From the sequence record KX397371.1: 64,000 nt of DNA, one strand, 5' to 3'. Under the pieces are notes generated by a model. That model worked only from the letters and a program-made list of their open reading frames with translations. It ran no database searches and was not told the origin of the DNA. Every line of letters starts with the position of its first letter. Positions within the stretch are counted from its first letter, which is position 1. Shown piece by piece: positions 1 through 64,000 of the stretch. The translations under genes and the position numbers were made by a program.

Positions 1-1247
1 CAAACGGCCGCAACACGAAAGCTGTCTTTACCGGATTTCCGGGTTCGGGGTTGCAAGGTAACGTAACCCTTTTTTACGACCGCATTAACCTGTCGACTTT
101 ATTTAACTTTGTACCGAAAGTCTACATGCCGGATGCCGTGCGCAATTATCGTGACGCGTTACCGGTTATCAATGAAGCTTTAGGGTTGTCGTTGACCGCG
201 AACGACATTACCACACCCGATGCGCTACTGACACAATCGTCAGCCGCACCCCAGTCAGGCAAAATTACAATCGACGGTAACTGTCCGGCCTTTACCGGTG
301 CCATCAGCTTTACGTATATGCTGGAAGGGGCAGGCTTTTATCCTGACTCAGGCCCTGGACCGAAAACCTTATTGCAAGGCGACAGCCTGCGTGGTTATTT
401 CGGTGTGGTGGATGCCGCCGAACTGTTTACCCACAAAGCACTTATTGATACGGTGTTCTTGAAAGGAACGAAGCCGGTGTTGAGTCCCGGTACCGAAGGG
501 TGGCACAAATTCTTCTATCAAGGACGGGTGCTGTACTTCCCGGTGAGCGCCATCGGCTACACTATTGCCTGGCAAACGTTGTACGGCGAAGGATTGGTCT
601 ATGGCGTAGACGGCCCTGGCCCCTATCCGTCGGGCACGCCGGTTGACCAAGGTCGCATTATTGCTGCCGACTCCGTCAGCGAAGGTCGCTTCTATTACCG
701 CTGTCGTTTACCGGCGCTGGGCAAAGACCCGGTGTCGGCGACCAACCTGCTACCGGCAACGGAATACGCGGGCAGTGAACTAGAGATGTTCAATTATCTC
801 TATAACGGAAAGTGGGCAGCATTGCGGGGCGCTGCATGGACGGTGTACATCATGACGCAGGCCAGTGTCGTGGGGACGTTAACCAACCACAAGGTTATCA
901 CCGGTTCTCTTGCCGCTTCAACCAACATACCGAAAACCACGGCGAGCACCAGCTACACCTGGTTCCCGGTGCTGGAGTTGGTTGACAAAAACGGCACGAC
1001 CTTAGGACTGGAAGAGATCAAGGGTAATGTTGACCATACGCTTTCTCCGATTCTTTTCGATACCACTAACACGATGGAACTCCATCCGGTGGTGTTAGGT
1101 AATCCACGTACCGTTGAATTTGCCCCGGTGCTGTTCTCTGCGGATAACAGTATGGCGTTGCATCCGGTGACGTTAGGCTTACCGAAGACCGTGGACTTCA
1201 CCCCCATCACCTTTACGGCTGAGCTATATACCCCGCCGGAAAGTTAA
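1..1247 (+). CDS. Virion structural/fibre-like protein, type A copy 1 (5'-truncated by window edge)
   Basis: The frame is open from base 3 (NGRNTKAVFTGFPGSGLQGNVTLFYDR) and aligns with SGRNTRIQLNG..GSG..GKMEFFYDR of 3208 and 6534, so the true start lies upstream. Carries GPGPKTLLQGD..GYFG and WFPVLELV motifs. Confidence 0.7.
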   Translation, partial: NGRNTKAVFTGFPGSGLQGNVTLFYDRINLSTLFNFVPKVYMPDAVRNYRDALPVINEALGLSLTANDITTPDALLTQSSAAPQSGKITIDGNCPAFTGAISFTYMLEGAGFYPDSGPGPKTLLQGDSLRGYFGVVDAAELFTHKALIDTVFLKGTKPVLSPGTEGWHKFFYQGRVLYFPVSAIGYTIAWQTLYGEGLVYGVDGPGPYPSGTPVDQGRIIAADSVSEGRFYYRCRLPALGKDPVSATNLLPATEYAGSELEMFNYLYNGKWAALRGAAWTVYIMTQASVVGTLTNHKVITGSLAASTNIPKTTASTSYTWFPVLELVDKNGTTLGLEEIKGNVDHTLSPILFDTTNTMELHPVVLGNPRTVEFAPVLFSADNSMALHPVTLGLPKTVDFTPITFTAELYTPPES

Positions 1248-1259
1248 GAGGTAGTTATC

Positions 1260-2255
1260 ATGTCATTTACATTGCGTTGGAAGAACCCAAACGTAATTGC
1301 CACGGTGGTGAACATCTACCGTGACGTCAAAGATATTTCTGTTAGTGCACTACCTGCTCCGATTGCGACGTTGTCGAACGGAGAAACCGAATGGCGTGAT
1401 ACCACCGCCGTGGGTGGGGCGACCTACTACTATTTGCTGACTGTGACCGCGAACGGTAAGACCGTGGCGACAGCGAGCCAGAAATACGTGGTGGAGGTCA
1501 AGCGCGGGATTGGTCCGATGACCATTATCCAGGGCGATGACCGTCTCGGTTTTATGGGCAATGTACCGTACGATGAGCAGTGGCAGCCTACTCAGATGCC
1601 TGCGAGCTTTCAGGCAATGTACCCGACGCTACTGACTGATCGTGTCAGCCTGAGTAAGTTTACCCGCAACGGTAAAATCCTGTACCTGCTCAATAACAGT
1701 GCCCAGTTCCTCGGACAACAGTCGTGGGCGACGTTGTATCAGGCGGGGTTGGTGTACGGGACGGATGACTTTGGGCCGGTTGGTGGCCACGGGACGTTAC
1801 CCGATACCTTGCAGGATGCAAAGATTTATCACAATGGTGATGTGTATCGGATGCGTCTTGCGCGTGGACTTACCGAAGAAGGCCAGTCACCAGCGTTTGC
1901 GTTTGACAGCAGCCTGCATTTGAAAGACCACGATGCGGTCTCTGCGCTTACCGGATTTAACGAATACAACGACCTGCTGTACAGCATGGTGGTGGATGTC
2001 CCGGTCAAACAGCGCTGGGCGAACTGGAACCAGCTTGGGTCGAATCTGTTAGGTGCGGGCAGCGTTGCCAGTAACTCGGTACTGATTAACGGTGGGGTAC
2101 TTTGCCAAGAACACGACACGGCGACAGACAAGATTCTGCAACGTGGGTTGTTCTTGGCCACGACCCTGACGGCCACGTCGGCTATTCAACGTATTAACTA
2201 CACCACCCCTGCTCAGCTAGGGCGTTACTTCCCTATCTTTGAGCTGGTTGAGTAA
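1260..2255 (+). CDS. Virion structural protein, type B copy 1 (N-terminal FnIII/Ig-like domain + shared C-terminal domain)
   Basis: SD gaggt. N-terminus LRWKNPN..VNIYRD..YYYLL, then GIGP..GDDRLGFMG and terminal FPIFELVE. Paralogous to 4614 and 8079. Confidence 0.7.
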   Translation: MSFTLRWKNPNVIATVVNIYRDVKDISVSALPAPIATLSNGETEWRDTTAVGGATYYYLLTVTANGKTVATASQKYVVEVKRGIGPMTIIQGDDRLGFMGNVPYDEQWQPTQMPASFQAMYPTLLTDRVSLSKFTRNGKILYLLNNSAQFLGQQSWATLYQAGLVYGTDDFGPVGGHGTLPDTLQDAKIYHNGDVYRMRLARGLTEEGQSPAFAFDSSLHLKDHDAVSALTGFNEYNDLLYSMVVDVPVKQRWANWNQLGSNLLGAGSVASNSVLINGGVLCQEHDTATDKILQRGLFLATTLTATSAIQRINYTTPAQLGRYFPIFELVE

Positions 2256-2264
2256 GGAACGGTC

Positions 2265-3194
2265 ATGACTATTCGTTTAAACTGGCCGTCACAAGCGGCC
2301 AAAGGTCTCACCGCCATTGAAATTTACCGCAAGGTCGGTTGGAATGCCACGCTGGATGTTAACAATCCGGGGACTCCACACGCCACGCTTGCAGGGGACG
2401 CTACCCAGTTTGTCGATGATGTGGCAACCCTGACCAACAACACGACCTACCGTTATTGGGTGGCGGCAGTGAAAGGTACCGAACGACTGATTGGTAATCC
2501 GATTACCCAAGGCTTCTTCCTCGACACTGGACCGGGTCCACAGACGTTGAAGAAAGGGGACTGGGGTTGCGGGTATTTCGGCACCCTCACCAAAGAAGAG
2601 TTCTTCAACACCCCCGAGCTGAAAGTTCTGTTACCTGCTGGTCAAGCGGCACTGTTTGTTTACGACCCGCCGCTGTGGCACAAGTTTATTTTCCGGGGCC
2701 GTATTCTGTTCTTCCCGAACTACACCCACAGTAGCACCGCCTCGTTCGCCACCGCGTATTTGCGTGGGATGGCGTACGGCACGGATGATAACGGACTGTA
2801 TGTCCCCACTGGGCAAACTGCCACTAAACAGGACTGTAAAGTCACCAAGGGCGGCCGTACTTACCGTATCCGTTTACCGTGGGCGTTGCCTTACGATACC
2901 ACCAACGGTGCGTCAGGGGATTACAATAACGGTGAATGGCGCAGTACCATGGCACGTCTGTTCACGCGTGGCGCTAACGACCAGGCACCTGTCGGGCTTG
3001 GCATGTGGGATTCCCTGGCCAACTGGGGTACCAGTAACAGCATGTCCGACCCAGGTGCTACCGCAATGGCACCGATGTACGGTAACGGTTATAACCTGTA
3101 CTGTTACGGCTATAGCCCTGTCAATATCACTATTAACAGTAACCTCAGCTCACCGACCAGCATGCTCTTTGTGTTCGAGCTGATTTTACCGTAA
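2265..3194 (+). CDS. Virion structural protein, type C copy 1
   Basis: N-terminus IRLNW..Q..LTAIEIYR, GPGPQTLKKGDWGCGYFG, terminal FVFELIL. Paralogous to 5640 and 9078. Confidence 0.7.
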   Translation: MTIRLNWPSQAAKGLTAIEIYRKVGWNATLDVNNPGTPHATLAGDATQFVDDVATLTNNTTYRYWVAAVKGTERLIGNPITQGFFLDTGPGPQTLKKGDWGCGYFGTLTKEEFFNTPELKVLLPAGQAALFVYDPPLWHKFIFRGRILFFPNYTHSSTASFATAYLRGMAYGTDDNGLYVPTGQTATKQDCKVTKGGRTYRIRLPWALPYDTTNGASGDYNNGEWRSTMARLFTRGANDQAPVGLGMWDSLANWGTSNSMSDPGATAMAPMYGNGYNLYCYGYSPVNITINSNLSSPTSMLFVFELILP

Positions 3195-3207
3195 CGGAGT
3201 ATCCATC

Positions 3208-4602
3208 ATGGGTCTGTATAGCAAACCCGCACTCGATTTATTGGGGGCGCTCATTAACCGGGACAATCCGGGAGTAAAGACTCAGCTGTCGTCGTCCAAC
3301 ATCCTTGTGCTGGGTGGACCATTCACGACCAGTCTGGGCAACAGTGGCCGCAATACCCGTATCCAACTGAACGGGGTTGTGGGTTCTGGCGTCAACGGAA
3401 AGATGGAGTTTTTCTACGATCGTCTGAACCTGGGAGATTTGTTCAAAAACATCACCATTGTCTTTAACGGTGATAACAAGTCGACGAAACTCAAAGATCT
3501 GCTACCGGCGTTGAATGATCAGTATGGGTTAAACTTGACGGAAGCTGATTTAGCCACGCCTGACACAGCTCTGGATTACGGATATACCGCAACGCCCGTC
3601 ACTTTTACCATGGCAGCGGCGAGTCTGGCGTACCGTGGGAGTTTGACGGCAACGTGGACACGCAAACCGGCCGGGGTTTATCCGAAGTCTGGGCCGGGTA
3701 CAAAAACACTGCTGATGGGGAGTCTGCAAGAAGGCTACTTTGGCGTGGTGTCGAAGGAAGAGATGATGACATCCGGGGAGTTCTACGCGAACTTCTTTGA
3801 TGGCAAAACGGTGAACGGGTCAGGGGTGTTGGTTAACAACACGCTGTTCTGGTTGAAGTTTGCGCTGGATGGAAAGTTTGTCTTTGTCCCGAGCCACAAC
3901 ATGATTTCGAACATCAGCTGGGATACCTTGAACGCGTTTGGTGCGGCGAATGCCGATGCTAAATACCCGATGTTCGTGCAAAAAGACGACGACCAGTTCT
4001 TTTTCCAACTGCGATTACCACGATTCTCCACCACGCTTGAGCTTCCGCCGGATCGTACTGACCCTACTTCGGATGCGAATCGTCTGTTCAACAAGGTGCA
4101 TAAGCAGTCGTACGGTAACGGGGCGTGGGCCGCGTTGACCACCGTGGATATGGCAAACGCCTTTGTCTGGTGGAACAAGCGAAATGATACCTCGGCACCG
4201 TTCCCCGTTTACGTCTCGGCGTTTAACCAAGTCTCGGTAAACAATGCCCCGCCCGCCAGCCCACAAAACTGGCGACCAGTGTTGGAACTGGTCGATGCAG
4301 CTGACTACCTGATGCCGATGCGTAACCTCCAGGCAAAATTGGAAGTACCGGTACGGAACTTTGGGTTTATTCTCACGAGTATCATCGACTCGAGTACGTT
4401 GCAGGCGATGAAAAACATCTCGGCAACACTGGCACGCGGTGTACCGGCACCGGTGTTGTACCGCCCAACGGCGAACATCTTCAAAGCAGCGCAAGACTTC
4501 CGAGCGACGAATCCGGTACGGTCGTTTGCATTCCGGTTCACAGCGACGTACGACAGGCGGACTGATTTAGCCACCACCAATGGCGAACTGAGCGGCTTTT
4601 AA
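3208..4602 (+). CDS. Virion structural protein, type A copy 2
   Basis: MGLY..LI.RDNP..SGRN..FFYDRLNL N-domain, GPGTKTLLMG..GYFG, WRPVLELV, C-terminal DLATTNGELSGF. Confidence 0.7.
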   Translation: MGLYSKPALDLLGALINRDNPGVKTQLSSSNILVLGGPFTTSLGNSGRNTRIQLNGVVGSGVNGKMEFFYDRLNLGDLFKNITIVFNGDNKSTKLKDLLPALNDQYGLNLTEADLATPDTALDYGYTATPVTFTMAAASLAYRGSLTATWTRKPAGVYPKSGPGTKTLLMGSLQEGYFGVVSKEEMMTSGEFYANFFDGKTVNGSGVLVNNTLFWLKFALDGKFVFVPSHNMISNISWDTLNAFGAANADAKYPMFVQKDDDQFFFQLRLPRFSTTLELPPDRTDPTSDANRLFNKVHKQSYGNGAWAALTTVDMANAFVWWNKRNDTSAPFPVYVSAFNQVSVNNAPPASPQNWRPVLELVDAADYLMPMRNLQAKLEVPVRNFGFILTSIIDSSTLQAMKNISATLARGVPAPVLYRPTANIFKAAQDFRATNPVRSFAFRFTATYDRRTDLATTNGELSGF

Positions 4603-4613
4603 AGGATACGATT

Positions 4614-5630
4614 ATGTCATTAAAACTTTCGTGGGCTAACCCGAACACGGCAGCCACCGCGATCCGTATCTATCGTAAAGATACGAACTTTGACTCCAGT
4701 TCCCTTCCCACGCCGCTGGCGGAGATTGGGCCATTGGAAACCAGTTACATCGACACCACGGCGGTCGAAGGCAACAGTTACTACTACGCCATCGGTACCG
4801 TGAGTGCGGTGGACGAGGTCTTTACCGCGACGCAAAAAATCGTTGCCACAGATAACCGTGGTGCGGGCCCAAACGTCTTGCTCGGTGGTGACACCATGCT
4901 TGGGTACTACGGTCAAATGCTGGTTGAAGACTTTGTCAACAACTCCACCATTCTGGCTGCGGCGGCATCGCTTGCGGGGTTGCCAACGGCGTTGGTATCC
5001 CCAAACTGGCACAAGTTTATCCGTAACGGCAAAATCTTGTACTTACCGGACACCAACTTCGGTAATACCGATTACCGCTATCTGTACCAGGCAGGTTTTG
5101 TCCACGGTATTGATGCGAACGGCCCGACAGGCTTCGCGACGACGGGTCTGACACCAACGAAGCAGTTGCGCACTTTTGTGCTGAAAGGCCAGACGTACAA
5201 AATTCGACTGATGCGTGGTTGGAGTGATGGCCCAGAAACGGATATCTCGGCGTACAACGGTGCGGCGGCTAACCACGATAACGTGGCGAATACCAAAGAC
5301 AACGAATTCAACGACTTGGTTTACGCGTTGAATAAGTTCACGCCGTTGAAACAGCGTACCCCGAACTTCCTCAATCTGGAGTGGGATAAGTTTGTCGGTG
5401 CACCAACCACCAACTGGAGCAGCTCAGAAGCCCTGAGTGCCATGATTGCACAGTTCCGCATTGTGACTCAGGAGCGTTGGCCGAACGGCAGTGTGTTATC
5501 CCGCGGTCAGCGTGAAGTGACGTGGGGGCAGTATGCCTCACCACATTCGCGTGCGCATGTGTCGAACATCAGTTCCTCCGGAGTCACGCAAACGCTGATC
5601 TGGTTGCCAGTTATCGAACTCGTGGATTAA
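4614..5630 (+). CDS. Virion structural protein, type B copy 2
   Basis: LSWANPN..IRIYRKD..YYYAI, GAGPNVLLGGD..GYYG, terminal WLPVIELVD. Confidence 0.7.
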   Translation: MSLKLSWANPNTAATAIRIYRKDTNFDSSSLPTPLAEIGPLETSYIDTTAVEGNSYYYAIGTVSAVDEVFTATQKIVATDNRGAGPNVLLGGDTMLGYYGQMLVEDFVNNSTILAAAASLAGLPTALVSPNWHKFIRNGKILYLPDTNFGNTDYRYLYQAGFVHGIDANGPTGFATTGLTPTKQLRTFVLKGQTYKIRLMRGWSDGPETDISAYNGAAANHDNVANTKDNEFNDLVYALNKFTPLKQRTPNFLNLEWDKFVGAPTTNWSSSEALSAMIAQFRIVTQERWPNGSVLSRGQREVTWGQYASPHSRAHVSNISSSGVTQTLIWLPVIELVD

Positions 5631-5639
5631 GAGGTTACA

Positions 5640-6524
5640 ATGGGTATTAAATTAGATTGGGTGGATCAGTCTGCCCAACAGCTCACCGCGATTGAGATTT
5701 ATCGTAGCGCCACGCCAATCTCTACGACGAACCCCGGTACACCGCTTGTGACGTTGCCGGGTAACGCGACGAGTTATGAAGACAGTACCGTCAAAAACAA
5801 ATCGCGTTATTACTACCGTATTGCCGCAGTGAAGGGTAGCGATAAAAGCTTCTCGCCGAATCAGCTTACCGGCTACTTCGCGGAAACCGGACCGGGGCGC
5901 TCTACCCCGATGCGTGGGGACTGGAACGCGGGCTTTATGGATGTACTACCGATGAACGATTTCGTCAGTATGTCATCGTTGTTTACTAAGCTCCCCGGTT
6001 TGGCGAAATACGGCCCGGTCGCAACCACTATCCCTAGCTGGTACAAGATGTGTTATCAAGGAAAGGTGTTGTTTGTGCCTAGTGCGGCAATCACCAATAT
6101 GTCTTGGAACGAACTGTACGCGGAGAAAGCCATCTTTGGGGAAGAAAGCACCGCAACACTGCCTAACGGCACCTTAGCCAGCGGGAAGCTAATGGTGGAA
6201 ATCGGCGGCCTGAACTATATCGTTCGTTGCCCGAAACTCTCACCGGTGGCGTACAGCAACTACGTCACCCTGCAAGAGCAAACGGTGGACAGTGAGTGGC
6301 GTGATACCGTCAGTCGTCTTGCGCAGTTATCGCTTGAGCCACAGGCTGGGGCCAAAACCCGCCTGATGGACTTGACGGGCGCTCCGTTTATCGCAGTAGG
6401 GGGTCATCTGCAAAACGCCACCCAGCACACCGCGATACTGACGGCGGCACCGGGTGCCTTGTCGTACGGGGGTGTTAACAACCGCTATGCTATCGGTTTG
6501 ATTCTCGAACTCGTCATGCCGTAA
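5640..6524 (+). CDS. Virion structural protein, type C copy 2
   Basis: IKLDWVDQS..LTAIEIYRS, GPGRSTPMRGDWNAGF, terminal LILELVMP. Confidence 0.7.
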   Translation: MGIKLDWVDQSAQQLTAIEIYRSATPISTTNPGTPLVTLPGNATSYEDSTVKNKSRYYYRIAAVKGSDKSFSPNQLTGYFAETGPGRSTPMRGDWNAGFMDVLPMNDFVSMSSLFTKLPGLAKYGPVATTIPSWYKMCYQGKVLFVPSAAITNMSWNELYAEKAIFGEESTATLPNGTLASGKLMVEIGGLNYIVRCPKLSPVAYSNYVTLQEQTVDSEWRDTVSRLAQLSLEPQAGAKTRLMDLTGAPFIAVGGHLQNATQHTAILTAAPGALSYGGVNNRYAIGLILELVMP

Positions 6525-6533
6525 GGAGGGCAC

Positions 6534-8066
6534 ATGGGTTTATACGATCGTGATTCGCTGAGTTTACTGTGTCGGCTCATCATGCGCGATAATCCCCAGC
6601 TTGCTGTAGCACTTGATCCGAGTAAGGTGATGGTGCTCAGCGGACCCTTTACATCCGGTTTAGGTAACAGCGGGCGCAATGCCCGCATTACCCTGAACGG
6701 ACGGACCGGCTCAGGGATTGTTGGGAAAAAAGAATTCTTCTACGACCGCATCAACCTCGGTGCCTTATTCAACGGCATTACCGTGGTGTTTATGGCTGCG
6801 GGGAGCGCGAAAACGTACGCCGATTTGTTACCGGCTCTCAATGAGCAGTATGGTATCACATTGCAGGCTTCAGACCTCGCCAACGGTACCACCAAGCTGC
6901 CGCAAGCCTACACCCCTACACAGGTGACACTCACCATTGCCAGCACCTCACCGGCCTTTACAGGTAGCCTGACGGTCACCTGGACCCGAACGCCGGTAGG
7001 CACCTTCCCGGACTCGGGACCGGGCAGCAAGGTGATGTTGATTGGGGATATGGATGAAGGGTACTTCGGTTTAGTGTCCGAAGAGGAGCTGTTCAATGCC
7101 CCTGCATTGCATGCGAAGATAAACGAAGGCAATGCCAGCCCTGTCGGTACGGTTAATGCCATCCCAGCCACCCGCCACTGGTATAAGTTTGCCCGCGACG
7201 GCAAGATTGTTTATCTGGCCAGTTACAACCACATTAACATTCTCTGGCGGGATTTGTATACGCGTGGGGCAGTGTACGAAACCACCGTACCGCTCAACGA
7301 TCATAAAGCCCCTGCCAGTTTGACACGCACGGTGCAGAAGTTAGCAATGCGGAAAGTGGAGAGCGGACGGGAATGGTATTTGTCGCCATGTATGCCACGT
7401 CTGTCCGACCAGACCTCTTGGGACTATAGTGCCATTAACCAAACGCCCGACCCAACGGGTGACGTTGCCCGGCTGTTTATGAAAGTGGCAAATGCGGGAG
7501 GCTACGCTACCGGGGAATGGGACGTTCAGTCCATCGACGCCAACGGTTACTGGCAGTCCACGGCTTCTAAGTCTGACCCAGCAAAAGCCTTCGGCAGCAG
7601 CATGGTCGGTTGGAACCAGGGGATGTACGACATGCTCACCTTCACCGGGGGCTGGCGGCCGATGCTGGAACTGATTGATCCGGCCGTTGTGGGTTTACCA
7701 TTAGAAAACTTCGTCGGTACCCCAGAGGGGGTTCTGCGTAAACCGTTGGTCACCATTAGTCCAGACACCGGCGATGTCCTGTTGCTGCTGTCGGACGTCG
7801 CGTGGGAAATCCAGGGGGCGTTGAAAAAGCCACAGGTCTCAATGCTACCCTCTCCACTGCTGAATGTCAGAGAGATAACGGCGCGCGTAGCAGCAGAAAC
7901 CGATCCGCTTGTGCTGGACTTTGTTACGGCACCTCTCCTGAGTGTACGGCAGACCAGCTGGCAAAACGTATTGCGAGCACCGCAAGCACAACTTGTTGCG
8001 GAATACAAAGCATCGACGGTTGTTAATCTCGCGACTGCGAACGGTGAACTCGACGGCTTTAAATAA
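6534..8066 (+). CDS. Virion structural protein, type A copy 3
   Basis: MGLY..LIMRDNP..SGRN..FFYDRINL, GPGSKVMLIGD..GYFG, WRPMLELID, C-terminal NLATANGELDGFK. Confidence 0.7.
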   Translation: MGLYDRDSLSLLCRLIMRDNPQLAVALDPSKVMVLSGPFTSGLGNSGRNARITLNGRTGSGIVGKKEFFYDRINLGALFNGITVVFMAAGSAKTYADLLPALNEQYGITLQASDLANGTTKLPQAYTPTQVTLTIASTSPAFTGSLTVTWTRTPVGTFPDSGPGSKVMLIGDMDEGYFGLVSEEELFNAPALHAKINEGNASPVGTVNAIPATRHWYKFARDGKIVYLASYNHINILWRDLYTRGAVYETTVPLNDHKAPASLTRTVQKLAMRKVESGREWYLSPCMPRLSDQTSWDYSAINQTPDPTGDVARLFMKVANAGGYATGEWDVQSIDANGYWQSTASKSDPAKAFGSSMVGWNQGMYDMLTFTGGWRPMLELIDPAVVGLPLENFVGTPEGVLRKPLVTISPDTGDVLLLLSDVAWEIQGALKKPQVSMLPSPLLNVREITARVAAETDPLVLDFVTAPLLSVRQTSWQNVLRAPQAQLVAEYKASTVVNLATANGELDGFK

Positions 8067-8078
8067 GAGGATTTGTAA

Positions 8079-9074
8079 ATGGCCTTAAAACTAAAATGGA
8101 AGAACCCGAATGTCGGGGCGACCACCATTGACATTTATCGTGGCGATACGATTAACGTCAGTCTCACCACACCACTGGTGACATTAACGAACGGCGAGCT
8201 GTCGTGGGTAGATACGACGGCATTGTTTGGAAAAACGTATTACTACGTCTGGGCCGTGAATACCGCAAACGACCGCGTAGTCAGTCGCCCACAGAAAATT
8301 GAGGTTAACGACCGTAAAGGCCCTGGACCCAACTTGCTGTTGCATGGTAACGAAGGCTACGGTTTCTTTGGGGTGGTTCCAGCCGCAGATTTTGTTAACA
8401 GCGGCGCTATCTTGGCCGTAGCGAAAAATCTCAGTGGTATCCCGCAAGCCACCGTGTATCCGACTTGGTATAAGTTCATTCGCAAAGGCAAGGTTCTGTT
8501 TGTACCAAACCAAAGCTTTGGCGATACCACTTGGCAAGCGCTGTATAACGCGGGCTTTGTTTACGGGGTTAACAATACGGGACCGGGCGGTGCGGGAACC
8601 GTTAACCAATTAACAACGTTTGAACTGAACGGCGACCTGTTCTTAGTCCGGGCAACAAAAGCGTTTCCTGAGGAAGTGCCGTGGACGGACGGGTTGGGTT
8701 CGTACGACCTTGATACCATGCCTGTGATGGAAAATGTGTACGCCGAATACGAAGACCTGCTGTATCCGATGGTCGCACACTCCCCGCTGCGTAAACGGAT
8801 GGTAACGGTTGGAGATGAAAACCCCAACAACGTCCTACCGCCCCTGTATAACACCGTCTCTCGTACTGTGATTGGGGTCTGCTGCCAGGACTACAACAAC
8901 AACTTAGTGCTCCAGCGCGGGGTTGGCTATAACTCTTACGGCCAATCCACACACAACCGCAGCACGCTCCGTGCCTGCAACCGTCGTACCAAGACCGATA
9001 CCTGTGTATGGTGGCCGGTCGTGGAATACGTGGGGCGCGTAGGTGAAGTAGACTTGACAAAATTAGGAGTGTAA
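8079..9074 (+). CDS. Virion structural protein, type B copy 3
   Basis: LKWKNPN..IDIYRGD..YYYVW, GPGPNLLLHGN..GFFG, terminal WWPVVEYV. Confidence 0.7.
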   Translation: MALKLKWKNPNVGATTIDIYRGDTINVSLTTPLVTLTNGELSWVDTTALFGKTYYYVWAVNTANDRVVSRPQKIEVNDRKGPGPNLLLHGNEGYGFFGVVPAADFVNSGAILAVAKNLSGIPQATVYPTWYKFIRKGKVLFVPNQSFGDTTWQALYNAGFVYGVNNTGPGGAGTVNQLTTFELNGDLFLVRATKAFPEEVPWTDGLGSYDLDTMPVMENVYAEYEDLLYPMVAHSPLRKRMVTVGDENPNNVLPPLYNTVSRTVIGVCCQDYNNNLVLQRGVGYNSYGQSTHNRSTLRACNRRTKTDTCVWWPVVEYVGRVGEVDLTKLGV

Positions 9075-9077
9075 GGG

Positions 9078-9980
9078 ATGGGAATCACGATTAACTGGGA
9101 TGACCAGTCCGACCAAGCGTTAGATGCCATCGAGGTGTATCGTTCAACATCACCGATTGACATTAACAATCCTGGTACCCCGATTGCGACACTGGCAGGA
9201 ACCGCCCGCTCGTACGAAGATACTGCGGTGAAAGTGGGGAACACGTATTACTACTGTGTGGCGGTAAAGAAGGGAGAGAACCGTTCTTTCGGTGCGGTGC
9301 AGACCCAAGGCTATTATGCTAACTTAGGGCCTGGACCACAGCGGTTGTTACGCGGAGATTGGGTACGCGGCTACTTCGGTGAAATGTCTCCAGCTGACTG
9401 GGTGACCCCGGCGGATGTGGCTAACAAAATCAAGGATGTGCTCAAGTCCACCACGGGGATCACCTTCACAACCAGCACCGGCTCTACCTGGTTCAAGTTT
9501 ATCTATAAAGGGAAGATTCTCTTTATTCCGAACCTGAACCTGTTGAACAGCAGCAACTGGACAACCGGCTACAATGCTGGGTTTATTTTCGGCACTGACG
9601 ATTTTGGAAACTCACCAACGGGTGTCCCCGGTGCCGTTAACCAACGTTGTGTGATTGAAATCGCTGGGCTTCAGTACATCGCTCGTGCGATTCGTCTGTC
9701 AGAAAAACCGACTACCCAATACCTGACCGACCAGCTGGATTTTAATGACAGCGAATGGAAGTCTACCTATGCACGACTGCGGACTGACGGGTTAGCCATT
9801 ACCGACCCAACAGTACAACCGCGAGTAAACGACTTGGGCAATCTTAACAGCACAGGCAGCGCGCATATGGCCGATGCTAACAACTCCGCCGCGGTTATTG
9901 GCAGTGCTCCTGAAACCTTGGGCAAAACCCCGAAAACTTCGGGTATTGGCTGGATGGTTGTACTCGAACTGTTGCAATAA
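9078..9980 (+). CDS. Virion structural protein, type C copy 3
   Basis: ITINWDDQS..LDAIEVYRS, GPGPQRLLRGDW..GYFG, terminal VVLELLQ. Confidence 0.7.
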   Translation: MGITINWDDQSDQALDAIEVYRSTSPIDINNPGTPIATLAGTARSYEDTAVKVGNTYYYCVAVKKGENRSFGAVQTQGYYANLGPGPQRLLRGDWVRGYFGEMSPADWVTPADVANKIKDVLKSTTGITFTTSTGSTWFKFIYKGKILFIPNLNLLNSSNWTTGYNAGFIFGTDDFGNSPTGVPGAVNQRCVIEIAGLQYIARAIRLSEKPTTQYLTDQLDFNDSEWKSTYARLRTDGLAITDPTVQPRVNDLGNLNSTGSAHMADANNSAAVIGSAPETLGKTPKTSGIGWMVVLELLQ

Positions 9981-10021
9981 AAAAAGATAACCTCTATACC
10001 CCGAAGGGTATAGAGGTCTTT
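9981..10021. terminator. Bidirectional intrinsic terminator
   Basis: Perfect stem acctctataccc-cgaa-gggtatagaggt (9990-10017) with A-run before and T-run after, between convergent genes. Confidence 0.85.
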
Positions 10022-10477
10022 TCATTTCTCGTCAGGGCTCGTGGCGCACTGCAAGAACGTCATACCCTCGCCGTTACCGGTAGTCGGGTCAACCGTAGAG
10101 TACGAGTAGGTTGCGTTCTTACCTTGGCTGCCGTGTAAGCGGTAATAGCGGGTGCCGGTAAACAGATCAACGCTACCGTCAATTTTACCGAGCAAGTCTT
10201 TATACAGTTGCGGTGTTTGAACATCACCGCCCGGATAACTGGCGTGCCATGTGGCCCCGTTGTCAACCACGGTAACAGAGAAGGGCATCAATTCAAGCTT
10301 ACCGAGTTGCGGTTGATACTTGACAAAAGTCTCTTTTGCAGCGCTGCACTGATAGACCGTGAACTCGGTCGCTGCAACTGGAATGGTGCCAAATTGGTCC
10401 GTTGTGTTCGGTGTCATTACACAGCCCGCGGCCAACATAATCAGCGCGACGAATAACATTTGAAGTTTACGCATCAT
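10022..10477 (-). CDS. Predicted lipoprotein, unknown function
   Basis: Likely start MMRKLQMLFVALIMLAAG-C: basic N-terminus, hydrophobic core, lipobox LAAGC. SD aggtaggg upstream. Confidence 0.65.
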   Translation of the reverse strand: MMRKLQMLFVALIMLAAGCVMTPNTTDQFGTIPVAATEFTVYQCSAAKETFVKYQPQLGKLELMPFSVTVVDNGATWHASYPGGDVQTPQLYKDLLGKIDGSVDLFTGTRYYRLHGSQGKNATYSYSTVDPTTGNGEGMTFLQCATSPDEK

Positions 10478-10602
10478 TTCCCTACCTTTCACAATTTCGA
10501 TTTTATTAGTGACAAACGTCATATAACAAGCCATGTCTGTAAGAAAGCGCGACCCTGCGCTATTTTCTATGTACCACCTGTTAACACTAAGAGGAATACC
10601 CG

Positions 10603-11139
10603 ATGGCCATCATCACTCCACAGGCGCAACTGGTTGCCCTGTTCAATGCGAAAAACGCAAGTCTGCCACAAGCGCTGGTTGTTGCTGACGTCACCTTCGG
10701 TGCCGTTGATGTCTACACACCGGGCGACGGTGGCGATACCCGCAACACCAAACTGACCATCACCGCAGTGGCCGACAACGCCCACTTCACCGGTGAGAAA
10801 GAACTGCACTACACCCGTCTGAGTTCAGGCATCGTCGGCCCGAAAGCGGTTACCGCGGATCTGGCAGACTGGGATACCGACGCGGAAGTGCTGGCCATCC
10901 TGAATGCGGACGTTATTGCTGCGGGTAAAACCGAAGATGCGTTTGCGCTGGCTGACCTGACCATTACGCGCGATGGTGCCGGTACCAACGAAGACCCGAT
11001 GGTAATTGACGTGTCCATTAATGCGGGCCACATCAAGTACCTGCCGGGGCAGGTTGCCACGTATACCGTGACTGAAGAAATTCAGAAAACGGATCTGAGC
11101 ACCACCGATGGTGAGCTGGATGGTTTTACCGTCGCGTAA
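10603..11139 (+). CDS. Small virion structural protein related to the type A N-domain
   Basis: LVALFNAKN..RNTKLTITA..FTGEKELHYTRL resembles the RN...FYDRL domain of type A proteins. Ends DLSTTDGELDGFTVA. Confidence 0.6.
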   Translation: MAIITPQAQLVALFNAKNASLPQALVVADVTFGAVDVYTPGDGGDTRNTKLTITAVADNAHFTGEKELHYTRLSSGIVGPKAVTADLADWDTDAEVLAILNADVIAAGKTEDAFALADLTITRDGAGTNEDPMVIDVSINAGHIKYLPGQVATYTVTEEIQKTDLSTTDGELDGFTVA

Positions 11140-11164
11140 CGCCCTGACTATGGTTAGGTAATAT

Positions 11165-11195
11165 AGGGAGCTTCGGCTCCCTCTTTTATTTTTTT
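11165..11195 (+). terminator. Intrinsic terminator
   Basis: agggagc-ttcg-gctccct followed by cttttatttttttc. Confidence 0.85.
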
Positions 11196-11210
11196 CTTCA
11201 AGGAGTGCAC

Positions 11211-11711
11211 ATGGCGAAGACATTGCAAGAAGAGTTCATTGATTTAGTGAACACCAAAAACGCAGGATTAGGTTTAACGTTAGCGGACGTGGATTTCAGC
11301 GACCCGAGCGATTATGTCCCCGGCGCGGAAGGTGGTACGCGTAACAGCGTACTGACGTTAACAGCAAAAGCAAGCAGCGCGACCTTTAAAGGAAGCAAAG
11401 ATTATCACTTTAACCGCTTTAACCTTACCCATCCAAACGGGGAAGATGCGGTGTCTGTGATGATAAGCGACCTGGACTTGTACTGGCAAGAGGACGATTA
11501 TGCACTGGCGCAGTTTAACAAAGCCTTGCCTAACCATCCAGTTACCCTGTCAGAGGTCACCATCACCCGTAGTACGGTGGAAGGACACCTGCGTGTGAAG
11601 TTGAAAATCGTTCCAACCCATTTGAAATGGCAAGGTGCGTACGTATTCGAAATCTACGACGGTAAAACGTTACTGGATAGCCGAGACGGCGAGTTAGACG
11701 GTTTCAATTAA
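11211..11711 (+). CDS. Small virion structural protein, paralog of 10603
   Basis: SD aggag. FIDLVNTKN..RNSVLTLTA..FKGSKDYHFNRFNL. Ends LLDSRDGELDGFN. Confidence 0.6.
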   Translation: MAKTLQEEFIDLVNTKNAGLGLTLADVDFSDPSDYVPGAEGGTRNSVLTLTAKASSATFKGSKDYHFNRFNLTHPNGEDAVSVMISDLDLYWQEDDYALAQFNKALPNHPVTLSEVTITRSTVEGHLRVKLKIVPTHLKWQGAYVFEIYDGKTLLDSRDGELDGFN

Positions 11712-11757
11712 TAAAAAGGTGTACCGCTACCCTTCGGGGTAGCGGTATCCTTATTTT
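11712..11757. terminator. Bidirectional intrinsic terminator
   Basis: taccgctaccc-ttcg-gggtagcggta (11722-11747) between convergent genes, with A/T flanks. Confidence 0.85.
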
Positions 11758-11777
11758 AAACGGCCTGTACGGCCTTC

Positions 11778-12488
11778 TCAGGCGTTTAACAGTGGAATCT
11801 GCGTAATCGGTTGACTTAACGGCTGCGGTTCCCAAGTGACCGTTACAGCGTTAAATGCACGCTTGATGTTCTGGTAGCGCGCATTCACACAATGGGCGTG
11901 TTTCACATCCCAACGTTCATGCTCAGGAATCGCGTTTTCAATCTGTTCACGGAAGAACAGATAGTTGCGATTGTAGTTCAGCGTGACATCCGAGATTGAC
12001 GGGTAGCTGTACTGATGCGGGTTATCGTTCTTATCGGCATACGACGGCCAGCCGAAGTTCTTCACCGCTTCGTAAAACGAGTTGGCGAGGAATGATTCGA
12101 CCTTCATCATTTCCATAATCCGCAAGAACATCAAATCCGCAAACGGCTTGTCCGTTGCCCGTGACAGATTGCCCGCCGGAGTATCCGGGTAGGGTACTGG
12201 GGACGGGGCTTTCTGATACAGCAGGTCGTGGATACAGGCAGCTGCCGCCCAAGGACCATCAGGGTGCAGAATCGGCTGTAAGGCAGCTGGGATACTCGCC
12301 AAGTCCGTGACGAAGCCCGCGGGGGCGGTGACATACATCAGCGTGTCAGGATGAATACCAGAACGGTACACCATGTCATCCAAACCCGGATGGTCACGGT
12401 ACAATGCCCTCAGCGTAAACGGTACCCGGAAGTCGTCTGTCAGAATGAACCACTGCTTATCTAACACTTTATACTTCAACTCGTTCAT
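11778..12488 (-). CDS. DUF1353-family protein
   Basis: PAGFVTDLASIP..P.GPWAAAACIHDLLY..AD..FL..M is the characteristic DUF1353 pattern. Confidence 0.75.
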   Translation of the reverse strand: MNELKYKVLDKQWFILTDDFRVPFTLRALYRDHPGLDDMVYRSGIHPDTLMYVTAPAGFVTDLASIPAALQPILHPDGPWAAAACIHDLLYQKAPSPVPYPDTPAGNLSRATDKPFADLMFLRIMEMMKVESFLANSFYEAVKNFGWPSYADKNDNPHQYSYPSISDVTLNYNRNYLFFREQIENAIPEHERWDVKHAHCVNARYQNIKRAFNAVTVTWEPQPLSQPITQIPLLNA

Positions 12489-12601
12489 GAAAGTGCCACC
12501 TTAACCATACTGAGCACCACCATGCCTATAATCGACCCCCACAACACATACGCAGGTGGATCATCCTCGGTAAAGAATTTTGTCGGTACAGAATTGTTCA
12601 T
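12485..12601 (-). CDS. 38-aa single-pass membrane protein (not in ORF track; holin-like candidate)
   Basis: Hand translation MNNSVPTKFFTEDDPPAYVLWGSIIGMVVLSMVKVALS*. SD-like aaggg. Its stop overlaps the DUF1353 start (ATGA). Confidence 0.5.
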   Translation of the reverse strand: MNNSVPTKFFTEDDPPAYVLWGSIIGMVVLSMVKVALS

Positions 12602-12620
12602 GGTGATGCCCTTATGGTTA

Positions 12621-13220
12621 TTATTTAGAACATACCCCTACCTTGATAGCGTAGTCGCCCATTTCACGGTAGACACGGTCATACCAACCGTAAGTGAATT
12701 CTTCGTTCTGTACACGCTTCTCGGAAATCTCGGTGTAGTAAGACACCTGATGGGAAGTGAGCGCGAACATCAAACGGTTGAAGCCATCCGTACCACGGGC
12801 TTTCAGGAAACCTTCCAGCGCAGTCATGGTAGCCGGGCCGATACCGCCGTCGGCAGAGATGTCGGCATACAGTTTACCCTGACGGTTCAACACGTTCAGA
12901 ATACGCTGAAGCGATTTGATGCAGTTTGCACGACCGGCGTTAATGCCGAAGTCGAACATACGGTCAGCCAAGAGTGGATTCCATGCGAGAATACGGTCAA
13001 GGCGCATACGGTCCCACCACCCTTTCTTGTAGATGTCGAGTGCCATCTGACGCGTCAGGTTACGCATGTCGCCGGTGTAGCCGTTTTCACGCGCGGTAGC
13101 TTGTGTGATGCCGAAGTTGGTTGGACCACCCAAGTCATTCGGGTTGTTAACATAACCGGCTTCAATGTTAACTTTGGCCGCAATGATACCTTCCATACTC
13201 CAACGGTCTACAGTTGTCAT
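12621..13220 (-). CDS. Glycoside hydrolase family 108 endolysin with PG-binding-3-like C-terminus
   Basis: EAGYVNNPNDLGGPTNFGIT catalytic motif, FDFGINAG, LQRILN, ADGGIGPAT. ATG at 13220 with SD agagga. Confidence 0.9.
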   Translation of the reverse strand: MTTVDRWSMEGIIAAKVNIEAGYVNNPNDLGGPTNFGITQATARENGYTGDMRNLTRQMALDIYKKGWWDRMRLDRILAWNPLLADRMFDFGINAGRANCIKSLQRILNVLNRQGKLYADISADGGIGPATMTALEGFLKARGTDGFNRLMFALTSHQVSYYTEISEKRVQNEEFTYGWYDRVYREMGDYAIKVGVCSK

Positions 13221-13260
13221 AACATTTCCTCTAATAAAGAACAACAGTCATAACAACCGT

Positions 13261-13301
13261 AAGAAAAAAAAGAAAAGCGACCCACCCCCGAAGGAGTGGG
13301 T
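13261..13301 (-). terminator. Intrinsic terminator (minus strand)
   Basis: Minus strand acccactcc-ttcg-ggggtgggt followed by cgcttttcttttttttctt. Separates the rSAM operon from GH108. Confidence 0.8.
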
Positions 13302-13306
13302 ACGGC

Positions 13307-13963
13307 TTAGGCTACACCATTATCCGCAGCAAGCTGCTTAATCGCGGTGAAGTCTTTTTGTTCCGTGAGGATACGGATGCGTTGTTTCAGCACGGACATG
13401 ACCATGTGCAGGTCATTGTCACGCGTGATAATTTCCGCATAGAGGGCTTTAACGTCCTCCACCGTCCACGGCTCGATAGGCTCGTTGTTCAGCGTCATCC
13501 AGTACATCGGGTCAACCCCGGACTGCATGTAGCTTTGCATCGATTCGCGCGATTTCTCGTCAGCTTGGAACGTCTTGTCGCGGAAGGTAATCGGTGCAAA
13601 CCGTTCCGCGTTATACTTGTCGTTCAGTTTCGGATAAATCGCATTGACTTCCTGATAGAGGTAGTTCTCCGTCGAGGTCAGCGCCGTACGTACTTGGTCT
13701 AAATCAATCTCCAGTACGTCAGCGATGAAGTCTTTGGTTTTCTTCATCAGGAATTCAATTTCAACCGGTGACAGGTCAAAGCCTTTGAGTTTCTCGCGGG
13801 CTTTCTTGTCACTCATACCGTTAATCAGATGGTAATGCAGTAGCAAGCAGAACCCGATACGGTTTTCCATCTGGTCTTGGTATTCTTCTACGTAGTTACC
13901 GTAGCGGTCGATACGCGTGCCCCGTTCGAAATAGCGGGCTTTTATTTCGTCGTTACTAAGCAT
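13307..13963 (-). CDS. DUF4376-like protein (tail-fibre assembly associated)
   Basis: C-terminal ITFRDKTFQADEKSRESM..WMTLNNEPI..DVKALYAEI..LKQRI matches my recollection of the DUF4376 pattern found beside tail-fibre genes. Confidence 0.6.
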   Translation of the reverse strand: MLSNDEIKARYFERGTRIDRYGNYVEEYQDQMENRIGFCLLLHYHLINGMSDKKAREKLKGFDLSPVEIEFLMKKTKDFIADVLEIDLDQVRTALTSTENYLYQEVNAIYPKLNDKYNAERFAPITFRDKTFQADEKSRESMQSYMQSGVDPMYWMTLNNEPIEPWTVEDVKALYAEIITRDNDLHMVMSVLKQRIRILTEQKDFTAIKQLAADNGVA

Positions 13964-14499
13964 CCGGATTCTCCTGCAATCCCAAGGTCAACCAGCAGAC
14001 CGAAGTCAATGAACTGGAAATCGTTTTCCAACTCTTCGCCCCAGAGCAGTTTGGCCTCTTCTGCTTCATCACCCATCTCTTCCAGCGTCTTACGCGCCAC
14101 TTCGAATTCGTGGTAGAACGCATCAGTTAGGTGAGTACCGCGTAATGCACGCACGGTCACACCAGGGAAGTTCAGGGCCAGTCCCACAACGTTGGTTGGG
14201 TCTGCATCACCGGTAGAACGGCGCAGTACCTGCAACTTGTGTTTTGGGAACGCCACCACACGTTTTTCGAAACCGGGATTACGTTTCTCGATTTCGACAA
14301 CGGACTGGTGATCGTCTTCCACGCCCTGTAAAGGTAGGATGACATTCAGGCCATAACGGTTCAACAGACGAATGGTGTCATCGTTGAAATCTTCACCCGG
14401 TACGATCGCATGGATGTTGTACAGCTTGTGTTTGCGAAGGAACGCTTCGACAAGGTGAACGTTACGCCGAGTAAAATTGTGAATCAGCAATGACTTCAT
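13942..14499 (-). CDS. Hypothetical protein in rSAM operon
   Basis: 185-aa ORF with SD ggag, overlapping both neighbours. No motif recognised. Confidence 0.65.
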   Translation of the reverse strand: MKSLLIHNFTRRNVHLVEAFLRKHKLYNIHAIVPGEDFNDDTIRLLNRYGLNVILPLQGVEDDHQSVVEIEKRNPGFEKRVVAFPKHKLQVLRRSTGDADPTNVVGLALNFPGVTVRALRGTHLTDAFYHEFEVARKTLEEMGDEAEEAKLLWGEELENDFQFIDFGLLVDLGIAGESGCLVTTK

Positions 14500-15808
14500 T
14501 CGAGACTCCGAGTTCTAATTTAAGTTTATCCGCTTTCATGCGATCACGCACGCAGCTCGCACAGTAGCACAAGGTCTTATCGTGCAGGTCTGCGACATTC
14601 GTGGTACCGGTTTTCTGATACCAGTATTCGGACACCAACAGTTTCGCGGTTGTCCAACCACACTGGCGACGCTCAGCATGGTACTCTTTACGCGCTTCCA
14701 GCTCACCATCGCCGTTCTCGTAAGAAGCAGCTGCACAGCTACCGCACGAGTGTTTCATCGGGCAGCCTAAGCAGGTAGACGGGTAGTTGGTATACTGCGT
14801 CTGGATTTCGTTCAGGAGTTTGTGACCGTCAATGTTCACAATCTCACGCCCGCGCAGTTCTGCTACCGCTGAACGGGTAGTTACGGTTGACATGAAACGG
14901 TTACAGCCGTAGATCTTACGGTCGAAGCCGAGACAGGTCATGTGGGTCAGCGTACCGCAGTAAGGACGTACGCGGTCTGGGTGCAGACGGGTTGCTTCAT
15001 CGTCCAGCAACTTCTGACGCCAGTCCGGGTCCCATGTCGCCATGAAATCCAACCCATCAGGAATGATGTGGGTCAGGATATTACGTGGTGACTTGTGGTA
15101 GCCGTTGTCGACCCAGTAATCGATAACGTCAATCATCTGGTTTGCAATACCCAGAGCCATATCACGCGACAGAATGTCTTCGTACGTGACGTTACCGGAG
15201 ATGGTACCACCGCCCGTTTCTTTAATCAGGTGAATCATGCTCTCGCCGTAACGAGGCAGGGTCTCACCGGTAAAGGTGGCTTTGATACCGAGTTCTGCAA
15301 TACCGACAGATTTCAGGTATTGGTAGCCGCGCATCGCCTGCTCGTACGAGCCTTCACGCGAAGTGGTGAAGATACGATAGCGGTCGTGTACTTCTGGCAG
15401 ACCATCGATGGACACACCAATCGACAGACGGTCTTTCCAGCGTTCAATGATTTCTTTGCTGATAGGACGGTCGAACAAGGTGCCGTTGGTAGAAATAGAG
15501 AATACGTACTGGCGGTTGTCGCGCGCCGCTAACTCTTCGGCTGTCTCAAAGACGGCTTTCAGAATCTTCGGCTGCATAAACGGCTCACCCCCGATGATGT
15601 CGATAATGATTTCGGCATCTTCGATGTGACGGTCGCGGTCAAAACACGCATGAATAAAATCGACAGCGTCATCCACTTTGTTGTTGCGCGGATACTTACG
15701 TTCGTAGCAATACGAACAGTCGAGATTACAAGACAGGTTAGTTACGACCTGATACGTGAGTGTGGGGCGCTGTTTACGCGTCTGCGATGAAGATCGTTCT
15801 TCACTCAT
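14462..15808 (-). CDS. Radical SAM/SPASM peptide maturase
   Basis: CNLDCSYC (CxxxCxxC), GGEP, STNGT, SIDG..HD..R. SPASM cysteines YCG..GCNRF..CLGCPMKHSCGSC..QC, plus an extra CYCASC near the C-terminus. Confidence 0.92.
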   Translation of the reverse strand: MSEERSSSQTRKQRPTLTYQVVTNLSCNLDCSYCYERKYPRNNKVDDAVDFIHACFDRDRHIEDAEIIIDIIGGEPFMQPKILKAVFETAEELAARDNRQYVFSISTNGTLFDRPISKEIIERWKDRLSIGVSIDGLPEVHDRYRIFTTSREGSYEQAMRGYQYLKSVGIAELGIKATFTGETLPRYGESMIHLIKETGGGTISGNVTYEDILSRDMALGIANQMIDVIDYWVDNGYHKSPRNILTHIIPDGLDFMATWDPDWRQKLLDDEATRLHPDRVRPYCGTLTHMTCLGFDRKIYGCNRFMSTVTTRSAVAELRGREIVNIDGHKLLNEIQTQYTNYPSTCLGCPMKHSCGSCAAASYENGDGELEARKEYHAERRQCGWTTAKLLVSEYWYQKTGTTNVADLHDKTLCYCASCVRDRMKADKLKLELGVSNEVIADSQFYSA

Positions 15809-16698
15809 TTGATTACCTCATTGCGATGTTTGCGAGCGTGGATCGTGCGATTGATGTAACGGTAGGCTTCTTGCCCAATGACTTTCGCCAGCATGTTACA
15901 ACCGCTATCGATTTCCATCTCGACATCCATCGTGTAGCCGATAGACGCATCGGAGTCCAGACGAACCAGACCGCTGCACGCGTTGCACGACTGCTCAAAG
16001 AACTTGCTGATGGAGAACCCAGTTGAGCCATTGTTCATGACATTCAGGCGTTCAATCTGGTCTTCCATTTTGTTGTAGCCGAACATGAAGTTCATCACCA
16101 AATCTTGGTTCAGAGGTTTCTTCATGCGGTTGTCCAACAGCAGCGTCATGTCTTTGAAGCCGTAGTGGTGGAGTGCGCGGTGTAAGTCCAGCAGGTCAGT
16201 GTGCCAATATTTATCAGCCAACTGCTCACGAGTCACCACGGCCCACGTATGGACGTTGTTCAGCGCAGCCATCACTTCGAAGGCTTCGAATGCACCATCT
16301 TCAACGACACGCCAGAGCGGACGTTCGCTCTTTTTGTATCCATCGAACGACACACAGATACGGTTAAACTGTTGCAGCATCGGGAGATGTTCCAGACGCA
16401 TTTTCAGACCGTTCGTGTACAGCTCGTGAGTGAGATGCGGGTATCGGGCTTTGACTTCGGCCAGCAATGGCTCAATCTTGCGGGTTGCCATTAACGGCTC
16501 ACCACCCGTCCAGTTCATCCCTTGTAAAGTCGGGTACTTCTCCAGTTGTTCAAACAGCGCTTCACGCTGAATTTCCCGACCAACATCTTTTGTGTCCATG
16601 TAATACGCTCCGCCGCAGAAACTACAATCCAAATTACACTTGGACGTCGTCACTATCGACAGCTCGGTAGGGGGACGTATTTGTGGTGCATCGGTCAT
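15805..16698 (-). CDS. Second radical SAM enzyme (short, possibly Twitch-like C-terminus)
   Basis: CNLDCSFC, TGGEPL, YTNG, VSFDG and C-terminal CNAC..GC. ATGA overlap with the SPASM gene. Confidence 0.88.
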   Translation of the reverse strand: MTDAPQIRPPTELSIVTTSKCNLDCSFCGGAYYMDTKDVGREIQREALFEQLEKYPTLQGMNWTGGEPLMATRKIEPLLAEVKARYPHLTHELYTNGLKMRLEHLPMLQQFNRICVSFDGYKKSERPLWRVVEDGAFEAFEVMAALNNVHTWAVVTREQLADKYWHTDLLDLHRALHHYGFKDMTLLLDNRMKKPLNQDLVMNFMFGYNKMEDQIERLNVMNNGSTGFSISKFFEQSCNACSGLVRLDSDASIGYTMDVEMEIDSGCNMLAKVIGQEAYRYINRTIHARKHRNEVIK

Positions 16699-16716
16699 TG
16701 CAGATTGCTCCAGTTT

Positions 16717-17595
16717 TTAATAGATCGCGAAAAGGGGGTCGTCCTCAAACTTCGCGCCCACATCCAGAAGGAAATCGGAGTGGTAGGCATCGAGTATTTG
16801 ATTCAGAACAGCCTGACGGTCGTTAATCCGTTTAAGATCATCGAGTGTCACGCTTCGCGACTTGATGTTTGAAACTGCCTTTTCTTCGTCAGCTGTTAAG
16901 GAAACCTTCGACAGAAGGAAACTTACCAGCTTGCTCAGGTCAGCCTCGGTACCCGGTGCTTCACCGTAACGCAATTGAACCAAGAACTGCATCCACGGTT
17001 TGCGGATACGGCGACTGATTTCATGCGGGTCGGTAATCGCTTCGAACTGCCCATCTACCGCATTCCAGCGAAACTTGTAGCTGTACGCCAGCAAGTCAGC
17101 CAAGCAATGGATACCGAGCGTTTCATAACCTAAGATGTGATGGTATTTTTCCACACCTTTATATTCTTCCGTGCCGGTCGGTACTAAGGTGTACCAGAAC
17201 GGGTTGGATGACGGATAGTCCCAGCTCCATTCGCGACGAACCATGGGAATGACATCCAAATCCGCAAACGGCGTGAAGATCATTTCCAAATCCATCGAGT
17301 GGTTCAGGACTGCATCAGTAAAGAAATACTTACCGTCAATCAGTCGGCCACTGGCGTTCAGCTCGCTTTCATTAAACTTCACATGCTGAACAGTGTGCTT
17401 ACCGATGGAGTAGGTATTCTCTTCGGTGTACTGCTTACGTGTAATATCCCGCCCACGTACCTTAGGCCATTCGCCTGGCAGCATCGAGATAAGGCGTACT
17501 TCGTCAGCGATGTGTGCTTTCACACTGTCGTACGACGAAATGTGTAACGGGAAATTTTGCGTCGTGCGGTACGCCAAATGGAGGTCGTTCTTCAT
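16717..17595 (-). CDS. Hypothetical protein between precursor peptides and rSAMs
   Basis: 292-aa ORF with SD aagga and 18-nt spacers on both sides. No motif recognised. Confidence 0.7.
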   Translation of the reverse strand: MKNDLHLAYRTTQNFPLHISSYDSVKAHIADEVRLISMLPGEWPKVRGRDITRKQYTEENTYSIGKHTVQHVKFNESELNASGRLIDGKYFFTDAVLNHSMDLEMIFTPFADLDVIPMVRREWSWDYPSSNPFWYTLVPTGTEEYKGVEKYHHILGYETLGIHCLADLLAYSYKFRWNAVDGQFEAITDPHEISRRIRKPWMQFLVQLRYGEAPGTEADLSKLVSFLLSKVSLTADEEKAVSNIKSRSVTLDDLKRINDRQAVLNQILDAYHSDFLLDVGAKFEDDPLFAIY

Positions 17596-17613
17596 GGTTT
17601 CTTTATCCTTACT

Positions 17614-17823
17614 TTATCGGTTACCCGCGCCGTAACTGCACCCGCCACTGCACGACCAGCTACAGCTACCGTTGCAGTTATAATGCGAGAGTGGAAGCCC
17701 AGCAAGGTTGTTGGTCGAACTGACCGTGCCGCGTGTGGCGATATAGTTATTGGCCTGTGCGGTCGTGATGTAGCCTTCGACGTTCTGCACCCGATCGCGA
17801 ATGTTTTTCAATGAGATTGCCAT
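17614..17823 (-). CDS. Cys-rich precursor peptide P3 (4 Cys, CxxxC)
   Basis: Leader MAISLKNIRDRVQNVE, core CNGSCSWSCSGGC, SD gagga. Confidence 0.8.
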   Translation of the reverse strand: MAISLKNIRDRVQNVEGYITTAQANNYIATRGTVSSTNNLAGLPLSHYNCNGSCSWSCSGGCSYGAGNR

Positions 17824-17844
17824 AGGTCCTCACTCGATAGATTT

Positions 17845-18237
17845 CTATCGACTGCCTGAACAGCCAGAGCATCCCGTACAACTTGAACTACAGGAACCGG
17901 AACAGTTACCGGAGCATGTACCCGAACAACCGGAGCACCCACCCGAACATGAACCAGAACATCCTGAGCACCCACTGGTACACCCAGCAGTACAGCTCGA
18001 CGAACATGAGGAACCGCAGCCCCCTGATGCCGAACCGGAACAGCCACCTGAACAGCTAGAGCAACCCCAGCTACAGGTTCCGCCGCAATCGTAATGAACA
18101 CGTCCTTGGCCGCCGAATAAGTCGACGTTATTGGTTGCCTTACCACGAATGTAGGTTTGTACCCCACCTTCCGTTTTTAAGGAGTTCGCTTCGATCACTG
18201 CAATGCGATCCGCGAGGTTTCGTAAGTTGATAGCCAT
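17845..18237 (-). CDS. Cys-rich precursor peptide P2 (20 Cys, CxxxC repeat)
   Basis: Leader MAINLRNLADRIAVIE, Gly/Ser/Cys core starting DCGGTCSWGC, SD ggag. Confidence 0.85.
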   Translation of the reverse strand: MAINLRNLADRIAVIEANSLKTEGGVQTYIRGKATNNVDLFGGQGRVHYDCGGTCSWGCSSCSGGCSGSASGGCGSSCSSSCTAGCTSGCSGCSGSCSGGCSGCSGTCSGNCSGSCSSSCTGCSGCSGSR

Positions 18238-18246
18238 TGTTTCTCC

Positions 18247-18636
18247 CTACTGTGGACCAGAGCAACCAGAGCAACCGGTGCAGCTGGAAGAACACGACCC
18301 GGCGCAACCACCGCCACACTTACCACTGCACGAAGACGCACAGGTACCTGAGCAACCTGAACAACCCGAACACCCACCGCCGCAGTTAGAAGAACAGCTA
18401 CCCACGCACGTAGAAGTACAAGTCCCTGCGCAGCTGGTACAGCTTGCAGAACACCCGTTAGAACACGACCAGCTACAACTACCGCCACAATCCAGACGGG
18501 AGGGAGACCACCCACTGAACGAGTCCGCAGCGTTGTAAGCTTTCGATGCTACCTGCCCGTCTACACGAGGCCCGGTAGCATAGTTTGCTTCCACATTGTT
18601 AACGCGGTCGCGTATGTTTTTCATTGAAATCGCCAT
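18247..18636 (-). CDS. Cys-rich precursor peptide P1 (21 Cys, CxxxC repeat)
   Basis: Leader MAISMKNIRDRVNNVE, core starting DCGGSCSWSC, SD aagga. Confidence 0.85.
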   Translation of the reverse strand: MAISMKNIRDRVNNVEANYATGPRVDGQVASKAYNAADSFSGWSPSRLDCGGSCSWSCSNGCSASCTSCAGTCTSTCVGSCSSNCGGGCSGCSGCSGTCASSCSGKCGGGCAGSCSSSCTGCSGCSGPQ

Positions 18637-18652
18637 ACGTTTCCTTTGTCAA

Positions 18653-18690
18653 TAAAAAAATGAGGACGCTGCCATAATGACAGCACCTCA
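18653..18690 (-). terminator. Intrinsic terminator between the 401-aa fibre gene and P1
   Basis: Minus strand tgaggtgctgtca-tta-tggcagcgtcctca (GU pairs, one bulge) followed by ttttttta. Confidence 0.7.
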
Positions 18691-18701
18691 TGTATTAAGT
18701 G

Positions 18702-19901
18702 TTATCGTGAACCCGCCTCGGCCTGTACGTCGTCGCGAGAAGTCAGGCTGCTGTTGACGTGTACTGCCGCCTGAACCACACCGCCGTACTGCTTGTGGAG
18801 ATAGTTCGGGTGTGGGTTATCTGCGTTAACGTGGTTCTGGAGATTCTGCGACAGGGTGTTAATGGAGTTCTGCAATCCAGCAACTTGCTGTTTCAGTGCA
18901 TTCAGCTGACCAGAGAGATCCTGAATCTGCTGCTGCGTATCGGAACCGGCGGATTCCAAATCACTGATGCGCTGCTTGAGCCCATTGATGACTTGGTTCT
19001 GGTCATTGATCATCTTCTGGAGTTGTAACACCAGAGAGTTCAGGTCGGCCTGTTGTAACGCCGCCTTTTGGTAGTTCAATGCCACCGAATTCAGTTGGTC
19101 ATTCCACGAACCGAGTGCACTGACCACCGCATCGATACGCGCACCGAGTGCTGTGTCCGCTGCTTTCAAATTACCGATGTCAGCGAGGACAGCGTTAATG
19201 GCAGTCTGAACCGTTTGAATCAGCGCGCGAATTTCGGTTTCAGTGAGACCGTTCGCCTGATGAATATCCAGTGCGTGAACATTACCTTTGGCATCGATGT
19301 GCGATTGTAGCGCCGCCATCATCTGGGTTTGCATGTCAGACATGGCTGCCAGAATCTGCTGGAGCTGAACTTCGTTACCGGAGTTAATCGCATCGGTCAT
19401 CAACGCGAGTTGCGTAATGATGTATTCGAAACCAAACAGGTCGCCGAGGTCTTTAAAGGCCGGAGCCGCTGCAAAGGTATCCGGGACATTACGCAGGTCA
19501 GCGAAGTCAACTTTGCGGTCTTCAAGGTTGGCATCAGCCAACGCCTGTTTAATCGCAGAGATAACCGCCGACTGTGGACCACCGACGACCTGTGCAAGAC
19601 AGACGATATCGGTTGGGATAGCCGGGTTAGTGACGACCACACCCATACAGATTTCGCGGTTCTTAGCAAGCTTCATGTACGCCGGATGGATGTAAATCAG
19701 CTCGTAGTCGGTACCGCGTTTATAAATGGTGTTGGGTTGATTGGCAGGCCGCATACGGAACGTGTCCGCATAGAACGGCCCTGCTGGGAAAGCGAACGCA
19801 CGGTTGACCTTCCCCCCACCTAACACAACCGGGACATTGACCGCGTTACTGGACGCAGCCCCTGTCAGGTCAAGTGGGTATTGAAATAGAATATCTGGCA
19901 T
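18702..19901 (-). CDS. Short tail-fibre-like virion protein with long coiled coil
   Basis: ATG at 19901 with SD gggag. N-domain YPLDLTG..GPFY..RGTDYEL is shared with the three large fibre genes. Heptad-rich Q/L region with RISDLE, then HVNADNPHPNY fibre motif. Confidence 0.7.
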   Translation of the reverse strand: MPDILFQYPLDLTGAASSNAVNVPVVLGGGKVNRAFAFPAGPFYADTFRMRPANQPNTIYKRGTDYELIYIHPAYMKLAKNREICMGVVVTNPAIPTDIVCLAQVVGGPQSAVISAIKQALADANLEDRKVDFADLRNVPDTFAAAPAFKDLGDLFGFEYIITQLALMTDAINSGNEVQLQQILAAMSDMQTQMMAALQSHIDAKGNVHALDIHQANGLTETEIRALIQTVQTAINAVLADIGNLKAADTALGARIDAVVSALGSWNDQLNSVALNYQKAALQQADLNSLVLQLQKMINDQNQVINGLKQRISDLESAGSDTQQQIQDLSGQLNALKQQVAGLQNSINTLSQNLQNHVNADNPHPNYLHKQYGGVVQAAVHVNSSLTSRDDVQAEAGSR

Positions 19902-19948
19902 GGCCAAACTCCCTTAGTGAGACGTCCTTGTCTCGACGTGTTAGATGG

Positions 19949-22900
19949 TTACGGCAACTTAGGCATAAGATTGACCGTCAGTTTTGACGGGGTGACCGTT
20001 CCGCCGTAATAGTTGACCCCGTTGCCGATGTACAACGCGTTGTCGGCAATAAGCATGGGAATCGGTTGGCGGAAGATGACATCTCCATGAACAATCGGGA
20101 AATAATCATCGATGGAAACACCTGCTGGCATGGCGACTTTATAAACATCAAGTACGCCACCAGTGATGCGCCCCGCTGCGCCCTGTACGTTCGTTGTGGC
20201 ACGAATGGCCACGGTAGCAGCATCGGAGATATAGAACACCGTCGCTGTGCCGTTATCCACGTTAGAGACACTAAACGCAGCGAACGCGGTGGCTTGACCC
20301 CCGGTGATACCATTAAACACGAATGTGTTTTTGACCCCCACCTCGGCAGCAAGTGTGGCCTCAGCCAGCGTAGAAGAAAACGTTGCAGAAACATCGAGGT
20401 TGGCGTTGGTACATCCGATGGTGCCGGAGCCCAAAGAGTAACCGCTTGTCAATTTGATTTTCACCGTCGGGGTCGACGGGGTAATCTCCACAATCATTTT
20501 CCACGCAATCGAGATGACAGCCGACATCCCCGGAATACCCACCAAATACCCATTATCTACATCAGAAGCCTGACCAAAGTTGGCACCCTTCATCGTGAAC
20601 TTCTTGTAGTCTTTAGGTAAGGTGCTCGCCACCACATCCCGCAGTAACTCGATGGGAACCTTGTGGTTTTGTGACGCGAAGACCGGGCCGATTTGCGACA
20701 CATCCAGATACCCATCGCCGGTAGCCGCCGGAGCAGAAAGGGGTTGCTTACGCAATAGCCCCAGTCGAGAAAGGCGCGCTTCACTGTCCACATTCACATC
20801 GTGGCTGTAGACCGTGTCGGTGTGTTCCGTCAACTGTTTCAATTCACCCAAGCGTTTCACTTTCGTGAACTCAGACGACAAGATACGCTGACTGTCGGTG
20901 ACTACCGTCCCGATAAACAACCGGGTATCTGTATCGGGCATTTTCTGCGTCAACAGCTGGTATTCCGGTTTGCCGTTCACCACCGCAGCATGCATGTAGA
21001 ACGTACGGTTTTGGTACGCACCGGGGAACAACGTTTTGATGTTCCCGTTATACGCATCCAACGTGTAATAGTCGGAGCCAAAGCGTAAGCTCTCAGACTC
21101 GGTGATGTACAGCTCCCACCCTTCTGCGGTTTTTACCCCAGCAACGATTGCAACATTCCCCGCAGGGGTGTAGTTTGTCACCCCTGCCGCAACAAAGTCG
21201 TTCGGTGGTGCGCTTGGGCCTGCGAAATAAGAAGGTGAAATCACCTGCCCGTTTGACCGCAGCATTCGCTCCCCAACAAACGAAAGGATGGTAGCATAGT
21301 TGTAAAACGTGCTGCCGTGCACCCCCGCCTTCGTCGCCGACAGCTTACCTCCGTTCAAACTGAAAATCAGCTCAAGGTGGTACGCCGCGGATGACCCCAC
21401 GACCTGTCGAATCATGAAGTTCGGCAAGTGCATGATGCCCGTTCCGTCACCTTTCTCGTAGAAGATTGGTTGGCCCATTCTGCTGCTGTGCCCAGAATAG
21501 TTGGTATTCTGAATGAGTTGCAGGTTGCTGTACGTCGCGATGTTGGTGTATACAACGTCAGCTGTGGTCGTGACCAGCTGAACAACCCCGTTCACGACGC
21601 TCGGGTAGATTTGGAACGTAACATTCCCTAACCGCTTATTGCCGTTATAGAGTGCGTAGTACGACATCTGTGCAATCCAAATCGGATTGGCATCAAGGGG
21701 TCGAATCGCCCACACGGAAAAGAGGAGGTTAATCGGGTTGGCAATGCTGTCCGCCACCTCACCTGCCGGTGCTGCCGCTTTTAAGGCCGCCGTTATCTTG
21801 TTCCATGTGTCGGAGGACAACGTAAGGGTATCGGCTTTTGGTACCGCACCCACGGCCTGGTACCGCTTCACACCGGGACCGTTCCAATACGCGCCGTTTA
21901 ACTTACCCGACTGGAGCGTGGATGTCGCACACCACGTCATGTCTGCCAAAGCGTAGTAATCGTCAACCGGGAAATTGCGGCGCACGTTACTCGGGCCTGC
22001 GCCCAAGTACGCGGGACCGTATGTTGTGTTTGGGTCTACCTCGACATACACCGCGCTGTTGGCGTTGGCGGGACTAAACAGATACGCATTATTGCCCAGA
22101 TACACCGGATGGGATTGACCGACAGAATACACCGAGCCAATACCGCCCGTGAACTGCCAGTTCGCCAGAGAGGTGTAACCGCTTTTGTGGTCTCCTGCGA
22201 TAAAGTCGTAGAAGTCCGCGTCCATTGTCGAGTGTGCTAACCCGTTGGGGAGGGTGTCCTGAGACTGATCGTAAATAGACCATGCGCGTTGGCCAACCCC
22301 TTGGAACACCCGCATGCGGTTATCAGCATTGCCGTACGGGAACCGAACTTTCCAGCCTGCCTCTTTGAGCTTTGTCCCAGTGGCGAGATACACATCGTCC
22401 GCATCGATTTTGAATGGGAAGATGTCTGCATTATCCAGCGAGACCGTCAACGTATCCATGTCAATCTGGAACGAGGTCGCCCAAGTGAAACGGCCATACG
22501 AGTCATCAGGGCTCAACAATAACAGGGTGCTCAAAATACCTACCCTGGTCATGTTCTCGCGCTGCGCTACCGCATACGTCGCGATGTTGTGTGCGATGTT
22601 GCGCAGGTTACCCCAGCGTACTTTACCGGCCTCGGTCACATAGGTGGTGCCCTGTGTCGCAGGGTCGGTCGCATCGGTGTCTGTGTTAGCGCGCAGCAAC
22701 ACTGAGATACCGTTGACGCTGTTCCCCCCTTTGAGAGCAGCAGGGGTGTAAACCATCTTGTCCCCACTGACTGACCCTACTAACGCATAGACACTGTACT
22801 GGGTATTGGTCAATTCCAGATGAAGAATGTAGACTTTCCCTTTATACACGATGGTTTGTTCGCGTGTCTGATCGCCGAGATAGCCGCTGACCGTGCCGTT

Positions 22901-24940
22901 CGCGTCGAACGAGGCAGGGAATTCACTCCGATACACCTGTTTGTGTTTGGTGTAGTTCAGTGTTCCTTCCAGCATGACTGTGTAGAAATATCCGTCGCTG
23001 CCTAAACAGACAAGCGCCGCATCGCCTGACGCAACCAGTGTGAGTAGCCGGACACCGGGATACTTACTCATTCCCGCTGGGTGGTATGGGAACGACGTCT
23101 GCTGCTCCCCTACAATTGACCCATCGTTGTTTACACGGGCATAGCCGTAGTAAATGCGATCAGTGTTCGGCAATCCGTCGTTTGCATTGCGTAACAGGTA
23201 AACGATGTCCCCTTCCTGCTTGACTGCCCCCAACCCTTTCCAGCTTAGCTGTTTCGCAAAACCGGCAAAATTCCCCACCGTTGGAATAGGCAGGAACCCA
23301 CTGTTACCGTACGAGGCACCCCCAGTCGTCCACGACGGCAACAGACCGTCCAACACGTCTTTGTACGTATTAAGGCGCTGTTGTACGTTATAGCCCTGCT
23401 TTGACGTCACCACTTTGTTCGTGGTGGTATCAATCGCATCCCACAGTTGCAACAGACCTGCGTCCGTATCAGACGCCGTTGGTACGCCCGTCAGGTCGGC
23501 AAACGTGTGCGTGTGGTTTTCCAGAGCCTTATTTGCCAATACCGCACGAATGGCGTTGGTCAACGGTTTCTCAGCAGGTGCGGTGTTGTTGATGTTACCC
23601 ACACCCAAATCGGCGGACGTTAAGGTAAGGGACTGTTTCGTACCGTCATCAATGAACTTCTTCCCGTTAATGGTGTACGTGTTGTCCACGTAATCATCCA
23701 GCGTCTTTTTCAGGACGTTAACAGCATACTGCGAAATCGCGGTACCCGAAGAAATATTTGCAGACAGGTTGGTGATAGCAAACAGCCCCGGTACTTTGTC
23801 AGTTGCCGTGGGCAGTTGCGCGTTCATGGTCAGTGGAGAAGACTGCTTCGCTGTACCGAATACCTTGATGGTGTCGGTTGGAGAAAAGTAAGCGTTCCCC
23901 GGTAAGAGTTTTACTTCGGACAGGTACAACGAGACCATGTCCGGTGTGACCAGATATGCACCGTTAAAGATGGGTGCCACTGCGCCGTTGAGCACATAAG
24001 CCGTGTTCAGCCCCGAACCCAACTCAACCCCCACACCCCGTTCGTTACTGTCCGCATCCGCAGTGATGTTGATAGCACGGGTGGTGGTAATAAGGAACTT
24101 ATCGCCTTGCAGGGTGATAACATGGCTCGAGTCGGCGGTACGGAATGTCAACGCACCGTTATTCAGCACCTTGAGGCGACCACGCAGTTCACCAAGCACC
24201 ACAGGCATCAGGGTATCGATGTGAGCTTGCTGTATGCCGTTTGCTTTCATGATAGCGACTAACTCATCCAGCGTTTTACCGAATGCCTTCGTCGAGTCTA
24301 CCGCTTTGGTCAGTACCTTTAACGCCCCAATCTCATCCGCAGTGTATTGGTGTGCGTTTTTGATACGATGGTGGCTGTACAGGTTGTCGTCGAAAATCTT
24401 TTTACCGTTGGCAAAAATCAAATCGGTGACCTCGGCGTACGCCACATCCATATCGCCTGCCCGCTTAATCAAACCTTGACGGATATCATCCAGCGCTTTC
24501 ACGACTTCATCGCGGAGCAGGGCTTCATCTAAGTTGGCAGGTGGGTCAATTGCAGGAACCACTGGTGCATAACGCATCAGTTCAGACCAGTCGGTGTTAC
24601 GCGGGTCTTTGATGTCCTCTTTCACCAAGAACTTGCCAATCTCGGTCTGTGGTACGCGGTATTCGCGACCAATCGAATAGATCGTGTAGTCAACAGAGGT
24701 GTCTCCGTTAATCAACATAATCCCGCCGTAGATTTGGTCTTTCATTGCGACAGCGGCTTCTTTATAATAGTAGCCGAGGTAGTAATCCAGACCCTCAATG
24801 AGCTTCACGCCTGCGCTGTTTTTCAGCTCAAGCCCGGTACGGAAGAACGGCCCCTCAGGAGGGATGACCACATTGTATTTGTTCGGATATGTGGTCGTCA
24901 GTAGCGTACCGGTAAATTTGGCTACGTTCGTGCTCGCCAT
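19949..24940 (-). CDS. Large tail-fibre-like virion protein (1663 aa)
   Basis: N-domain GPFF..L..GLDYYL, fibre-shaft motifs (DLGVGNINNTA, HTHTFADL, ASDTDAGLLQL), beta-rich C-terminal part. Confidence 0.7.
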   Translation of the reverse strand: MASTNVAKFTGTLLTTTYPNKYNVVIPPEGPFFRTGLELKNSAGVKLIEGLDYYLGYYYKEAAVAMKDQIYGGIMLINGDTSVDYTIYSIGREYRVPQTEIGKFLVKEDIKDPRNTDWSELMRYAPVVPAIDPPANLDEALLRDEVVKALDDIRQGLIKRAGDMDVAYAEVTDLIFANGKKIFDDNLYSHHRIKNAHQYTADEIGALKVLTKAVDSTKAFGKTLDELVAIMKANGIQQAHIDTLMPVVLGELRGRLKVLNNGALTFRTADSSHVITLQGDKFLITTTRAINITADADSNERGVGVELGSGLNTAYVLNGAVAPIFNGAYLVTPDMVSLYLSEVKLLPGNAYFSPTDTIKVFGTAKQSSPLTMNAQLPTATDKVPGLFAITNLSANISSGTAISQYAVNVLKKTLDDYVDNTYTINGKKFIDDGTKQSLTLTSADLGVGNINNTAPAEKPLTNAIRAVLANKALENHTHTFADLTGVPTASDTDAGLLQLWDAIDTTTNKVVTSKQGYNVQQRLNTYKDVLDGLLPSWTTGGASYGNSGFLPIPTVGNFAGFAKQLSWKGLGAVKQEGDIVYLLRNANDGLPNTDRIYYGYARVNNDGSIVGEQQTSFPYHPAGMSKYPGVRLLTLVASGDAALVCLGSDGYFYTVMLEGTLNYTKHKQVYRSEFPASFDANGTVSGYLGDQTREQTIVYKGKVYILHLELTNTQYSVYALVGSVSGDKMVYTPAALKGGNSVNGISVLLRANTDTDATDPATQGTTYVTEAGKVRWGNLRNIAHNIATYAVAQRENMTRVGILSTLLLLSPDDSYGRFTWATSFQIDMDTLTVSLDNADIFPFKIDADDVYLATGTKLKEAGWKVRFPYGNADNRMRVFQGVGQRAWSIYDQSQDTLPNGLAHSTMDADFYDFIAGDHKSGYTSLANWQFTGGIGSVYSVGQSHPVYLGNNAYLFSPANANSAVYVEVDPNTTYGPAYLGAGPSNVRRNFPVDDYYALADMTWCATSTLQSGKLNGAYWNGPGVKRYQAVGAVPKADTLTLSSDTWNKITAALKAAAPAGEVADSIANPINLLFSVWAIRPLDANPIWIAQMSYYALYNGNKRLGNVTFQIYPSVVNGVVQLVTTTADVVYTNIATYSNLQLIQNTNYSGHSSRMGQPIFYEKGDGTGIMHLPNFMIRQVVGSSAAYHLELIFSLNGGKLSATKAGVHGSTFYNYATILSFVGERMLRSNGQVISPSYFAGPSAPPNDFVAAGVTNYTPAGNVAIVAGVKTAEGWELYITESESLRFGSDYYTLDAYNGNIKTLFPGAYQNRTFYMHAAVVNGKPEYQLLTQKMPDTDTRLFIGTVVTDSQRILSSEFTKVKRLGELKQLTEHTDTVYSHDVNVDSEARLSRLGLLRKQPLSAPAATGDGYLDVSQIGPVFASQNHKVPIELLRDVVASTLPKDYKKFTMKGANFGQASDVDNGYLVGIPGMSAVISIAWKMIVEITPSTPTVKIKLTSGYSLGSGTIGCTNANLDVSATFSSTLAEATLAAEVGVKNTFVFNGITGGQATAFAAFSVSNVDNGTATVFYISDAATVAIRATTNVQGAAGRITGGVLDVYKVAMPAGVSIDDYFPIVHGDVIFRQPIPMLIADNALYIGNGVNYYGGTVTPSKLTVNLMPKLP

Positions 24941-24964
24941 GAAAAAACACTCCTACGTATTGAT

Positions 24965-25016
24965 AAAAGGTTACCGCCCTCTCGGGCGGTAGCTTGCGGG
25001 TATCACGCCCGCAAGC
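24965..25016 (-). terminator. Two abutting hairpins, probable terminator/RNA stabiliser
   Basis: taccgccc-tctc-gggcggta (24972-24991) directly next to gcttgcggg-tatcacg-cccgcaagc (24992-25016). Short acctttt tail on the minus strand. Confidence 0.55.
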
Positions 25017-25026
25017 GTGTACCCCT

Positions 25027-28000
25027 TTATACCCACTGACCGAAGTCAGTTCCATCTGTGGTGCGCTCAGCGTCCATCTTAGCCTGCAACGCATTCCACA
25101 GCCTCGTGGTCATGTGTAGCGGGTTTATCCTTTTCGCTGTATAGCGGTCAGCGACAAACCACATCGCATCCGCTACGGTATTTTCCGTTATCGTGGTGAG
25201 TAGTGTACCGCCCGCATCGTAGAGTTCGTACGTGAACTCCAGTTTCAACGGATCGGATGTGTACCCCGGAAGGTACGCCAGCTGAAGTTTCAAATCCCCA
25301 CGACGGGCCGGTACCGGAACGCCGAGTTCGCCGCCAAGGGATGAAGCGTAAGCCACATTTATCACCTGTCCACCAATGGCAAGCTGACGCACCGCATTGG
25401 CTTGTGTGCCTTTGACGATTTTCAGTTTGGCCACTTTGGAGGACTGCGGGAGATTGTACTCAACCAGCATGCCTGAGATAAGGAAGTTCGTGCCGTCAGA
25501 GCTGCCGGGTTTTCCGAACCAGTTGCCGTTCGTGACGACAGAGTGAACCGATTGGAGCAACGCATCCCGGTTAAACGCCAGCGGCAGGTAACCTGCATGT
25601 GACGCATGGAAGGAACGGCAGCCCATCGGGACTAACTGGTATTCGGTATACCGCACGTCAGGTACGAACACCCCCGCAGGCAACACCACGGTCGCATTCT
25701 TCACCGACGTGTTCGGCAGCACACCCGAATCGGCATACGACTCGAACAGCGAACGAAGGTACTGGTAGGTATCTTCAACAAACCCAATCCCGTCCAGCGG
25801 AGCCACAGACCCCAGAAGGCTACAGACACTCGTACCACCACCCAACGGTGGCAGTTCAAGTCCAACGAAGCCACCCATCAGTCCCCGGACATCAACATCG
25901 AACTGAATCTCCAGCTCATTAATGAGCAAAGAGCCATCGTCGTCGTTTGGATTGCCCGCGAAGTACACGCTGAACACCGACAGTTTCCGAAGCGTGACGT
26001 TGTACGAGTAACGCACCGCCAATCTCGGAGAGCCTGCTTTCAGTGTGGTCAAATCCATCACCCCCAAGACCGCTGACGCTTCATTCTTCCGAAGTGACGT
26101 CGTCTTGGAATACAGGACGTTGGATTCAAACGTTGGCAATGTCGTATTGACACCTGCATGGGTAGCGATAGCGTTAACGTAGCCGTAATCCGGTTCAGTC
26201 GCACCATCGAGTGGCACGCGCAGATAGCGGTTTCGGTAATCCGCAGGCACACTCCCAAGGGTTGGGCTGGCAAACAACAAGGCCGGTAACGGTTGTGCGA
26301 ACAGTCCGTTGGTCTGGTACTCTTCGTACACTAACCCACCTTGGAACGTCGGTGCCCCATTCGCCTTCGGGTTGGATGGGGTGAACCACCATTGCGGTGT
26401 TTGCTCCGTCGTCTCCAGCAGCATGTACGCTTTTTTCGTGGTGCTGTTGCGTGACATCTGCGCCAGTCCGTACACCGTCTCGGCTCCGGCAGTGACTTCA
26501 CCATAGAGGGCCGATGGTGAATTGAACCGCAGTTTACCAATCGGCAACATCGCCAGATTATCCGTCAGTGTCCAATCACGGGCCGCTGGGATATGTTGTT
26601 GCAAACTGGCTATATGGTCGGACGCCTCGTTGGAAATCCCGTAATCGCGCATCATCGGGAAACTGACGGTCGGGGTAGTGATGCCGCCCGCAGGGACATC
26701 AACCACACCAATCAAGGCGGTTTCCGGTGAAACCTCATTTGTCGGTTGCGGTTCAGCACGACTGTACATGGATTGGGTTACCATGTTCAGATACAGGAAG
26801 TGACGATTACCGAACGTTGGGGTCATGAACTCCCCAAGCTGGGTGATCGGCGTCCCGACGTCACTGCGGTAAATCGGCAGAGATTCGTCATAAACCTCAA
26901 AGGCCATCGCCGCAGCTTTCGTCGCGTCATTGCAGTCCGCACGAATCCCCAAGCAGGCAGATTGTTTTGCGGAGTCCACATCGACTTCCAAGAAGAACGG
27001 CGAGTTGCCCGTCCCCACTTCCTGACCATCCAGATAGACCGTCACCTTACCGCCCGCCACGATATACAGCCTCAGCGTTCCTGTGTACGATTTTAAGCGT
27101 AGTTTGGACAGCAGAGAGATAACGGACAGGTTACCCATCCCATTGGCACTCAAGCCGATAGGCGTCGCTTTTAAGGCGAAGTTGGGTTTGGAGGAAATGG
27201 CGGAGAAGTCAAAGTTCGCTGCGGTGTTCTTCACCGCAGGCGTCCAGTTACGCTCCATCGTGTTGTTCGGACTGAACCAGTTGAACATCGGGGTGGTTTC
27301 GAGGTTAATCGACCCACTTACCTTCCCCTCAGCCCGGTCATTCCCCCGCAGATAGAAATACTGGAGGTCTTTGACTTGAAGGATACGGCCAGATGCAACT
27401 GACCACGTTGAAGCGTCGATGATGGAGAAATCTGTTGACACTCCGGTTTTCACCGACTTCAACGCATCACTAATCGCATCCAAACGATCGCTCAAGCGCT
27501 TCATGACGTTCGGTGTCACGCCTTTACTGCCGGACAGACCATCGTCCAAATCGGTGTACCGTCCCAGACCCTCAGTGGCGTTCGTTGCCAGTGGCAAGTT
27601 TAAGGATGCAAATGTGTGCTTGTGTCCTTTATCACTCAACCCATCCATTGCGGTAGATTGGTCAGCAGAGACCGGTTTGTTGACGTCAGCAGTGTTATCT
27701 GCTTGGCTCAGACCAATATCTGACTTGGTCATCACACGCGCACCGTCGTCCATTGGTTTGGAGTTGAGCATGGTGGTTTTCGCCACATAGCCCGACGCCT
27801 TACCTTCATACGGCTGCAACGAGTCTGGGGTCGAAGCAACACCACTGACTTCGTCGCCCACACCCGACTTTAACACCGCGGTACCTTTTACGGTGGTGGT
27901 GGCAGACGGTAACGTCAGAGAGGCTTTAACCGGGTCGGCTTTCGAACCTTTACCGGTAACGGAAATACCACCACGTCCCTGAACGTAAATCTTCTGGTCG

Positions 28001-29106
28001 TCCGGGTCGCTGGTTTGCCCGCTCTCAGTCGGTTGGTATTTCATCAGTAACGTGGTCGTGAGCAACACTTTCCCGTTCAGGGTCAGCTTGTCCATACCGA
28101 GCGCATTACCTGATGACTCGATACGCAGGGTGTTCGTTCCCGACGTCCACTCCATGAAACGGGTAGTGGTGTCGTTGGCGTCGTAACCTGCGGCCAGAAT
28201 AACCGCCCCGTTGCTTTTAATCGTAAAGGCTGTATCGGTGAAGGTGATTTCCGATGTTCCGCTTTTCGACTTGAACAACGACCGGTTGGCAGCGAGTTGC
28301 TGAATAAAGACACCGGTGACATCTTTGCACGCCCACTTCTCGATATACTTATCGATATCGCTTTGCTGGAGCCCCAAGGCGCGGATTTCAGCCGTCAGGG
28401 TACGCAAGGTCTTCCCGTAAGCTAAGAACGTGTCTGGGGTCTTCAGGTTCGCAGGATGTGCGTTCGCTTGCGCGGGCGTCGTCCCGTGGGGGTTGTGTGC
28501 CGCAATGTGCGCAGGGAAGTTAAAGGTGGTGATTTCCTTTGCTAATCCGGCAACGGTGACTTTCAGTGCCGCAAGCTTTGCTTTAACGGCATTGTTCGCC
28601 GCCTCAGAATCCAGCTCAACGTCATGCACGGCTGACGCCACGTATTTTTTATTCAGCAGGTCATGCCATGAAGTGGCAGCCGGTTTAGGGGGGAAGAACG
28701 TCGGGCGATTATCAACCTTAAACCAATCTGCATCCACAGGGTTATTCAGGTATTTAATCAGTTCATCGAGGATGTCAATGAACGGCGAATAGAACGTATC
28801 CCCCAACGCTTGACCTACAAAGGTCAAAGACCCACCGATTTTCGGATTGATGAGTTGGATACCGCACGCAACAGGTGTGGCCACCGACTCATTCAGTTCT
28901 GGCATCTGGTAGGTTATTTCATAATCGACCCCACGGGTAAGCGGGGTCGTACTGCCGGACGCAGTCACCACTAAGCTGACTTCGAAGAACGGGCGGTTTT
29001 TCAGAATCACCACCCGGTCATCGGTCTTCTCGTTTGTGATGATGCGTTCTTCCTTGAACGCATTTGCGGGGCTAGTACCCTTCCAGTCGTAAGGATACGA
29101 AACCAT
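25027..29106 (-). CDS. Large tail-fibre-like virion protein (1359 aa)
   Basis: YPYDWKG..RPFF..RGVDYEI N-domain, HIAAHNPH, ATTTVKGTAVL, DIGLSQADNTAD.KPVS, HKHTF. Confidence 0.7.
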   Translation of the reverse strand: MVSYPYDWKGTSPANAFKEERIITNEKTDDRVVILKNRPFFEVSLVVTASGSTTPLTRGVDYEITYQMPELNESVATPVACGIQLINPKIGGSLTFVGQALGDTFYSPFIDILDELIKYLNNPVDADWFKVDNRPTFFPPKPAATSWHDLLNKKYVASAVHDVELDSEAANNAVKAKLAALKVTVAGLAKEITTFNFPAHIAAHNPHGTTPAQANAHPANLKTPDTFLAYGKTLRTLTAEIRALGLQQSDIDKYIEKWACKDVTGVFIQQLAANRSLFKSKSGTSEITFTDTAFTIKSNGAVILAAGYDANDTTTRFMEWTSGTNTLRIESSGNALGMDKLTLNGKVLLTTTLLMKYQPTESGQTSDPDDQKIYVQGRGGISVTGKGSKADPVKASLTLPSATTTVKGTAVLKSGVGDEVSGVASTPDSLQPYEGKASGYVAKTTMLNSKPMDDGARVMTKSDIGLSQADNTADVNKPVSADQSTAMDGLSDKGHKHTFASLNLPLATNATEGLGRYTDLDDGLSGSKGVTPNVMKRLSDRLDAISDALKSVKTGVSTDFSIIDASTWSVASGRILQVKDLQYFYLRGNDRAEGKVSGSINLETTPMFNWFSPNNTMERNWTPAVKNTAANFDFSAISSKPNFALKATPIGLSANGMGNLSVISLLSKLRLKSYTGTLRLYIVAGGKVTVYLDGQEVGTGNSPFFLEVDVDSAKQSACLGIRADCNDATKAAAMAFEVYDESLPIYRSDVGTPITQLGEFMTPTFGNRHFLYLNMVTQSMYSRAEPQPTNEVSPETALIGVVDVPAGGITTPTVSFPMMRDYGISNEASDHIASLQQHIPAARDWTLTDNLAMLPIGKLRFNSPSALYGEVTAGAETVYGLAQMSRNSTTKKAYMLLETTEQTPQWWFTPSNPKANGAPTFQGGLVYEEYQTNGLFAQPLPALLFASPTLGSVPADYRNRYLRVPLDGATEPDYGYVNAIATHAGVNTTLPTFESNVLYSKTTSLRKNEASAVLGVMDLTTLKAGSPRLAVRYSYNVTLRKLSVFSVYFAGNPNDDDGSLLINELEIQFDVDVRGLMGGFVGLELPPLGGGTSVCSLLGSVAPLDGIGFVEDTYQYLRSLFESYADSGVLPNTSVKNATVVLPAGVFVPDVRYTEYQLVPMGCRSFHASHAGYLPLAFNRDALLQSVHSVVTNGNWFGKPGSSDGTNFLISGMLVEYNLPQSSKVAKLKIVKGTQANAVRQLAIGGQVINVAYASSLGGELGVPVPARRGDLKLQLAYLPGYTSDPLKLEFTYELYDAGGTLLTTITENTVADAMWFVADRYTAKRINPLHMTTRLWNALQAKMDAERTTDGTDFGQWV

Positions 29107-29116
29107 TTGCTTCTCC

Positions 29117-32100
29117 TTAATCTCTAAATACGATGGCCTTGTAGTTATTGCCTACGAGTTGCAAGTCCATCCCCACGTAGTTAATCGCGCTCGGTAGACC
29201 GTCACCCCATTTCGCCGCAGCGATGTTGTTGGCGATAACGGATTTCTTGAGGTCAAACGCTTGCGAGTTTCCGGCCAGCCCTTCGTAAACCCGTACCCGA
29301 CCCAACTCACTGTAGTTGTTCAGGTAATCGAGTGCCGTGGCATACCGATGCTGTGCGTTGAACTGCCCGGCAGTATAACTCACCATGATTTTTACCGTCT
29401 TGTTCAGCGCAGCCCCAACACCGAAATAAATCGGCTTTTCAGGGGTACTGAGAAGCATGGCGACGTCGATGTCAGCGGCCGCTAAACGGCTTGTGATATC
29501 AGTCGTGCTTTTCTCTCCGGTGTCTGTCCGTTCAATCACCATCGTTGACGCCACAGTGGAGAGCGTAAACGTGTACTTGATGGTGTAGTTCAGAAGTTTT
29601 ACCGTGCCGGTAATGACGATGCTAGGCCCCCGATTCAGACCATACGTCAATCGTGGGTTGAGCCTGTCAAACGATGATGCTATCGCGTAACGCGACTCGT
29701 CGATACCTAACGTGAACGACGGGATTGGACTCGCTGCGCCCCAGTTGCCACACAATGCCAGATTGACACGGTTACCAGCAGGACTGTTGACACCTGAAGT
29801 GGTAACAGCCAATGACAAGGTGCGGAAGGCGGCACCTTTCTTGTACGCCAAGAGGTGTAAGAGTCCATCACCCGAAACGGTTGTCTCGTCCGGTGTGAAG
29901 TTAACACCCACACCATCAACGTTTGAGATTGGTGTCAGATTCACCCATCCGGCACGATTGGTCGTGGTGACTTGGAAACCACCATCAATGGGGTAGCCTG
30001 CCGCTAATGCGGTGAGACCATCGATAGCGAACTCTCGCCAATCACTCCCTACGGTGTTTACCGAGCCTGACCCACCGGCCCACGAAACACCTTCTTTTCC
30101 ATAAGTGTACCCAAACACCGCCTGTGTGATGGCGCGTGGCGTATGAGCACTGACGTTCTCCGCATGGTCAGACAACTCGCGGTAATCGCCCAAACGCGTT
30201 ACGTTACGGACACTGGCAGAAATGACACTGTCTTCGTCAGTCACGATGTCGCCAATTCGTGTCATCGTTTCCGATTCGGCGAGATTGGTACTGTCCTTAA
30301 TGACATAAACCGCAGCATTATCAACGATGTCTACAAAGATACCAAAGGTGGTGTCTTCATGGCTTGCCGGGAACAGTTCTGCGACGTTAAACGTAGTCAG
30401 AGGCACCGTGTAATCACGACCAACGAAATAGTTGTTCGCTTTGATGGACACCATCCAGCCCGTGATAGTTACAGCCGCTTGAATCGCACCGTTACCGCTC
30501 TCACCATAACGCAAGATATCAATCACCGCATTCGGGTCACTGTTATCTTGTACCGCTTCGAGCTTCGCCACATCTTTCAGTTGTTGAAGCACGTAGGAAC
30601 CGTCGAGTGCGAGCGTGGCATCATTCACCAACCCACCGTAGCGAATAAGACCCGCTTTGGCTGTGGTAGCCGAACCGATACCAAACGCCGCAGCGTCGTG
30701 GGTATGGCCGACTTGAGCATACTTCGCAAACTCGGTAGCCTGTGCGGTCGAGACCGGCAGCGCATCATCGCTGATGTTCTCTACACTACCCAGATTCAAT
30801 GTGTACTTGTCGATGGTCACAGACGATGCCAACGATACCCCGTTGATATACGCGCGCGCCTTCTCCAGTTTCCCGGTAAAGGTTTGCGCCAGCTTCTTAA
30901 TCAAAGCCGGGGTCGCAGCCAATGTTTGCGAGTCACCAAACTCACTGGTGAGTAGGCGCATTGCCAGCGTGTTCACATCGGTATCAGACGGCGGGAGGAA
31001 AGTCAGGATAAACGGTTGGGTTTCAATTCCGTTACCAGTAATGCTAACCGTTGGGGTATTGGCACCGTAATAGATACCGTCACCCCCACCGCTGTTCCCC
31101 GGTAGGTACTGACCGACTGTCGTCGGATCGAGTAAGATTTTGTTGTTCCACCGCAGACCACGCGTGTCGGGGTAGAGTACAAACGTATTCGCCCCGGCAG
31201 TAAACGTAATCGGTTGGTTACCGGCAGACACACGGATGTTGTCACGCGCTAACGCCCGGACCGCTTTATCGTCAACCTGCAAATTCGTACCTACACCATT
31301 TGACTCAGCGTCTTTTGATGAGGTTACAGATGACAGACCCGGTAACATGGTAAAGGTACCGGTGATCGTCCGGTCAGCACCGGTACGCAACATCTTGTCT
31401 GTGAAGTCTGAGGCTTTCGCACTGAGGCCATTCACATACGTGGCTAATTGCGCCTGTGTACGCCCGTAGACGAGAGTTGCATCGTCAGCAATACCGTTCT
31501 TCTCAATCGCACGCATACGCCCGTAGGAATCGTCACCGTGCGGATTGTTCTTATCAGTGACGTGTGCAATCGCCGGAGAGGTGCGATACAGCTTATCGAC
31601 CAACTCGTGATACTTTTTGAGGATGGTTAAGACATCGCTGCCGTCGGAATCGGTGGGGACTTGGGCAAGCTTTTTACCGATGGCCGCGATGGCGTTCATC
31701 AGTTCACGTTCGCCTTTCCAATTTTCCCAATCGAACTGGATATCCACTGGCGGGAAATACACATCCCCAATGACCATCTCCCACTGACACTCGGACGGGA
31801 ACACATCTTTATTCCGGTCACGCTCGGCATTAACCTGCGCAGTGCTTCCGACACCGATACCTACCGCGTGGTAATCCAATGTGAAGTTCTGCGTGTAATT
31901 TGGGTTGATTATCCAAACCATGCCGTGGGTGGAACGCCCTGTCCGCTGCATAGAGGTCATGTACGGATGAGTGATGACGTAATCCGAGGCCAGCTTTAAA
32001 ACTTTACCAGCACTTTTGACGACCAATGAACCGGTGTAAAAAGGGCCATTCTTCGGGACCAGCATGCGGTACTTCGTACCAATGACGGTTCCCGGCTCAC

Positions 32101-32152
32101 CGGTAATTTTATTACCCGGTAATTTTTGATGCGGGTCAAAGACGACAGCCAT
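29117..32152 (-). CDS. Large tail-fibre-like virion protein (1011 aa)
   Basis: FDPH..GPFY..LASDYVI N-domain, HVTDKNNPH, LNLGSVENISD, GHTHD, ATTAKAGLIRY. Confidence 0.7.
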   Translation of the reverse strand: MAVVFDPHQKLPGNKITGEPGTVIGTKYRMLVPKNGPFYTGSLVVKSAGKVLKLASDYVITHPYMTSMQRTGRSTHGMVWIINPNYTQNFTLDYHAVGIGVGSTAQVNAERDRNKDVFPSECQWEMVIGDVYFPPVDIQFDWENWKGERELMNAIAAIGKKLAQVPTDSDGSDVLTILKKYHELVDKLYRTSPAIAHVTDKNNPHGDDSYGRMRAIEKNGIADDATLVYGRTQAQLATYVNGLSAKASDFTDKMLRTGADRTITGTFTMLPGLSSVTSSKDAESNGVGTNLQVDDKAVRALARDNIRVSAGNQPITFTAGANTFVLYPDTRGLRWNNKILLDPTTVGQYLPGNSGGGDGIYYGANTPTVSITGNGIETQPFILTFLPPSDTDVNTLAMRLLTSEFGDSQTLAATPALIKKLAQTFTGKLEKARAYINGVSLASSVTIDKYTLNLGSVENISDDALPVSTAQATEFAKYAQVGHTHDAAAFGIGSATTAKAGLIRYGGLVNDATLALDGSYVLQQLKDVAKLEAVQDNSDPNAVIDILRYGESGNGAIQAAVTITGWMVSIKANNYFVGRDYTVPLTTFNVAELFPASHEDTTFGIFVDIVDNAAVYVIKDSTNLAESETMTRIGDIVTDEDSVISASVRNVTRLGDYRELSDHAENVSAHTPRAITQAVFGYTYGKEGVSWAGGSGSVNTVGSDWREFAIDGLTALAAGYPIDGGFQVTTTNRAGWVNLTPISNVDGVGVNFTPDETTVSGDGLLHLLAYKKGAAFRTLSLAVTTSGVNSPAGNRVNLALCGNWGAASPIPSFTLGIDESRYAIASSFDRLNPRLTYGLNRGPSIVITGTVKLLNYTIKYTFTLSTVASTMVIERTDTGEKSTTDITSRLAAADIDVAMLLSTPEKPIYFGVGAALNKTVKIMVSYTAGQFNAQHRYATALDYLNNYSELGRVRVYEGLAGNSQAFDLKKSVIANNIAAAKWGDGLPSAINYVGMDLQLVGNNYKAIVFRD

Positions 32153-32218
32153 TTTCTACTCCTTAATATCCAAGTCGTCGAGTTCATACTATGACCTGAA
32201 CCCTTAGAGGAATCGCTT

Positions 32219-33478
32219 GTGGATGCTATTTATCAAGTGCGGGGCGACTGTGCATTTGGCTTCTCCAGAGACACCCGGACTTGGGTTGCCATCGACGTTT
32301 CCCAGCCATTAAAAACACTCTGTGGGAATTACCACACCTTTGAAGTGGGGTTAGAATCCCTCGGACACGAGTTTACCTTATTCAGTCTGTATTACTTAGG
32401 CGAACTCCAGCAGCGTTCTGATACGTTGCAAGACTGGTTAAACACCAAAGCAGGGGTAAGCCTAGCCTTGCTGAAAGATGGGCTGCCTAAGCTCGAATTC
32501 GTAGAAGGCCATTACCAGTGCCTGAATGCGCCTGTGGGGCCGGAAGCCTACTTGTGCCCACCGAACTACCACTACAGTCAAGACTTTGCGTTAGACGACG
32601 CCAGCGACATGGTCGTGCTGGCAACCGGGGACGATCGTCAGACACTGGCTACCAATGCGTTGTTCAACATTAACGGCCAATGGGTACCGCACAAACAAGA
32701 CAGCGTCGGTGTTCGCTTACCGGGCGCGGGTAATATTGTGCGTCGTAGTGGGCAGTCTGATATCGGCTGTTGGTTCTTTGATGATATTGGGTCTGTTGAA
32801 ACCTACCCGATGAAAGACCTGACCCTTACTAAGTTGGATACGACACGCGACTACCACTCCACTCTGATGGTGTCTCTCCCAACGAGCATTACTGGGAAAA
32901 CCGTCGGGTATGTGATTGGTGGTATCCTGCACTGGTTGAAGCCAGAGTTCTATTTCAGTGACAAAGCCATTATGCTGAGTCTGCCGAACATGAGCCTGAT
33001 TAAAACCATCATGGAAACCCGTGAGTATTACGACTGGGAGAAAATCGGCATCGGTGATTTGTCCACCCCGACCTCCGTGAATGCGCTCAAGAACCCAGAG
33101 AACTTCAAAGCGTTACTCCAGCACGAATCCAGTTTCATCGTGTTGGTCGATAACCCGTATTTGGAGTTTGAAGAACTTGGCCTCAATCACGGTGCGTCGT
33201 ATGGTCGTTTCCACTTGCGTGACCCGAATGACATTGACAGCGAAAAGCCTCTTGGCCCGCTGTTCAACCAATTCGGTAAATGCGTCGGTTACTGGCCAAC
33301 GTGGGAAGACGGTGAGTGGACATTCCACACCGGAGAACTGACTCGACCTAACTGGCTGTTTAACCGCAGCAAGTGGCAGAATCAAGGTCTGGTAAATGAT
33401 GCCATCCCGATTCACAGCTACCAGCCGTACCGCGTCATCAATGCGCACATGAAGCGCGTCAAGGCACGAAAAAAATAA
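32219..33478 (+). CDS. Probable virion structural protein of phiKZ-like phages
   Basis: 419-aa ORF, GTG start after SD agagga, divergent from the fibre operon. Function inferred from context only. Confidence 0.5.
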   Translation: MDAIYQVRGDCAFGFSRDTRTWVAIDVSQPLKTLCGNYHTFEVGLESLGHEFTLFSLYYLGELQQRSDTLQDWLNTKAGVSLALLKDGLPKLEFVEGHYQCLNAPVGPEAYLCPPNYHYSQDFALDDASDMVVLATGDDRQTLATNALFNINGQWVPHKQDSVGVRLPGAGNIVRRSGQSDIGCWFFDDIGSVETYPMKDLTLTKLDTTRDYHSTLMVSLPTSITGKTVGYVIGGILHWLKPEFYFSDKAIMLSLPNMSLIKTIMETREYYDWEKIGIGDLSTPTSVNALKNPENFKALLQHESSFIVLVDNPYLEFEELGLNHGASYGRFHLRDPNDIDSEKPLGPLFNQFGKCVGYWPTWEDGEWTFHTGELTRPNWLFNRSKWQNQGLVNDAIPIHSYQPYRVINAHMKRVKARKK

Positions 33479-33483
33479 CCTGT

Positions 33484-33525
33484 CTACCTCTCCTTCACGG
33501 GAGAGGTAGTGGTTTTACTTTTTTT
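33484..33525. terminator. Bidirectional intrinsic terminator
   Basis: ctacctctcc-ttcacg-ggagaggtag followed by T-rich tract, between convergent genes. Confidence 0.8.
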
Positions 33526-33527
33526 GC

Positions 33528-33737
33528 TTATTCAGCTTTGTAGACGATGGCGCTACCGTGCTGGGTGTTATTGCCGGAGATACCGACCACCTTGAACGCA
33601 TCGCCGCCTGCTTCTTCGGCTTTCTTAGCCAGCGCGGCAGTTACGTCATCAACAGTCGAACCGGTAGCACTGACGTTACCGATTTTCTTGTAGTTGGACG
33701 GAATGGTTTCTGCGCTTGCGAATTCTTTAATGCTCAT
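33528..33737 (-). CDS. DUF1471 (YdgH/BhsA/McbA-like) domain protein lacking a signal peptide
   Basis: KIGNVSATGSTVDDVTAALAKKAEEAGGDAFKVVGISGNNTQHGSAIVYK fits DUF1471. SD gagga. No upstream in-frame start before the stop at 33846. Confidence 0.8.
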   Translation of the reverse strand: MSIKEFASAETIPSNYKKIGNVSATGSTVDDVTAALAKKAEEAGGDAFKVVGISGNNTQHGSAIVYKAE

Positions 33738-33799
33738 TACAAAATCCTCTTTCTGATTAAAGGCACAATGCCATGTAGCATAATAACAGGCCAGAACGT

Positions 33800-33835
33800 A
33801 AAAAGAAAAGAACCCTACTCCGAAGAGTAGGGGTT
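33800..33835 (-). terminator. Intrinsic terminator (minus strand)
   Basis: Plus strand aaccctactc-cgaa-gagtaggggtt preceded by aaaaagaaaag. Confidence 0.75.
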
Positions 33836-33989
33836 TCCCATGGCTTTAATTTAGACCGAGGTCTGCCATGCCTATTGTGAACATCTTCAAATTAGCGCGG
33901 AAAAAAGTGGCTGCTTAACAAGACGGGGTTTAATGTCGTCGAGTATTCGACAGCTATGACGTTTGTCATAATAGACAGGTGTCTTGTAA

Positions 33990-34937
33990 TTAATGCGGTT
34001 TAGACACATCTTTACCGTCGCCTTGTTCGGTGTGCGTGTGGACAGAGAACGTGATGTTGGCAATCTTCGCATCACTCACAGTGAACATACCCACACCTTC
34101 ACCCGTGCCGCCATACAGGAAGTCTTTCCCGACTTCGACATTGCCGGTGAACTTGGACTTCGGTGAGTCAACCAACCAGTCTTGCGTTTTGAACGTGGCC
34201 GACTTACCAGCGGTCACATCCCAGACGTCACACTTCCCTTTAATGAGTTTCGATTCCATGTTTATCGATTTCTTCGAGAACATGAAGATGTCTTCTTTGT
34301 TCATGTTGATTTTCGATAGCATGGCGTTTTCAAACCCAAGGTCATACTCCAGTGAGTTCATGTAATACTGGTTCCCGAGGTGGTCGCGGCAAATCCACGT
34401 ACCGTCACGGGTATTGAACTGATGGATGTAGGCGGCCTTCTCCCCGTTCATCATCGATGTACGCAAGGTGATGTGGCCGTCCATCGGTGAGTAGTTCACA
34501 ACGTAGGCATTCGACAGGTCATCCGCCATCATGTTATTCGGGTCGGCCGAGAAGGCGAAGATGGCATCTTCTAATCGCTTCACGTTTGCCGTGTTCAGGT
34601 CAACCCAAAAGAAGATGTCTGTTTCACCCAAACGGTAAATGAGCACTTGGTCTTCTTTACGGACGTTTGGGGAGTTGACGCGGTTTGAGTTGAACTTCCA
34701 CCACCGGGCGGTAATGGTGTTCCCCTCTTTAACTTTTAAGTTGTCAGTTGCGGTGCCCGTGGAGTGGGATTTTTCTGTTTCCATCTCTTGGACAGCAACC
34801 TTGGTCGGTTCCATGAAGCTGACTTCAATGGGAATAATCCTCACGATATCGGTTTTCCGAGCTTTGTCTTCGGCAACGATACCCAGAGAATAGAAATGGA
34901 CTTGAGACTTTTCCACGTTTACCTCCTCGGTTCTCAT
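33990..34937 (-). CDS. Baseplate central spike / membrane-puncturing protein
   Basis: N-terminal OB-like region (SLGIVAEDK..ARW..PNVRKEDQVLIYR), beta-helix-like repeats, C-terminal HTH (HxH) metal-binding apex motif. Alternative GTG start at 34916 after SD gaggaggt. Confidence 0.7.
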   Translation of the reverse strand: MRTEEVNVEKSQVHFYSLGIVAEDKARKTDIVRIIPIEVSFMEPTKVAVQEMETEKSHSTGTATDNLKVKEGNTITARWWKFNSNRVNSPNVRKEDQVLIYRLGETDIFFWVDLNTANVKRLEDAIFAFSADPNNMMADDLSNAYVVNYSPMDGHITLRTSMMNGEKAAYIHQFNTRDGTWICRDHLGNQYYMNSLEYDLGFENAMLSKINMNKEDIFMFSKKSINMESKLIKGKCDVWDVTAGKSATFKTQDWLVDSPKSKFTGNVEVGKDFLYGGTGEGVGMFTVSDAKIANITFSVHTHTEQGDGKDVSKPH

Positions 34938-35204
34938 ATTACCCCTTTTTTACGTCTGATCCTTTTGATGTGTCGAAGGGAAACCGTCGGGGGAAAGGGG
35001 GGATCTGTGTGAGGATTGCATAGATCAACGGAGGTAGCGTCCCTGCTACCGACACCCTTTATTTTATTCTTTTTGTCTTGACCTTGCCCTATTCTTTTTT
35101 ACACCAGTGGACAGTCGTATGGCATTGAGCCATACGGATACCGTTTTCGTTTCCCGATTAGGAGTCGTCGGTTATCCTTTCTTCCTTTTTCAGAGGTATT
35201 AGAA

Positions 35205-35912
35205 ATGAGCAGAATCAATTACAACTTCGACTTTAAGCTGGGTGCTAAGTTATTAGAAGAGAACGTCCTTCGTGCCCCGAATTCCCACTGGCGGCTAAAG
35301 TTCGGTAAGCTTCTGTCCGAATCCGGGTTACGTGCGATTGCCTCACCGTACTACCAGATAGACGAACTTGTGTCGGTGGTGCCATGCGAAGACCGTGAGG
35401 GGGGTGCGCTAATTCTCGAACTCAACAACAACGAGTACCTCCGGCAGTTAGAGAACCACTACGCGAAAATGCTCATGACTGCGTACGATGTCACGGATAA
35501 GAAAGTCTCGGTTGGGAATATGCAATCCAAAGTCATTATCCGACAGCACGGCAACTCTAACACGGCTGTTGTGCTTGAGCTGTGGGTTAGCGGTAACATT
35601 AATGACGGGCACCCACAAGGCGTGAAGCCGTTTACGGAGTGCTTTGTGTTTGAAGCGTCTATGGAACGCGATCCGTACCCGACCGGGACAACCGACTTTG
35701 GTACCGACGAAGAACGTATTCCTGATGTGCAGGAGCGCAGCATCAACTCACCGGTCTATCTGGTACAGGCCCAAAACGTGAAGACAATCTTTGGCGTGGG
35801 GGCAAAAGAAAACCCGGAACGCATTTACGTGATGGCCCGTTGGGCAGGTTGGAGTGAAGTGAAATTCTACGGCGGTCAGGTTCTCCTGATAGCGAAGCTG
35901 TCTATCGGTTAA
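35205..35912 (+). CDS. Hypothetical protein
   Basis: 235-aa ORF with SD gaggt. No motif recognised. Confidence 0.6.
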   Translation: MSRINYNFDFKLGAKLLEENVLRAPNSHWRLKFGKLLSESGLRAIASPYYQIDELVSVVPCEDREGGALILELNNNEYLRQLENHYAKMLMTAYDVTDKKVSVGNMQSKVIIRQHGNSNTAVVLELWVSGNINDGHPQGVKPFTECFVFEASMERDPYPTGTTDFGTDEERIPDVQERSINSPVYLVQAQNVKTIFGVGAKENPERIYVMARWAGWSEVKFYGGQVLLIAKLSIG

Positions 35913-35916
35913 CCTT

Positions 35917-35950
35917 GTGGGGCTTCGGCCCCACTCTGATTATATTTTTT
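35917..35950 (+). terminator. Hairpin, probable terminator
   Basis: gtggggc-ttcg-gccccac, with the T-run displaced by about 10 nt. Confidence 0.55.
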
Positions 35951-35975
35951 CTCAGATATATATTACTTAGGTGAG
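35951..35975 (+). promoter_or_regulatory. Putative early phage promoter motif
   Basis: ctcagatatatattacttaggtgag, near-identical to 39018. Contains TATATTAC, which I recall as the phiKZ early promoter core. Confidence 0.7.
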
Positions 35976-36020
35976 ATTGCATTCGTAATCTTTAATCTAT
36001 TGACTTTCGAGGAATCCATT

Positions 36021-36638
36021 ATGCCTAAAATTACCATGATGCACATCGCCCTTAATGCACTGCGCGGTACCCAGCGTATCGAGTCGTTAACTTATCCACT
36101 TTTGGACACCGCCGCTCGTATCTTCGGTACGGGAATGGTGTATCAACACGACTGGGTGGGTAACGACAAACGTGAAGAAGTGTACGACACCGACAGCGAA
36201 CATTGCCGTCAACTTCGTGAACTACTTCGTACTGCCGCAGAAGAAACCGGACTGAATACGCTGCTGCCTAACGGTAAGGTGACTGTCCATGTGTCAGATA
36301 GTAAGGACATGCCTGACTACGAACCCGTGATACATTTGGATTGTATTCGCGTCTCTGTAGTGGTTTATAACGACACTGATACCGTGTCTTTTAATACCAT
36401 CATGCGGCCTGCGGAAGGTGTTGAAGTGACAACACGCGAACTGGAATGGGATCGTAAACCGTTCCCTTGTCCGGGAGACGCCACCACTCAGCGCCCAGTT
36501 TTACTGTTAGAGCATCATGACCTCATCGCCATGACAACCACCGAAACCAGCTTTAATGATTTCATCAAGACCGCCGTGGATAAAGGTTGGCAAAACATCC
36601 AACGCTACGGTCAGCAAATTGTATTAATCAAACACTAG
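36021..36638 (+). CDS. Hypothetical protein, paralog of 36656
   Basis: ATG after gagga. Shares FPC..D.T...P..LL and GW......Q..LI with the next ORF. Confidence 0.65.
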   Translation: MPKITMMHIALNALRGTQRIESLTYPLLDTAARIFGTGMVYQHDWVGNDKREEVYDTDSEHCRQLRELLRTAAEETGLNTLLPNGKVTVHVSDSKDMPDYEPVIHLDCIRVSVVVYNDTDTVSFNTIMRPAEGVEVTTRELEWDRKPFPCPGDATTQRPVLLLEHHDLIAMTTTETSFNDFIKTAVDKGWQNIQRYGQQIVLIKH

Positions 36639-36655
36639 ACTATCGAGGATTAACC

Positions 36656-37261
36656 ATGTGCCAATTTCCAGATGTAAACGATATTCTCAACGACCTTGAA
36701 CGGGGTGCGGATGAAGTAGAGTACGCGGAGATTGCCCGCCTGCTTCCGAATGACACTTCCGATTTGTACGAGGTGGTTGAGCCGCGTAACGTGTTGTCGG
36801 TGAAGATTATCCGTGCACAAAGCGCTGGGTTTTCAAAGAACCTGCTCGGTGGGTTGTACGAAGCGATAAGCCGTAACAAACTTATCAGCAGTGCGCAGCT
36901 CAAAGTCGAAGCCACGACGATGCGCATTCGCCGTTACCGTCGTACTGTGCGGGTGCCGGGGGTGTCACTGTATTACAAACCCAACATCTTCCCGGATGAT
37001 AAAGGGCCGATTGAGATTCACCTTGTGTTACGGGACGGGTGGGAAGATACGTGGTTGGCTGTGGAACATGACAAGTTCCCTTGTGCCGACGACGTAACAC
37101 CTAACGAGCCGATGCGTCTGCTGGGAGCCAATGAACTACGCGCCATTTGCAGTGCGTTGATTCCTCGTGAACACCACGCGAAAGTGGTGGCGGATTTAGC
37201 GGTACAGTACGGCTGGCGTCGCGGGGTTCCCGCGGGTAATCAAGTGTGCTTAATCGGATGA
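36656..37261 (+). CDS. Hypothetical protein, paralog of 36021
   Basis: ATG after gagga. FPCADDVTPNEPMRLL and GWRRGVPAGNQVCLIG. Confidence 0.65.
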   Translation: MCQFPDVNDILNDLERGADEVEYAEIARLLPNDTSDLYEVVEPRNVLSVKIIRAQSAGFSKNLLGGLYEAISRNKLISSAQLKVEATTMRIRRYRRTVRVPGVSLYYKPNIFPDDKGPIEIHLVLRDGWEDTWLAVEHDKFPCADDVTPNEPMRLLGANELRAICSALIPREHHAKVVADLAVQYGWRRGVPAGNQVCLIG

Positions 37262-37269
37262 AAAATAAA

Positions 37270-37803
37270 ATGATTGTAAAACAAATGAACAGCGGCGAAG
37301 TCATGTTCAATTACGGCAAAGAATTTCCAGCCGTGCAGAAGTTACCTATCGCCGGGGAATATATCGTCTTTGAGGACGACTATAAACCGGCTGTTATCTT
37401 CAAACATGCCGTGATGGCCGCCTCGCGGGTTTTCCTGCTGGAGTCTATCTTCACCACCAAAAATGAATTGCCCGTTCGTGACCTGCGTGCGTTTTGTCCC
37501 GGTGGGCCAAAGCAATTCGCGGTTATCTTTGTTCTTCCTCTTTCACTTACGGTCGAGGATAGAGAACCATCGGGTTCTATTTGTGCCCCCGATGGCGAGA
37601 ACGGATACAAAGGGATTAGCGATGCGTTGATTTTGACTGATGCGCACCACTTCTCGAATGACGATATTGACAAGTTACTGAAAGGCGCGGATGGCCGTAA
37701 TGTGGCGGTCTGCTATTCCAGTGACGTTTTACGTACAAAAGCGCTTCGTCATCTGGCGGAGCACCACAACTATTGTGTAGCAAAACACATCTATTCATTC
37801 TAA
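37270..37803 (+). CDS. Hypothetical protein
   Basis: ORF fills the gap in the plus-strand block. Start uncertain. Confidence 0.55.
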   Translation: MIVKQMNSGEVMFNYGKEFPAVQKLPIAGEYIVFEDDYKPAVIFKHAVMAASRVFLLESIFTTKNELPVRDLRAFCPGGPKQFAVIFVLPLSLTVEDREPSGSICAPDGENGYKGISDALILTDAHHFSNDDIDKLLKGADGRNVAVCYSSDVLRTKALRHLAEHHNYCVAKHIYSF

Positions 37804-37813
37804 GGAGCAAGAC

Positions 37814-38377
37814 ATGCGCTATGAAGCGTTTCACATCTGCAAACCTTCTACCTTTATTGAGTCACTGAAAGCAATGGAGGGCACCACCCTCGTTGAGATG
37901 CGTCCGACGTTCTACACAGCGACTCGTGAAGGGGCGCAAAAGATTGCCAAGCAGTACGGCAGCGTGACAATCATCCCGGTCACACTCGCTTTGTCACGTC
38001 CGTTCATTAATGCACCGGATGCGTCACGAATCACACTCGACTGGTTCTATGAGTTTCTGCCAGGTTATAAGGTGCTTGCGATCGCAGGTCGTTTTGAGCA
38101 CCTTTTAGTCAACACCAGCCGCTGGCAGGAACTTGAAGCCAGTTATGGGACACCACTCACGCTGTCTTCCCTTTACGATCGAAGCCTTCAGGACTTCCTG
38201 ACGTTACCTTTAGAAATCTGTGCATTAGCCGAAGACGGCGCGATACGGAACATGGTCTCGTCAATGGGGTACGATGGTTTCATCTATGGCGGCAGTGGCG
38301 ATGCAGAAGGGGAAGTGATTTACTATCCCCTGAACACCGCCGGGATTCGCTATGGCAGTGAAGAAATGGTGAGTTAA
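37814..38377 (+). CDS. Possible ADP-ribosyltransferase-fold (ART-PolyVal-like) protein
   Basis: N-terminal FH, FYTAT..A..YG, PVTL.L.RPF and GYDGFIY..EVIYYP resemble the ART-PolyVal pattern. SD aaggag. Confidence 0.4.
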   Translation: MRYEAFHICKPSTFIESLKAMEGTTLVEMRPTFYTATREGAQKIAKQYGSVTIIPVTLALSRPFINAPDASRITLDWFYEFLPGYKVLAIAGRFEHLLVNTSRWQELEASYGTPLTLSSLYDRSLQDFLTLPLEICALAEDGAIRNMVSSMGYDGFIYGGSGDAEGEVIYYPLNTAGIRYGSEEMVS

Positions 38378-38381
38378 GTCG

Positions 38382-38406
38382 CGGGGACGTTGTCCCCGAT
38401 TTTTTA
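38382..38406 (+). terminator. Intrinsic terminator
   Basis: cggggac-gtt-gtccccg followed by atttttt. Confidence 0.75.
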
Positions 38407-38437
38407 CAACAGCAATCTATATTTTTAGGATAACATC

Positions 38438-39010
38438 ATGCTACAAATGCACAGCTATTTTGATACAGCTGAATTGGAACGCCTGCAACGTGAGGGGAAG
38501 CTTCCCGTCGGGCTAACGTTGGGCAGTATTCAGAAATGCATGAGCAAAGGGGACGGGGTATTAATGTTATTCCGTTGTGCACGGTCATGGGACGTGAAAG
38601 CAGCCCTTGTCTCGTTGCCGATCGGTGAAACCAAAAATACCCGCAAGGTGTTGACTGCGTTTTGCTCTGTCAGTGAACTGCCTTCCGAGTCGCTCTATTA
38701 TCACCTCGAGTCCAACCACTTTGCCAGTGCCGAAGTGCATATCCCGTCATCGGCCTGTCTGTCAGATGACTTCCCGGATTGGGTGGTCTACCGTCATGTT
38801 CGTCAAGCGCCGGGTGTGCCTGATGAGATGCGGATTCTGGAACCGGGAATGGTTGATGTGGCGTTGGGGAATCTTGACGACAACGAACGCCCCGAACGCA
38901 TGGAAATCTTTGTGGCCCGTAAAGCCATTAAAGATGTCGGCAACAACATGCGTGGGTTAATTAAGCGCGGGTTCATCACACGCAAGTTCATTTACCAGAT
39001 CTCGCAGTAA
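38438..39010 (+). CDS. Hypothetical protein
   Basis: 190-aa ORF, SD agga. Confidence 0.6.
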   Translation: MLQMHSYFDTAELERLQREGKLPVGLTLGSIQKCMSKGDGVLMLFRCARSWDVKAALVSLPIGETKNTRKVLTAFCSVSELPSESLYYHLESNHFASAEVHIPSSACLSDDFPDWVVYRHVRQAPGVPDEMRILEPGMVDVALGNLDDNERPERMEIFVARKAIKDVGNNMRGLIKRGFITRKFIYQISQ

Positions 39011-39017
39011 AAATAAT

Positions 39018-39042
39018 CTCAGATATATATTACCTAGGTGAG
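39018..39042 (+). promoter_or_regulatory. Putative early phage promoter motif
   Basis: ctcagatatatattacctaggtgag, differing from 35951 at one base. Confidence 0.7.
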
Positions 39043-39096
39043 AGTTAGCTATTAACTCTTGCCTTTCTTTCTTTTTATCACTTACAGGATAACATC

Positions 39097-39561
39097 ATGC
39101 ACGATACAACGATCAACTCTACCCGTAAACTATTGGAACGCCGTAACGATATCGAGGCACATTTCAACAGCTTCAAAGACAAGCTGGGCGACCTGTGGAA
39201 AGTGGTACGTAGCGCAAACGGCGATGTGCGTAAGTATGACGAAACGTCCCCAGAAGTGGAGTTCGCGAGGAACCTGCCAATGACGCTGCGTGTCCAATTC
39301 ATGGACACCTTCGGCGACTGGGCAAACCGTTTCGCCGTTGATGTCATTGGCCAATTCAATTATGAAAAATTTGACATTGACATAGATGGCTGTATTCGTT
39401 CTGATGTGGGTCGTGTGGGTGATAGCGTGTACATTAACTTTACCGAAATCGCAAGCGGCATTTCGGTTCGCATCGAACTGACCTACGTCGAAATCGCGGG
39501 CATGATCGCAGCCGGTTACAACTATAGCATCGAAGCTCCGCTGTTCTTTACTGTTTACTGA
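39097..39561 (+). CDS. Hypothetical protein
   Basis: 154-aa ORF with the same aggataacatcATG leader as 38438. Confidence 0.6.
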   Translation: MHDTTINSTRKLLERRNDIEAHFNSFKDKLGDLWKVVRSANGDVRKYDETSPEVEFARNLPMTLRVQFMDTFGDWANRFAVDVIGQFNYEKFDIDIDGCIRSDVGRVGDSVYINFTEIASGISVRIELTYVEIAGMIAAGYNYSIEAPLFFTVY

Positions 39562-39611
39562 TTCCTTGTGGTGGCCCTCGCGGTCGCCGCATCCTTAACT
39601 TTTTTAAGAGA

Positions 39612-40004
39612 ATGAAAAAAATGCGCAAGCTCCTCTCGACTATCGCGGTTGTATGTTTTGTACTGGCAGGTCTGTCTAAAGTAGTGGAAGCGAACGATAC
39701 CACGTTCGACAAATTCAAGCCCGCGAATGATACCTATCCGATGGCTCCCGACGAACACGCGGAGTTGCTTCGATTTCAAGGAAACATCTACGTGTACAAA
39801 CTGGTGGGTGCAGATGGTAGCTGTCATGGAGTGGCCATTGCAAATGGTGATACCCGCTTCTACCAGCGTCTCGAAGATATCGGCTGTGACCCAGATGTCG
39901 ACCATGTGTCCTTTGCCCCTTCTGAACTAGAAGGGTACCAGATGTTGAACTTCTACAGTAAAACGGTCGCCGTTGGGCGGATCACAATTAAAGCTCAGGA
40001 GTAA
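39612..40004 (+). CDS. Exported protein (Sec signal peptide), 2 Cys in mature part
   Basis: MKKMRKLLSTIAVVCFVLAGLSKVVEA signal-like N-terminus. Confidence 0.6.
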   Translation: MKKMRKLLSTIAVVCFVLAGLSKVVEANDTTFDKFKPANDTYPMAPDEHAELLRFQGNIYVYKLVGADGSCHGVAIANGDTRFYQRLEDIGCDPDVDHVSFAPSELEGYQMLNFYSKTVAVGRITIKAQE

Positions 40005-40008
40005 TATC

Positions 40009-40410
40009 ATGAAAGTTATCCTTACGCTGTTGGTTGCAACCCTGTTTAGTTTTGCCAATCTGTCTTACGCGAACACCAAACCTCGGTATCCCGACCACAT
40101 CACCTACGAAAAGACCAAGGTCTCCTTCTGGTGTCAGCGTGAGGATATCAAAGCCGGTGATTGCGACGTGGTCTCCATGACCCCGGATGAAGAATGGGTG
40201 TCCGTCACCGGCACTCCGGGCACAGCGTGCGAAGATACCCCTATCGGTATCGTGAACCTGCGTACCGGCAAAGCACGCGATATCGATTACGACGGTGGGT
40301 GTAAAACTCAGACCCGTCCGCAGTTTGTACAGATGGCTGATGGCAAGATAGGCTTGCAGGTCGTCGATGTTAAAGCCAATTGGGCAATCACCACTGTTCC
40401 CCTGAACTAA
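40009..40410 (+). CDS. Exported protein with 4 Cys
   Basis: MKVILTLLVATLFSFANLSYA signal, SD aggag, GTACED motif. Confidence 0.65.
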   Translation: MKVILTLLVATLFSFANLSYANTKPRYPDHITYEKTKVSFWCQREDIKAGDCDVVSMTPDEEWVSVTGTPGTACEDTPIGIVNLRTGKARDIDYDGGCKTQTRPQFVQMADGKIGLQVVDVKANWAITTVPLN

Positions 40411-40420
40411 GGAAAGTCAC

Positions 40421-40810
40421 ATGCGCCACGCAGTTGCAGTCATCACCGGTTTCGTTTTCGCTTTAGCCGTTTCGTTTGTCCCTACCGCTTCCGCGTCAAC
40501 GGATATCGGTGCTATCTTGCAGGAGATTCAGTATCAGTACAGCCCGCCGGATTTCGGTGTGTGTGAAAATGGTACCGTGGCGTGTAAAGAAGTCGGCAAA
40601 AAGGACGAGTTCATTCTCGTCCATGCTGACGGTGGCACCCAATGCCCTGCGGGATATTACTTCATCTTGAATTCCAAAGAAGGAATCATTGAGCCGGTCA
40701 TTGCACCGACCTGTGACCCGTCTTTAAAGATTGGTTTCGCACACAGCAGTCGTGCCATCGAACTCGCCTTGTTTGGTAAAGTCTCAGGTACAGTTCCGCT
40801 TGACCGCTAA
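40421..40810 (+). CDS. Exported protein with 4 Cys, probable paralog of 40009
   Basis: MRHAVAVITGFVFALAVSFVPTASA signal, GGTQCPAGYYFILN..TC. Confidence 0.65.
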   Translation: MRHAVAVITGFVFALAVSFVPTASASTDIGAILQEIQYQYSPPDFGVCENGTVACKEVGKKDEFILVHADGGTQCPAGYYFILNSKEGIIEPVIAPTCDPSLKIGFAHSSRAIELALFGKVSGTVPLDR

Positions 40811-40893
40811 CAGTTTGGCCCTGTAACGTTTTCCCCTAAGATGTTATCCTGGTTGCAGGGTCCTTTTTATTCTTGACTATCGAGGTTTATATC

Positions 40894-41439
40894 ATGATTA
40901 CTTCTATTACCACAGCTGTCAATACCGCCCGTCGTTATTTCGAAGTGAAAACCGCGTACAACATTGATCGGTTCCGTTTCCAGTCAATGGTCTCCACTGC
41001 CCACAAACTGCTCACCCTGTCTGATGCGATTCGTCGTGACGGGGATGAGCAGGCGGTGGCGCTGGCAGAGAGTATCAGCCATCACTGGTTTACCAAAACG
41101 CTGGGTTCTAGCCTGTTCGCCGAACACAAGGAAACCTTCCTTGCAGTACAGTCGTGGATTTATGCGTCAGGCCACCAGTTCGATGTGTCACAGAACCAGT
41201 ACGCAACCGATGAGTATTGTCAACATATTCTGGTCTTACCACCTGCTACCTCGACGCCAAAGATTCTGAACATGACCAATTCAGAAATGGCGTTACCGGA
41301 TTTCGTGCGCTCGGAAATGCACAAAAAGGCAAACGGTGTGCTGCAAATTGGCAAGCGTCGTTTACCTATCTTCGATTTTACTCGCCGTGAGTGTGGACCG
41401 TCGTACAATATCGTGAGCGGATATTGGCCGACTGTCTAA
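40894..41439 (+). CDS. Hypothetical protein
   Basis: ATG after gaggt. No motif recognised. Confidence 0.6.
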   Translation: MITSITTAVNTARRYFEVKTAYNIDRFRFQSMVSTAHKLLTLSDAIRRDGDEQAVALAESISHHWFTKTLGSSLFAEHKETFLAVQSWIYASGHQFDVSQNQYATDEYCQHILVLPPATSTPKILNMTNSEMALPDFVRSEMHKKANGVLQIGKRRLPIFDFTRRECGPSYNIVSGYWPTV

Positions 41440-41444
41440 GTCGC

Positions 41445-41478
41445 AGAGGGTGGGGGCTATTGCCCACCCTCTTTTTTT
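41445..41478 (+). terminator. Intrinsic terminator
   Basis: agagggtggg-ggctattg-cccaccctct followed by tttttt. Confidence 0.75.
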
Positions 41479-41497
41479 GCCCAAAAAAGGAACCATT

Positions 41498-42073
41498 ATG
41501 CTTGACCAACAACTGTTAACCGCTTTACGTGTACTGGAGATTCAGGAATCTCTTAACAACGGCACCAGTGCCTTTATGATGGGTTGTTCAAAAGAGACCT
41601 TTGATCGGTTCCGTCAACACCCGACGTTAGGCCCGTGGATGGAGCAGAAGTATCCGCATACGCTGGCCGCGATTGATGCGTACTTCGAAGAACCTGTGGA
41701 AGAACGCAACATCCACGAAGACCCGTTCCGTTATCTGACCAATCACGAAATGCCCGTACGTGTGATGCTCGTCAGTGATACTGAGAATGGCGTGCGTTGT
41801 GAATTCCCTGAATGGGGAGGCGATAAATCCCAAGTGGTTATTATCCGAAACGCAGCAGGTTATCAGAAAGTTGGACCCGCTGGGACTCTTTACGATTTCC
41901 AGAATCCTTCTTCCCCTTACATCGTACCGGTGTTCTTGGGTGATAAGGCACCACTCTATACACATGACCTCGCGGTAATCATGACTCAGGTTACACTGGA
42001 ACTGTTACAGTCCGACGAAGGGGTTGCGTGGAGTAACATTTTAGCGAAGCGTTCTTTAGACGTGAATGCCTGA
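41498..42073 (+). CDS. Hypothetical protein
   Basis: ATG after aagga. The track start at 41450 lies inside the terminator. Confidence 0.6.
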   Translation: MLDQQLLTALRVLEIQESLNNGTSAFMMGCSKETFDRFRQHPTLGPWMEQKYPHTLAAIDAYFEEPVEERNIHEDPFRYLTNHEMPVRVMLVSDTENGVRCEFPEWGGDKSQVVIIRNAAGYQKVGPAGTLYDFQNPSSPYIVPVFLGDKAPLYTHDLAVIMTQVTLELLQSDEGVAWSNILAKRSLDVNA

Positions 42074-42076
42074 CGT

Positions 42077-42110
42077 GGTGGCCTTCGGGCCACCTCTCTT
42101 AATTTTTTTA
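42077..42110 (+). terminator. Hairpin, probable terminator
   Basis: ggtggcc-ttcg-ggccacc followed by tctcttaattttttt. Confidence 0.65.
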
Positions 42111-42163
42111 CGTGAGTATTAATGATTATGAAATAACTACAACTAATTCATTAGGACCTCGCG

Positions 42164-44677
42164 ATGCTGAAGGTTGAGCGCATTATTCTAAAAGGTTTTA
42201 CGGGCATGGGATTGCACGAAATCGAAACTTTTGATTTCACTCTCATGTCCGACGTGACCATTATCTTAGGGGGTAATGGTTGCGGGAAAACAAGTCTGTT
42301 GAATGTCTTCTTCCCGATAGCCCCACCGAAAACCGATTTTGTTGACGGGGGGATGTACACCAATATCGCCCTGTGTGGCGATGACCGTTACGAGTTCAAA
42401 GTGAAACGTGACGGGAACAGTCTGGTTTGCTTTATTAAGAACCTGAGCAAAGATTTAGTGGTGTTGGATCACGCCAATGCCAAAGTGTATAATTCCCGTG
42501 TGTACGAACTGACCGGCATTGATAAAGAAGTCAAAGAACTCATTAACGGCGAATCGTTATTAACGAACGGGAATACCGAACAACGTCGTAAATGGTTCAC
42601 CCGGATGTCCACCTCGGATCTGAACTACGCGCTGGACTTCTACAAGAAGCTGCGCAAGCAAGCCAGTCTGATGAACGGGGCCATTGACCACACGGCGAAA
42701 AAGATAGCGGATTTGCAAGTGCGTGTATTGCACGACGATGAAGAACGCAAACTGCTCAGTGCTCGCTTGGTCGAGATGGAGTCCGAACTCCGTCAGCTTG
42801 ATGATGCCATTGCAATCCTTCCAAACTTTGACGGCTCATCGAACAAAGAGAAAATCGTTGCGTTCCTGAAGAGTCTGGAAAGCCAAGTCGCCAAGGTGTT
42901 GAACGAACGCACCTTACCAACCGATTTGGAAATCAGCGTGGCTGAACAGACCCTCTCCGTGTGGAAAGAGTCTGCTGCATCAGCAGATGCCACGACCGAT
43001 GCGTATAGCCGTGAGTTGTCTATTCTAATGGATGAGGCAACGCGTCAGGAATACCTGATGAAAAACCACAGCGGACTCAAGGAAACGATTGAAAACCAAT
43101 CGGCGGCATTAAATGAAATGGTTAAGCATATCACCGCTTGGCCTGATTTGATTGCCGAAGGGTCTATCACTACGCAAATGCTGTTAAACGCGCAGAACGA
43201 CCTCTCTCAGTGGTCTTACTCTTTATCCGGGTCGTTGGATGAAATTATTCATCCGTCACGTTTGCGTGAGGCTGAGGGCCGTTTAACGGAGCATGACGCG
43301 ATCTCTGCGGATTTGCGTGAGCAACTCCAGCGGGCGGAGAATGTGTTGCGTGGACTAGAGCATGACCGTACGCATTTTCTCGACACGCAGGAAGTCGCCT
43401 GTCCCCGTTGCACGCACGTCTTTCGTCCCGGTGTCAATGACAGCTTAGAGAATATCGAAGCGGCCATTGGACGTGAAGTCGGTGTATGTAAAGCGCTGCG
43501 GGAAAGGATTGCGACACACCAATCAACGCGCGGTGACATTGAAACGGATGTGATGGCAAAACGTCGTATCCGTGACATTATCATGACGTACACGAAAGAC
43601 CCGGTTGTGGGGTTGTTCTTCAAGCGGTTGATTGAAGAAGAAGTCTTCACCGTGAACCGTGACCGTTATGCGATGTTGTCCGTCCAGTTCTTTGACGAAC
43701 TGAAACAGGCGATTGAATACCGTCGGGTGTTTGAAGACTTGGTGAAGTCCAAGAAGGATTGGGATGAAGCGGTCAACGCGGTGGGGAACATCGACGGGGC
43801 ACTGAACTCAAAGATTGACCGTATTCGTGCACTCTTAGCAGAGTCCTCTCAGAAGCGCTCAGATGCGCAACGCGAGGTTGTGAAGTGGCGTGAAGAGTTA
43901 CACCGTTTGAACGATGTACGCACGACAGTGGAGTTCCTGAGCCGCGCATTTACGGTTCTCGACACCATGATTGAAACCTCAACCACCAACGTGATGGTAA
44001 ACTGCTTACAAACCAAACGACAATCGTTGCTGGACACGTACTCTGTGGCCCGTGATCGTTTCCGTCAGATGGACAGTGAGTTGAACGTGCTGGCGTCGTT
44101 GGAGGCTGAGCAGAAAGAACTGCAACACCGACAGAAAAACATTCGTCTCATGATTACCGCGTGGTCACCAGAGAAGGGTGTGCTGAAAAAGTACATCTAC
44201 AACTCGATCGTGCGCATCACGGAGATGATGAACCGTTATATCGGGGCAGTGTGGCAGTACCCGATGAACGTTCTGCCGTGTGATGTCAGTGAAGGCGATT
44301 TGGATTACACGTTCCCGTACACGCTAAAAAACAACCCGGACCCTGTGGTGGATGTCATTAAAGGCTCCAAGGCACAGAAGAACATCTTTAACCTGAGCTA
44401 CCGCTTGACCGCCTACAAAGGGCTGAACTTACGTCAGTATCCTTTGCTATTGGACGAGCCGTCAGAAGGGATGGATGAAGAACACAAGCAAGCACTCGTG
44501 GCCTTTATCAAGATGTTGGCTGAATCGGGGGAATTCTCTCAGGTGATTGTGGTCTCCCACGAGCCAGAGGTGCATTCCAAGTTGAACGAAGCGACGTACT
44601 GTGTTGTTGAACCAACGGGTGTGACGTTACCCCCGGTTTACAACGTGGGCGTGAAAATCAAATACGCAGGCCAGTAA
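42164..44677 (+). CDS. sbcC: SbcC/Rad50-like SMC ATPase
   Basis: Walker A GGNGCGKTS, long coiled coils, Zn-hook CPRC, signature-like GSKAQ, Walker B LLLDEP, H-loop VSHE. Confidence 0.92.
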   Translation: MLKVERIILKGFTGMGLHEIETFDFTLMSDVTIILGGNGCGKTSLLNVFFPIAPPKTDFVDGGMYTNIALCGDDRYEFKVKRDGNSLVCFIKNLSKDLVVLDHANAKVYNSRVYELTGIDKEVKELINGESLLTNGNTEQRRKWFTRMSTSDLNYALDFYKKLRKQASLMNGAIDHTAKKIADLQVRVLHDDEERKLLSARLVEMESELRQLDDAIAILPNFDGSSNKEKIVAFLKSLESQVAKVLNERTLPTDLEISVAEQTLSVWKESAASADATTDAYSRELSILMDEATRQEYLMKNHSGLKETIENQSAALNEMVKHITAWPDLIAEGSITTQMLLNAQNDLSQWSYSLSGSLDEIIHPSRLREAEGRLTEHDAISADLREQLQRAENVLRGLEHDRTHFLDTQEVACPRCTHVFRPGVNDSLENIEAAIGREVGVCKALRERIATHQSTRGDIETDVMAKRRIRDIIMTYTKDPVVGLFFKRLIEEEVFTVNRDRYAMLSVQFFDELKQAIEYRRVFEDLVKSKKDWDEAVNAVGNIDGALNSKIDRIRALLAESSQKRSDAQREVVKWREELHRLNDVRTTVEFLSRAFTVLDTMIETSTTNVMVNCLQTKRQSLLDTYSVARDRFRQMDSELNVLASLEAEQKELQHRQKNIRLMITAWSPEKGVLKKYIYNSIVRITEMMNRYIGAVWQYPMNVLPCDVSEGDLDYTFPYTLKNNPDPVVDVIKGSKAQKNIFNLSYRLTAYKGLNLRQYPLLLDEPSEGMDEEHKQALVAFIKMLAESGEFSQVIVVSHEPEVHSKLNEATYCVVEPTGVTLPPVYNVGVKIKYAGQ

Positions 44678-44850
44678 TGTACAATGCAGCGGTATCGATA
44701 GTAGGTTGGGTTCTGACGGTGTTATACATCGTCTTTGGGGCAGGGTGGGCGGTCGGTATCGCGACCGCTTCACTGTTCATGATTGCATGGCCAATGCCGT
44801 TGCGGTTTGCTAAGCGGGTAAAAGCAAAGTACAAAGGGGGTAGGTCATGA
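44677..44850 (+). CDS. 57-aa membrane protein (not in track)
   Basis: MYNAAVSIVGWVLTVLYIVFGAGWAVGIATASLFMIAWPMPLRFAKRVKAKYKGGRS*. TAATG overlap with the sbcC stop. Confidence 0.55.
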   Translation: MYNAAVSIVGWVLTVLYIVFGAGWAVGIATASLFMIAWPMPLRFAKRVKAKYKGGRS

Positions 44851-44954
44851 TCTTCGATGTGTTGTTTACGTTAGGTTGTTTGTATCTTGTTGCACGTTCC
44901 CTGAACTGGGTGCTGAAACGTGCTAAATTTAAAGGAGCCTTTGATGAAATATAA
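44847..44954 (+). CDS. 35-aa membrane peptide (not in track)
   Basis: MIFDVLFTLGCLYLVARSLNWVLKRAKFKGAFDEI*. ATGA overlap, SD-like gggggtagg. Confidence 0.5.
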   Translation: MIFDVLFTLGCLYLVARSLNWVLKRAKFKGAFDEI

Positions 44955-45141
44955 AAAGCCGATGTGTGAACACACCATCACCTGGTGGGATGGTTTGTGC
45001 ATCGCCGTGATGTTGTCGATAGTCCTTTTTTTGAAGTGGGACTGGTTTACGATATTTATCGTTGCCCTTGACATGTTTGTGCTGGGCATGCGCTTTGGGC
45101 GCAACACGTCGTACTTTAAACCGCTTCTGTTCTGGCGGTAA
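44944..45141 (+). CDS. 65-aa two-helix membrane protein
   Basis: ATG after aaggag. WWDGLCIAVMLSIVLFLKWDWFTIFIVALDMFVLG. Confidence 0.55.
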   Translation: MKYKKPMCEHTITWWDGLCIAVMLSIVLFLKWDWFTIFIVALDMFVLGMRFGRNTSYFKPLLFWR

Positions 45142-45146
45142 CTATA

Positions 45147-45254
45147 ATGACTAAGATCTTCAAAGGTCTACTTTGCTCCATTCTTTACTTCGTTACTGGT
45201 ACATGCGCATTCGCCTTTGGGGCGGTGTATTCCTTGTGCATGGGATTGTTCTGA
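45147..45254 (+). CDS. 35-aa hydrophobic peptide (not in track)
   Basis: MTKIFKGLLCSILYFVTGTCAFAFGAVYSLCMGLF*. No clear SD. Confidence 0.4.
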   Translation: MTKIFKGLLCSILYFVTGTCAFAFGAVYSLCMGLF

Positions 45255-45268
45255 TATAGGACCAATTC

Positions 45269-45520
45269 ATGAAAAAAGAAAATCCATCTGAGAATGATGA
45301 CATCGAGGACAGAGTGCGGAAGATAGTAGTAATCGGTCTGGGGATGACCGGTATCTCTACTGCACGCTCTATCGACGATTTTGCTCAGGAAGTAAAATTA
45401 GAGAATGTGAAGTTGGAGCGGCGTTTCGGGGAAGACTGGCGGGGAAACCAGACGAGCCACGAACGGCATGTGGGGAAGCATGCCGCAAAAACGCGACTTT
45501 GGAAAAGTCAACGACGATAA
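45269..45520 (+). CDS. Small protein with an isolated Rossmann GxGxxG motif
   Basis: KIVVIGLGMTGISTARSI. SD agga. Too short for a full Rossmann domain. Confidence 0.55.
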   Translation: MKKENPSENDDIEDRVRKIVVIGLGMTGISTARSIDDFAQEVKLENVKLERRFGEDWRGNQTSHERHVGKHAAKTRLWKSQRR

Positions 45521-45595
45521 TAGCAACCATGCTATGCGTACTACGCAACCGATTTCACTAACCGTCTTTTAGGCGGTCTCACTCAGGATAATAAG

Positions 45596-46081
45596 ATGAT
45601 TGAAGCAGCGATTCTTAAAGACTCGACTGAGCTGACAACAGATCAGCAGAAACAGTTGTTAGGTTTACATTATGCTTTTTTGAATTACCAACGTAGCGTT
45701 TTAGGCGTCAAGATTGACGTGCCTGAGCTGGCCGTTGCCACACTGTTCCGCGGTAACCGCATTGCGGTTGCACTCGAAGCAGGTCGTGTGGTGGGCTACT
45801 GCATTTACCGGGTTATTTCCGGGGTGCTAAAACTGCGTACGCTCTTTGTGGCTGAAGAACACCGTCGTTCCGGTAAGATGTCTGCCCTCATTGAGTTGAT
45901 TAGCGCGCGTGAGGTCTATGCCAATGCACAACTGACCGTGCATCAAAAATGCCGACCTGCGTACAATTTCTTTACACGTCTGGGGTACGTGGCCAGTGAG
46001 TTAGATGGCTGGTTAAACCTGTTCTTTGATAGACACACCAGTTTGGCCAATAACAAGACCACACAATCAGCCGTTGTTTAA
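45596..46081 (+). CDS. GNAT-family acetyltransferase
   Basis: VALEAGRVVGY, LFVAEEHRRSGK (motif A), AYNFFTRLGY. Confidence 0.85.
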   Translation: MIEAAILKDSTELTTDQQKQLLGLHYAFLNYQRSVLGVKIDVPELAVATLFRGNRIAVALEAGRVVGYCIYRVISGVLKLRTLFVAEEHRRSGKMSALIELISAREVYANAQLTVHQKCRPAYNFFTRLGYVASELDGWLNLFFDRHTSLANNKTTQSAVV

Positions 46082-46086
46082 AACTG

Positions 46087-46144
46087 TAGCTCTCCTTACG
46101 ATTCACCTCACTATGAGTGAAGTGTTTTTACGTGAGGAGAGCTA
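46087..46144 (+). promoter_or_regulatory. Long hairpin sequestering the SD of 46148
   Basis: tagctctccttacg (46087-46100) pairs with cgtgaggagagcta (46131-46144). Inner hairpin ttca-c-ctca-cta-tgag-tgaa. Confidence 0.55.
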
Positions 46145-46147
46145 TTT

Positions 46148-46480
46148 ATGTTAAACCCTAAAATTTCGTTTATCCCGGAAATCGTCTGTGCGCAAGAATA
46201 CGCACGGGTGATACCGTTCTTAAAGGACACACTGATGGCTGAGCCAAAGCATGTGAATGTGGGGACGATTGGTCACGTTGATCATTCCCGTTCCGGTATC
46301 TCGGCGTGTATTTCTGGCGCACTGGGTACCTTACCAAAGACCACGACCCACTGGGATGTGATCGGTGTTAAACCGCAGCAACCGTTGAACGCAATGAATG
46401 CGAGCATGGTGGAGCTGATTGAAGACGCGGTGCTTAACGGCCGAGACGTTTACGTTGCGCACGTTCACCCGAAGGTGTAG
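46148..46480 (+). CDS. Small protein containing the EF-Tu N-terminal motif HVNVGTIGHVDH
   Basis: 12-residue identity to EF-Tu (KPHVNVGTIGHVDHGKT), but GKT is replaced by SRS. Alternative start at 46235. Confidence 0.6.
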   Translation: MLNPKISFIPEIVCAQEYARVIPFLKDTLMAEPKHVNVGTIGHVDHSRSGISACISGALGTLPKTTTHWDVIGVKPQQPLNAMNASMVELIEDAVLNGRDVYVAHVHPKV

Positions 46481-46482
46481 CA

Positions 46483-46995
46483 ATGAGTCAGGTAGACATC
46501 TACGGTGAGGAGCACACGGTAGATGAGCGCAATCGGGTGGAATGGGCAATACTCGATAACCATCGTCGTAAGCCTTACCAGTTCCTGCTGTGCGAAGAAC
46601 TGGGGCCGTATGCTTGGCATACCCCTAAAGAAATCGCACAGGCTATCAAAGACCGGATGTGGAGCATTTCACCACGCGGGTTGGAACTGGCCTTAAAGCT
46701 CAAGATACCGGCCATCGGTATCGACCTTTGGGATGACGATGTTTATGCCAAAGACATCAAAGATAAAAACGGCTTTGCGGTCAATGTAAGCCGGAGTTTC
46801 TTCTTACGTGAAACCAAGATGGTGGACACGATAGAGGAGTACCGACAGAAAGGTCGGTTGGCCGTCATGTTAGGTGACGCGCATTTACGTACCGTTGCGA
46901 CAAAAGAGCTGGGTGAACCTTCTTTGCTGTGGCAGCGGTTTCGAAAAGACAAACAAGTGGTTATTTACCGTAGCCCTTGTAAAGAAATTGACTAA
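46483..46995 (+). CDS. Possible ChaN/TraB/Tiki-superfamily metal-binding protein
   Basis: YGEEH, LCEE, IGID, RE..M and GDAH pattern. Confidence 0.4.
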   Translation: MSQVDIYGEEHTVDERNRVEWAILDNHRRKPYQFLLCEELGPYAWHTPKEIAQAIKDRMWSISPRGLELALKLKIPAIGIDLWDDDVYAKDIKDKNGFAVNVSRSFFLRETKMVDTIEEYRQKGRLAVMLGDAHLRTVATKELGEPSLLWQRFRKDKQVVIYRSPCKEID

Positions 46996-47007
46996 GGATA
47001 ACAGGCC

Positions 47008-47400
47008 ATGACTTTTAGACCCGCCATTCAAACTGTTTACGAAGACGAAGCGAAAGTGCTACAAATTACACAACTGGCGCACGAAATGATGCTGCGTTGG
47101 AAGTGCACCCAAATCGGCAACACCATGTTGACCCGCCTTAATTTCCTGCTGCGCATGGAGCCGGAGATTGAAATGGCCAACATCACACCGAAGTACCTTC
47201 GTCCGTCTCTGTTCCGTGAAGTCAAAATGTTGACCCACATTGGTGTCGATGTGCGGAAGGTCTGGCCTGCTATGATGAACCCGCAGAAATGCGAACAAAT
47301 TACATCAACCATCAATCTTGTGTCTTGCCTTCGCCGTAGTGGAATCCACCACGAAGGGTTGGAAGCCGCATTTGCTTCCTGGGTAAGGAAAAATAAATGA
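47008..47400 (+). CDS. Hypothetical protein
   Basis: 130-aa ORF, SD aagga. Confidence 0.6.
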   Translation: MTFRPAIQTVYEDEAKVLQITQLAHEMMLRWKCTQIGNTMLTRLNFLLRMEPEIEMANITPKYLRPSLFREVKMLTHIGVDVRKVWPAMMNPQKCEQITSTINLVSCLRRSGIHHEGLEAAFASWVRKNK

Positions 47401-47663
47401 CCAAAGTTATACCGGAGCATGTCTCCGAAGCCTTAAAAGAGTTGTCGGGTGTTCACCGACCGCTCATCAGTAGCTGTACCGAGGCGGAGCGCACATACCT
47501 CCACTCGACGTTAGCCATTGCATTACGGTGGTACGAAAAGGATACCCGGCCGGTAGCGGAGGGTTACAAACGTACCTTCTACTACACCCGTAAAGACGAG
47601 TTCCCCCACACCTACGTCTTTACGCATTCCGATGAGATTATCAACCATGCTCATCTTCCGTGA
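47397..47663 (+). CDS. Hypothetical protein
   Basis: ATGA-coupled 88-aa ORF. Confidence 0.55.
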   Translation: MTKVIPEHVSEALKELSGVHRPLISSCTEAERTYLHSTLAIALRWYEKDTRPVAEGYKRTFYYTRKDEFPHTYVFTHSDEIINHAHLP

Positions 47664-48132
47664 TGAACGCCACGTTGAGGGCGATTTGTTTAATGCTCCA
47701 GAAACGTACAAAGTCATCACGATAAACTGCGTCGGAGCAATGGGCAAGGGTATTGCGCTTGCCTGTCGCGAACGTTATCCCGATTTGTATGAAAACTATC
47801 GCACGCGTTGTCGTGCTGGTGAAATTACAATCGGGCACGTTTACCTCTACGAAGAGGAGAAGATTATTCTGCTGCCAACCAAGACCCACTTTAAGATGCG
47901 GTCTGAGTTGTCATTCGTCACGACAGGGATTGATGCGTTAGCCGACCTTGGGCGTGACCTGAACGAGTCCATTGCTATCCCGCCTTTGGGGATGGTAAAT
48001 GGGTGGATGAAATGGAAAGAACGTGTAGAGGTTTATCATCACCTCTACAACCGGCTACAACCTGGAGAAACGAACTATCGCGTATACTTGCCTTTAGCGT
48101 TAATCACAGAGGCAAAGAAAGCCTTAATCTAA
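47647..48132 (+). CDS. Macrodomain protein (DarG-like ADP-ribose hydrolase fold)
   Basis: GDLF..TINCVGAMGKGIALA..YP..Y..Y...C, LPTK.H, SIAIPPLG..NG..W. Confidence 0.85.
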   Translation: MLIFRDERHVEGDLFNAPETYKVITINCVGAMGKGIALACRERYPDLYENYRTRCRAGEITIGHVYLYEEEKIILLPTKTHFKMRSELSFVTTGIDALADLGRDLNESIAIPPLGMVNGWMKWKERVEVYHHLYNRLQPGETNYRVYLPLALITEAKKALI

Positions 48133-48137
48133 ACTTT

Positions 48138-48161
48138 CTTAAATAGATATTATCACATGGG
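48138..48161 (+). promoter_or_regulatory. Degenerate copy of the putative early promoter motif
   Basis: cttaaatagatattatcacatggg shares atagatattatc with 57673. Confidence 0.45.
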
Positions 48162-48247
48162 CACGTACCAAGGAGTCATTGCTGTCCGCGCCGTTATTCA
48201 TGTCGAGTAACGGAAAAGTATAAAGAACACCAACGGAGTATACGACG

Positions 48248-49012
48248 ATGTTACGTTTCATTCTTATTTGCTTGGCAACATTGCTGTCGTTTAACGCGGC
48301 TGCCATCACTTCGAGTCCAAAGAAGGACTACGCAACAGAGTTCAAGATGATTGAGGGCCGGTTTGAAAAGGTTCGCCCCCTCATCGTGAAAATCAGTAAT
48401 GAGCAAGGCGTCCACAGTGGACTCATGACGACACTGATTTATAAGGAATCCACATTCAACCGCATGGCGGTGAATAAACAGGGCAGTACGGCAAAAGGGC
48501 TCGTCGGTATGACTGACCCCACCAAGCGAGCGATGCTCAAAATGTACGGTAAGCAGCTTGGACTTGCCCGCAATGCAGACATTCATAATTCGCGCGTGGC
48601 CATTAAATTAGCCTCGGCCTATCTTAACCATGTCGAAAACGCCATGACCAAACGCTTGAAGCGTCCTGTGTCTAACGGAGAAATTTATCTGGGCTACAAA
48701 TTCGGCCCTGCGGGTGCTATCGCTATGCTCAAGAAGAAACCGTCTAAGGCGGCTCGTGAGCTTCGCTCCTATAAACGGGATGCGGCCTTTTATGGCGCGT
48801 TGGTTAAGCCTATCGATGCATCTGAACCAGTAAAACAAACTGCCGCAGTCAAACCTGACGACAGTGAGAAAGTCGCCGAACTCCAAGAGATTTGGCACAC
48901 CTTGTACGGCACATATGCGCCGGTAACTCGCACCACGTTACTGGCCTCTACATTGACTATAGGAGCACCGCTTGAACATCGTCCAACAACCATGGTATCC
49001 CGCTTTATGTAA
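48248..49012 (+). CDS. Lytic transglycosylase (SLT domain) with Sec signal peptide
   Basis: MLRFILICLATLLSFNAAA signal, LIYKESTFN..A.N..STAKGL (catalytic ES), AYL, YLGYKFGP. Confidence 0.75.
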   Translation: MLRFILICLATLLSFNAAAITSSPKKDYATEFKMIEGRFEKVRPLIVKISNEQGVHSGLMTTLIYKESTFNRMAVNKQGSTAKGLVGMTDPTKRAMLKMYGKQLGLARNADIHNSRVAIKLASAYLNHVENAMTKRLKRPVSNGEIYLGYKFGPAGAIAMLKKKPSKAARELRSYKRDAAFYGALVKPIDASEPVKQTAAVKPDDSEKVAELQEIWHTLYGTYAPVTRTTLLASTLTIGAPLEHRPTTMVSRFM

Positions 49013-49484
49013 AGCGGCACAATTGACAGCCGGTGACATTCTGTCAATTGCGTTAGGGGCGGACACTATCGACCCTGAAAAACCATTTACCCGAGAAGAG
49101 TTCTCGGAGCGCCACAACTTCTGGGATGCGTTTGAAAATGCGTTCGGTGATACCGAAGATGCAGAATTCGACTGGAACGCAAACCAAGCGGTCATGTGGA
49201 TATGTGGCATGCGCCCGTATGTTGACGAAACCGAAGTCGGCCATGTCCTGACGTGGCGTCAAAGCCAAGCGTACAATCGCGACCTGAGCTTCACCGAAGC
49301 GTATATGGAAGCGTCTGTTGCGTTGCAGAACATTTTCTGGGGTGAGTCAGCGTACGTTCAACGTTCGTTCCTGACCATTCTGGAAAAGCTCAAGCAGACG
49401 CACAAAATCTGGCGCAGTGAAACGGCCCCAGAGCATCTGTTTGTGCTGGAGTACCAAGTGGTGCCTAACCAGCCGTTAGTGTAA
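48972..49484 (+). CDS. Hypothetical protein
   Basis: TTG start 6 nt after aggag. Overlaps the end of the SLT gene. Confidence 0.55.
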   Translation: MNIVQQPWYPALCKAAQLTAGDILSIALGADTIDPEKPFTREEFSERHNFWDAFENAFGDTEDAEFDWNANQAVMWICGMRPYVDETEVGHVLTWRQSQAYNRDLSFTEAYMEASVALQNIFWGESAYVQRSFLTILEKLKQTHKIWRSETAPEHLFVLEYQVVPNQPLV

Positions 49485-49487
49485 CCG

Positions 49488-49525
49488 AAAACACCAGACC
49501 TTTCGGGGTCTGGTTGTTTTAATTT
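49488..49525 (+). terminator. Intrinsic terminator
   Basis: accagacct-ttcg-gggtctggt followed by tgttttaatttatttt. Confidence 0.75.
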
Positions 49526-49552
49526 ATTTTGCCCCCTACAAGGAGATTCTTT

Positions 49553-50041
49553 ATGTTTGCACGTTATCAACGCTGGGGACACAACGATCCCTATGCCTAC
49601 TTCATGTTAAACGCACTGGTTGTCTGCACCCTCTTTTACGCTTACGGGGTGTTCGTGCTCAATCAAGACCCGGCAGGAGCTTTTCTGTTTGTCTACATCG
49701 GCATGTGGGTATTTTGTTGCAGCATCATGGCAATCCTCTACCGACTGACCATGGTCGAATACTGGGTAGACCACTCTGGTTACACGCTTGAAGAGTTGAA
49801 CTGGCTGCAACGTCTTGCGGCAGAGGAAGTGCGTGGGTTGTACAAGACCGCTGATTGGATGGACTTGCGCAATGCGGCAAAACGCGTTCAGCGTGAGTTG
49901 CCAAACTTTGACATGGATTACGCGATCATGGCCATTATTTGGGCGCAAGGCAAACGGAACAAACCGGTCAGGGTCTGTGAGGACGCCACCGATTTCATCG
50001 CGTTCAACCCAAAGATATGGCACATCGTCAATTACGTTTAA
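49553..50041 (+). CDS. Membrane protein (2 TM)
   Basis: SD aaggag. Two hydrophobic segments near the N-terminus. Confidence 0.6.
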   Translation: MFARYQRWGHNDPYAYFMLNALVVCTLFYAYGVFVLNQDPAGAFLFVYIGMWVFCCSIMAILYRLTMVEYWVDHSGYTLEELNWLQRLAAEEVRGLYKTADWMDLRNAAKRVQRELPNFDMDYAIMAIIWAQGKRNKPVRVCEDATDFIAFNPKIWHIVNYV

Positions 50042-50053
50042 GGAAAAATATTG

Positions 50054-50617
50054 ATGGCTAATACATCGCTCATTAAGTTGGCAGAAATCAGAAAGCCGGT
50101 TCATCCGTTCCGGCTATACATTCTCACCCGTTGGCGTTTCCTCTCCACGTACTTGGTACTGGTGATGTTGTGTCTCATCTCCTCGGTCATTCTCTCACTG
50201 CTGACCAACTGGAGTGCGTTTGATCTGTTGGTGTTTGAATCCTTTGTCATTCCGGTACTCATCACACTCAGCGTGACGGGATACCTGAAACGACGTTGGA
50301 TACAGAAATCTACACTGACCACGGATGATGTTTACGAACTGGTCGGCTATGGGAAGTGGCTGGTGCGCAAATACGGCAAAAGGATGGAGTGGCCAACGAT
50401 TTGCGCGGCCGCATCTAATCCTGAACCCAAAGTAGGGTCGCAGGCAGGATACTCAAGCCCGCCACGTTTCGACCGTGAGTTTCCACAGGAGGCTGTGCTT
50501 GGTGGTATTCTTTGTGCCATGGTGAAAGAAGGCGGTTGGGATTCTTTACCGCAAGAAGCCATCAACGCCATGTTCTATTACCCGAACATCTACAAGCCGT
50601 TCTACGGCCACTATTAA
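50054..50617 (+). CDS. Membrane protein (2 TM)
   Basis: FLSTYLVLVMLCLISSVILSLL and LLVFESFVIPVLITLSVTG. Confidence 0.6.
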   Translation: MANTSLIKLAEIRKPVHPFRLYILTRWRFLSTYLVLVMLCLISSVILSLLTNWSAFDLLVFESFVIPVLITLSVTGYLKRRWIQKSTLTTDDVYELVGYGKWLVRKYGKRMEWPTICAAASNPEPKVGSQAGYSSPPRFDREFPQEAVLGGILCAMVKEGGWDSLPQEAINAMFYYPNIYKPFYGHY

Positions 50618-50669
50618 TTTTACGTAATCCACCCTTTTAATGACTATCTAAAACACAAGGAATAACAAC

Positions 50670-51551
50670 ATGTTTCATGCTTCCGTAATCAAAGCCCTCG
50701 TAGCCCGTATCCAATCTCGTGACTTCTCTTATCCGCTGAATGCACTGAATGCGCTCAGTAACCTCATCGTCATGCGCAACGCCGGTCTGAACACGGTTAC
50801 GGTTTCTGAACTCGAAACGCTGCTCGGGTGTGAGCTGGAAAAGGCATTCCCGCTGCCTGCCATTCAAATCGTCGTTGACGGCGTTGAAAACACCGTGGCC
50901 ATCAACGGTCACAAATTCCACACGCCGGATGAAGAAGCGGCGAAGCTGACGTGGCGTCCACACCCAGCATGGGGCATTGTGGTCAAAGACGAAGCGGGTG
51001 TTTACCAGCTTATCGCCTCCGCTGACCCGTACCGTATTCCGCGTGGTGAACTGTCTATTCCGTTTGACTATGCCGAGTACGAAGAATCCCTCGGTGCTAT
51101 CAAGCAGGACAACATGCTGATGTCCCGCGGCCAGGTTATCTGGGAAATCCGTAATTGGTCTGACGTGTCGAAGATTCTCAACTCCTGCGAATATTTCGAA
51201 ATGGGTATTCAGCGTCGTCATCCACAGTTTAAGGATGAAATCCCCACCCTACTCGGCAACGAAGACGATCTGAAAACCACCTTCGTTGATATCAACCTGC
51301 TGGAAGAACGTGGTCTGGAAATCGGGGCTTACGGCAACTCCGTGCTGGAACTGGTTGACCGTCTGATTAAAGTCGAAGGTGAAACCGTGAAGGTGGACAT
51401 CGATGAAGAACAGATGGCTATCGTAGCGAAGATTCACAAAGAGCTGGGCATCGATGCAATCGTCGAGCAGCTCCAGCGTGTCCCGGCCAAGAAGCGTACC
51501 CGCAAAGAAGTGCGCGGTATTATGGCTGCGTTCCTCGCTCAAGACAAATAA
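50670..51551 (+). CDS. Hypothetical protein
   Basis: 293-aa ORF, SD aagga. No motif recognised. Confidence 0.65.
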   Translation: MFHASVIKALVARIQSRDFSYPLNALNALSNLIVMRNAGLNTVTVSELETLLGCELEKAFPLPAIQIVVDGVENTVAINGHKFHTPDEEAAKLTWRPHPAWGIVVKDEAGVYQLIASADPYRIPRGELSIPFDYAEYEESLGAIKQDNMLMSRGQVIWEIRNWSDVSKILNSCEYFEMGIQRRHPQFKDEIPTLLGNEDDLKTTFVDINLLEERGLEIGAYGNSVLELVDRLIKVEGETVKVDIDEEQMAIVAKIHKELGIDAIVEQLQRVPAKKRTRKEVRGIMAAFLAQDK

Positions 51552-51597
51552 ATAAAAAGCCTACCTACCCCGTCGGGGTAGGTAGCTTTATTTTTTT
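51546..51597. terminator. Bidirectional terminator (twin of 61571)
   Basis: ctacctacccc-gtc-ggggtaggtag with A-run before and T-run after. Confidence 0.85.
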
Positions 51598-52213
51598 AAT
51601 TTGTTAAGCCAGCATCTTTGATGATTTTCAACATGTTGTCGTTCATCACCTGCAACTCATTCGCACGCTGCGTTGCTGCTGCCAATTGCTCAGTCAGCGG
51701 AGCCGATTGACGAATGTTCGCTTTGCGTCGTGCTTCCATCTTGATATGGTCTTCCTCGGTGACAGTCCCCTCGTATTGCATGACGGTCAACTCACCGGTG
51801 GTTTCCACACCCACTTGCGATTTAATCAGCGCAATGATGTCATCATTCAGCTTACCCGCATCCACATAACTCGGCGTCAACCCCAAATCGAACACATACA
51901 CATTACGGGTATACGAAATCGAGTTTTGTCCGGGGTAATCTGCCAAGAACGTGTTGGGCACATAACGGACTTCCCCATCGGTCGATTTGAACGTTAAGAT
52001 TGCAGCCTTAACATCCGCATCGTCGAGATAGTCCTGCCGTGATAGCCCTTTTGGTTCGTAATACTTGAGATAAACATCCTCACCATCACGTACCAGTTCG
52101 GGGAACGTACGAATGGCCTCGAGTTTGAAGACCACGTTGCTCGGAAACTCGTAGGGGTTATTCGCGGTGAACAACCCGGCTAAGTTTACCTCTGGCGTTA
52201 AAGGTATCCGCAT
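51596..52213 (-). CDS. Probable virion-associated protein
   Basis: 205-aa ORF directly downstream of 52224 on the minus strand, SD aaggag. Function from context only. Confidence 0.5.
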   Translation of the reverse strand: MRIPLTPEVNLAGLFTANNPYEFPSNVVFKLEAIRTFPELVRDGEDVYLKYYEPKGLSRQDYLDDADVKAAILTFKSTDGEVRYVPNTFLADYPGQNSISYTRNVYVFDLGLTPSYVDAGKLNDDIIALIKSQVGVETTGELTVMQYEGTVTEEDHIKMEARRKANIRQSAPLTEQLAAATQRANELQVMNDNMLKIIKDAGLTN

Positions 52214-52223
52214 TTACGACTCC

Positions 52224-53582
52224 TTATTGCCAAACAGCGCTACGTGCCAGAACACGGAACTCCACGTTCTCGAACTCAAAGACCCAGAAGGTTAACCCGT
52301 CGTGATCTTCATCTTCCATTTTCACCACGTTCAGGGATGAGTTATATGGATGGTACTCCTCGGCCGCAATCAATGCTTCGAGGTATAAGCTCAACCATTC
52401 TGTGGTCGGTTTTGAAACACGGGAGATGTCCGGGTTGCTGCTGCCAATCAACGCGTAGTCTGGAATGATGTCCATCAAGGACGCTTTCTTCTTATCATTC
52501 TCAGGGCCAGCGATTGCGATAGCATTGAGCGACTTATAAATGCTCGGCAAGTCAGAAACTTCCGTGGTCGGTAACGGGATAGTACCGTTATTTTTCTCAG
52601 CAGCGGTGAGCGCGCGCCATTCGCCGAATTTGGAAATGGCTTTTACCTGGAGATCATATGGGAACAGGGGCAAATATAATGCTGCGACGTCTTCTTGGTT
52701 TGGAATCCCTCGGATAGACCAGCCAGGAATGATGGTGAATTTGGTAGTGGTGAAGATTTCCGGGAAGACCGGCACCCAATCCTTATTCCCATAATCCGAG
52801 TTCGCCAGAATGTAATCGCGTAATGCTTGTTTCTGGCGAGTTGGGTTCAAACCTGCCCGACCGTAGATTATGAGGGTCATCGGAATGACCAATGTAGCCT
52901 CGTAGTCCTCGCGGTCGTGCCAGGTGTAGTTGTGCGTTAAACGCGCCGTAAATGGATAACCGTCAGCGAGTACGTTGACTTTATCGTCGTGGTCGGGTAA
53001 GTTGAAAGATTCCATCGCTTTTGCGACAACCGTTTTGACAGCCTGGAAGGTGTCAACCGGCATGATGGGCATCTGCACTTCAATTTCCCAGCCAAGATAA
53101 TCTTGATCAAAATCAGCGTCTGAGAACCAAACCATAATTTGGTTATCAACATCGGATGGACTTTCTACTTTGTCCACCGTGGTTTCGAATTTCCAGCTCA
53201 CCCAGCGTGGGAACCAGTTACCGTTTGCCTGAATCATGGCACCCGTCTGCACATTGCTGATTGTGGTTTGGAATTGTCCCACTAACAAACGCTGAAACTC
53301 TGACTCGTCATTTTTCGTGTTGCCCAGAATCGCTTGGTTGTAAATCCACTGGGTCAGCGCGAGGACATGGTCAGTAAAGAGTGCCGGTACTTTTATCTTC
53401 GTCTCATCGCGAAGATACGTGAACGCCACTAATTCAACCTGAAGGTTAGCCTTAGCGAATTTTTGTTTATTCTTCGCAAAAGACCAACTTTGATCGGATA
53501 ACTCACCTACTGGAGCAACTGCACCTTCAGGAGCGTTATCGATTAGTGCCGGTATTTCGATGAAGCCTTGTAAATTGAACAT
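52224..53582 (-). CDS. Probable virion structural protein
   Basis: Likely start MFNLQGFIEIP at 53582 with SD ggag. The track's extension to 53705 overlaps the divergent gene. Confidence 0.55.
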   Translation of the reverse strand: MFNLQGFIEIPALIDNAPEGAVAPVGELSDQSWSFAKNKQKFAKANLQVELVAFTYLRDETKIKVPALFTDHVLALTQWIYNQAILGNTKNDESEFQRLLVGQFQTTISNVQTGAMIQANGNWFPRWVSWKFETTVDKVESPSDVDNQIMVWFSDADFDQDYLGWEIEVQMPIMPVDTFQAVKTVVAKAMESFNLPDHDDKVNVLADGYPFTARLTHNYTWHDREDYEATLVIPMTLIIYGRAGLNPTRQKQALRDYILANSDYGNKDWVPVFPEIFTTTKFTIIPGWSIRGIPNQEDVAALYLPLFPYDLQVKAISKFGEWRALTAAEKNNGTIPLPTTEVSDLPSIYKSLNAIAIAGPENDKKKASLMDIIPDYALIGSSNPDISRVSKPTTEWLSLYLEALIAAEEYHPYNSSLNVVKMEDEDHDGLTFWVFEFENVEFRVLARSAVWQ

Positions 53583-53603
53583 AAAAATAAACTCCGAGGT
53601 GAG

Positions 53604-54093
53604 CATGATAGCTGCAATTATTAAACTGCTTCCTTTTCTCCAGTTGCTTCTAGAAGCATTCAAGCCGGGGGATGGAGAAAAGGTAACCCGAGCCAATAAA
53701 ATCACAGCACTCGCAATCGTTTTACTTCTGACGTATTCACTCTTTGTGTCGTACGCCTACGTTGACCAGTTTCATAAATTGGTTCAGATTCGAGAACACG
53801 ACCAGTACGTCGCTCGCCAGAACGACGAGCGTGGAGAGACCATCAAAACGCAGGCGGATGAGTTAAGAACGCTCTACAGCCGCATTTTCGAATGCTTGAG
53901 CAATCGACCATATGATGGCGCGAAGGGCGCAGCAAGTGTACCACCTCCTGCTCCAGTGGCGGTACCGCAAACACCGGTTCACACCGAAACCAAAACCGCC
54001 GACAACAAGCGCGAGGCTGCTGCTAAGCCGGTAGGTGTAGTAGATATGAGTCAGTTCCGTCAAGAACTGCTCAAGAACTTAAACGAGGAGTGA
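53604..54093 (+). CDS. Inner-membrane protein, i-spanin (Rz-like) or holin candidate
   Basis: ATG after gaggtg. One TM (ITALAIVLLLTYSLFVSYAYV), helical coiled-coil region, Pro/Ala linker. Confidence 0.5.
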
Positions 54094-54560
54094 AAATGAG
54101 GGTCATGCTAATTTGCTTATCGCTGTTGCTCACAGCGTGTAGCAGCTGGGCACCCGTCAAGACGACCACTGCAAACACTGAGTGGTCGGTTCGTGAACTT
54201 GGACCACCCCCTGTTTATCCACAAGGGGTAGTAAATCTGGATGACCCGCGATACCGTTCGTGGGTGGCAGATGTTAATGCGTATGCGTACTACGTGTTCG
54301 TGTACGCCCGTAATCTTAACGATTACGCCAGAGTTCATGGATGGCGGCCACCGCAAGTTGCACCCATTTGTGAGAAGTTTGATTTGTGGGTGGTTCATCC
54401 CATTCCACAACGCATTACCTTGGACGAACGTGCTCGCCGTCCTGAGGACATCTCACGCGATTTGGCAACGCAACTCAAGCGCATTCTACTGAACTACCGT
54501 GAAGATCGTAAGTCTTTCCAGAAAGCATACGAAGCCCACCTTAGCACATGCCTTAACTAA
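54090..54560 (+). CDS. Outer-membrane lipoprotein, o-spanin (Rz1-like) candidate
   Basis: MRVMLICLSLLLTA-C lipobox, Pro-rich mature region, 4-nt GTGA overlap with the preceding gene. Confidence 0.6.
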   Translation: MKMRVMLICLSLLLTACSSWAPVKTTTANTEWSVRELGPPPVYPQGVVNLDDPRYRSWVADVNAYAYYVFVYARNLNDYARVHGWRPPQVAPICEKFDLWVVHPIPQRITLDERARRPEDISRDLATQLKRILLNYREDRKSFQKAYEAHLSTCLN

Positions 54561-54564
54561 AACA

Positions 54565-54605
54565 CGACACCTATTCCTTCGGGGGTAGGTGTCGCTTTAT
54601 TTTTA
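54565..54605 (+). terminator. Intrinsic terminator
   Basis: cgacacctattcc-ttcg-ggggtaggtgtcg followed by ctttatttttt. Confidence 0.85.
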
Positions 54606-54648
54606 CACAACCAACCCATCTAATGTATACCCACAGGAGAGTTTAATC

Positions 54649-55404
54649 ATGACCGAAGTCACCCCAACCAAACGCACGCCGAATATCTTCGATGCACCCG
54701 ATATCCATATCCCAACCATCGTCATCGGTATCGACGCCGAGACTAAGTCAACCCGCGCCGATGCGTATCCGGTTGCCATTGGGGCAGGGGCATGGGACAT
54801 CGCCACAATGCGTCTTATCGCGACGCATTACCAGACCATCGACCCGAACGATGAGAAGGCCAAAGCCATCTTCCATGAAGACCCATACACCATGGCGTGG
54901 TGGCGTGGGGAAGGGGATAACCCAGACTATGCTCCATCGCGTGAAGCGTATGCCGAAGCATTCTCCGGCACCATGCCGATGCCAGAAGCGTTGTGGGGGA
55001 TGTACAACTTCCTTGAGAAGTTCAAATCTCACAAGGTTGCACTGACTATGCGTGGCCCAGAGTTCGATCAACCGATTCTGATGAACGCCTTTGCCCAGTG
55101 TGATGTCCCGACGAGTCTCCTGAAACGTTTCTCAATGCTGGACTCTGACCGGACGGCTGAGCGTATTATGCACGCTTTCAACCTGACGCCGGACTACCGT
55201 GCGGAATCACATAACTGGACGCGCGGTAAAGACGCTTATCTGCACCATGCCTGTTTTGATGCAGCGCGTGAAGGTTACATTACTGCCCGTATTTATCACT
55301 TAGCGCTGGTTGCGCGGTTGCACGGCTTTGACCGTATGCTTGAAGCGCACAACCAACTGATGACCGGTGAATATACGGCTATGGATTATCTGAGAGAGGA
55401 ATAA
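54649..55404 (+). CDS. DEDDh 3'-5' exonuclease
   Basis: GIDAET (ExoI), RGPEFDQPIL (ExoII), HHACFDA (ExoIII). ATG after ggaga. Confidence 0.8.
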   Translation: MTEVTPTKRTPNIFDAPDIHIPTIVIGIDAETKSTRADAYPVAIGAGAWDIATMRLIATHYQTIDPNDEKAKAIFHEDPYTMAWWRGEGDNPDYAPSREAYAEAFSGTMPMPEALWGMYNFLEKFKSHKVALTMRGPEFDQPILMNAFAQCDVPTSLLKRFSMLDSDRTAERIMHAFNLTPDYRAESHNWTRGKDAYLHHACFDAAREGYITARIYHLALVARLHGFDRMLEAHNQLMTGEYTAMDYLREE

Positions 55405-56924
55405 TGGACGTTAAAGAGTACGATCATGTCGTCGTCTATACGGACGGTAGTCGTGTAGGCCCTCCAAATGGTACGGGGGGCGGTATCCACGGGTACGCTT
55501 TCAACAGTGGGGTGTTAAATGAAAACACCCCGTACAGCCTGCCGGACGTAGAGGAGTGTGTCACGACCAACGGGTACAAGAAGTTCCCGAAGGACATTAA
55601 GAAGCCCACGGTACCTGAAACAGTTGATTTCTTCGACTGTGTAATTCCCGTTCCGGCGGAGTTCTGGTCGGACGTGGCAGAACTGATGGCATTTATCAGT
55701 CTCTTTGAAAACTCACCTATCCTTGCCAAGAACTACACCATCTATATCGATGCGTCTTACGTGGTCAACGCGTGGAACGATTGGATGGACGGATGGCGTA
55801 AGCGCGGTTGGACGAAGGCAGACGGTACCCCGATTGCTAACGTCAACCTTATCAAGAAGATTGATGAGATTAAGACCCGTTTGCGTCAAGAAGGCCGTTC
55901 TATCCGCGTGATCAAAATCAAAGGCCACGCAGGGTTCTACGGTAACGAGCGTGCAGACATGATGGCGCGTAAAGCCTCATCAATGGTTGCTGCGGGTCAA
56001 GGGGTTGAGTACCGTCCGTTGTGGAGCGTCTCCGGTGAGCTGCCTGTGGAACCCGAAGCTGAGGTCATGGGTAGCGACGGCAGTTTACTCAACATGCCAA
56101 AAATCACCAACACGAAGTTCTGCTATCCGTTAGTGAATGAGGAACACCCAACCTTGTCCATTAACGGTGAAAGCTGGAAATACATGTTCGGTGGGAACCA
56201 CGCAAAGAACAAGGAAGATATCGTGTTCATCGGTAAGATGATACCCGATGCGCAGTTTGCGGTGTTCCTGAGTAAAGACGGTTGGGATAACATTTACCAG
56301 TTGGTCAACAAGCACAACGAATTGGCGTGGGATAATATCCCGCCGATGAAACGTTATGACCCAATTGCCATTGTGTACAACACGATGATTAAGCGCAAGA
56401 AGTTCCAAGACGCTGCGAAAGAAGGGTTGCCGGTTAATCTGATGAAATTCAGTGAAGACGGGAACCTGTGGATGTACGATGACCTTGCAATTACGCGTGT
56501 CGTGCGCCCAGCGCTGCTCTCTTACCGTGCGTTGGAAATCCGTGATGAACTGGCTGCCTTTTTACGCGACGGCGTAGAAGACCGCTCAAGCGTTGTGCTG
56601 AACGATATCACCCATCTGCTATTTGATGAGAAAGACAAGCCGGTGAAGACCTTCTACCGTAATGTCGATGTCAGCTTCAACGTGAAGGTCAACTACCCTG
56701 AAAGTGACAAGCAGATTCCGATTATCCTGACCCGTAATATCGACATGCCGGATCGTACCGACATGAACCGTATCATGGAGCCAGGCGGTAAATGGTACGT
56801 GGCTTGTCGTCGTCCCCAGAAACGTTGCGTGGAGTTTGCTGTAGTCTACATTGGTAAGGAATACCATGGACTGTGGTGTGGCTATTATGCCAACAAACGC
56901 ATCCTGAGAGAAGAGGAAGTGTAA
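55404..56924 (+). CDS. rnhA: RNase HI with long C-terminal extension
   Basis: VYTDGS, AELMA, YIDASYV, W..GW...GW, IAN..L, KIKGHAG..GNERAD..AR. Confidence 0.92.
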   Translation: MDVKEYDHVVVYTDGSRVGPPNGTGGGIHGYAFNSGVLNENTPYSLPDVEECVTTNGYKKFPKDIKKPTVPETVDFFDCVIPVPAEFWSDVAELMAFISLFENSPILAKNYTIYIDASYVVNAWNDWMDGWRKRGWTKADGTPIANVNLIKKIDEIKTRLRQEGRSIRVIKIKGHAGFYGNERADMMARKASSMVAAGQGVEYRPLWSVSGELPVEPEAEVMGSDGSLLNMPKITNTKFCYPLVNEEHPTLSINGESWKYMFGGNHAKNKEDIVFIGKMIPDAQFAVFLSKDGWDNIYQLVNKHNELAWDNIPPMKRYDPIAIVYNTMIKRKKFQDAAKEGLPVNLMKFSEDGNLWMYDDLAITRVVRPALLSYRALEIRDELAAFLRDGVEDRSSVVLNDITHLLFDEKDKPVKTFYRNVDVSFNVKVNYPESDKQIPIILTRNIDMPDRTDMNRIMEPGGKWYVACRRPQKRCVEFAVVYIGKEYHGLWCGYYANKRILREEEV

Positions 56925-57676
56925 TGCAGAAGTTGCACAGCCAAACGCTTGTGATGCACACCGCGCAGTTGGTGGAGTCGATGGCGGACTACGCGTTTCT
57001 CACGTATGTGAAAGACCGTGCACGGTGTCAGGTGGAAGGGATTCCACCGTTTGATTGTCGTGAGATTGGGAAGCAGGCCATGGCGGAAGTCGTGGCTGAA
57101 CTCCTGCTCGATGCGATCATGGGAATTAACGCCAACACCGGTTTCAGTTATCGCGGCGTCGTGAAGATGCCGGTTATCCACACTGAGAAGTATCAGAACT
57201 GGCGTGATTCAGGTAATTGTGGGATGTTCACCATCGAAGAGATGTTTGACGCCCATTGTCGCGAGTTACCACTGGGGCCACTCATCGAAGGCGCTATCCG
57301 CTGGTACACCAGTGAGTTTGTCAACGAGATCATGGCACTGATCAACAACGATTGGTACTGTGACCGAGAAAATGAACTCGTTATCTTTACCAATCGTGAG
57401 TTGCTCGTGAAGCAGATTCTCAACGGGACGGTGGTGTTGCCATTGCTGGCGAAGGAAGATTACGAATTTGCCGCTGAGGCGGACAGCTTCGAAGCAATTC
57501 GTGACGAAGTCTTCCAATGGCCATACTCGTTTGTCACCCAAAACGAGATGAAGGTGTTGCACGAACGTATTCCGTCTTTCATCCTCTCGCCAGAAGACCA
57601 AGATTCCGATGAAGATCCTACGGTCGAACTCTACGTCTTGAAGCCAGAAGTGATTGATAGAATCAAAAAACTCTGA
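56924..57676 (+). CDS. Hypothetical protein
   Basis: TAATG-coupled to RNase H. Confidence 0.6.
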   Translation: MQKLHSQTLVMHTAQLVESMADYAFLTYVKDRARCQVEGIPPFDCREIGKQAMAEVVAELLLDAIMGINANTGFSYRGVVKMPVIHTEKYQNWRDSGNCGMFTIEEMFDAHCRELPLGPLIEGAIRWYTSEFVNEIMALINNDWYCDRENELVIFTNRELLVKQILNGTVVLPLLAKEDYEFAAEADSFEAIRDEVFQWPYSFVTQNEMKVLHERIPSFILSPEDQDSDEDPTVELYVLKPEVIDRIKKL

Positions 57677-57697
57677 GATAGATATTATCTTGGTGAG
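57673..57697 (+). promoter_or_regulatory. Putative early phage promoter motif
   Basis: ctgagatagatattatcttggtgag, matching consensus CTsAGATAkATATTAyyTwGGTGAG. Confidence 0.6.
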
Positions 57698-57718
57698 CAG
57701 TCTATAAGGAGTATCAAA

Positions 57719-58453
57719 ATGCTTCGTGTCAACACCCCCGAACTCCTTCTCTTTAACCCCTCGCTTGTCGAGGGGTTGTTCGACAAGATGTGGGAGCGAT
57801 ACTTTAGAGAGGAGATGAATTCTGACCCGTGGTGGGAACGCTACCGTGGTGACTTCTTTCTGGACTCTTCGCAGATTACGCTGGATGTGTTCAGCCGCTG
57901 TGTCGAAGAAGTAGTACAAGCTGCAAACCTGCGTCGTCCGATGGACTTCAATTACATCACGTTTGATTTTTCATGGTACATGGACAATTACAACTACGAA
58001 TGTGATTTGGGGATAGACGACCAAGAGAAGATTGAAAACAAGATGTTTGATTTCTTCCACTTTGCAATTAACCAATTGGTTTCACAGGAGTTCTTAGATG
58101 CGGCATGCAAACGACTAACCCCGACATGGGAATCCTTAACGGAACTCGTGGGGCAGCGTGGCATTGTGGGCTTCTGGTACGAACCCTGTCAAGGCCAGAT
58201 GCACATGGACTCAGGACGTGACCACGTCTGGGCGGTGCAAGAAGGGGATTATGACGCTGAGCTGTATGCTGAGTGGCAAGGTGCGGTTGCAGGCACACTC
58301 TTTTACCACGCCACCATTGGCGATGGTAATGAGTTTTATTTATTTAATGGGTCGCTTATCCAAGACGGACAAACACTTGACCACATCCCACTTGGGGAGA
58401 TGGTGACACTGTGTCGTCTGACTGAACAAGCACAAACTATCATTGACCTTTAA
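57719..58453 (+). CDS. Acidic hypothetical protein
   Basis: SD aaggag. About 42 D/E versus 16 K/R by hand count. Confidence 0.65.
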   Translation: MLRVNTPELLLFNPSLVEGLFDKMWERYFREEMNSDPWWERYRGDFFLDSSQITLDVFSRCVEEVVQAANLRRPMDFNYITFDFSWYMDNYNYECDLGIDDQEKIENKMFDFFHFAINQLVSQEFLDAACKRLTPTWESLTELVGQRGIVGFWYEPCQGQMHMDSGRDHVWAVQEGDYDAELYAEWQGAVAGTLFYHATIGDGNEFYLFNGSLIQDGQTLDHIPLGEMVTLCRLTEQAQTIIDL

Positions 58454-58465
58454 GGAGTATCTACC

Positions 58466-58834
58466 ATGAAACTTGATCAAGCTATCCAACAGTATGTTAC
58501 CCAATTCGACCGACACGGCCTGTTCCTGCTGCGCTTCACTAACGAAACCCAACTGCTGGAGCACAACCCAAAAACGTTTGCCGTGGTGTATGAAAACGAC
58601 GGCATCGGTGAACCAGAGCGTATGACGCTGCGTAAGCTGCGTCAAGATGCCATTGAAGCCAAGGTCGTTCATGTTCAACCTGTCGTCTGTGCCCAAGGCT
58701 GGCCGGGTAAGCTCGATGTCGAAGCAGACGTGGTGTTAACTGTCGTGCAGGACGGTGACGTGCGTCGACTGGTGCCTGTAAAATGGCGTACCCTTGACAC
58801 CCTGCCAGACGGCGTTGAATTCACGGAGTTGTAA
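58466..58834 (+). CDS. Hypothetical protein
   Basis: SD aaggag. Confidence 0.6.
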   Translation: MKLDQAIQQYVTQFDRHGLFLLRFTNETQLLEHNPKTFAVVYENDGIGEPERMTLRKLRQDAIEAKVVHVQPVVCAQGWPGKLDVEADVVLTVVQDGDVRRLVPVKWRTLDTLPDGVEFTEL

Positions 58835-58836
58835 GT

Positions 58837-59574
58837 ATGGATATGCGTCCCGTCAGGTTATACCTGCTGACGGCGCTTCACGATCATTTGATGCGTCTCG
58901 GTGAGGCGCGTCATATCGCGAAGACAGCGTATCTGATGATTGCGCGAGAAATCGCGCGGTCTGACTTACGTGACCGTCACAAATGGCTGTTAACGGATGT
59001 GTGCGAGCGTTTGAAAGCACGCGTCTATTCGGATGAACTTACCCGTGCCCTTTCCTACGTCTGGGTCTATGATGACATTCGGGACGAATCCTTTCTCGAC
59101 AACAGCGCACGGGTGGTTAAGTTAATCGAACGGGTGACCAACGATTACTACGCAACCACGGGTGGCCTCACAACCGAAGTGAATATCCAAAGCTCCATCT
59201 TGGATTCGCTTCGTGAGACTGCCAATCATCTCGATGCGCCCATTCTTTTTTCTACCGACTATGACCTGTTGCGTTTTCGCATCTGGTTTACTGGGGAAAT
59301 GGATGACGTCGACATGCACGAGCTGTGGTGTCATGACGTGCACAGCATGGATGAATGGACGTCCCTGCTTACGACCTACCCATCGGAGAAATACTTGTGG
59401 CGTCAAGATCACGAGCCGCTGCTTCCAGAGAGATTAGATGAAGAAGGTTACGACATCGAAGCGTTCTGGAAAAACATCACGATTCTCAGTTTGGACAAGC
59501 TCTACGTCGAAGCGAAGGAGCGTCTGTGCTCCGAGGATGAAGACCGATGCGAACTGTACACAGCTATGCACTGA
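58837..59574 (+). CDS. Hypothetical protein
   Basis: 245-aa ORF tightly packed in the block. Confidence 0.6.
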   Translation: MDMRPVRLYLLTALHDHLMRLGEARHIAKTAYLMIAREIARSDLRDRHKWLLTDVCERLKARVYSDELTRALSYVWVYDDIRDESFLDNSARVVKLIERVTNDYYATTGGLTTEVNIQSSILDSLRETANHLDAPILFSTDYDLLRFRIWFTGEMDDVDMHELWCHDVHSMDEWTSLLTTYPSEKYLWRQDHEPLLPERLDEEGYDIEAFWKNITILSLDKLYVEAKERLCSEDEDRCELYTAMH

Positions 59575-59963
59575 TGATGTTCCAAGCGTGGTGGCCAAAG
59601 CTCACGGAAGGGATTATTGGCGTGTCGGGGTGGGAATATGTGCTGGTGACCTCGTACCTGATAGAGTGTGCGAAGAACGGCCTTATCCTGCCCAGTGAAC
59701 GTCGTCAGGCGATGCTGATGGAGAAACTTGACTCCATGTATCCCGCGGCGATGTTCCAACACCGTAAGCATTTGTTCCATGCTGCGCTTGTTGAGTTAGG
59801 TGATGAACGTACTGCGATTATCGTGAAGAAAATACGCGATGAGATGGTTAATGTGTCACGCGAACTTAATCTGGTTTGGGTCGGTGTGTCGTACACACCG
59901 TTAGATGTTGTTCGTTGTCGTTACCAAGTTAATTTCGCAGCCACAACCCGAGGTGTTGCATGA
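59574..59963 (+). CDS. Hypothetical protein
   Basis: TGATG overlap with the previous stop. Confidence 0.55.
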   Translation: MMFQAWWPKLTEGIIGVSGWEYVLVTSYLIECAKNGLILPSERRQAMLMEKLDSMYPAAMFQHRKHLFHAALVELGDERTAIIVKKIRDEMVNVSRELNLVWVGVSYTPLDVVRCRYQVNFAATTRGVA

Positions 59964-60499
59964 AAGTATTATTAGACTTCTCGTTATCAGAATCGCGGGC
60001 AAAGCTCGATGCGGTTTTGCTGGCGATGAAGAAGTCATTGGAGTTCGAAGTCCACAACGCGCTCGCGGAGTATGAGCGTACGTTAAAAGTGGAAACGGGC
60101 GATACCTATTGTCTGGTCGATGCCGAGGGGATTGTCAAAACCACGGTCGATGGGATGATTGATAAAGTCCGTAACGTCCTCAGTACCCCACTGCCAGTTA
60201 TGGTGGCACACTGGGACGATGGGGCCGATGTACTTGACCTGATTCGCGATGCCTTTGAGAAAGGTGCAGCGAACATGGAAAGTATGGCACTGGGTGATGC
60301 TACCGAAGTGTACGTGACCGTCCCGATGAAAGAGGGCGGTAACAACTTTGAGATGGTGTCTCTGCACGAGGTGCTGAACACGGCCAATTCGCAGGCGATT
60401 GATAAGATACTGAACGACGCGTGTGTTAAAGTGCGCGACATCTGTATCAAAGAGATTGTCTACATTCAGGAAAAACTCTTGAAGGGAGCTACCTGGTGA
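59960..60499 (+). CDS. Hypothetical helical protein
   Basis: ATGA-coupled, SD gaggtg. Confidence 0.6.
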   Translation: MKVLLDFSLSESRAKLDAVLLAMKKSLEFEVHNALAEYERTLKVETGDTYCLVDAEGIVKTTVDGMIDKVRNVLSTPLPVMVAHWDDGADVLDLIRDAFEKGAANMESMALGDATEVYVTVPMKEGGNNFEMVSLHEVLNTANSQAIDKILNDACVKVRDICIKEIVYIQEKLLKGATW

Positions 60500-61098
60500 A
60501 ACTCCACATTAACCTGACCCCCAGTAACTTTGAAAAGCACTGGCCGGAAATGATGATGCAAATCCGTGAGTCGATGGATGCGTTCATGCATGAGTTTACC
60601 GGCTTGGCGGTAGAAGACAACAAACTTCTCACGCTGCCACTCTGGTCTGTTTTGTTTGATCCGATATCGCGGTTGTCTAACTCCATGCTGACGTTTGAAT
60701 TTGACAAGACAGACATCGAAGATAAACGTATTGAGAAGAACATCGAGATTATCACCCTCGATACGAAACTCGACAGCGTGCTGGAAGACATTCGCGATGC
60801 GGTGAACTACGAGTTGAATGAGTTCAAGACATCCACCACTGCGAATGAAGCACTCAACGAATGGTTAAAAGAGATGTCTGACGAAACCCGTGGTAAGTTA
60901 CGGGATGAGTTGGTTGGGTTGGTTCATCGACACATCTCGACACTACTCGATATCCTGTTCGCGCAACTGACAGCGGAAATCATCGAAATCTCGTTCCGCT
61001 TTCGCCCGCGTCCGGTGTTAGTGTCAACGGATGGTGGTACGAAGATGGTAGGACGTATATCGGATATGATTCAGGACGTCCCTGACGAACCGGCTTAA
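60496..61098 (+). CDS. Hypothetical acidic helical protein
   Basis: GTGA-coupled, SD gggag. Confidence 0.6.
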   Translation: MKLHINLTPSNFEKHWPEMMMQIRESMDAFMHEFTGLAVEDNKLLTLPLWSVLFDPISRLSNSMLTFEFDKTDIEDKRIEKNIEIITLDTKLDSVLEDIRDAVNYELNEFKTSTTANEALNEWLKEMSDETRGKLRDELVGLVHRHISTLLDILFAQLTAEIIEISFRFRPRPVLVSTDGGTKMVGRISDMIQDVPDEPA

Positions 61099-61100
61099 CC

Positions 61101-61580
61101 ATGAACGTGTATTTCGATTACGATGACTCGCATATCCGGCAGTTGTGGGTTGATGCGTTTGACAGTATTCGTATCGATTTGCAAGAGTATCTGCGAAATC
61201 AGATGCGTGAGTGCTCGCACACGGAATCGGTTGTTCTGGCGCAAACGTTGTTACAGCCCACCTATCAGGTGTTTTACAAACAACACGACACTGTGTTTCG
61301 GACGGTCGTGGAAAAGGAAGACTTAGACGCATCGGAGTATTCGTTTGAGCTTGACGATGAAGCATACCGGAAACTCATCACCCAGAGTATCGAGGTGTCG
61401 GTTGTGGCAACGAAGAAGACGTGGAATGTCAGGACGTTGCCGGTGTTATTCGACCGGGATATCGTCTGCCAAAAAATCGAGGCCATTCTCTTCGAGCATT
61501 TGGATGAGTTTGTCATTGAGTTGGTTGGGTACATGGAAGCCTTTGTCAACGAACTGATAGAGCAACGTCGAAATAAATAA
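61101..61580 (+). CDS. Hypothetical acidic helical protein
   Basis: Starts 2 nt after the previous stop. Confidence 0.6.
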   Translation: MNVYFDYDDSHIRQLWVDAFDSIRIDLQEYLRNQMRECSHTESVVLAQTLLQPTYQVFYKQHDTVFRTVVEKEDLDASEYSFELDDEAYRKLITQSIEVSVVATKKTWNVRTLPVLFDRDIVCQKIEAILFEHLDEFVIELVGYMEAFVNELIEQRRNK

Positions 61581-61622
61581 AAAGCCTACCTACTCCATCG
61601 GGAGTAGGTAGCTTTATTTTTT
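61571..61622. terminator. Bidirectional terminator (twin of 51546)
   Basis: ctacctactcc-atcg-ggagtaggtag with flanks identical to 51546. Confidence 0.85.
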
Positions 61623-62378
61623 TTATTTTGAATTGGCCTTTAAGGCTTTCAGTCTATCCCCGGTCTGGCTTAATGCTTGAATCAGCTCGTTGTTCTGTTT
61701 CATGAACAGACCAAACAGCTCAACCCAATCGGATGCCATGTCCAGCATCTTGACGATTTCAGCAGCGCACTGCGGATGTACCGGCGTTTCTGCTAACTCA
61801 TCTGTGCTGGCACCGATGCTGGCAATCAGCTTATCGATATTGCGCTTGAGCTTTTCAGTAACCTCTTTGCTCAGTGCTTTGCTGCGGTTGAACGCCACAT
61901 CAATCTCACCGGCATTGTGGAAGACCTTCTCAATCGGACGTTGGTCGACCGACGTTGTGGTGTAAGACGCAGCCAATTTCTTGACGAGGTCTTTCGGGTC
62001 AACGTTTTTGAGCGGGTATTTCAAATCTTTGAAGCGGAAACCGACAGGAACGGTAAGCATTCCTTTGTCATGGGTAAACGCAGCCAGTTGGCGGTTCACC
62101 GGTTCCAGCACGCCATCAATCAGGTTGTCCAGTACAGACCACACCGATTCCAGACGCTGGATATGGTCAATCATGTACACGTTCAGACCCGGTGGTACGG
62201 TGACAAGCATCCCGGAGAAATGCAGGAACTTCTCTTGCTGCATCCATTTGGACATTGCCGACATGTCATCGTAGTTTGCCGGTTTGATTTCTTGTTCGCT
62301 TCCGTTGAACGTCTTAGGAAGCACAGCCGACACTTTCGAGGCAAAAGTAGAAAGCGCGGCAATCGGGTTCAGGTTCAT
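61623..62378 (-). CDS. Probable virion protein, helical
   Basis: ATG at 62378 after SD gaggtg. Position next to the RecA-like gene resembles phiKZ-like gene order (context only). Confidence 0.5.
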   Translation of the reverse strand: MNLNPIAALSTFASKVSAVLPKTFNGSEQEIKPANYDDMSAMSKWMQQEKFLHFSGMLVTVPPGLNVYMIDHIQRLESVWSVLDNLIDGVLEPVNRQLAAFTHDKGMLTVPVGFRFKDLKYPLKNVDPKDLVKKLAASYTTTSVDQRPIEKVFHNAGEIDVAFNRSKALSKEVTEKLKRNIDKLIASIGASTDELAETPVHPQCAAEIVKMLDMASDWVELFGLFMKQNNELIQALSQTGDRLKALKANSK

Positions 62379-62469
62379 TTTCACCTCGGTGGAAGGGTAG
62401 GCTACATACTAAGTCTTTTTACGGTTAAGCCCTGTGTTATGTAGACGACTAACCCCTGAGGAATTGAAG

Positions 62470-62745
62470 ATGCAAATCAAAATGTTTACGCGTGCCTTGT
62501 CCGCGAAATTCGAACCTGAAATCTATTTCACCCCGCTGCGTAAGGATAATGAAGGCAATCGTGTTGTGGTTGGTCGTATCCTGAAATCAGAAACGCTGGC
62601 TGATGGTAAGCGTCAGTTGACCATCGAAATCGACGATCGTAACAAAAACCGTTTCAAAGACTTGGGCGAAGAAGCCTGGGTTGAGCAACACTTCGAACTG
62701 AATAACAAGCGTCGCCTGATGCTGCCTACCAAAAAACGCGCTTAA
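62470..62745 (+). CDS. Hypothetical protein
   Basis: ATG after gagga, upstream of the RecA-like gene. Confidence 0.55.
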   Translation: MQIKMFTRALSAKFEPEIYFTPLRKDNEGNRVVVGRILKSETLADGKRQLTIEIDDRNKNRFKDLGEEAWVEQHFELNNKRRLMLPTKKRA

Positions 62746-62757
62746 CGGAGTTACGAC

Positions 62758-64000
62758 ATGGCAGGTCCAGCAAAACAAGTCATGGGTGAGGTGATTCGCC
62801 CACGCTTTAACGTCTACACCATTATGGATCATGCGCTTGGTACGTATGTGAAAGGTGAAGACGGCCTCTACTACCTGAACGGTGGTTTTGCCCACATCAT
62901 GGGCTTTGCGGGTCGCGGTAACACCTTTAAGTCGACGCTGATGGATTTCTGCATCTTCCAGATGCTTATCCGTTATCGTGCTGCGTGGGGGTCGAAGTTC
63001 GATACCGAAGTCTCAGCAGCACTCGACCGTCTGGAGCAGGGCTATATCTCTGCACAGAACGCCAACGGTATCCACGATGGGTCTTCTGTACTGAGCCTCA
63101 TTGAAGAAGAACGTTATAACCTCGTGGGTTCTGACGTCATGCCGGGCGAAGAGTATTACGCCAACTACATCCGTGATGAAGTGGAAGGCCGCTTTAAAGC
63201 GTACATGGGCGGCAAGGGTGTGCGTGAAACGCCGTTCCCTGATCCGGTACGCAAACGCAATAAGACCATGAACGACCCATGGTATTACTCCATCGACTCC
63301 CTGTCTGAGTGGCACTCGTCTAAAATTGAAGACAAGCACTCTGAAACCAAAGTCGGTGATTCAGAGCAGAACGCCCTGAACATGCGTGACTCACTGGAGA
63401 AATCCAACATGATGTCACGTTGGCCGTCAGCGCTGGCTCGTGGTGGCTTCTTCTTAGCCTTCGTTGCGCAGCTGGCTGATGACTCCGGTAAAGCAATGTC
63501 GCAGGGCGGCAAAGGCGCGAAGCCTGCTAACGCCAAACTGCTGGATGATGCGGGCGATGATCTGAAATTCGCGGGCATCCCACGTCGTCAAATTTCCTTC
63601 CTGACCAACTCCCTGCTGGTTGCGACCAAGTCGGGTGAGCTGAAACATGAAGGTAGCTACGACGCGAAGACCGGCGTCAACGAAGAGTTGTACCCGACCA
63701 AACGTTCGAAGGCGATGAACGCCTCGGTGAACGACCTGAAAGAAATCGTCTTCACACAGTATCGTGCGAAGGGCGGCCATACCGGTGTGAAATTCCGTAT
63801 GGTGTTCTCTCAGGAGATGGGTCTGCTGTATCACCTCTCACTGTGGCATTACCTCGATAAGGTACTGAAAACCGAATACGGTTACACCAGTGCTGGTTCA
63901 GGTGGCGCTATCAAAGAGCTGGCGATTCTGCCGGGTCTCAAGTTCGGCCGTACGACGATTCGTGACCTCTGCGATGAGAACGTGCGTCTGCGTCGTGCAC
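62758..64000 (+). CDS. uvsX: RecA/UvsX-like recombinase (3'-truncated by window edge; absent from ORF track)
   Basis: Hand translation MAGPAKQVMGEVIRPRFNVYT..GFAGRGNTFKST (Walker A), FDTE, IDSLS (Walker B). SD ggag. No stop before 64000. Confidence 0.8.
   Translation, partial: MAGPAKQVMGEVIRPRFNVYTIMDHALGTYVKGEDGLYYLNGGFAHIMGFAGRGNTFKSTLMDFCIFQMLIRYRAAWGSKFDTEVSAALDRLEQGYISAQNANGIHDGSSVLSLIEEERYNLVGSDVMPGEEYYANYIRDEVEGRFKAYMGGKGVRETPFPDPVRKRNKTMNDPWYYSIDSLSEWHSSKIEDKHSETKVGDSEQNALNMRDSLEKSNMMSRWPSALARGGFFLAFVAQLADDSGKAMSQGGKGAKPANAKLLDDAGDDLKFAGIPRRQISFLTNSLLVATKSGELKHEGSYDAKTGVNEELYPTKRSKAMNASVNDLKEIVFTQYRAKGGHTGVKFRMVFSQEMGLLYHLSLWHYLDKVLKTEYGYTSAGSGGAIKELAILPGLKFGRTTIRDLCDENVRLRRA

Follow-up and report, generated by a model that had tools for sequence, protein, structure and literature searches.

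What purpose does a pair of radical SAM (rSAM) enzymes serve beside three Cys-rich proteins among the tail fiber genes of a jumbo phage? The locus (13307-18636, minus strand) lies in a 64,000-nucleotide stretch of record KX397371.1 (the window), which derives from Erwinia phage vB_EamM_Parshik, an SPN3US-like jumbo phage. The answer that we favor, as somewhat more likely than not, is that it is the SPN3US-type version of a phage cassette that post-translationally matures a Cys-rich distal fiber module. The eight open reading frames, all of them where an initial annotation made from the sequence alone had placed them, are given here in operon order, followed by the boundary elements.

18247..18636, minus strand: pepA, 129 aa with 21 Cys, without GenBank annotation; phrog_6085 at 8e-49
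17845..18237, minus strand: pepB, 130 aa with 20 Cys; GenBank gp177
17614..17823, minus strand: pepC, 69 aa with 4 Cys; GenBank gp176; phrog_6085 at 3.7e-29
16717..17595, minus strand: g292 (gp175), 292 aa, conserved cassette accessory protein; phrog_8030
15805..16698, minus strand: rSAM2 (gp174), 297-aa radical SAM enzyme; Pfam PF04055, 44.8 bits
14462..15808, minus strand: rSAM1 (gp173), 448-aa radical SAM/SPASM enzyme; Pfam Radical_SAM, 56.5 bits
13942..14499, minus strand: g185 (gp172), 185-aa alpha/beta protein; phrog_7988
13307..13963, minus strand: DUF4376 protein (gp171), 218 aa; PF14301 at 6.5e-10, 39.9 bits (cutoff 25)
18665..18687, minus strand: terminator-like hairpin (10-pair stem) and T-run, upstream operon boundary, between fiber gene gp179 and pepA
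13280..13301, minus strand: terminator-like hairpin and T-run, downstream operon boundary

From pepA to rSAM2, consecutive genes are 9, 21, 18, and 18 nt apart; from rSAM2 onward they overlap, by 4, 38, and 22 nt. A Shine-Dalgarno-like purine run precedes each of the eight. Folding energies of the boundary hairpins are -19.0 kcal/mol (18687-18665; z-score -5.6) and -18.1 kcal/mol (13301-13280; z-score -4.3), with 0 of 200 shuffles as stable in either case. Lysis genes lie directly downstream. Pfam, NCBIfam, and PHROG searches revealed no peptidase, ABC transporter, or immunity domain in the eight proteins. The initial annotation had described an eight-gene minus-strand operon with 21, 20, and 4 Cys in its peptides, four overlapping genes, terminators at both ends, and no peptidase, ABC exporter, or immunity gene; this description held throughout, the last point resting on the domain searches and on fold predictions for g292 and g185.

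pepA, pepB, and pepC are real genes, and purifying selection on them is strong. All 10 SPN3US-like phages that were read closely have them in synteny, and comparison with phage pEa_SNUABM_6 gives dN/dS values of 0.056 (pepA), 0.020 (pepB), and 0.028 (pepC), with dS of 0.5 to 0.9. As far out as phage CR5, pepA and pepB retain every Cys, despite 7 to 13 Cys codons switching between TGC and TGT. Being syntenic, Cys-conserved, and under purifying selection, these genes place the operon far beyond chance. Across the same 10 phages, pepA has 21 Cys in each and pepB 20 to 23; pepC of Derbicus- and Wellington-type phages has only two or three, and the first C-x-G-x-C-S-W unit is the only block retained in two-Cys variants. 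In pepA, the N-terminal 49 aa are free of Cys and the remaining 80 aa form the CXXX-repeat part; pepC shares its N-terminal helix and junction motif with pepA and pepB but has a single short repeat block. The shared N-terminal helix spans two heptads, with hydrophobic residues at positions 5, 8, 12, and 15, and the conserved junction reads N-A-x-x-L-x-G-Q...Y-x-C-x-G-x-C-S-W-S/T-C. Cys spacing is 3 or 4, with a gap of 8 in pepB as the sole exception; Cys constitutes ~26% of core residues, in a small-residue context, and the cores contain no Asp, Glu, Lys, or Arg. GenBank gp178 (18203..18538, plus strand; 111 aa, P/E/Q-rich) is rejected as a gene because the selection signal sits on the opposite strand; it is a mirror-strand ORF of pepA/pepB. 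We note that the peptide genes are mostly mis-called in GenBank, in the wrong strand or frame, and that other records contain mis-calls of the gp178 kind.

Both enzymes score above the Pfam Radical_SAM cutoff of 29.5 bits. Alignment of relatives shows that rSAM2 has an invariant CxxxCxxC (residues 21-28) and GGEPL motif, together with two or three conserved C-terminal Cys that are twitch-domain-like; its top NCBIfam matches (TIGR04084, PapB, twitch-domain rSAM, and HxsC) are all below cutoff. rSAM1 has CxxxCxxC at residues 27-34 and eight conserved SPASM Cys, all retained in 27 of 27 aligned relatives, and its best NCBIfam matches, TIGR04115 (1.5e-36) and PapB (3.6e-36), are likewise below cutoff. 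The solved structures nearest to it by sequence are CteB (5wgg; 1.9e-12) and then anSME (4k37; 3.4e-4), and because the CteB alignment begins at CteB residue 104, rSAM1 is without an N-terminal RRE domain. Its nearest characterized relatives, CteB, PapB, and QhpD, are thioether formers.

Relatives of rSAM1 with 31 to 39% identity are found in lambda-like, P2-like, other myovirus-type, and jumbo phages or prophages, and a four-gene cassette recurs, composed of a CXXX-ended tail fiber, a g292-like protein, a short rSAM, and an rSAM/SPASM enzyme. With co-occurrence defined as a CXXX-repeat ORF no more than 6 kb from a relative of the SPASM enzyme rSAM1, 71 of 85 loci from phages or prophages qualify, compared with 4 or 5 of 80 more distant bacterial rSAM/SPASM loci. 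The cassette lies downstream of a GpJ-like gene in a Deferribacter prophage (L006), after baseplate J/I genes and a Phage_tail_fib protein in a Campylobacter P2-like prophage (L007/8/19), directly after the central tail fiber J (E 1e-155) in L018 and L020, and between baseplate or fiber genes and the tail sheath in L021; a jackhmmer search of the collected loci identified g292 relatives in all of these. The cassette that recurs outside the SPN3US-like group is limited to the peptides, g292, and the two rSAMs. By the same search, g185 and the DUF4376 gene occur only within that group, and both are likely to be lineage-specific helpers outside the conserved core.

The fibers of these cassettes end in a CXXX repeat behind a junction motif common to the free peptides. 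The C-terminal part of the L021 fiber matches phrog_6085 and its N-terminal part matches tail-fiber PHROGs; pepB matches prophage fibers by BLASTP (L009, 4e-9; L006, 5e-5), its residues 10-66 aligning with the shaft ahead of the repeats, and with the initial repeats, of a prophage tail fiber. A whole-library search with pepB returned 50 relatives, with the junction spanned in 36; 20 (~40%) are C-terminal modules of longer proteins, and 4 of 10 long relatives tested have tail-fiber or collar-fiber N-termini. In at least five independent lineages the module is the C-terminus of proteins that are in the side-tail-fiber position or have tail-fiber N-termini, and it includes ~20 to 40 residues that resemble a leader. 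pepA, pepB, and pepC are homologous to tail-fiber C-termini, including the 20 to 40 residues ahead of the first Cys, and are better termed free-standing fiber-tip modules than leader-core precursors. In many short fibers the Cys module is the last domain, and without it there is no distal domain; no Peptidase_S74 or similar autoproteolytic domain was detected in the fused fibers. Because the same Cys module ends genuine tail fibers in unrelated phages, the cassette probably hardens fiber tips. In Clostridia genomes (L096, L097, and L114), short CXXX peptides adjoin rSAM/SPASM genes and resemble ordinary RiPP precursors, and the family therefore has non-fiber members too.

These comparisons bear on the other claims of the initial annotation, and none of them spoke against its reading. 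That the peptides and rSAMs form one system held, given the disparity in co-occurrence between phage and distant bacterial loci, and the inclusion of the 185-aa and DUF4376 genes held only in part, as both are outside the conserved core. The interpretation of the products as fiber-tip virion components rather than a secreted RiPP is supported because CXXX-ended fibers are found with the same partners, and the presence of the peptides in the virion is inferred; that the products are cross-linked or metal-loaded is still an inference as to chemistry, and the metal-loaded version is not excluded. The statement that no characterized example exists also stands: no description of such fiber-tip maturation by radical SAM enzymes was found in the full-text literature searched.

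The g292 gene occupies the usual place of a tail-fiber chaperone gene, and its product matches a 250-aa protein of the Deferribacter prophage (BLASTP, 6e-12). Its AF2 model (pLDDT 87.6) has no PDB match at E<=1e-3 and retrieves only its own orthologue from BFVD; neither an RRE nor a chaperone fold was recognizable in these searches, and the model predicts a new fold. The chaperone gene position and the absence of an RRE in the SPASM enzyme make it probable that g292 binds and presents the substrate. The g185 model (pLDDT 89.2) yields nothing at E<=1e-3, with weak likeness to SDR, TIM-barrel, and rSAM-core folds; no peptidase is recognizable in its sequence or predicted fold. The DUF4376 protein matches phrog_8169 and, weakly, phrog_1807 'tail fiber protein' (2e-4), and could conceivably be an assembly factor.

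The neighboring genes provide the structural context.

18702..19907, minus strand: gp179, coiled-coil virion protein; orthologue of SPN3US gp167 and phiKZ gp134
19949..24940, minus strand: gp180, 1663 aa; orthologue of SPN3US gp168
11778..12488, minus strand: DUF1353 'tail assembly-like' gene; PF07087 at 2.3e-16; phrog_1158

SPN3US gp167 is a tail protein (SPN3US virion Tables S1/S4), phiKZ gp134 is a peripheral tail fiber component (phiKZ structural atlas, PMC13250141), and SPN3US gp168 has been called a tail fiber protein and a paralogue of phiKZ gp131 (PMC5105663, PMC7411985, PMC13250141); gp179 and gp180 correspond to the phiKZ gp131-135 fiber paralogues (PMC5105663, PMC7411985, PMC13250141). 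The Campylobacter prophage cassette likewise has a DUF1353 gene after its two rSAM genes (L007 8068-8433; jackhmmer). The SPN3US virion mass spectra list gp167-171 (tail) and not gp161-165; gp161, the homologue of the DUF4376 protein, is missing from the virion proteins, and the cassette partner proteins, including g292, g185, and the DUF4376 protein, are not in these spectra. The published spectra are uninformative on pepA-C, because the proteome databases behind them either omit the peptides or annotate them wrongly.

We propose that the three proteins would be made late in infection, beside peripheral-fiber genes, and that g292 would bind the conserved junction and hand the unfolded tail to the enzymes. 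The SPASM enzyme would link the ~20 Cys thiols to carbons of neighboring Ser, Thr, or Gly, the putative acceptors, so that small intramolecular thioether rings form a ladder, and the short twitch-like rSAM would add a second modification type, possibly at the invariant C-x-G-x-C-S-W block. The outcome would be a covalently stiffened rod, insensitive to redox and proteases, whose assembly would be feasible in the cytoplasm, a reducing environment that precludes disulfides. Most lineages would keep this rod on the fiber as its tip; in vB_EamM_Parshik it would be supplied as three separate subunits, with pepA-C joining the gp179/gp180 fiber complex, or trimerizing, via the shared N-terminal helix. 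If true, enzymatic fiber-tip hardening would be an uncharacterized virion maturation step. Against this mechanism, there is no direct evidence for pepA-C in any virion, the modification is without mass or structural data, and the thioether acceptor is unknown, because the cores lack Asp and Glu, the acceptors of PapB and QhpD. The sub-cutoff family scores of the peptides and rSAM1, the lack of a recognizable RRE or chaperone fold in g292, and the non-fiber Clostridia peptides also weigh against it. The Cys domain of fused fibers might also be cleaved after assembly, like some C-terminal chaperone domains.

An alternative that we consider unlikely is a classical RiPP pathway, in which pepA-C are leader-core precursors with cores modified by the rSAMs, the ~49-aa leader is cut off by a protease of the host or one not yet identified, and the Cys-rich peptide thus freed works off the virion, for example at the host envelope, on rival phages or bacteria, or by chelating metal once lysis releases it. 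The Cys-free N-terminal part and repetitive core, the three paralogues sharing an N-terminus, the RiPP maturase families heading the enzyme matches, the weak likeness of pepC to TIGR04118 'rSAM-modified Cys-rich RiPP' (E 0.09), the Clostridia peptides, and the lysis genes immediately 3' of the operon all fit such a pathway. However, a peptidase, exporter, and immunity gene are all missing, the 'leader' is homologous to a fiber shaft segment and is internal in 20 of the 50 pepB relatives, the operon sits among late structural fiber genes, and length and Cys number are fixed across distant phages, as is more to be expected of a structural unit than of a bioactive peptide that diversifies.

It is similarly doubtful that the CXXX arrays stay free thiolates and coordinate metal ions or Fe-S clusters within a fiber trimer, with the rSAMs making one or a few local modifications (e.g., at the C-x-G-x-C-S-W block) or aiding metal loading. 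The T4 long-fiber tip, with its His-x-His iron sites, would be comparable. The Cys density and small-residue context resemble metallothionein ligand arrays, the retention of a single unit in two-Cys pepC fits a single modification site, and the paired rSAMs of the HXS system install one site-specific modification on a repeat protein (PMC13128918). Nonetheless, the closest characterized relatives of rSAM1 use up Cys thiols for thioethers, free thiol arrays on an extracellular particle would oxidize, and CXXX repeats accompany an rSAM/SPASM gene in 71 of the 85 phage loci, irrespective of repeat number, suggesting that the repeats themselves are the substrate. Least plausible is that the Cys-rich proteins or fused domains are a transient chaperone or scaffold for the gp179/gp180 fibers, discarded or cleaved and missing from mature virions. 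C-terminal chaperone domains are removed after trimerization in other fibers and spikes, which provides a precedent; the SPN3US counterparts of g292, g185, and the DUF4376 protein are not virion proteins; and the DUF4376 and DUF1353 genes are close by. But there is no precedent for a chaperone requiring two radical enzymes and ~20 conserved Cys, the fused fibers have no detected autoproteolytic domain, and the module closes many short fibers otherwise without a distal domain.

The fiber-tip maturation cassette that we favor has partial counterparts among known systems. TIGR04114/TIGR04115 (also TIGR04117 and TIGR04118) are CXXX-repeat target and maturase families defined by computation only, and no experimental characterization of them was found in the literature searched. 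They share with the window a substrate with Cys at each fourth residue and a gene adjoining an rSAM/SPASM gene; TIGR04115 is the top match of rSAM1, and the L009 phage fiber barely reaches the TIGR04114 cutoff (20.7 versus 20). The initial annotation had suggested TIGR04114 and TIGR04115 among its HMM checks, and the window proteins score below cutoff: rSAM1 reaches 126.6 versus 350 bits, and the peptides 8.7 and 11.5 versus 20 bits (TIGR04114/TIGR04118, curated cutoffs). Unlike these families, the window cassette adds a second rSAM and a g292-type partner, and its substrate, rather than a short peptide on its own, is a tail-fiber module that has a conserved junction. PapB, an rSAM/SPASM enzyme without an N-terminal RRE, acts repeatedly on a C-x3 repeat and produces small thioether rings in a row. 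rSAM1 matches this freyrasin ranthipeptide system (NF047865) over residues 20-232, although with a score of 125 versus a cutoff of 340; PapB joins Cys to Asp/Glu, which the window cores lack, and the window substrates are three to four times longer and fiber-linked, with no transporter or protease. CteB, the SCIFF maturase, and the anaerobic sulfatase-maturating enzyme have the same three-cluster SPASM architecture, and CteB makes a thioether on a Cys-rich peptide, but its ~100-residue N-terminal RRE domain is missing from rSAM1, and SCIFF has six Cys and is a free peptide product.

In the HXS antiphage system (HxsA-D; PMC13128918), two rSAMs and a small partner mature a protein with repeats, not a small secreted peptide, and the HxsC-HxsD pair provides a precedent for substrate presentation by a separate partner (PMC13128918). 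rSAM1 matches HxsB (3.7e-23) and rSAM2 matches HxsC (2.9e-8), both far under the family cutoffs; HXS differs in being a bacterial defense with H-x-S repeats, one +8 Da modification, and a periplasm-exported product (PMC13128918). QhpD, also of the rSAM/SPASM type, forms several intramolecular Cys thioethers within QhpC, a small structural subunit that is retained in its complex. rSAM1 matches TIGR03906 (3.5e-18), but QhpC is a subunit of a periplasmic enzyme (the quinohemoprotein amine dehydrogenase gamma subunit), with Asp/Glu acceptors, no repeats, and no phage context. To our knowledge, no described fiber has enzymatic cross-links of this kind. Tail fibers are matured by dedicated chaperones or C-terminal chaperone domains, the gene right after a fiber gene being needed to complete the distal fiber end, and the T4 gp37 fiber tip is metal-stabilized. 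The proposed cassette is similar in that a post-fiber gene would finish the distal end and the tip would be stabilized beyond ordinary folding, and differs in that the window helpers include two radical enzymes and the proposed stabilization is covalent.

The region containing the operon matches Erwinia phage vB_EamM_Parshik (KX397371) at 100% identity, with 13307-18636 corresponding to positions 137307-142636 of the record; this member of the genus Machinavirus is an SPN3US-like jumbo phage (241 kb) that infects Erwinia amylovora. The initial annotation had described eight minus-strand ORFs in a tightly packed operon, with the last four genes overlapping and terminators at both ends, and this held in full: all eight ORFs were found, separated by gaps of 9 to 21 nt or overlapping by 4, 38, and 22 nt, and two strong hairpins with T-runs flank the operon (-19.0 and -18.1 kcal/mol, with 0 of 200 shuffles folding as well). 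Its statement that peptidase, ABC exporter, and immunity genes are absent was likewise borne out, none being found by domain searches of the operon proteins. The genes are as follows:

18247-18636, minus strand: pepA, Cys-rich CXXX-repeat gene (21 Cys)
17845-18237, minus strand: pepB, Cys-rich CXXX-repeat gene (20 Cys)
17614-17823, minus strand: pepC, Cys-rich CXXX-repeat gene (4 Cys)
16717-17595, minus strand: g292 (gp175)
15805-16698, minus strand: rSAM2 (gp174), 297-aa radical SAM protein
14462-15808, minus strand: rSAM1 (gp173), 448-aa radical SAM/SPASM protein
13942-14499, minus strand: g185 (gp172)
13307-13963, minus strand: gp171, the last gene, which passes DUF4376 (Pfam)

The upstream terminator hairpin (18665-18687, minus strand) ends approximately 25 nt ahead of the pepA start codon, and a promoter scan limited to a sigma-70 model found no sigma-70-type promoter between the two (18636-18665). 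Expression of the operon thus relies on read-through from the fibre genes or on a phage-specific promoter outside the scan model.

The three peptide genes are real, and are mis-annotated in GenBank. Each product has a conserved, Cys-free N-terminal part of 49 to 50 aa and a repetitive core; the repeat parts are composed almost exclusively of Ser, Gly, Cys, Thr, Ala, and Asn, and Cys residues are spaced 3 or 4 apart, with a gap of 8 in pepB as the sole exception. The pepA-pepB-pepC order is kept in every SPN3US-like phage that we read closely (phiEaH2, CR5, SPN3US, Kwan, Phobos, Caitlin, pEa_SNUABM_6, and pEa_SNUABM_29), and pepA and pepB are present in three IMG/VR contigs. Orthologues of pepA always have 21 Cys and those of pepB have 20 to 23; pepC orthologues have four, but only two or three in Derbicus- and Wellington-type phages. 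Relative to pEa_SNUABM_6, dN/dS is 0.056 for pepA, 0.020 for pepB, and 0.028 for pepC (dS, 0.5 to 0.9), and out to CR5 not one Cys is lost from pepA or pepB, with switches between TGC and TGT in 7 to 13 Cys codons.

In the Parshik record, pepA is omitted and a P/E/Q-rich mirror ORF, gp178 (18203-18538, plus strand), is annotated instead; codon-level selection analysis rejects gp178 as a gene. The SPN3US record (JN641803) lacks pepA and pepC, and its gp166 covers pepB in the wrong frame; the three corrected SPN3US ORFs are at L004 4130-4522, 4533-4937, and 4953-5159, and Lys and Arg occur within the first 45 residues of their products. Similar mis-calls, either mirror-strand P/E/Q-rich or wrong-frame ORFs, occur in other SPN3US-like records, and wrong strand and frame calls are a systematic error in most of them, that of the model phage SPN3US included. 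Mis-called ORFs over Cys-rich genes in compared loci are:

L004: 4606-4941
L011: 2138-2638 and 2696-2959
L005: 4224-4553 and 4608-4985

Because these genes are mis-annotated, published virion proteomes could not have detected the peptides; the SPN3US virion spectra were searched against an annotation without these ORFs, making the peptides undetectable in them. We found no other virion proteome covering the peptides in the literature searched, and the pSal-SNUABM-04 paper is without proteomics.

Protein searches with rSAM1 return SPN3US-like phages at ≥50% identity and a second tier of relatives at 31 to 39%, which sit in phage tail modules. In a Deferribacter prophage, the order is a GpJ-like tail gene, a 302-aa protein, a 250-aa protein, a 263-aa radical SAM, and a 392-aa radical SAM; in a Campylobacter P2-like prophage, it is baseplate J, tail protein I, a 384-aa Phage_tail_fib protein, a 250-aa protein, two radical SAMs, DUF1353, and sheath; and in a 213-kb phage contig, a 568-aa protein with a precomputed Pfam match to 'tSAM_targ_Cxxx_rpt' is followed by two radical SAMs. 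When translated, the fibre proteins from all three have a CXXX array at the C-terminal end, and the junction before the array (N-A-x-x-L-x-G-Q, 4 to 5 residues, then Y-x-C-x-(G)-x-C-S-W-S/T-C) is common to the fibres and the three peptides. The comparison shows a recurring core of a CXXX-tailed fibre, a g292-like protein, a short radical SAM, and a radical SAM/SPASM protein, which comes immediately after central tail fibre J (E about 1e-150) in phage loci L018 and L020, and lies between baseplate/fibre genes and the tail sheath in locus L021.

The association extends beyond these examples. Scanning IMG/VR with an rSAM1 profile gave 80 loci, or 85 together with five earlier ones, and in 71 of these 85 phage loci there is, within 6 kb, an ORF in which five or more consecutive Cys are spaced 3 to 4 apart. 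A profile search of genome contigs with rSAM1 returned mostly generic radical SAM/SPASM maturases (22 to 36% partial identity) and was used only as a background control; among the distant bacterial radical SAM/SPASM loci, 4 to 5 of 80 have a CXXX ORF, three of them short Clostridia peptides. In Parshik, the three CXXX genes are 0.9 to 2.8 kb upstream of rSAM1 in the same operon, meeting the neighbour test of TIGR04115, the CXXX-repeat maturase family.

The peptides themselves are homologous to tail fibres. A HMMER search of 1.84 billion representatives with pepB yielded 50 relatives at E ≤ 1e-3. The junction is covered in 36 of them; 20 form the C-terminal module of a protein with 50 or more additional N-terminal residues, and 16 have the size of a free-standing protein. 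All ten of the long relatives that were scanned have phrog_6085, the family of the three peptides, in their C-terminal half, and four match tail fibres or collar fibres at the N-terminus (one at 3.7e-31). The same arrangement, with phrog_6085 as the C-terminal part and a tail-fibre PHROG at the N-terminus, is seen in L021 and in proteins P0195, P0199, P0202, and P0212. By BLASTP, pepB matches the fibres of L009 (4e-9) and of the Deferribacter prophage (5e-5, spanning residues 10 to 66). In several long relatives, the match begins at model position 5 to 7, indicating that what is the N-terminal helix in the peptides lies inside the shaft of those proteins. Location is consistent with the homology: the operon is directly downstream of two fibre-related virion genes, and related cassettes follow J or baseplate J/I. 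These two genes are:

18702-19907, minus strand: gp179, fibre-related virion gene
19949-24940, minus strand: gp180, fibre-related virion gene

They are orthologues of SPN3US gp167 and gp168, which were detected in tailed and not in tailless particles, gp168 being called a tail fibre protein. Their counterparts in phiKZ are the gp131-135 paralogues, which make up the twelve hetero-hexameric peripheral fibres (PMC13250141). There is no homology between gp179 and the fused L009 fibre, and a simple split of a gp179-CXXX fusion is therefore not supported. The virion spectral-count table does not list SPN3US gp161-165 (the DUF4376 protein, g185, both radical SAMs, and g292), which fits a role for them as maturation or assembly factors.

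Both enzymes are radical SAM superfamily members. The CxxxCxxC motif is formed by C27/C31/C34 in rSAM1 and C21/C25/C28 in rSAM2, with Pfam PF04055 (Radical_SAM) scores of 56.5 and 44.8 bits against a cut-off of 29.5. In rSAM1, seven C-terminal Cys (C284, C302, C346, C349, C355, C358, and C383) are invariant in 27 relatives (alignment A2) and C292 is conserved in ≥90% of them, in a pattern that includes C-x2-C-x5-C-x2-C. This satisfies the seven-/eight-Cys motif of SPASM proteins with two auxiliary 4Fe-4S clusters, and the top NCBIfam matches are all SPASM maturases; the Pfam scan reported no SPASM match. The closest solved structures are CteB (1.9e-12) and anSME, and as the alignment begins at CteB residue 104, rSAM1 lacks the N-terminal peptide-recognition domain of CteB. 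rSAM2 has a GGEPL motif, and its two invariant and one nearly invariant C-terminal Cys (alignment A4) suggest, from sequence, a possible single twitch-like auxiliary site.

HMM searches of the kind proposed in the initial annotation give TIGR04115 as the best rSAM1 match, below threshold (1.5e-36, 126.6 bits; curated cut-off, 350), and TIGR04114 is also sub-threshold for the peptides (pepA, 8.7 bits; pepB, 11.5 bits; cut-off, 20), as is TIGR04118 for pepC (12.8 bits; cut-off, 35); the related L009 fibre scores 20.7 bits against TIGR04114. Pfam and NCBIfam scans of the three peptides gave nothing at E ≤ 0.01, and at E ≤ 10 only these TIGR04114 and TIGR04118 matches. The operon proteins are thus relatives, and not curated members, of the computationally defined CXXX-target and radical SAM/SPASM maturase families (TIGR04114, TIGR04115, TIGR04117, TIGR04118, and a Pfam family). 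The remaining rSAM1 matches (HxsB, QhpD-type, SCIFF, and other peptide maturases) are all below their curated cut-offs.

Two characterized systems and the general RiPP definition can be weighed together. rSAM1 matches PapB (NF047865) at 3.6e-36 and 125 bits (cut-off, 340), but a PapB system requires C-x3-D/E with an Asp or Glu acceptor, and there is no Asp or Glu in the pepA, pepB, and pepC cores; this excludes PapB- and QhpD-type acceptors, and PapB-type Cys-Asp/Glu chemistry is ruled out. Membership of the paired-radical SAM HXS system is rejected, as TIGR03978 and TIGR03977 score 82 and 32.9 bits against cut-offs of 370 and 267.9, and no H-x-S repeats were found in the operon proteins. The RiPP definition is met insofar as precursors with a recognition part and a core are encoded in one operon with two radical SAMs; leader removal and export are not met, with no peptidase or transporter domain in any operon protein, and the putative 'leader' is internal in many longer relatives.

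Roles for g292 and g185 are inferred solely from gene position and co-occurrence. Both AF2 models are confident (pLDDT of 87.6 and 89.2, respectively), and neither fold is peptidase-like. For g292, Foldseek returned nothing from the PDB at E ≤ 1e-3 and, from BFVD, its own orthologue alone, and searching the PDB by sequence produced nothing above noise; without a fold match, an RRE or chaperone role is an inference from gene position. g185 shows only a weak alpha/beta resemblance to SDRs, TIM barrels, SuiB, and QueE, with no significant fold match, and the predicted fold lends no support to g185 as a peptidase or flavodoxin-like reductant. g292 is homologous to the 250-aa protein of the Deferribacter prophage (6e-12). 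BLASTP against the partner proteins of the Campylobacter prophage (L007) and L009 was negative; local jackhmmer recovered the former and not the latter, and found g292-like proteins in exactly those loci with the fibre-type junction (L006, L007/8/19, L018, L020, and L021). By contrast with g292, the proteins g185, DUF4376, and gp179 occur only in SPN3US-like phages.

Given the chaperone-like position of g292, the absence of a recognition domain in rSAM1, and the requirement of HxsC for a small partner, HxsD, in the paired-radical SAM HXS system (PMC13128918), we propose a four-step mechanism. g292 would bind the conserved junction and present the Cys tail. rSAM1 would then use the thiols to form small thioether rings with adjacent Ser/Thr/Gly carbons, arranged as a ladder; there are no modification data, and we note that position +1 of the core units is Ser or Thr in 78% and position +2 is Gly or Ser in 81%. 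rSAM2 would introduce another modification, for which a possible site is the invariant C-x-G-x-C-S-W block, all that remains in the two-Cys pepC variants. Finally, the three products would join the fibre complex or trimerise through their common N-terminal helix, which has hydrophobic positions 5, 8, 12, and 15 in all three paralogues. The rationale would be that thioethers stabilise a protein covalently, much as disulfides do, can form in the reducing cytoplasm, and cannot be reduced later.

A bolder reading is that many tailed phages (siphovirus-, myovirus-, and jumbo-type) use RiPP-type radical SAM chemistry to build a poly-cross-linked Cys ladder at the distal fibre end, a new class of enzymatic virion maturation, with the tip in SPN3US-like phages split into three small subunits docking on peripheral fibres, and with the ladder, rather than a folded domain, meeting the host surface or stabilising the tip. 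As a joint claim, we consider this marginally more apt to fail than to hold. It is also possible that the module binds metal instead of, or besides, being cross-linked. The initial annotation had suggested fibre-tip components that are cross-linked or metal-loaded; the fibre link is supported by independent comparison, and modification and virion presence are inferred. Its further statement that no characterized example is known held in the full-text literature searched, in which we found no papers linking tail fibres to radical SAM enzymes or concerning CXXX-repeat targets. A CXXX-repeat target beside a radical SAM/SPASM maturase is already known as a computational definition; apparently new are the link with tail fibres in phages of several morphotypes, the four-gene cassette that includes another radical SAM and a g292-type partner, and the division into three subunits in SPN3US-like jumbo phages. 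The tips of tail fibres determine the bacteria that a phage can recognise, and they have to withstand conditions outside the cell. If the cross-linked fibre-end reading is true, virion proteins become substrates of RiPP-type enzymes, a covalently stabilised, disulfide-rich-like domain made in a reducing cytoplasm is explained, and the CXXX-repeat target families gain a biological role, apparently much of it in phages.

Other classes of CXXX protein adjoin radical SAM/SPASM genes in phage contigs, many from one large metagenome. They include proteins of 816 to 829 aa in which an N-terminal CXXX region is combined with an ALK/LTK glycine-rich domain (PF12810, 2e-96), proteins of >1000 aa with C-Q-T-x or C-E-T-x repeats, proteins of 615 aa with 131 Cys and 735 aa with 151 Cys, and pairs of 168 to 176 aa and 48 to 265 aa. 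The loci are:

L054: 2627-5110
L066: 2633-5995
L088: 2191-5973
L091: 1591-3438
L072: 1460-3667
L022 and L039

Short CXXX peptides (58 to 65 aa) also lie beside radical SAM/SPASM genes in Bacillota/Clostridia genomes (L096, 8751-8927; L097, 8464-8661; L114, 1098-1292). These resemble ordinary short-leader RiPP precursors, and the CXXX family thus spans peptide-like and fibre-fused forms.

In records of Salmonella phage SPFM, ORF calls for relatives of rSAM1, g292, and g185 match the Parshik proteins over a small part of their length (P0084, P0099, P0104, P0166-P0170, and P0189-P0191), and the cause may be a sequencing or annotation problem or a real disruption. A DUF1353 'tail assembly-like' gene (11778-12488, minus strand) lies 0.8 kb downstream of the operon, and in the Campylobacter P2-like prophage a DUF1353 gene (L007, 8068-8433) directly follows the radical SAM pair; this recurrence may be meaningful or may merely reflect tail-module synteny. 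Directly downstream of the operon terminator is a lysis pair (12485-13244, minus strand):

12621-13244, minus strand: GH108 + PG_binding_3 endolysin
12485-12601, minus strand: 38-aa hydrophobic ORF

In phiEaH2 and Kwan, the lysis pair is elsewhere or on the opposite strand relative to the cassette.

Follow-up and report, generated by a model that had tools for sequence, protein, structure and literature searches.

Three cysteine-rich paralogues of an Erwinia jumbo phage as candidate mini tail-fibre proteins with arms probably modified by radical-SAM enzymes

Gene content and layout of the locus

The window analysed here is a 64,000-nt stretch of sequence record KX397371.1, which matches the Erwinia jumbo phage vB_EamM_Parshik, an SPN3US-like phage, at 100% identity. 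On its minus strand, three small Cys-rich paralogues, P1, P2 and P3, head a tight operon that runs to gp171 and lies inside a tail-fibre block, with the virion fibres gp180 and gp179 on one side and a DUF4376 protein on the other:

18702–19907, minus strand: gp179, 401 aa, coiled-coil virion fibre directly upstream of P1 (phrog_2163, E 8e-111)
18665–18687, minus strand: terminator-like hairpin with a T-run, between gp179 and P1
18247–18636, minus strand: P1, 129 aa, candidate Cys-rich mini-fibre protein, without annotation in GenBank KX397371
18586–18636, minus strand: helix of P1 (aa 1–17)
18490–18585, minus strand: middle part of P1 (aa 18–49), paralogue-specific
18247–18489, minus strand: CXXX arm of P1, 21 Cys
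17845–18237, minus strand: P2 (gp177), 130 aa, candidate Cys-rich mini-fibre protein
18187–18237, minus strand: helix of P2
18088–18186, minus strand: middle part of P2
17845–18087, minus strand: CXXX arm of P2, 20 Cys
17614–17823, minus strand: P3 (gp176), 69 aa, short paralogue
17773–17823, minus strand: helix of P3
17677–17772, minus strand: middle part of P3
17614–17676, minus strand: short arm of P3, 4 Cys
18589–18606, 18190–18207 and 17776–17793, minus strand: R-h-x-x-h-E hexamers of P1 (RVNNVE), P2 (RIAVIE) and P3 (RVQNVE), respectively
16717–17595, minus strand: gp175, 292 aa, conserved partner and part of the module core (phrog_8030), no fold assigned
15805–16698, minus strand: gp174, 297 aa, radical-SAM protein (PF04055, E 2e-11; phrog_1802)
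14462–15808, minus strand: gp173, 448 aa, radical-SAM protein whose C-terminal region is of SPASM type; N-terminal RRE lacking
13942–14499, minus strand: gp172, 185 aa, conserved protein of the same operon (phrog_7988), overlapping gp173 by 38 nt
13307–13963, minus strand: gp171, 218 aa, DUF4376 protein (PF14301, E 6.5e-10), last gene of the block
13280–13301, 3′ of gp171: second terminator-like hairpin

The pair of hairpins brackets the P1-to-gp171 block. The synteny of gp172 is kept in all loci compared, and gp171 has weak matches to tail-fibre families (phrog_1807 tail fibre, 2e-4). By sharing one operon with gp174 and gp173, P1, P2 and P3 display the arrangement of leader-core peptides beside maturases expected of RiPP precursors.

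Translation of the minus-strand ORFs bore out the sequence features listed in the initial annotation. The first Cys is residue 50 in P1, 51 in P2 and 50 in P3; residues 5, 8, 12 and 15 are hydrophobic in each paralogue (M-I-V-V in P1, L-L-I-I in P2 and L-I-V-V in P3); and the R-h-x-x-h-E hexamers listed above occupy residues 11–16. The fibre gp179 contains RISDLE at residues 313–318 (18954–18971), and P1 and P2 have a common C-terminal 15-mer, GSCSSSCTGCSGCSG, which is followed by PQ in P1 and by SR in P2.

P1–P3 as conserved and mostly unannotated genes

On sequence grounds, the P1–P3 ORFs are real genes. Each is preceded by a Shine-Dalgarno-like sequence and matches phrog_6085 (E 8.4e-49 for P1, 1.4e-49 for P2 and 3.7e-29 for P3), and the triad is kept in 11 of the 11 phage lineages examined. 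The P2 leader was found by tblastn in 62 jumbo-phage records, P3 has 19 homologues, and all eight relatives compared from GenBank, as well as metagenomic jumbo contigs, show the same nine-gene arrangement. Most GenBank records inspected lack the three genes or mis-annotate them: in KX397371 the P1 region carries gp178 on the plus strand, which is the wrong strand, and the SPN3US records leave the true P1–P3 ORFs unannotated, having only the wrong-frame gp166 there. Because the genes are rarely annotated, word-based protein searches returned only 1 protein for the P1 leader and 2 for the P2 leader. All three proteins fall below the cut-off of every curated family scanned.

The N-terminal helix and its R-h-x-x-h-E motif

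The motif has been defined as Arg(g)-h(a)-x-x-h(d)-Glu(e), where h(a) is I, L, V or M and h(d) is L, I or V, with the Arg and Glu treated as strictly conserved; coronin-1, ccbeta and GCN4p-M3 are examples with short parallel three-stranded coiled coils, and the motif has been found in dimers and antiparallel trimers as well (PMC3653964). Like these coiled coils, Parshik P1–P3 and gp179 have the exact motif in the correct heptad register; in the helices of P1, P2 and P3 the motif is strict, in g-a-b-c-d-e register and with a mostly beta-branched core. The three copies lie at the same paralogue position and therefore count as one inherited feature rather than as three independent matches. Since the background in the long ORFs of the window is 8–13 copies per 21,095 residues (0.4–0.6 per 1000 aa), the single copy in gp179 is unremarkable by itself; 10 of 11 gp179 orthologues have one copy, at varying positions.

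The proposal of the initial annotation that this motif specifies a trimer did not hold up across the family. Among 33 helices from 11 lineages, the full motif was found in 15, and in 13 when h(a) and h(d) are held strictly to the residues allowed in PMC3653964, while the a/d hydrophobic pattern alone is conserved throughout. Only the Parshik type has the motif in all three paralogues, and three Derbicus-type phages have it in none of them. Within the first 27 helices compared, Arg11 occurs in 9/9 P1, 6/9 P2 and 4/9 P3, and Glu16 in 5/9 P1, 5/9 P2 and 9/9 P3. Unlike the known R-h-x-x-h-E coiled coils, the P1–P3 family does not conserve its Arg and Glu strictly, and its helix extends over about two heptads: the hydrophobic a/d pattern is confined to residues 1–15, Gly or Pro comes next at residues 17–25, and residues 5–16 are helical, at pLDDT ~50, in an AF2 monomer model of P3 (18-sequence alignment), which is of low confidence overall (pLDDT 48) and informative for two short helices only. 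A textbook trimer motif can occur in one genome without being a conserved feature.

These counts bear on the idea that the P1–P3 helices form a 1:1:1 parallel heterotrimeric coiled coil via R-h-x-x-h-E, carrying two long Cys-rich arms and a short one, which we regard as rather unlikely. The strict motif in register in all three Parshik helices agrees with it, but the 15 of 33 count, the three lineages with the motif in zero paralogues, the shortness of the helix and the occurrence of the same motif in dimers and antiparallel trimers elsewhere do not. The triad is retained in every lineage, yet the single-gene relatives L012, L022 and L016, described below, must be homo-oligomers, if oligomeric. 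Paralogue helices are more alike within a phage than between phages (identity 0.45 vs 0.36; 0/5000 permutations reach the observed value), as are the C-terminal 18 residues of P1 and P2 (0.70 vs 0.54, p 0.002), whose arm lengths also match, although both tests ignore the kinship of the phages. The Derbicus type has Arg11 in P1 alone and Glu16 in P2 and P3 alone; therefore, an Arg-Glu bridge would there be possible between different chains only. A homotrimer of each protein, or separate docking of the peptides on gp179, would match the data equally well.

In sequence identity, the helix ranks below the other parts of the proteins, at 18–35% between distant orthologues, compared with 50–62% for the middle part and 55–76% for the P1/P2 arms.

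Gene conversion was considered as the cause of the identities between the P1 and P3 helices and of the common P1/P2 15-mer and was rejected: 8/14 identical residues are on different codons, and the 15-mer has 32/45 nt in common, with a longest shared run of 14 nt. The use of different codons for identical amino acid stretches therefore indicates that the likeness was kept by selection.

The cysteine-rich arms

The arms, preceded by an invariant C-x3-C-S-W, are about 80 residues long in P1 and P2 and about 20 in P3. In 10 of 11 lineages the P1 and P2 arms measure 78–84 residues, the exception being the P2 of Wellington with 92. They consist almost wholly of Cys, Ser, Gly and Thr, lack PapB-type Asp/Glu acceptors and offer trypsin hardly any site to cut. 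The Cys count of P1 is 21 in each of the 11 lineages. In four lineages P3 has only 2 Cys of the motif left, plus, in Wellington, an additional Cys before it at residue 34. Scored against the CXXX-repeat target family TIGR04114 (cut-off 20 bits), P1 (8.7 bits) and P2 (11.5 bits) fall below and the relative P0047 (20.2 bits) just above; P3 gave no match at E up to 0.1, which is the range scanned for it.

The partner proteins gp173, gp174 and gp175

gp174 has a CX3CX2C motif at residues 21/25/28 and three C-terminal Cys, and lacks a full SPASM domain. gp173 matches PF04055 (4.8e-15) and combines a CX3CX2C cluster (Cys 27/31/34) with C-terminal Cys 284/292/302/346/349/355/358/383, all kept in 8/8 homologues, and hence shows the CX3CX2C plus the 7–8 C-terminal Cys for two auxiliary clusters of radical SAM/SPASM enzymes; the Pfam SPASM model gave no match in it. 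Its best NCBIfam matches are the CXXX-repeat maturase TIGR04115 (1.5e-36) and PapB (3.6e-36), both below cut-off, and with 126.6 bits against the 350 required for TIGR04115 it stays outside the curated family. The best PDB match is CteB (5wgg, 1.9e-12), and as CteB residues 104–276 align to gp173 24–197, gp173 begins at the radical-SAM core, without an N-terminal RRE. The AF2 model of gp175 (pLDDT 85.6, pTM 0.80) has no fold neighbour in PDB or BFVD, so that it can be given neither a peptidase nor an RRE role. In scans of Pfam, NCBIfam and PHROGs, gp171–gp175 matched no peptidase or transporter family, and the gp175 and gp172 sequences matched no PqqD/RRE family.

Given this neighbourhood, it appears very improbable that the arms are not enzyme substrates and instead form metal-binding or disulfide domains, metallothionein-like or minicollagen/NOWA-like, with the radical-SAM genes serving otherwise. 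Extracellular thiol oxidation would be possible, and the CX3C period is like that of the NOWA Cys-rich domain, but that profile match is insignificant (E 1.2); sequence and profile searches of solved structures with P2 and the family alignment gave insignificant matches only, including cytochrome c′ at 0.012. Moreover, the Cys-rich gene co-travels with the radical-SAM, gp175 and radical-SAM set in jumbo phages, a P2-like element and short metagenomic contigs, an extra radical-SAM gene lies between P1 and P2 in L026 and L031, and the nearest radical-SAM families all act on Cys-rich peptides.

Longer relatives and the origin of the N-terminal segment

A profile search of 1.84 billion proteins retrieved P0042, P0047, P0048, P0049 and P0051, in which the 'leader' of P1–P3 is internal, at about residues 92–160. 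In these long relatives (185–258 aa), a tail-fibre-type N-domain precedes the helix and shaft segment; they share the N-x-x-D-x-L-x-G-x5-Y shaft segment, the C-x3-C-S-W motif and the CXXX arm, and match phrog_6085 from profile position 5–7 on (E 1e-15 to 2e-19). Two of the N-domains, those of P0051 (2.8e-6) and P0042 (3.6e-5), match phrog_5073, a family of tail fibres, and those of the other long relatives gave weak tail matches or none. A radical-SAM gene comes next in 4 of 6 long-relative loci, which are all those with downstream contig (GCRwPS3I, L012, L016 and L022). L012 has the full set of a radical-SAM gene, a gp175 homologue (E 6e-7) and a gp173 homologue (7e-66). L022 has gp175- and gp173-type homologues, the gp175-type proteins of L012 and L022 matching each other at E 2.5e-64, and its module lies directly upstream of the sheath gene in a P2-like tail cluster. 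In a DNA-pattern search for related loci, 11 loci were obtained, 6 of them without a module homologue. P1–P3 are encoded among tail-fibre genes and have homologues that carry tail-fibre domains.

The ~50 pre-Cys residues of P1–P3 do not look like a typical throw-away RiPP leader, because the segment is internal in the longer relatives, the P3 variants P0023 and P0029 are extended by an added C-terminal domain, and the family and fold searches above revealed neither a peptidase nor an exporter or RRE. Retention of the segment, as proposed in the initial annotation, thus stands as a likely reading, and R-h-x-x-h-E as its selected determinant finds no support in the motif counts. Conversely, residues 1–49 could be the cleaved leader of a classical RiPP, with free bioactive Cys-rich peptides, for example antimicrobial or metal-binding ones, released at lysis, which we consider quite improbable. 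The leader-core layout beside radical-SAM/SPASM enzymes that come closest to families of peptide maturases would suit it, but the operon is without a peptidase or transporter, and an RRE is lacking in gp173 and not recognisable in gp175. An N-terminal helix is common to all three substrates, yet it is their least conserved part by identity, the opposite of what is expected for a recognition sequence, and in the longer relatives the 'leader' lies inside the protein as a segment of the fibre shaft. The likeness of the arms to TIGR04114 is weak, and P3 is down to 2 motif Cys in four lineages and has gained a C-terminal domain in other variants. Two unrelated phage types, furthermore, have these genes within their blocks of tail-fibre genes.

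Virion evidence

The published SPN3US virion proteome lists gp167–170 and none of gp161–166. The gp179 homologue gp167 is present with 85 spectra and 70% coverage, and the gp171 homologue gp161 was undetected. Neither the enzymes encoded nearby nor gp165 appear among the SPN3US virion proteins, which would also be compatible with released peptides. Since the true P1–P3 ORFs are unannotated in SPN3US, they were probably missing from the proteome search database, and this, together with their few tryptic sites, makes the absence of P1–P3 from the proteome uninformative rather than supportive. Existing virion proteomes probably could not have detected P1–P3, and a re-search of the published data would be a cheap route to an answer.

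Processing by the prohead protease was considered separately and discarded, as SPN3US sites are of A-x-E type and inspection by eye found none in residues 1–49 of P1–P3.

Comparison with the closest known systems

In the CrpA/CrpC system of Methanococcus voltae, a radical-SAM-SPASM enzyme puts ranthionine thioethers on a Cys-rich protein, and the paralogous substrates have ~47 N-terminal residues in common; the substrate is an archaeal protein of unknown role, for which cross-linking has only recently been shown (PMC13692751). Like CrpA, P1–P3 would be protein-sized substrates with Cys-rich C-terminal repeats and an adjoining radical-SAM-SPASM enzyme, and binding may likewise be domain-to-domain rather than leader-to-RRE only. 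Unlike CrpC (TIGR04463, RRE present), gp173 scores 57 bits where TIGR04463 requires 525, and it has no N-terminal RRE; the Crp motifs have Asp/Gln acceptors, in contrast to the Cys-, Ser-, Gly- and Thr-dominated arms; and the Crp system has neither the phage tail-fibre setting nor the second radical-SAM enzyme and gp175.

The CXXX period of the arms recalls the TIGR04114/TIGR04115 system, to which gp173 is also linked by its best family match, although P1, P2 and gp173 stay below the curated thresholds; a literature search found no paper on the chemistry of this radical-SAM family. With the PapB/freyrasin and CteB/SCIFF maturases, gp173 shares a SPASM-type Cys set, PapB being its second-best family and CteB its best structure. 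It differs from them in scoring below the cut-offs and having no RRE, and P1–P3 differ from the 45-residue peptide substrates of these systems in being fibre-like proteins without CX3D/E acceptor motifs.

Phage tail fibres of the phrog_5073 kind resemble P1–P3 in gene position, in the homologues with a tail-fibre N-domain, in the helix plus shaft segment and in the variable P3 C-termini. P1–P3 depart from them in their very small size (69–130 aa), Cys-rich low-complexity distal part and dedicated radical-SAM maturases, and a literature search found no report of a fibre with these features. The extended P3 variants have the conserved N-terminal anchor and variable distal end of fibre proteins. 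An N-terminal helix common to three proteins on which the same enzymes would act has the look of a recognition leader, too.

Proposed role of P1–P3

On balance, we lean towards P1–P3 being paralogous mini tail-fibre proteins that retain a shaft-derived N-terminus and have their arms modified by radical-SAM enzymes; most likely, they are tail-fibre tip subunits whose CXXX arms are cross-linked by the radical-SAM enzymes of the phage. Each consists of an amphipathic N-terminal helix about two heptads long; ~30 residues specific to the paralogue, with the fibre-type N-x-x-D-x-L-x-G-x5-Y motif at their end; the invariant C-x3-C-S-W knot; and a CXXX-repeat arm with many Cys, Ser and Gly residues. 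The first 50 residues, which come from a fibre shaft, would be kept in the mature protein to mediate oligomerisation or attachment, probably at the coiled-coil fibre gp179, the candidate partner, or next to it, and may double as a recognition handle for the maturases. Judging by family resemblance, gp174 and the SPASM-type gp173, with gp175, would modify the arms post-translationally. Cys thioether cross-links of the ranthionine or sactionine type appear the likeliest chemistry, which is a guess, as Asp/Glu acceptors are lacking; such cross-linking would give a rigid, protease-resistant distal part.

A more specific version, in which the distal tip of the jumbo-phage fibre is a 1:1:1 heterotrimer with arms stapled by the phage radical-SAM enzymes, the module being common to P2-like phages, seems to us unlikely. 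If true, it would mean RiPP-type chemistry building part of a virus particle. Literature searches covering phages, radical-SAM enzymes, Cys-rich proteins and tail fibres turned up no report of the system described here.

Radical-SAM cross-linking of Cys-rich substrates is known for peptides, the RiPPs. If the substrates here are indeed parts of tail fibres, this would be the first case known to us in which such chemistry builds a virion component, and it would give such enzymes a concrete biological purpose.

Organization and annotation of the P1–P3 gene block

The region 13900–20000 matches Erwinia phage vB_EamM_Parshik (KX397371, Machinavirus, 241 kb) at 100% identity, and its three paralogous Cys-rich small proteins, P1, P2 (gp177) and P3 (gp176), are encoded in a gene series in which the intergenic gaps are very small or neighbouring genes overlap. 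In minus-strand order, the features are as follows.

Genes and terminator-like elements around P1–P3
gp180, minus: fibre-type protein, 1663 aa
18702–19907, minus: gp179, coiled-coil virion protein, 401 aa
18665–18687, minus: terminator-like hairpin and T-run just before P1
18247–18636, minus: P1, 129 aa
17845–18237, minus: P2, 130 aa
17614–17823, minus: P3, 69 aa
16717–17595, minus: gp175, 292 aa, no assigned function
gp174, minus: radical SAM (rSAM) protein, 297 aa
gp173, minus: rSAM protein with SPASM-type C-terminus, 448 aa
gp172, minus: 185 aa
gp171, minus: DUF4376 protein, 218 aa
13280–13301, minus: terminator-like hairpin and T-run just after gp171

The eight genes from P1 to gp171, with a hairpin at each end, possibly form a separate transcription unit. 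Elsewhere in the window, eight successive plus-strand genes (51–9980, Parshik gp157–164) are annotated as virion structural proteins and look like a paralogue array.

Translation of the three ORFs reproduced the features described in the initial annotation: the first Cys of P1, P2 and P3 is residue 50, 51 and 50, residues 11–16 read RVNNVE, RIAVIE and RVQNVE, positions 5, 8, 12 and 15 are hydrophobic in each, GSCSSSCTGCSGCSG is identical in P1 and P2 near both C-termini, and RISDLE occupies residues 313–318 of gp179. Following this pre-Cys "leader", the CXXX-repeat arms consist almost wholly of Cys, Ser, Gly and Thr, with a Cys every 3–4 residues (21, 20 and 4 in P1, P2 and P3).

By tblastn, the P2 leader was found in 62 jumbo-phage records with Erwinia, Salmonella, Escherichia, Cronobacter and Proteus hosts. 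The synteny is the same in the 11 lineages examined, wherever the contig reaches far enough, and each of the 11 has a single P1-type, a single P2-type and a single short P3-type gene. At the P1 site, GenBank lists gp178, a plus-strand "PEQPEQ" low-complexity ORF (18203–18538), instead of the conserved minus-strand gene; similar strand or frame errors occur in the records of most relatives, and the misannotation includes a related locus (L002, 6598–7627). In the SPN3US records, a wrong-frame ORF (gp166) covers P2 only, and P1 and P3 carry no annotation. The SPN3US virion contains gp167, the gp179 homologue, and the large fibres gp168–170, while gp161–166 were not detected in its proteome (PMC5694885 supplement); since the true ORFs lack annotation, P1–P3 were probably missing from the database searched. 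Three P1/P2-type entries (P0033, P0040 and P0043) lose the arm partway and go on as unrelated sequence, apparently because their metagenomic contigs contain frameshifts or were misassembled.

The pre-Cys segment resembles a tail-fibre shaft

A profile of the leader and first Cys motif, searched against 1.84 billion proteins, matched the phage peptides and also five proteins of 185–258 aa (P0042, P0047, P0048, P0049 and P0051), in which the leader segment is internal (approximately residues 92–160) and preceded by an N-domain. This domain matches the tail-fibre family phrog_5073 in two of the five (P0051, 2.8e-6; P0042, 3.6e-5), and the remainder of each matches the P1–P3 family phrog_6085 from profile position 5–7 on (1e-15 to 2e-19), in the order helix, N-x-x-D-x-L-x-G-x5-Y, C-x3-C-S-W knot and CXXX arm. 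Where the contig continues downstream, the long gene is directly followed by an rSAM gene; at one such locus (L012), the rSAM gene is succeeded by homologues of gp175 (6e-7) and then gp173 (7e-66). The same four-gene set recurs on a 33-kb IMG/VR contig (L022, 181–3514), coding for a 223-aa Cys-rich fibre-like protein, an rSAM protein, a gp175-like protein and a second rSAM protein; the next gene downstream is the sheath gene, which belongs to a P2-like tail cluster (3633–9702; sheath, tube FII, tape measure, GpU and GpD). Further, P3 orthologues of two metagenomic jumbo phages have extra non-Cys sequence after the Cys knot, with no family match.

Extended P3 orthologues
P0023, L018 9001–9633: ~140 extra residues, mainly polar
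P0029, L019 9001–9444: ~80 extra residues

Together, the long relatives, the downstream gene sets and the extended orthologues show that the pre-Cys segment has its origin in a fibre shaft, and that the substrate, rSAM, gp175-type and second rSAM genes are a mobile four-part module of tail-fibre regions.

P1–P3 might alternatively be classical RiPPs with a cleaved leader. This is unlikely, because the leader segment has fibre homology, P3 variants carry added C-terminal sequence, and no processing genes lie in the block, throughout which searches for peptidase, transporter and RRE (RiPP recognition element) families detected none.

gp173–gp175 as a candidate maturase set

The nearest families of gp173 are the CXXX-repeat maturase TIGR04115 (1.5e-36) and PapB (3.6e-36), both under the family cut-offs, and its closest match of known structure is the thioether synthase CteB. 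As the alignment pairs CteB 104–276 with gp173 24–197, gp173 lacks the N-terminal RRE of CteB. Cys 27, 31 and 34 and eight C-terminal Cys are kept in all 8 homologues compared. The AF2 model of gp175 is confident (pLDDT 85.6, pTM 0.80) and shows a beta-sheet domain and, after it, a helical bundle; a fold search of PDB and BFVD returned no neighbour except its own orthologue. In two IMG/VR jumbo-phage contigs, a third rSAM gene, gp174-like (E ~1e-99), lies between P1 and P2 (L026 5652–6563; L031 1137–2048).

The R-h-x-x-h-E motif and similarity among paralogues

The initial annotation took R-h-x-x-h-E in the three leaders as the basis of a possible P1–P3 heterotrimer. The motif occurs at 0.4–0.6 per 1000 residues in the window's long ORFs, and its presence at one position in three paralogues is one inherited feature. 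Of the 33 helices from the 11 lineages, 15 have the full motif, or 13 if the strict residue sets of PMC3653964 are applied, and the Parshik type alone has it in all three paralogues, so it cannot be the conserved basis of a heterotrimer. Position 16 of P2 is Asp in Seoulvirus and Erskinevirus types, and in the three Derbicus-type phages the P1 helix reads R..S/Q, whereas P2 and P3 both read Q..E. In gp179, 10 of 11 orthologues have exactly one such motif, at three different positions (~253, 311–313 and 339); its final ~40 residues are highly conserved across all lineages.

The a/d hydrophobic positions are kept in 27/27 helices scored, and by inspection in six added later, while sequence identity is lowest in the helix (18–35% among distant orthologues, against 50–62% for the middle segment and 55–76% for P1/P2 arms); this is the behaviour expected of a packing helix. 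The helix is no longer than about two heptads (AF2 helix 5–16, low confidence).

Cross-paralogue helix identity was higher within (0.45) than between phages (0.36), the observed value being reached in 0/5000 permutations that ignored kinship, and the final 18 residues of P1 and P2 behaved likewise (0.70 vs 0.54, p 0.002, kinship again ignored). P1 has 21 Cys in 11/11 lineages, and P1/P2 arms span 78–84 residues in 10/11, though these are low-complexity repeats (Wellington P2, 92). Recent gene conversion was ruled out as the source of this similarity, because 8 of the 14 residues common to the P1 and P3 helices are encoded by different codons and the shared P1/P2 15-mer is identical at 32 of 45 bases. 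Arm codons are mixed synonymously (TGC/TGT, several Ser and Gly codons), and the longest stretch that any pair of the genes shares exactly measures 14 nt; this would restrict recombination among them. The within-phage pattern hints at a constraint that the paralogues impose on each other or that a common partner imposes on them. It is compatible with a heterotrimer, and just as well with P1–P3 all being substrates of the same enzymes or all binding to the same docking site. The heterotrimer appears unlikely.

Proposed role of P1–P3

The literature searched yielded no published description of the P1–P3/rSAM system; among characterised systems, archaeal CrpA/CrpC (PMC13692751) comes closest to it. 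We lean towards P1–P3 being mini tail-fibre subunits, whose N-terminal 50 residues would be kept as a module for assembly or attachment and whose CXXX arms would be modified by gp173 and gp174 with gp175, most likely through thioether cross-links.
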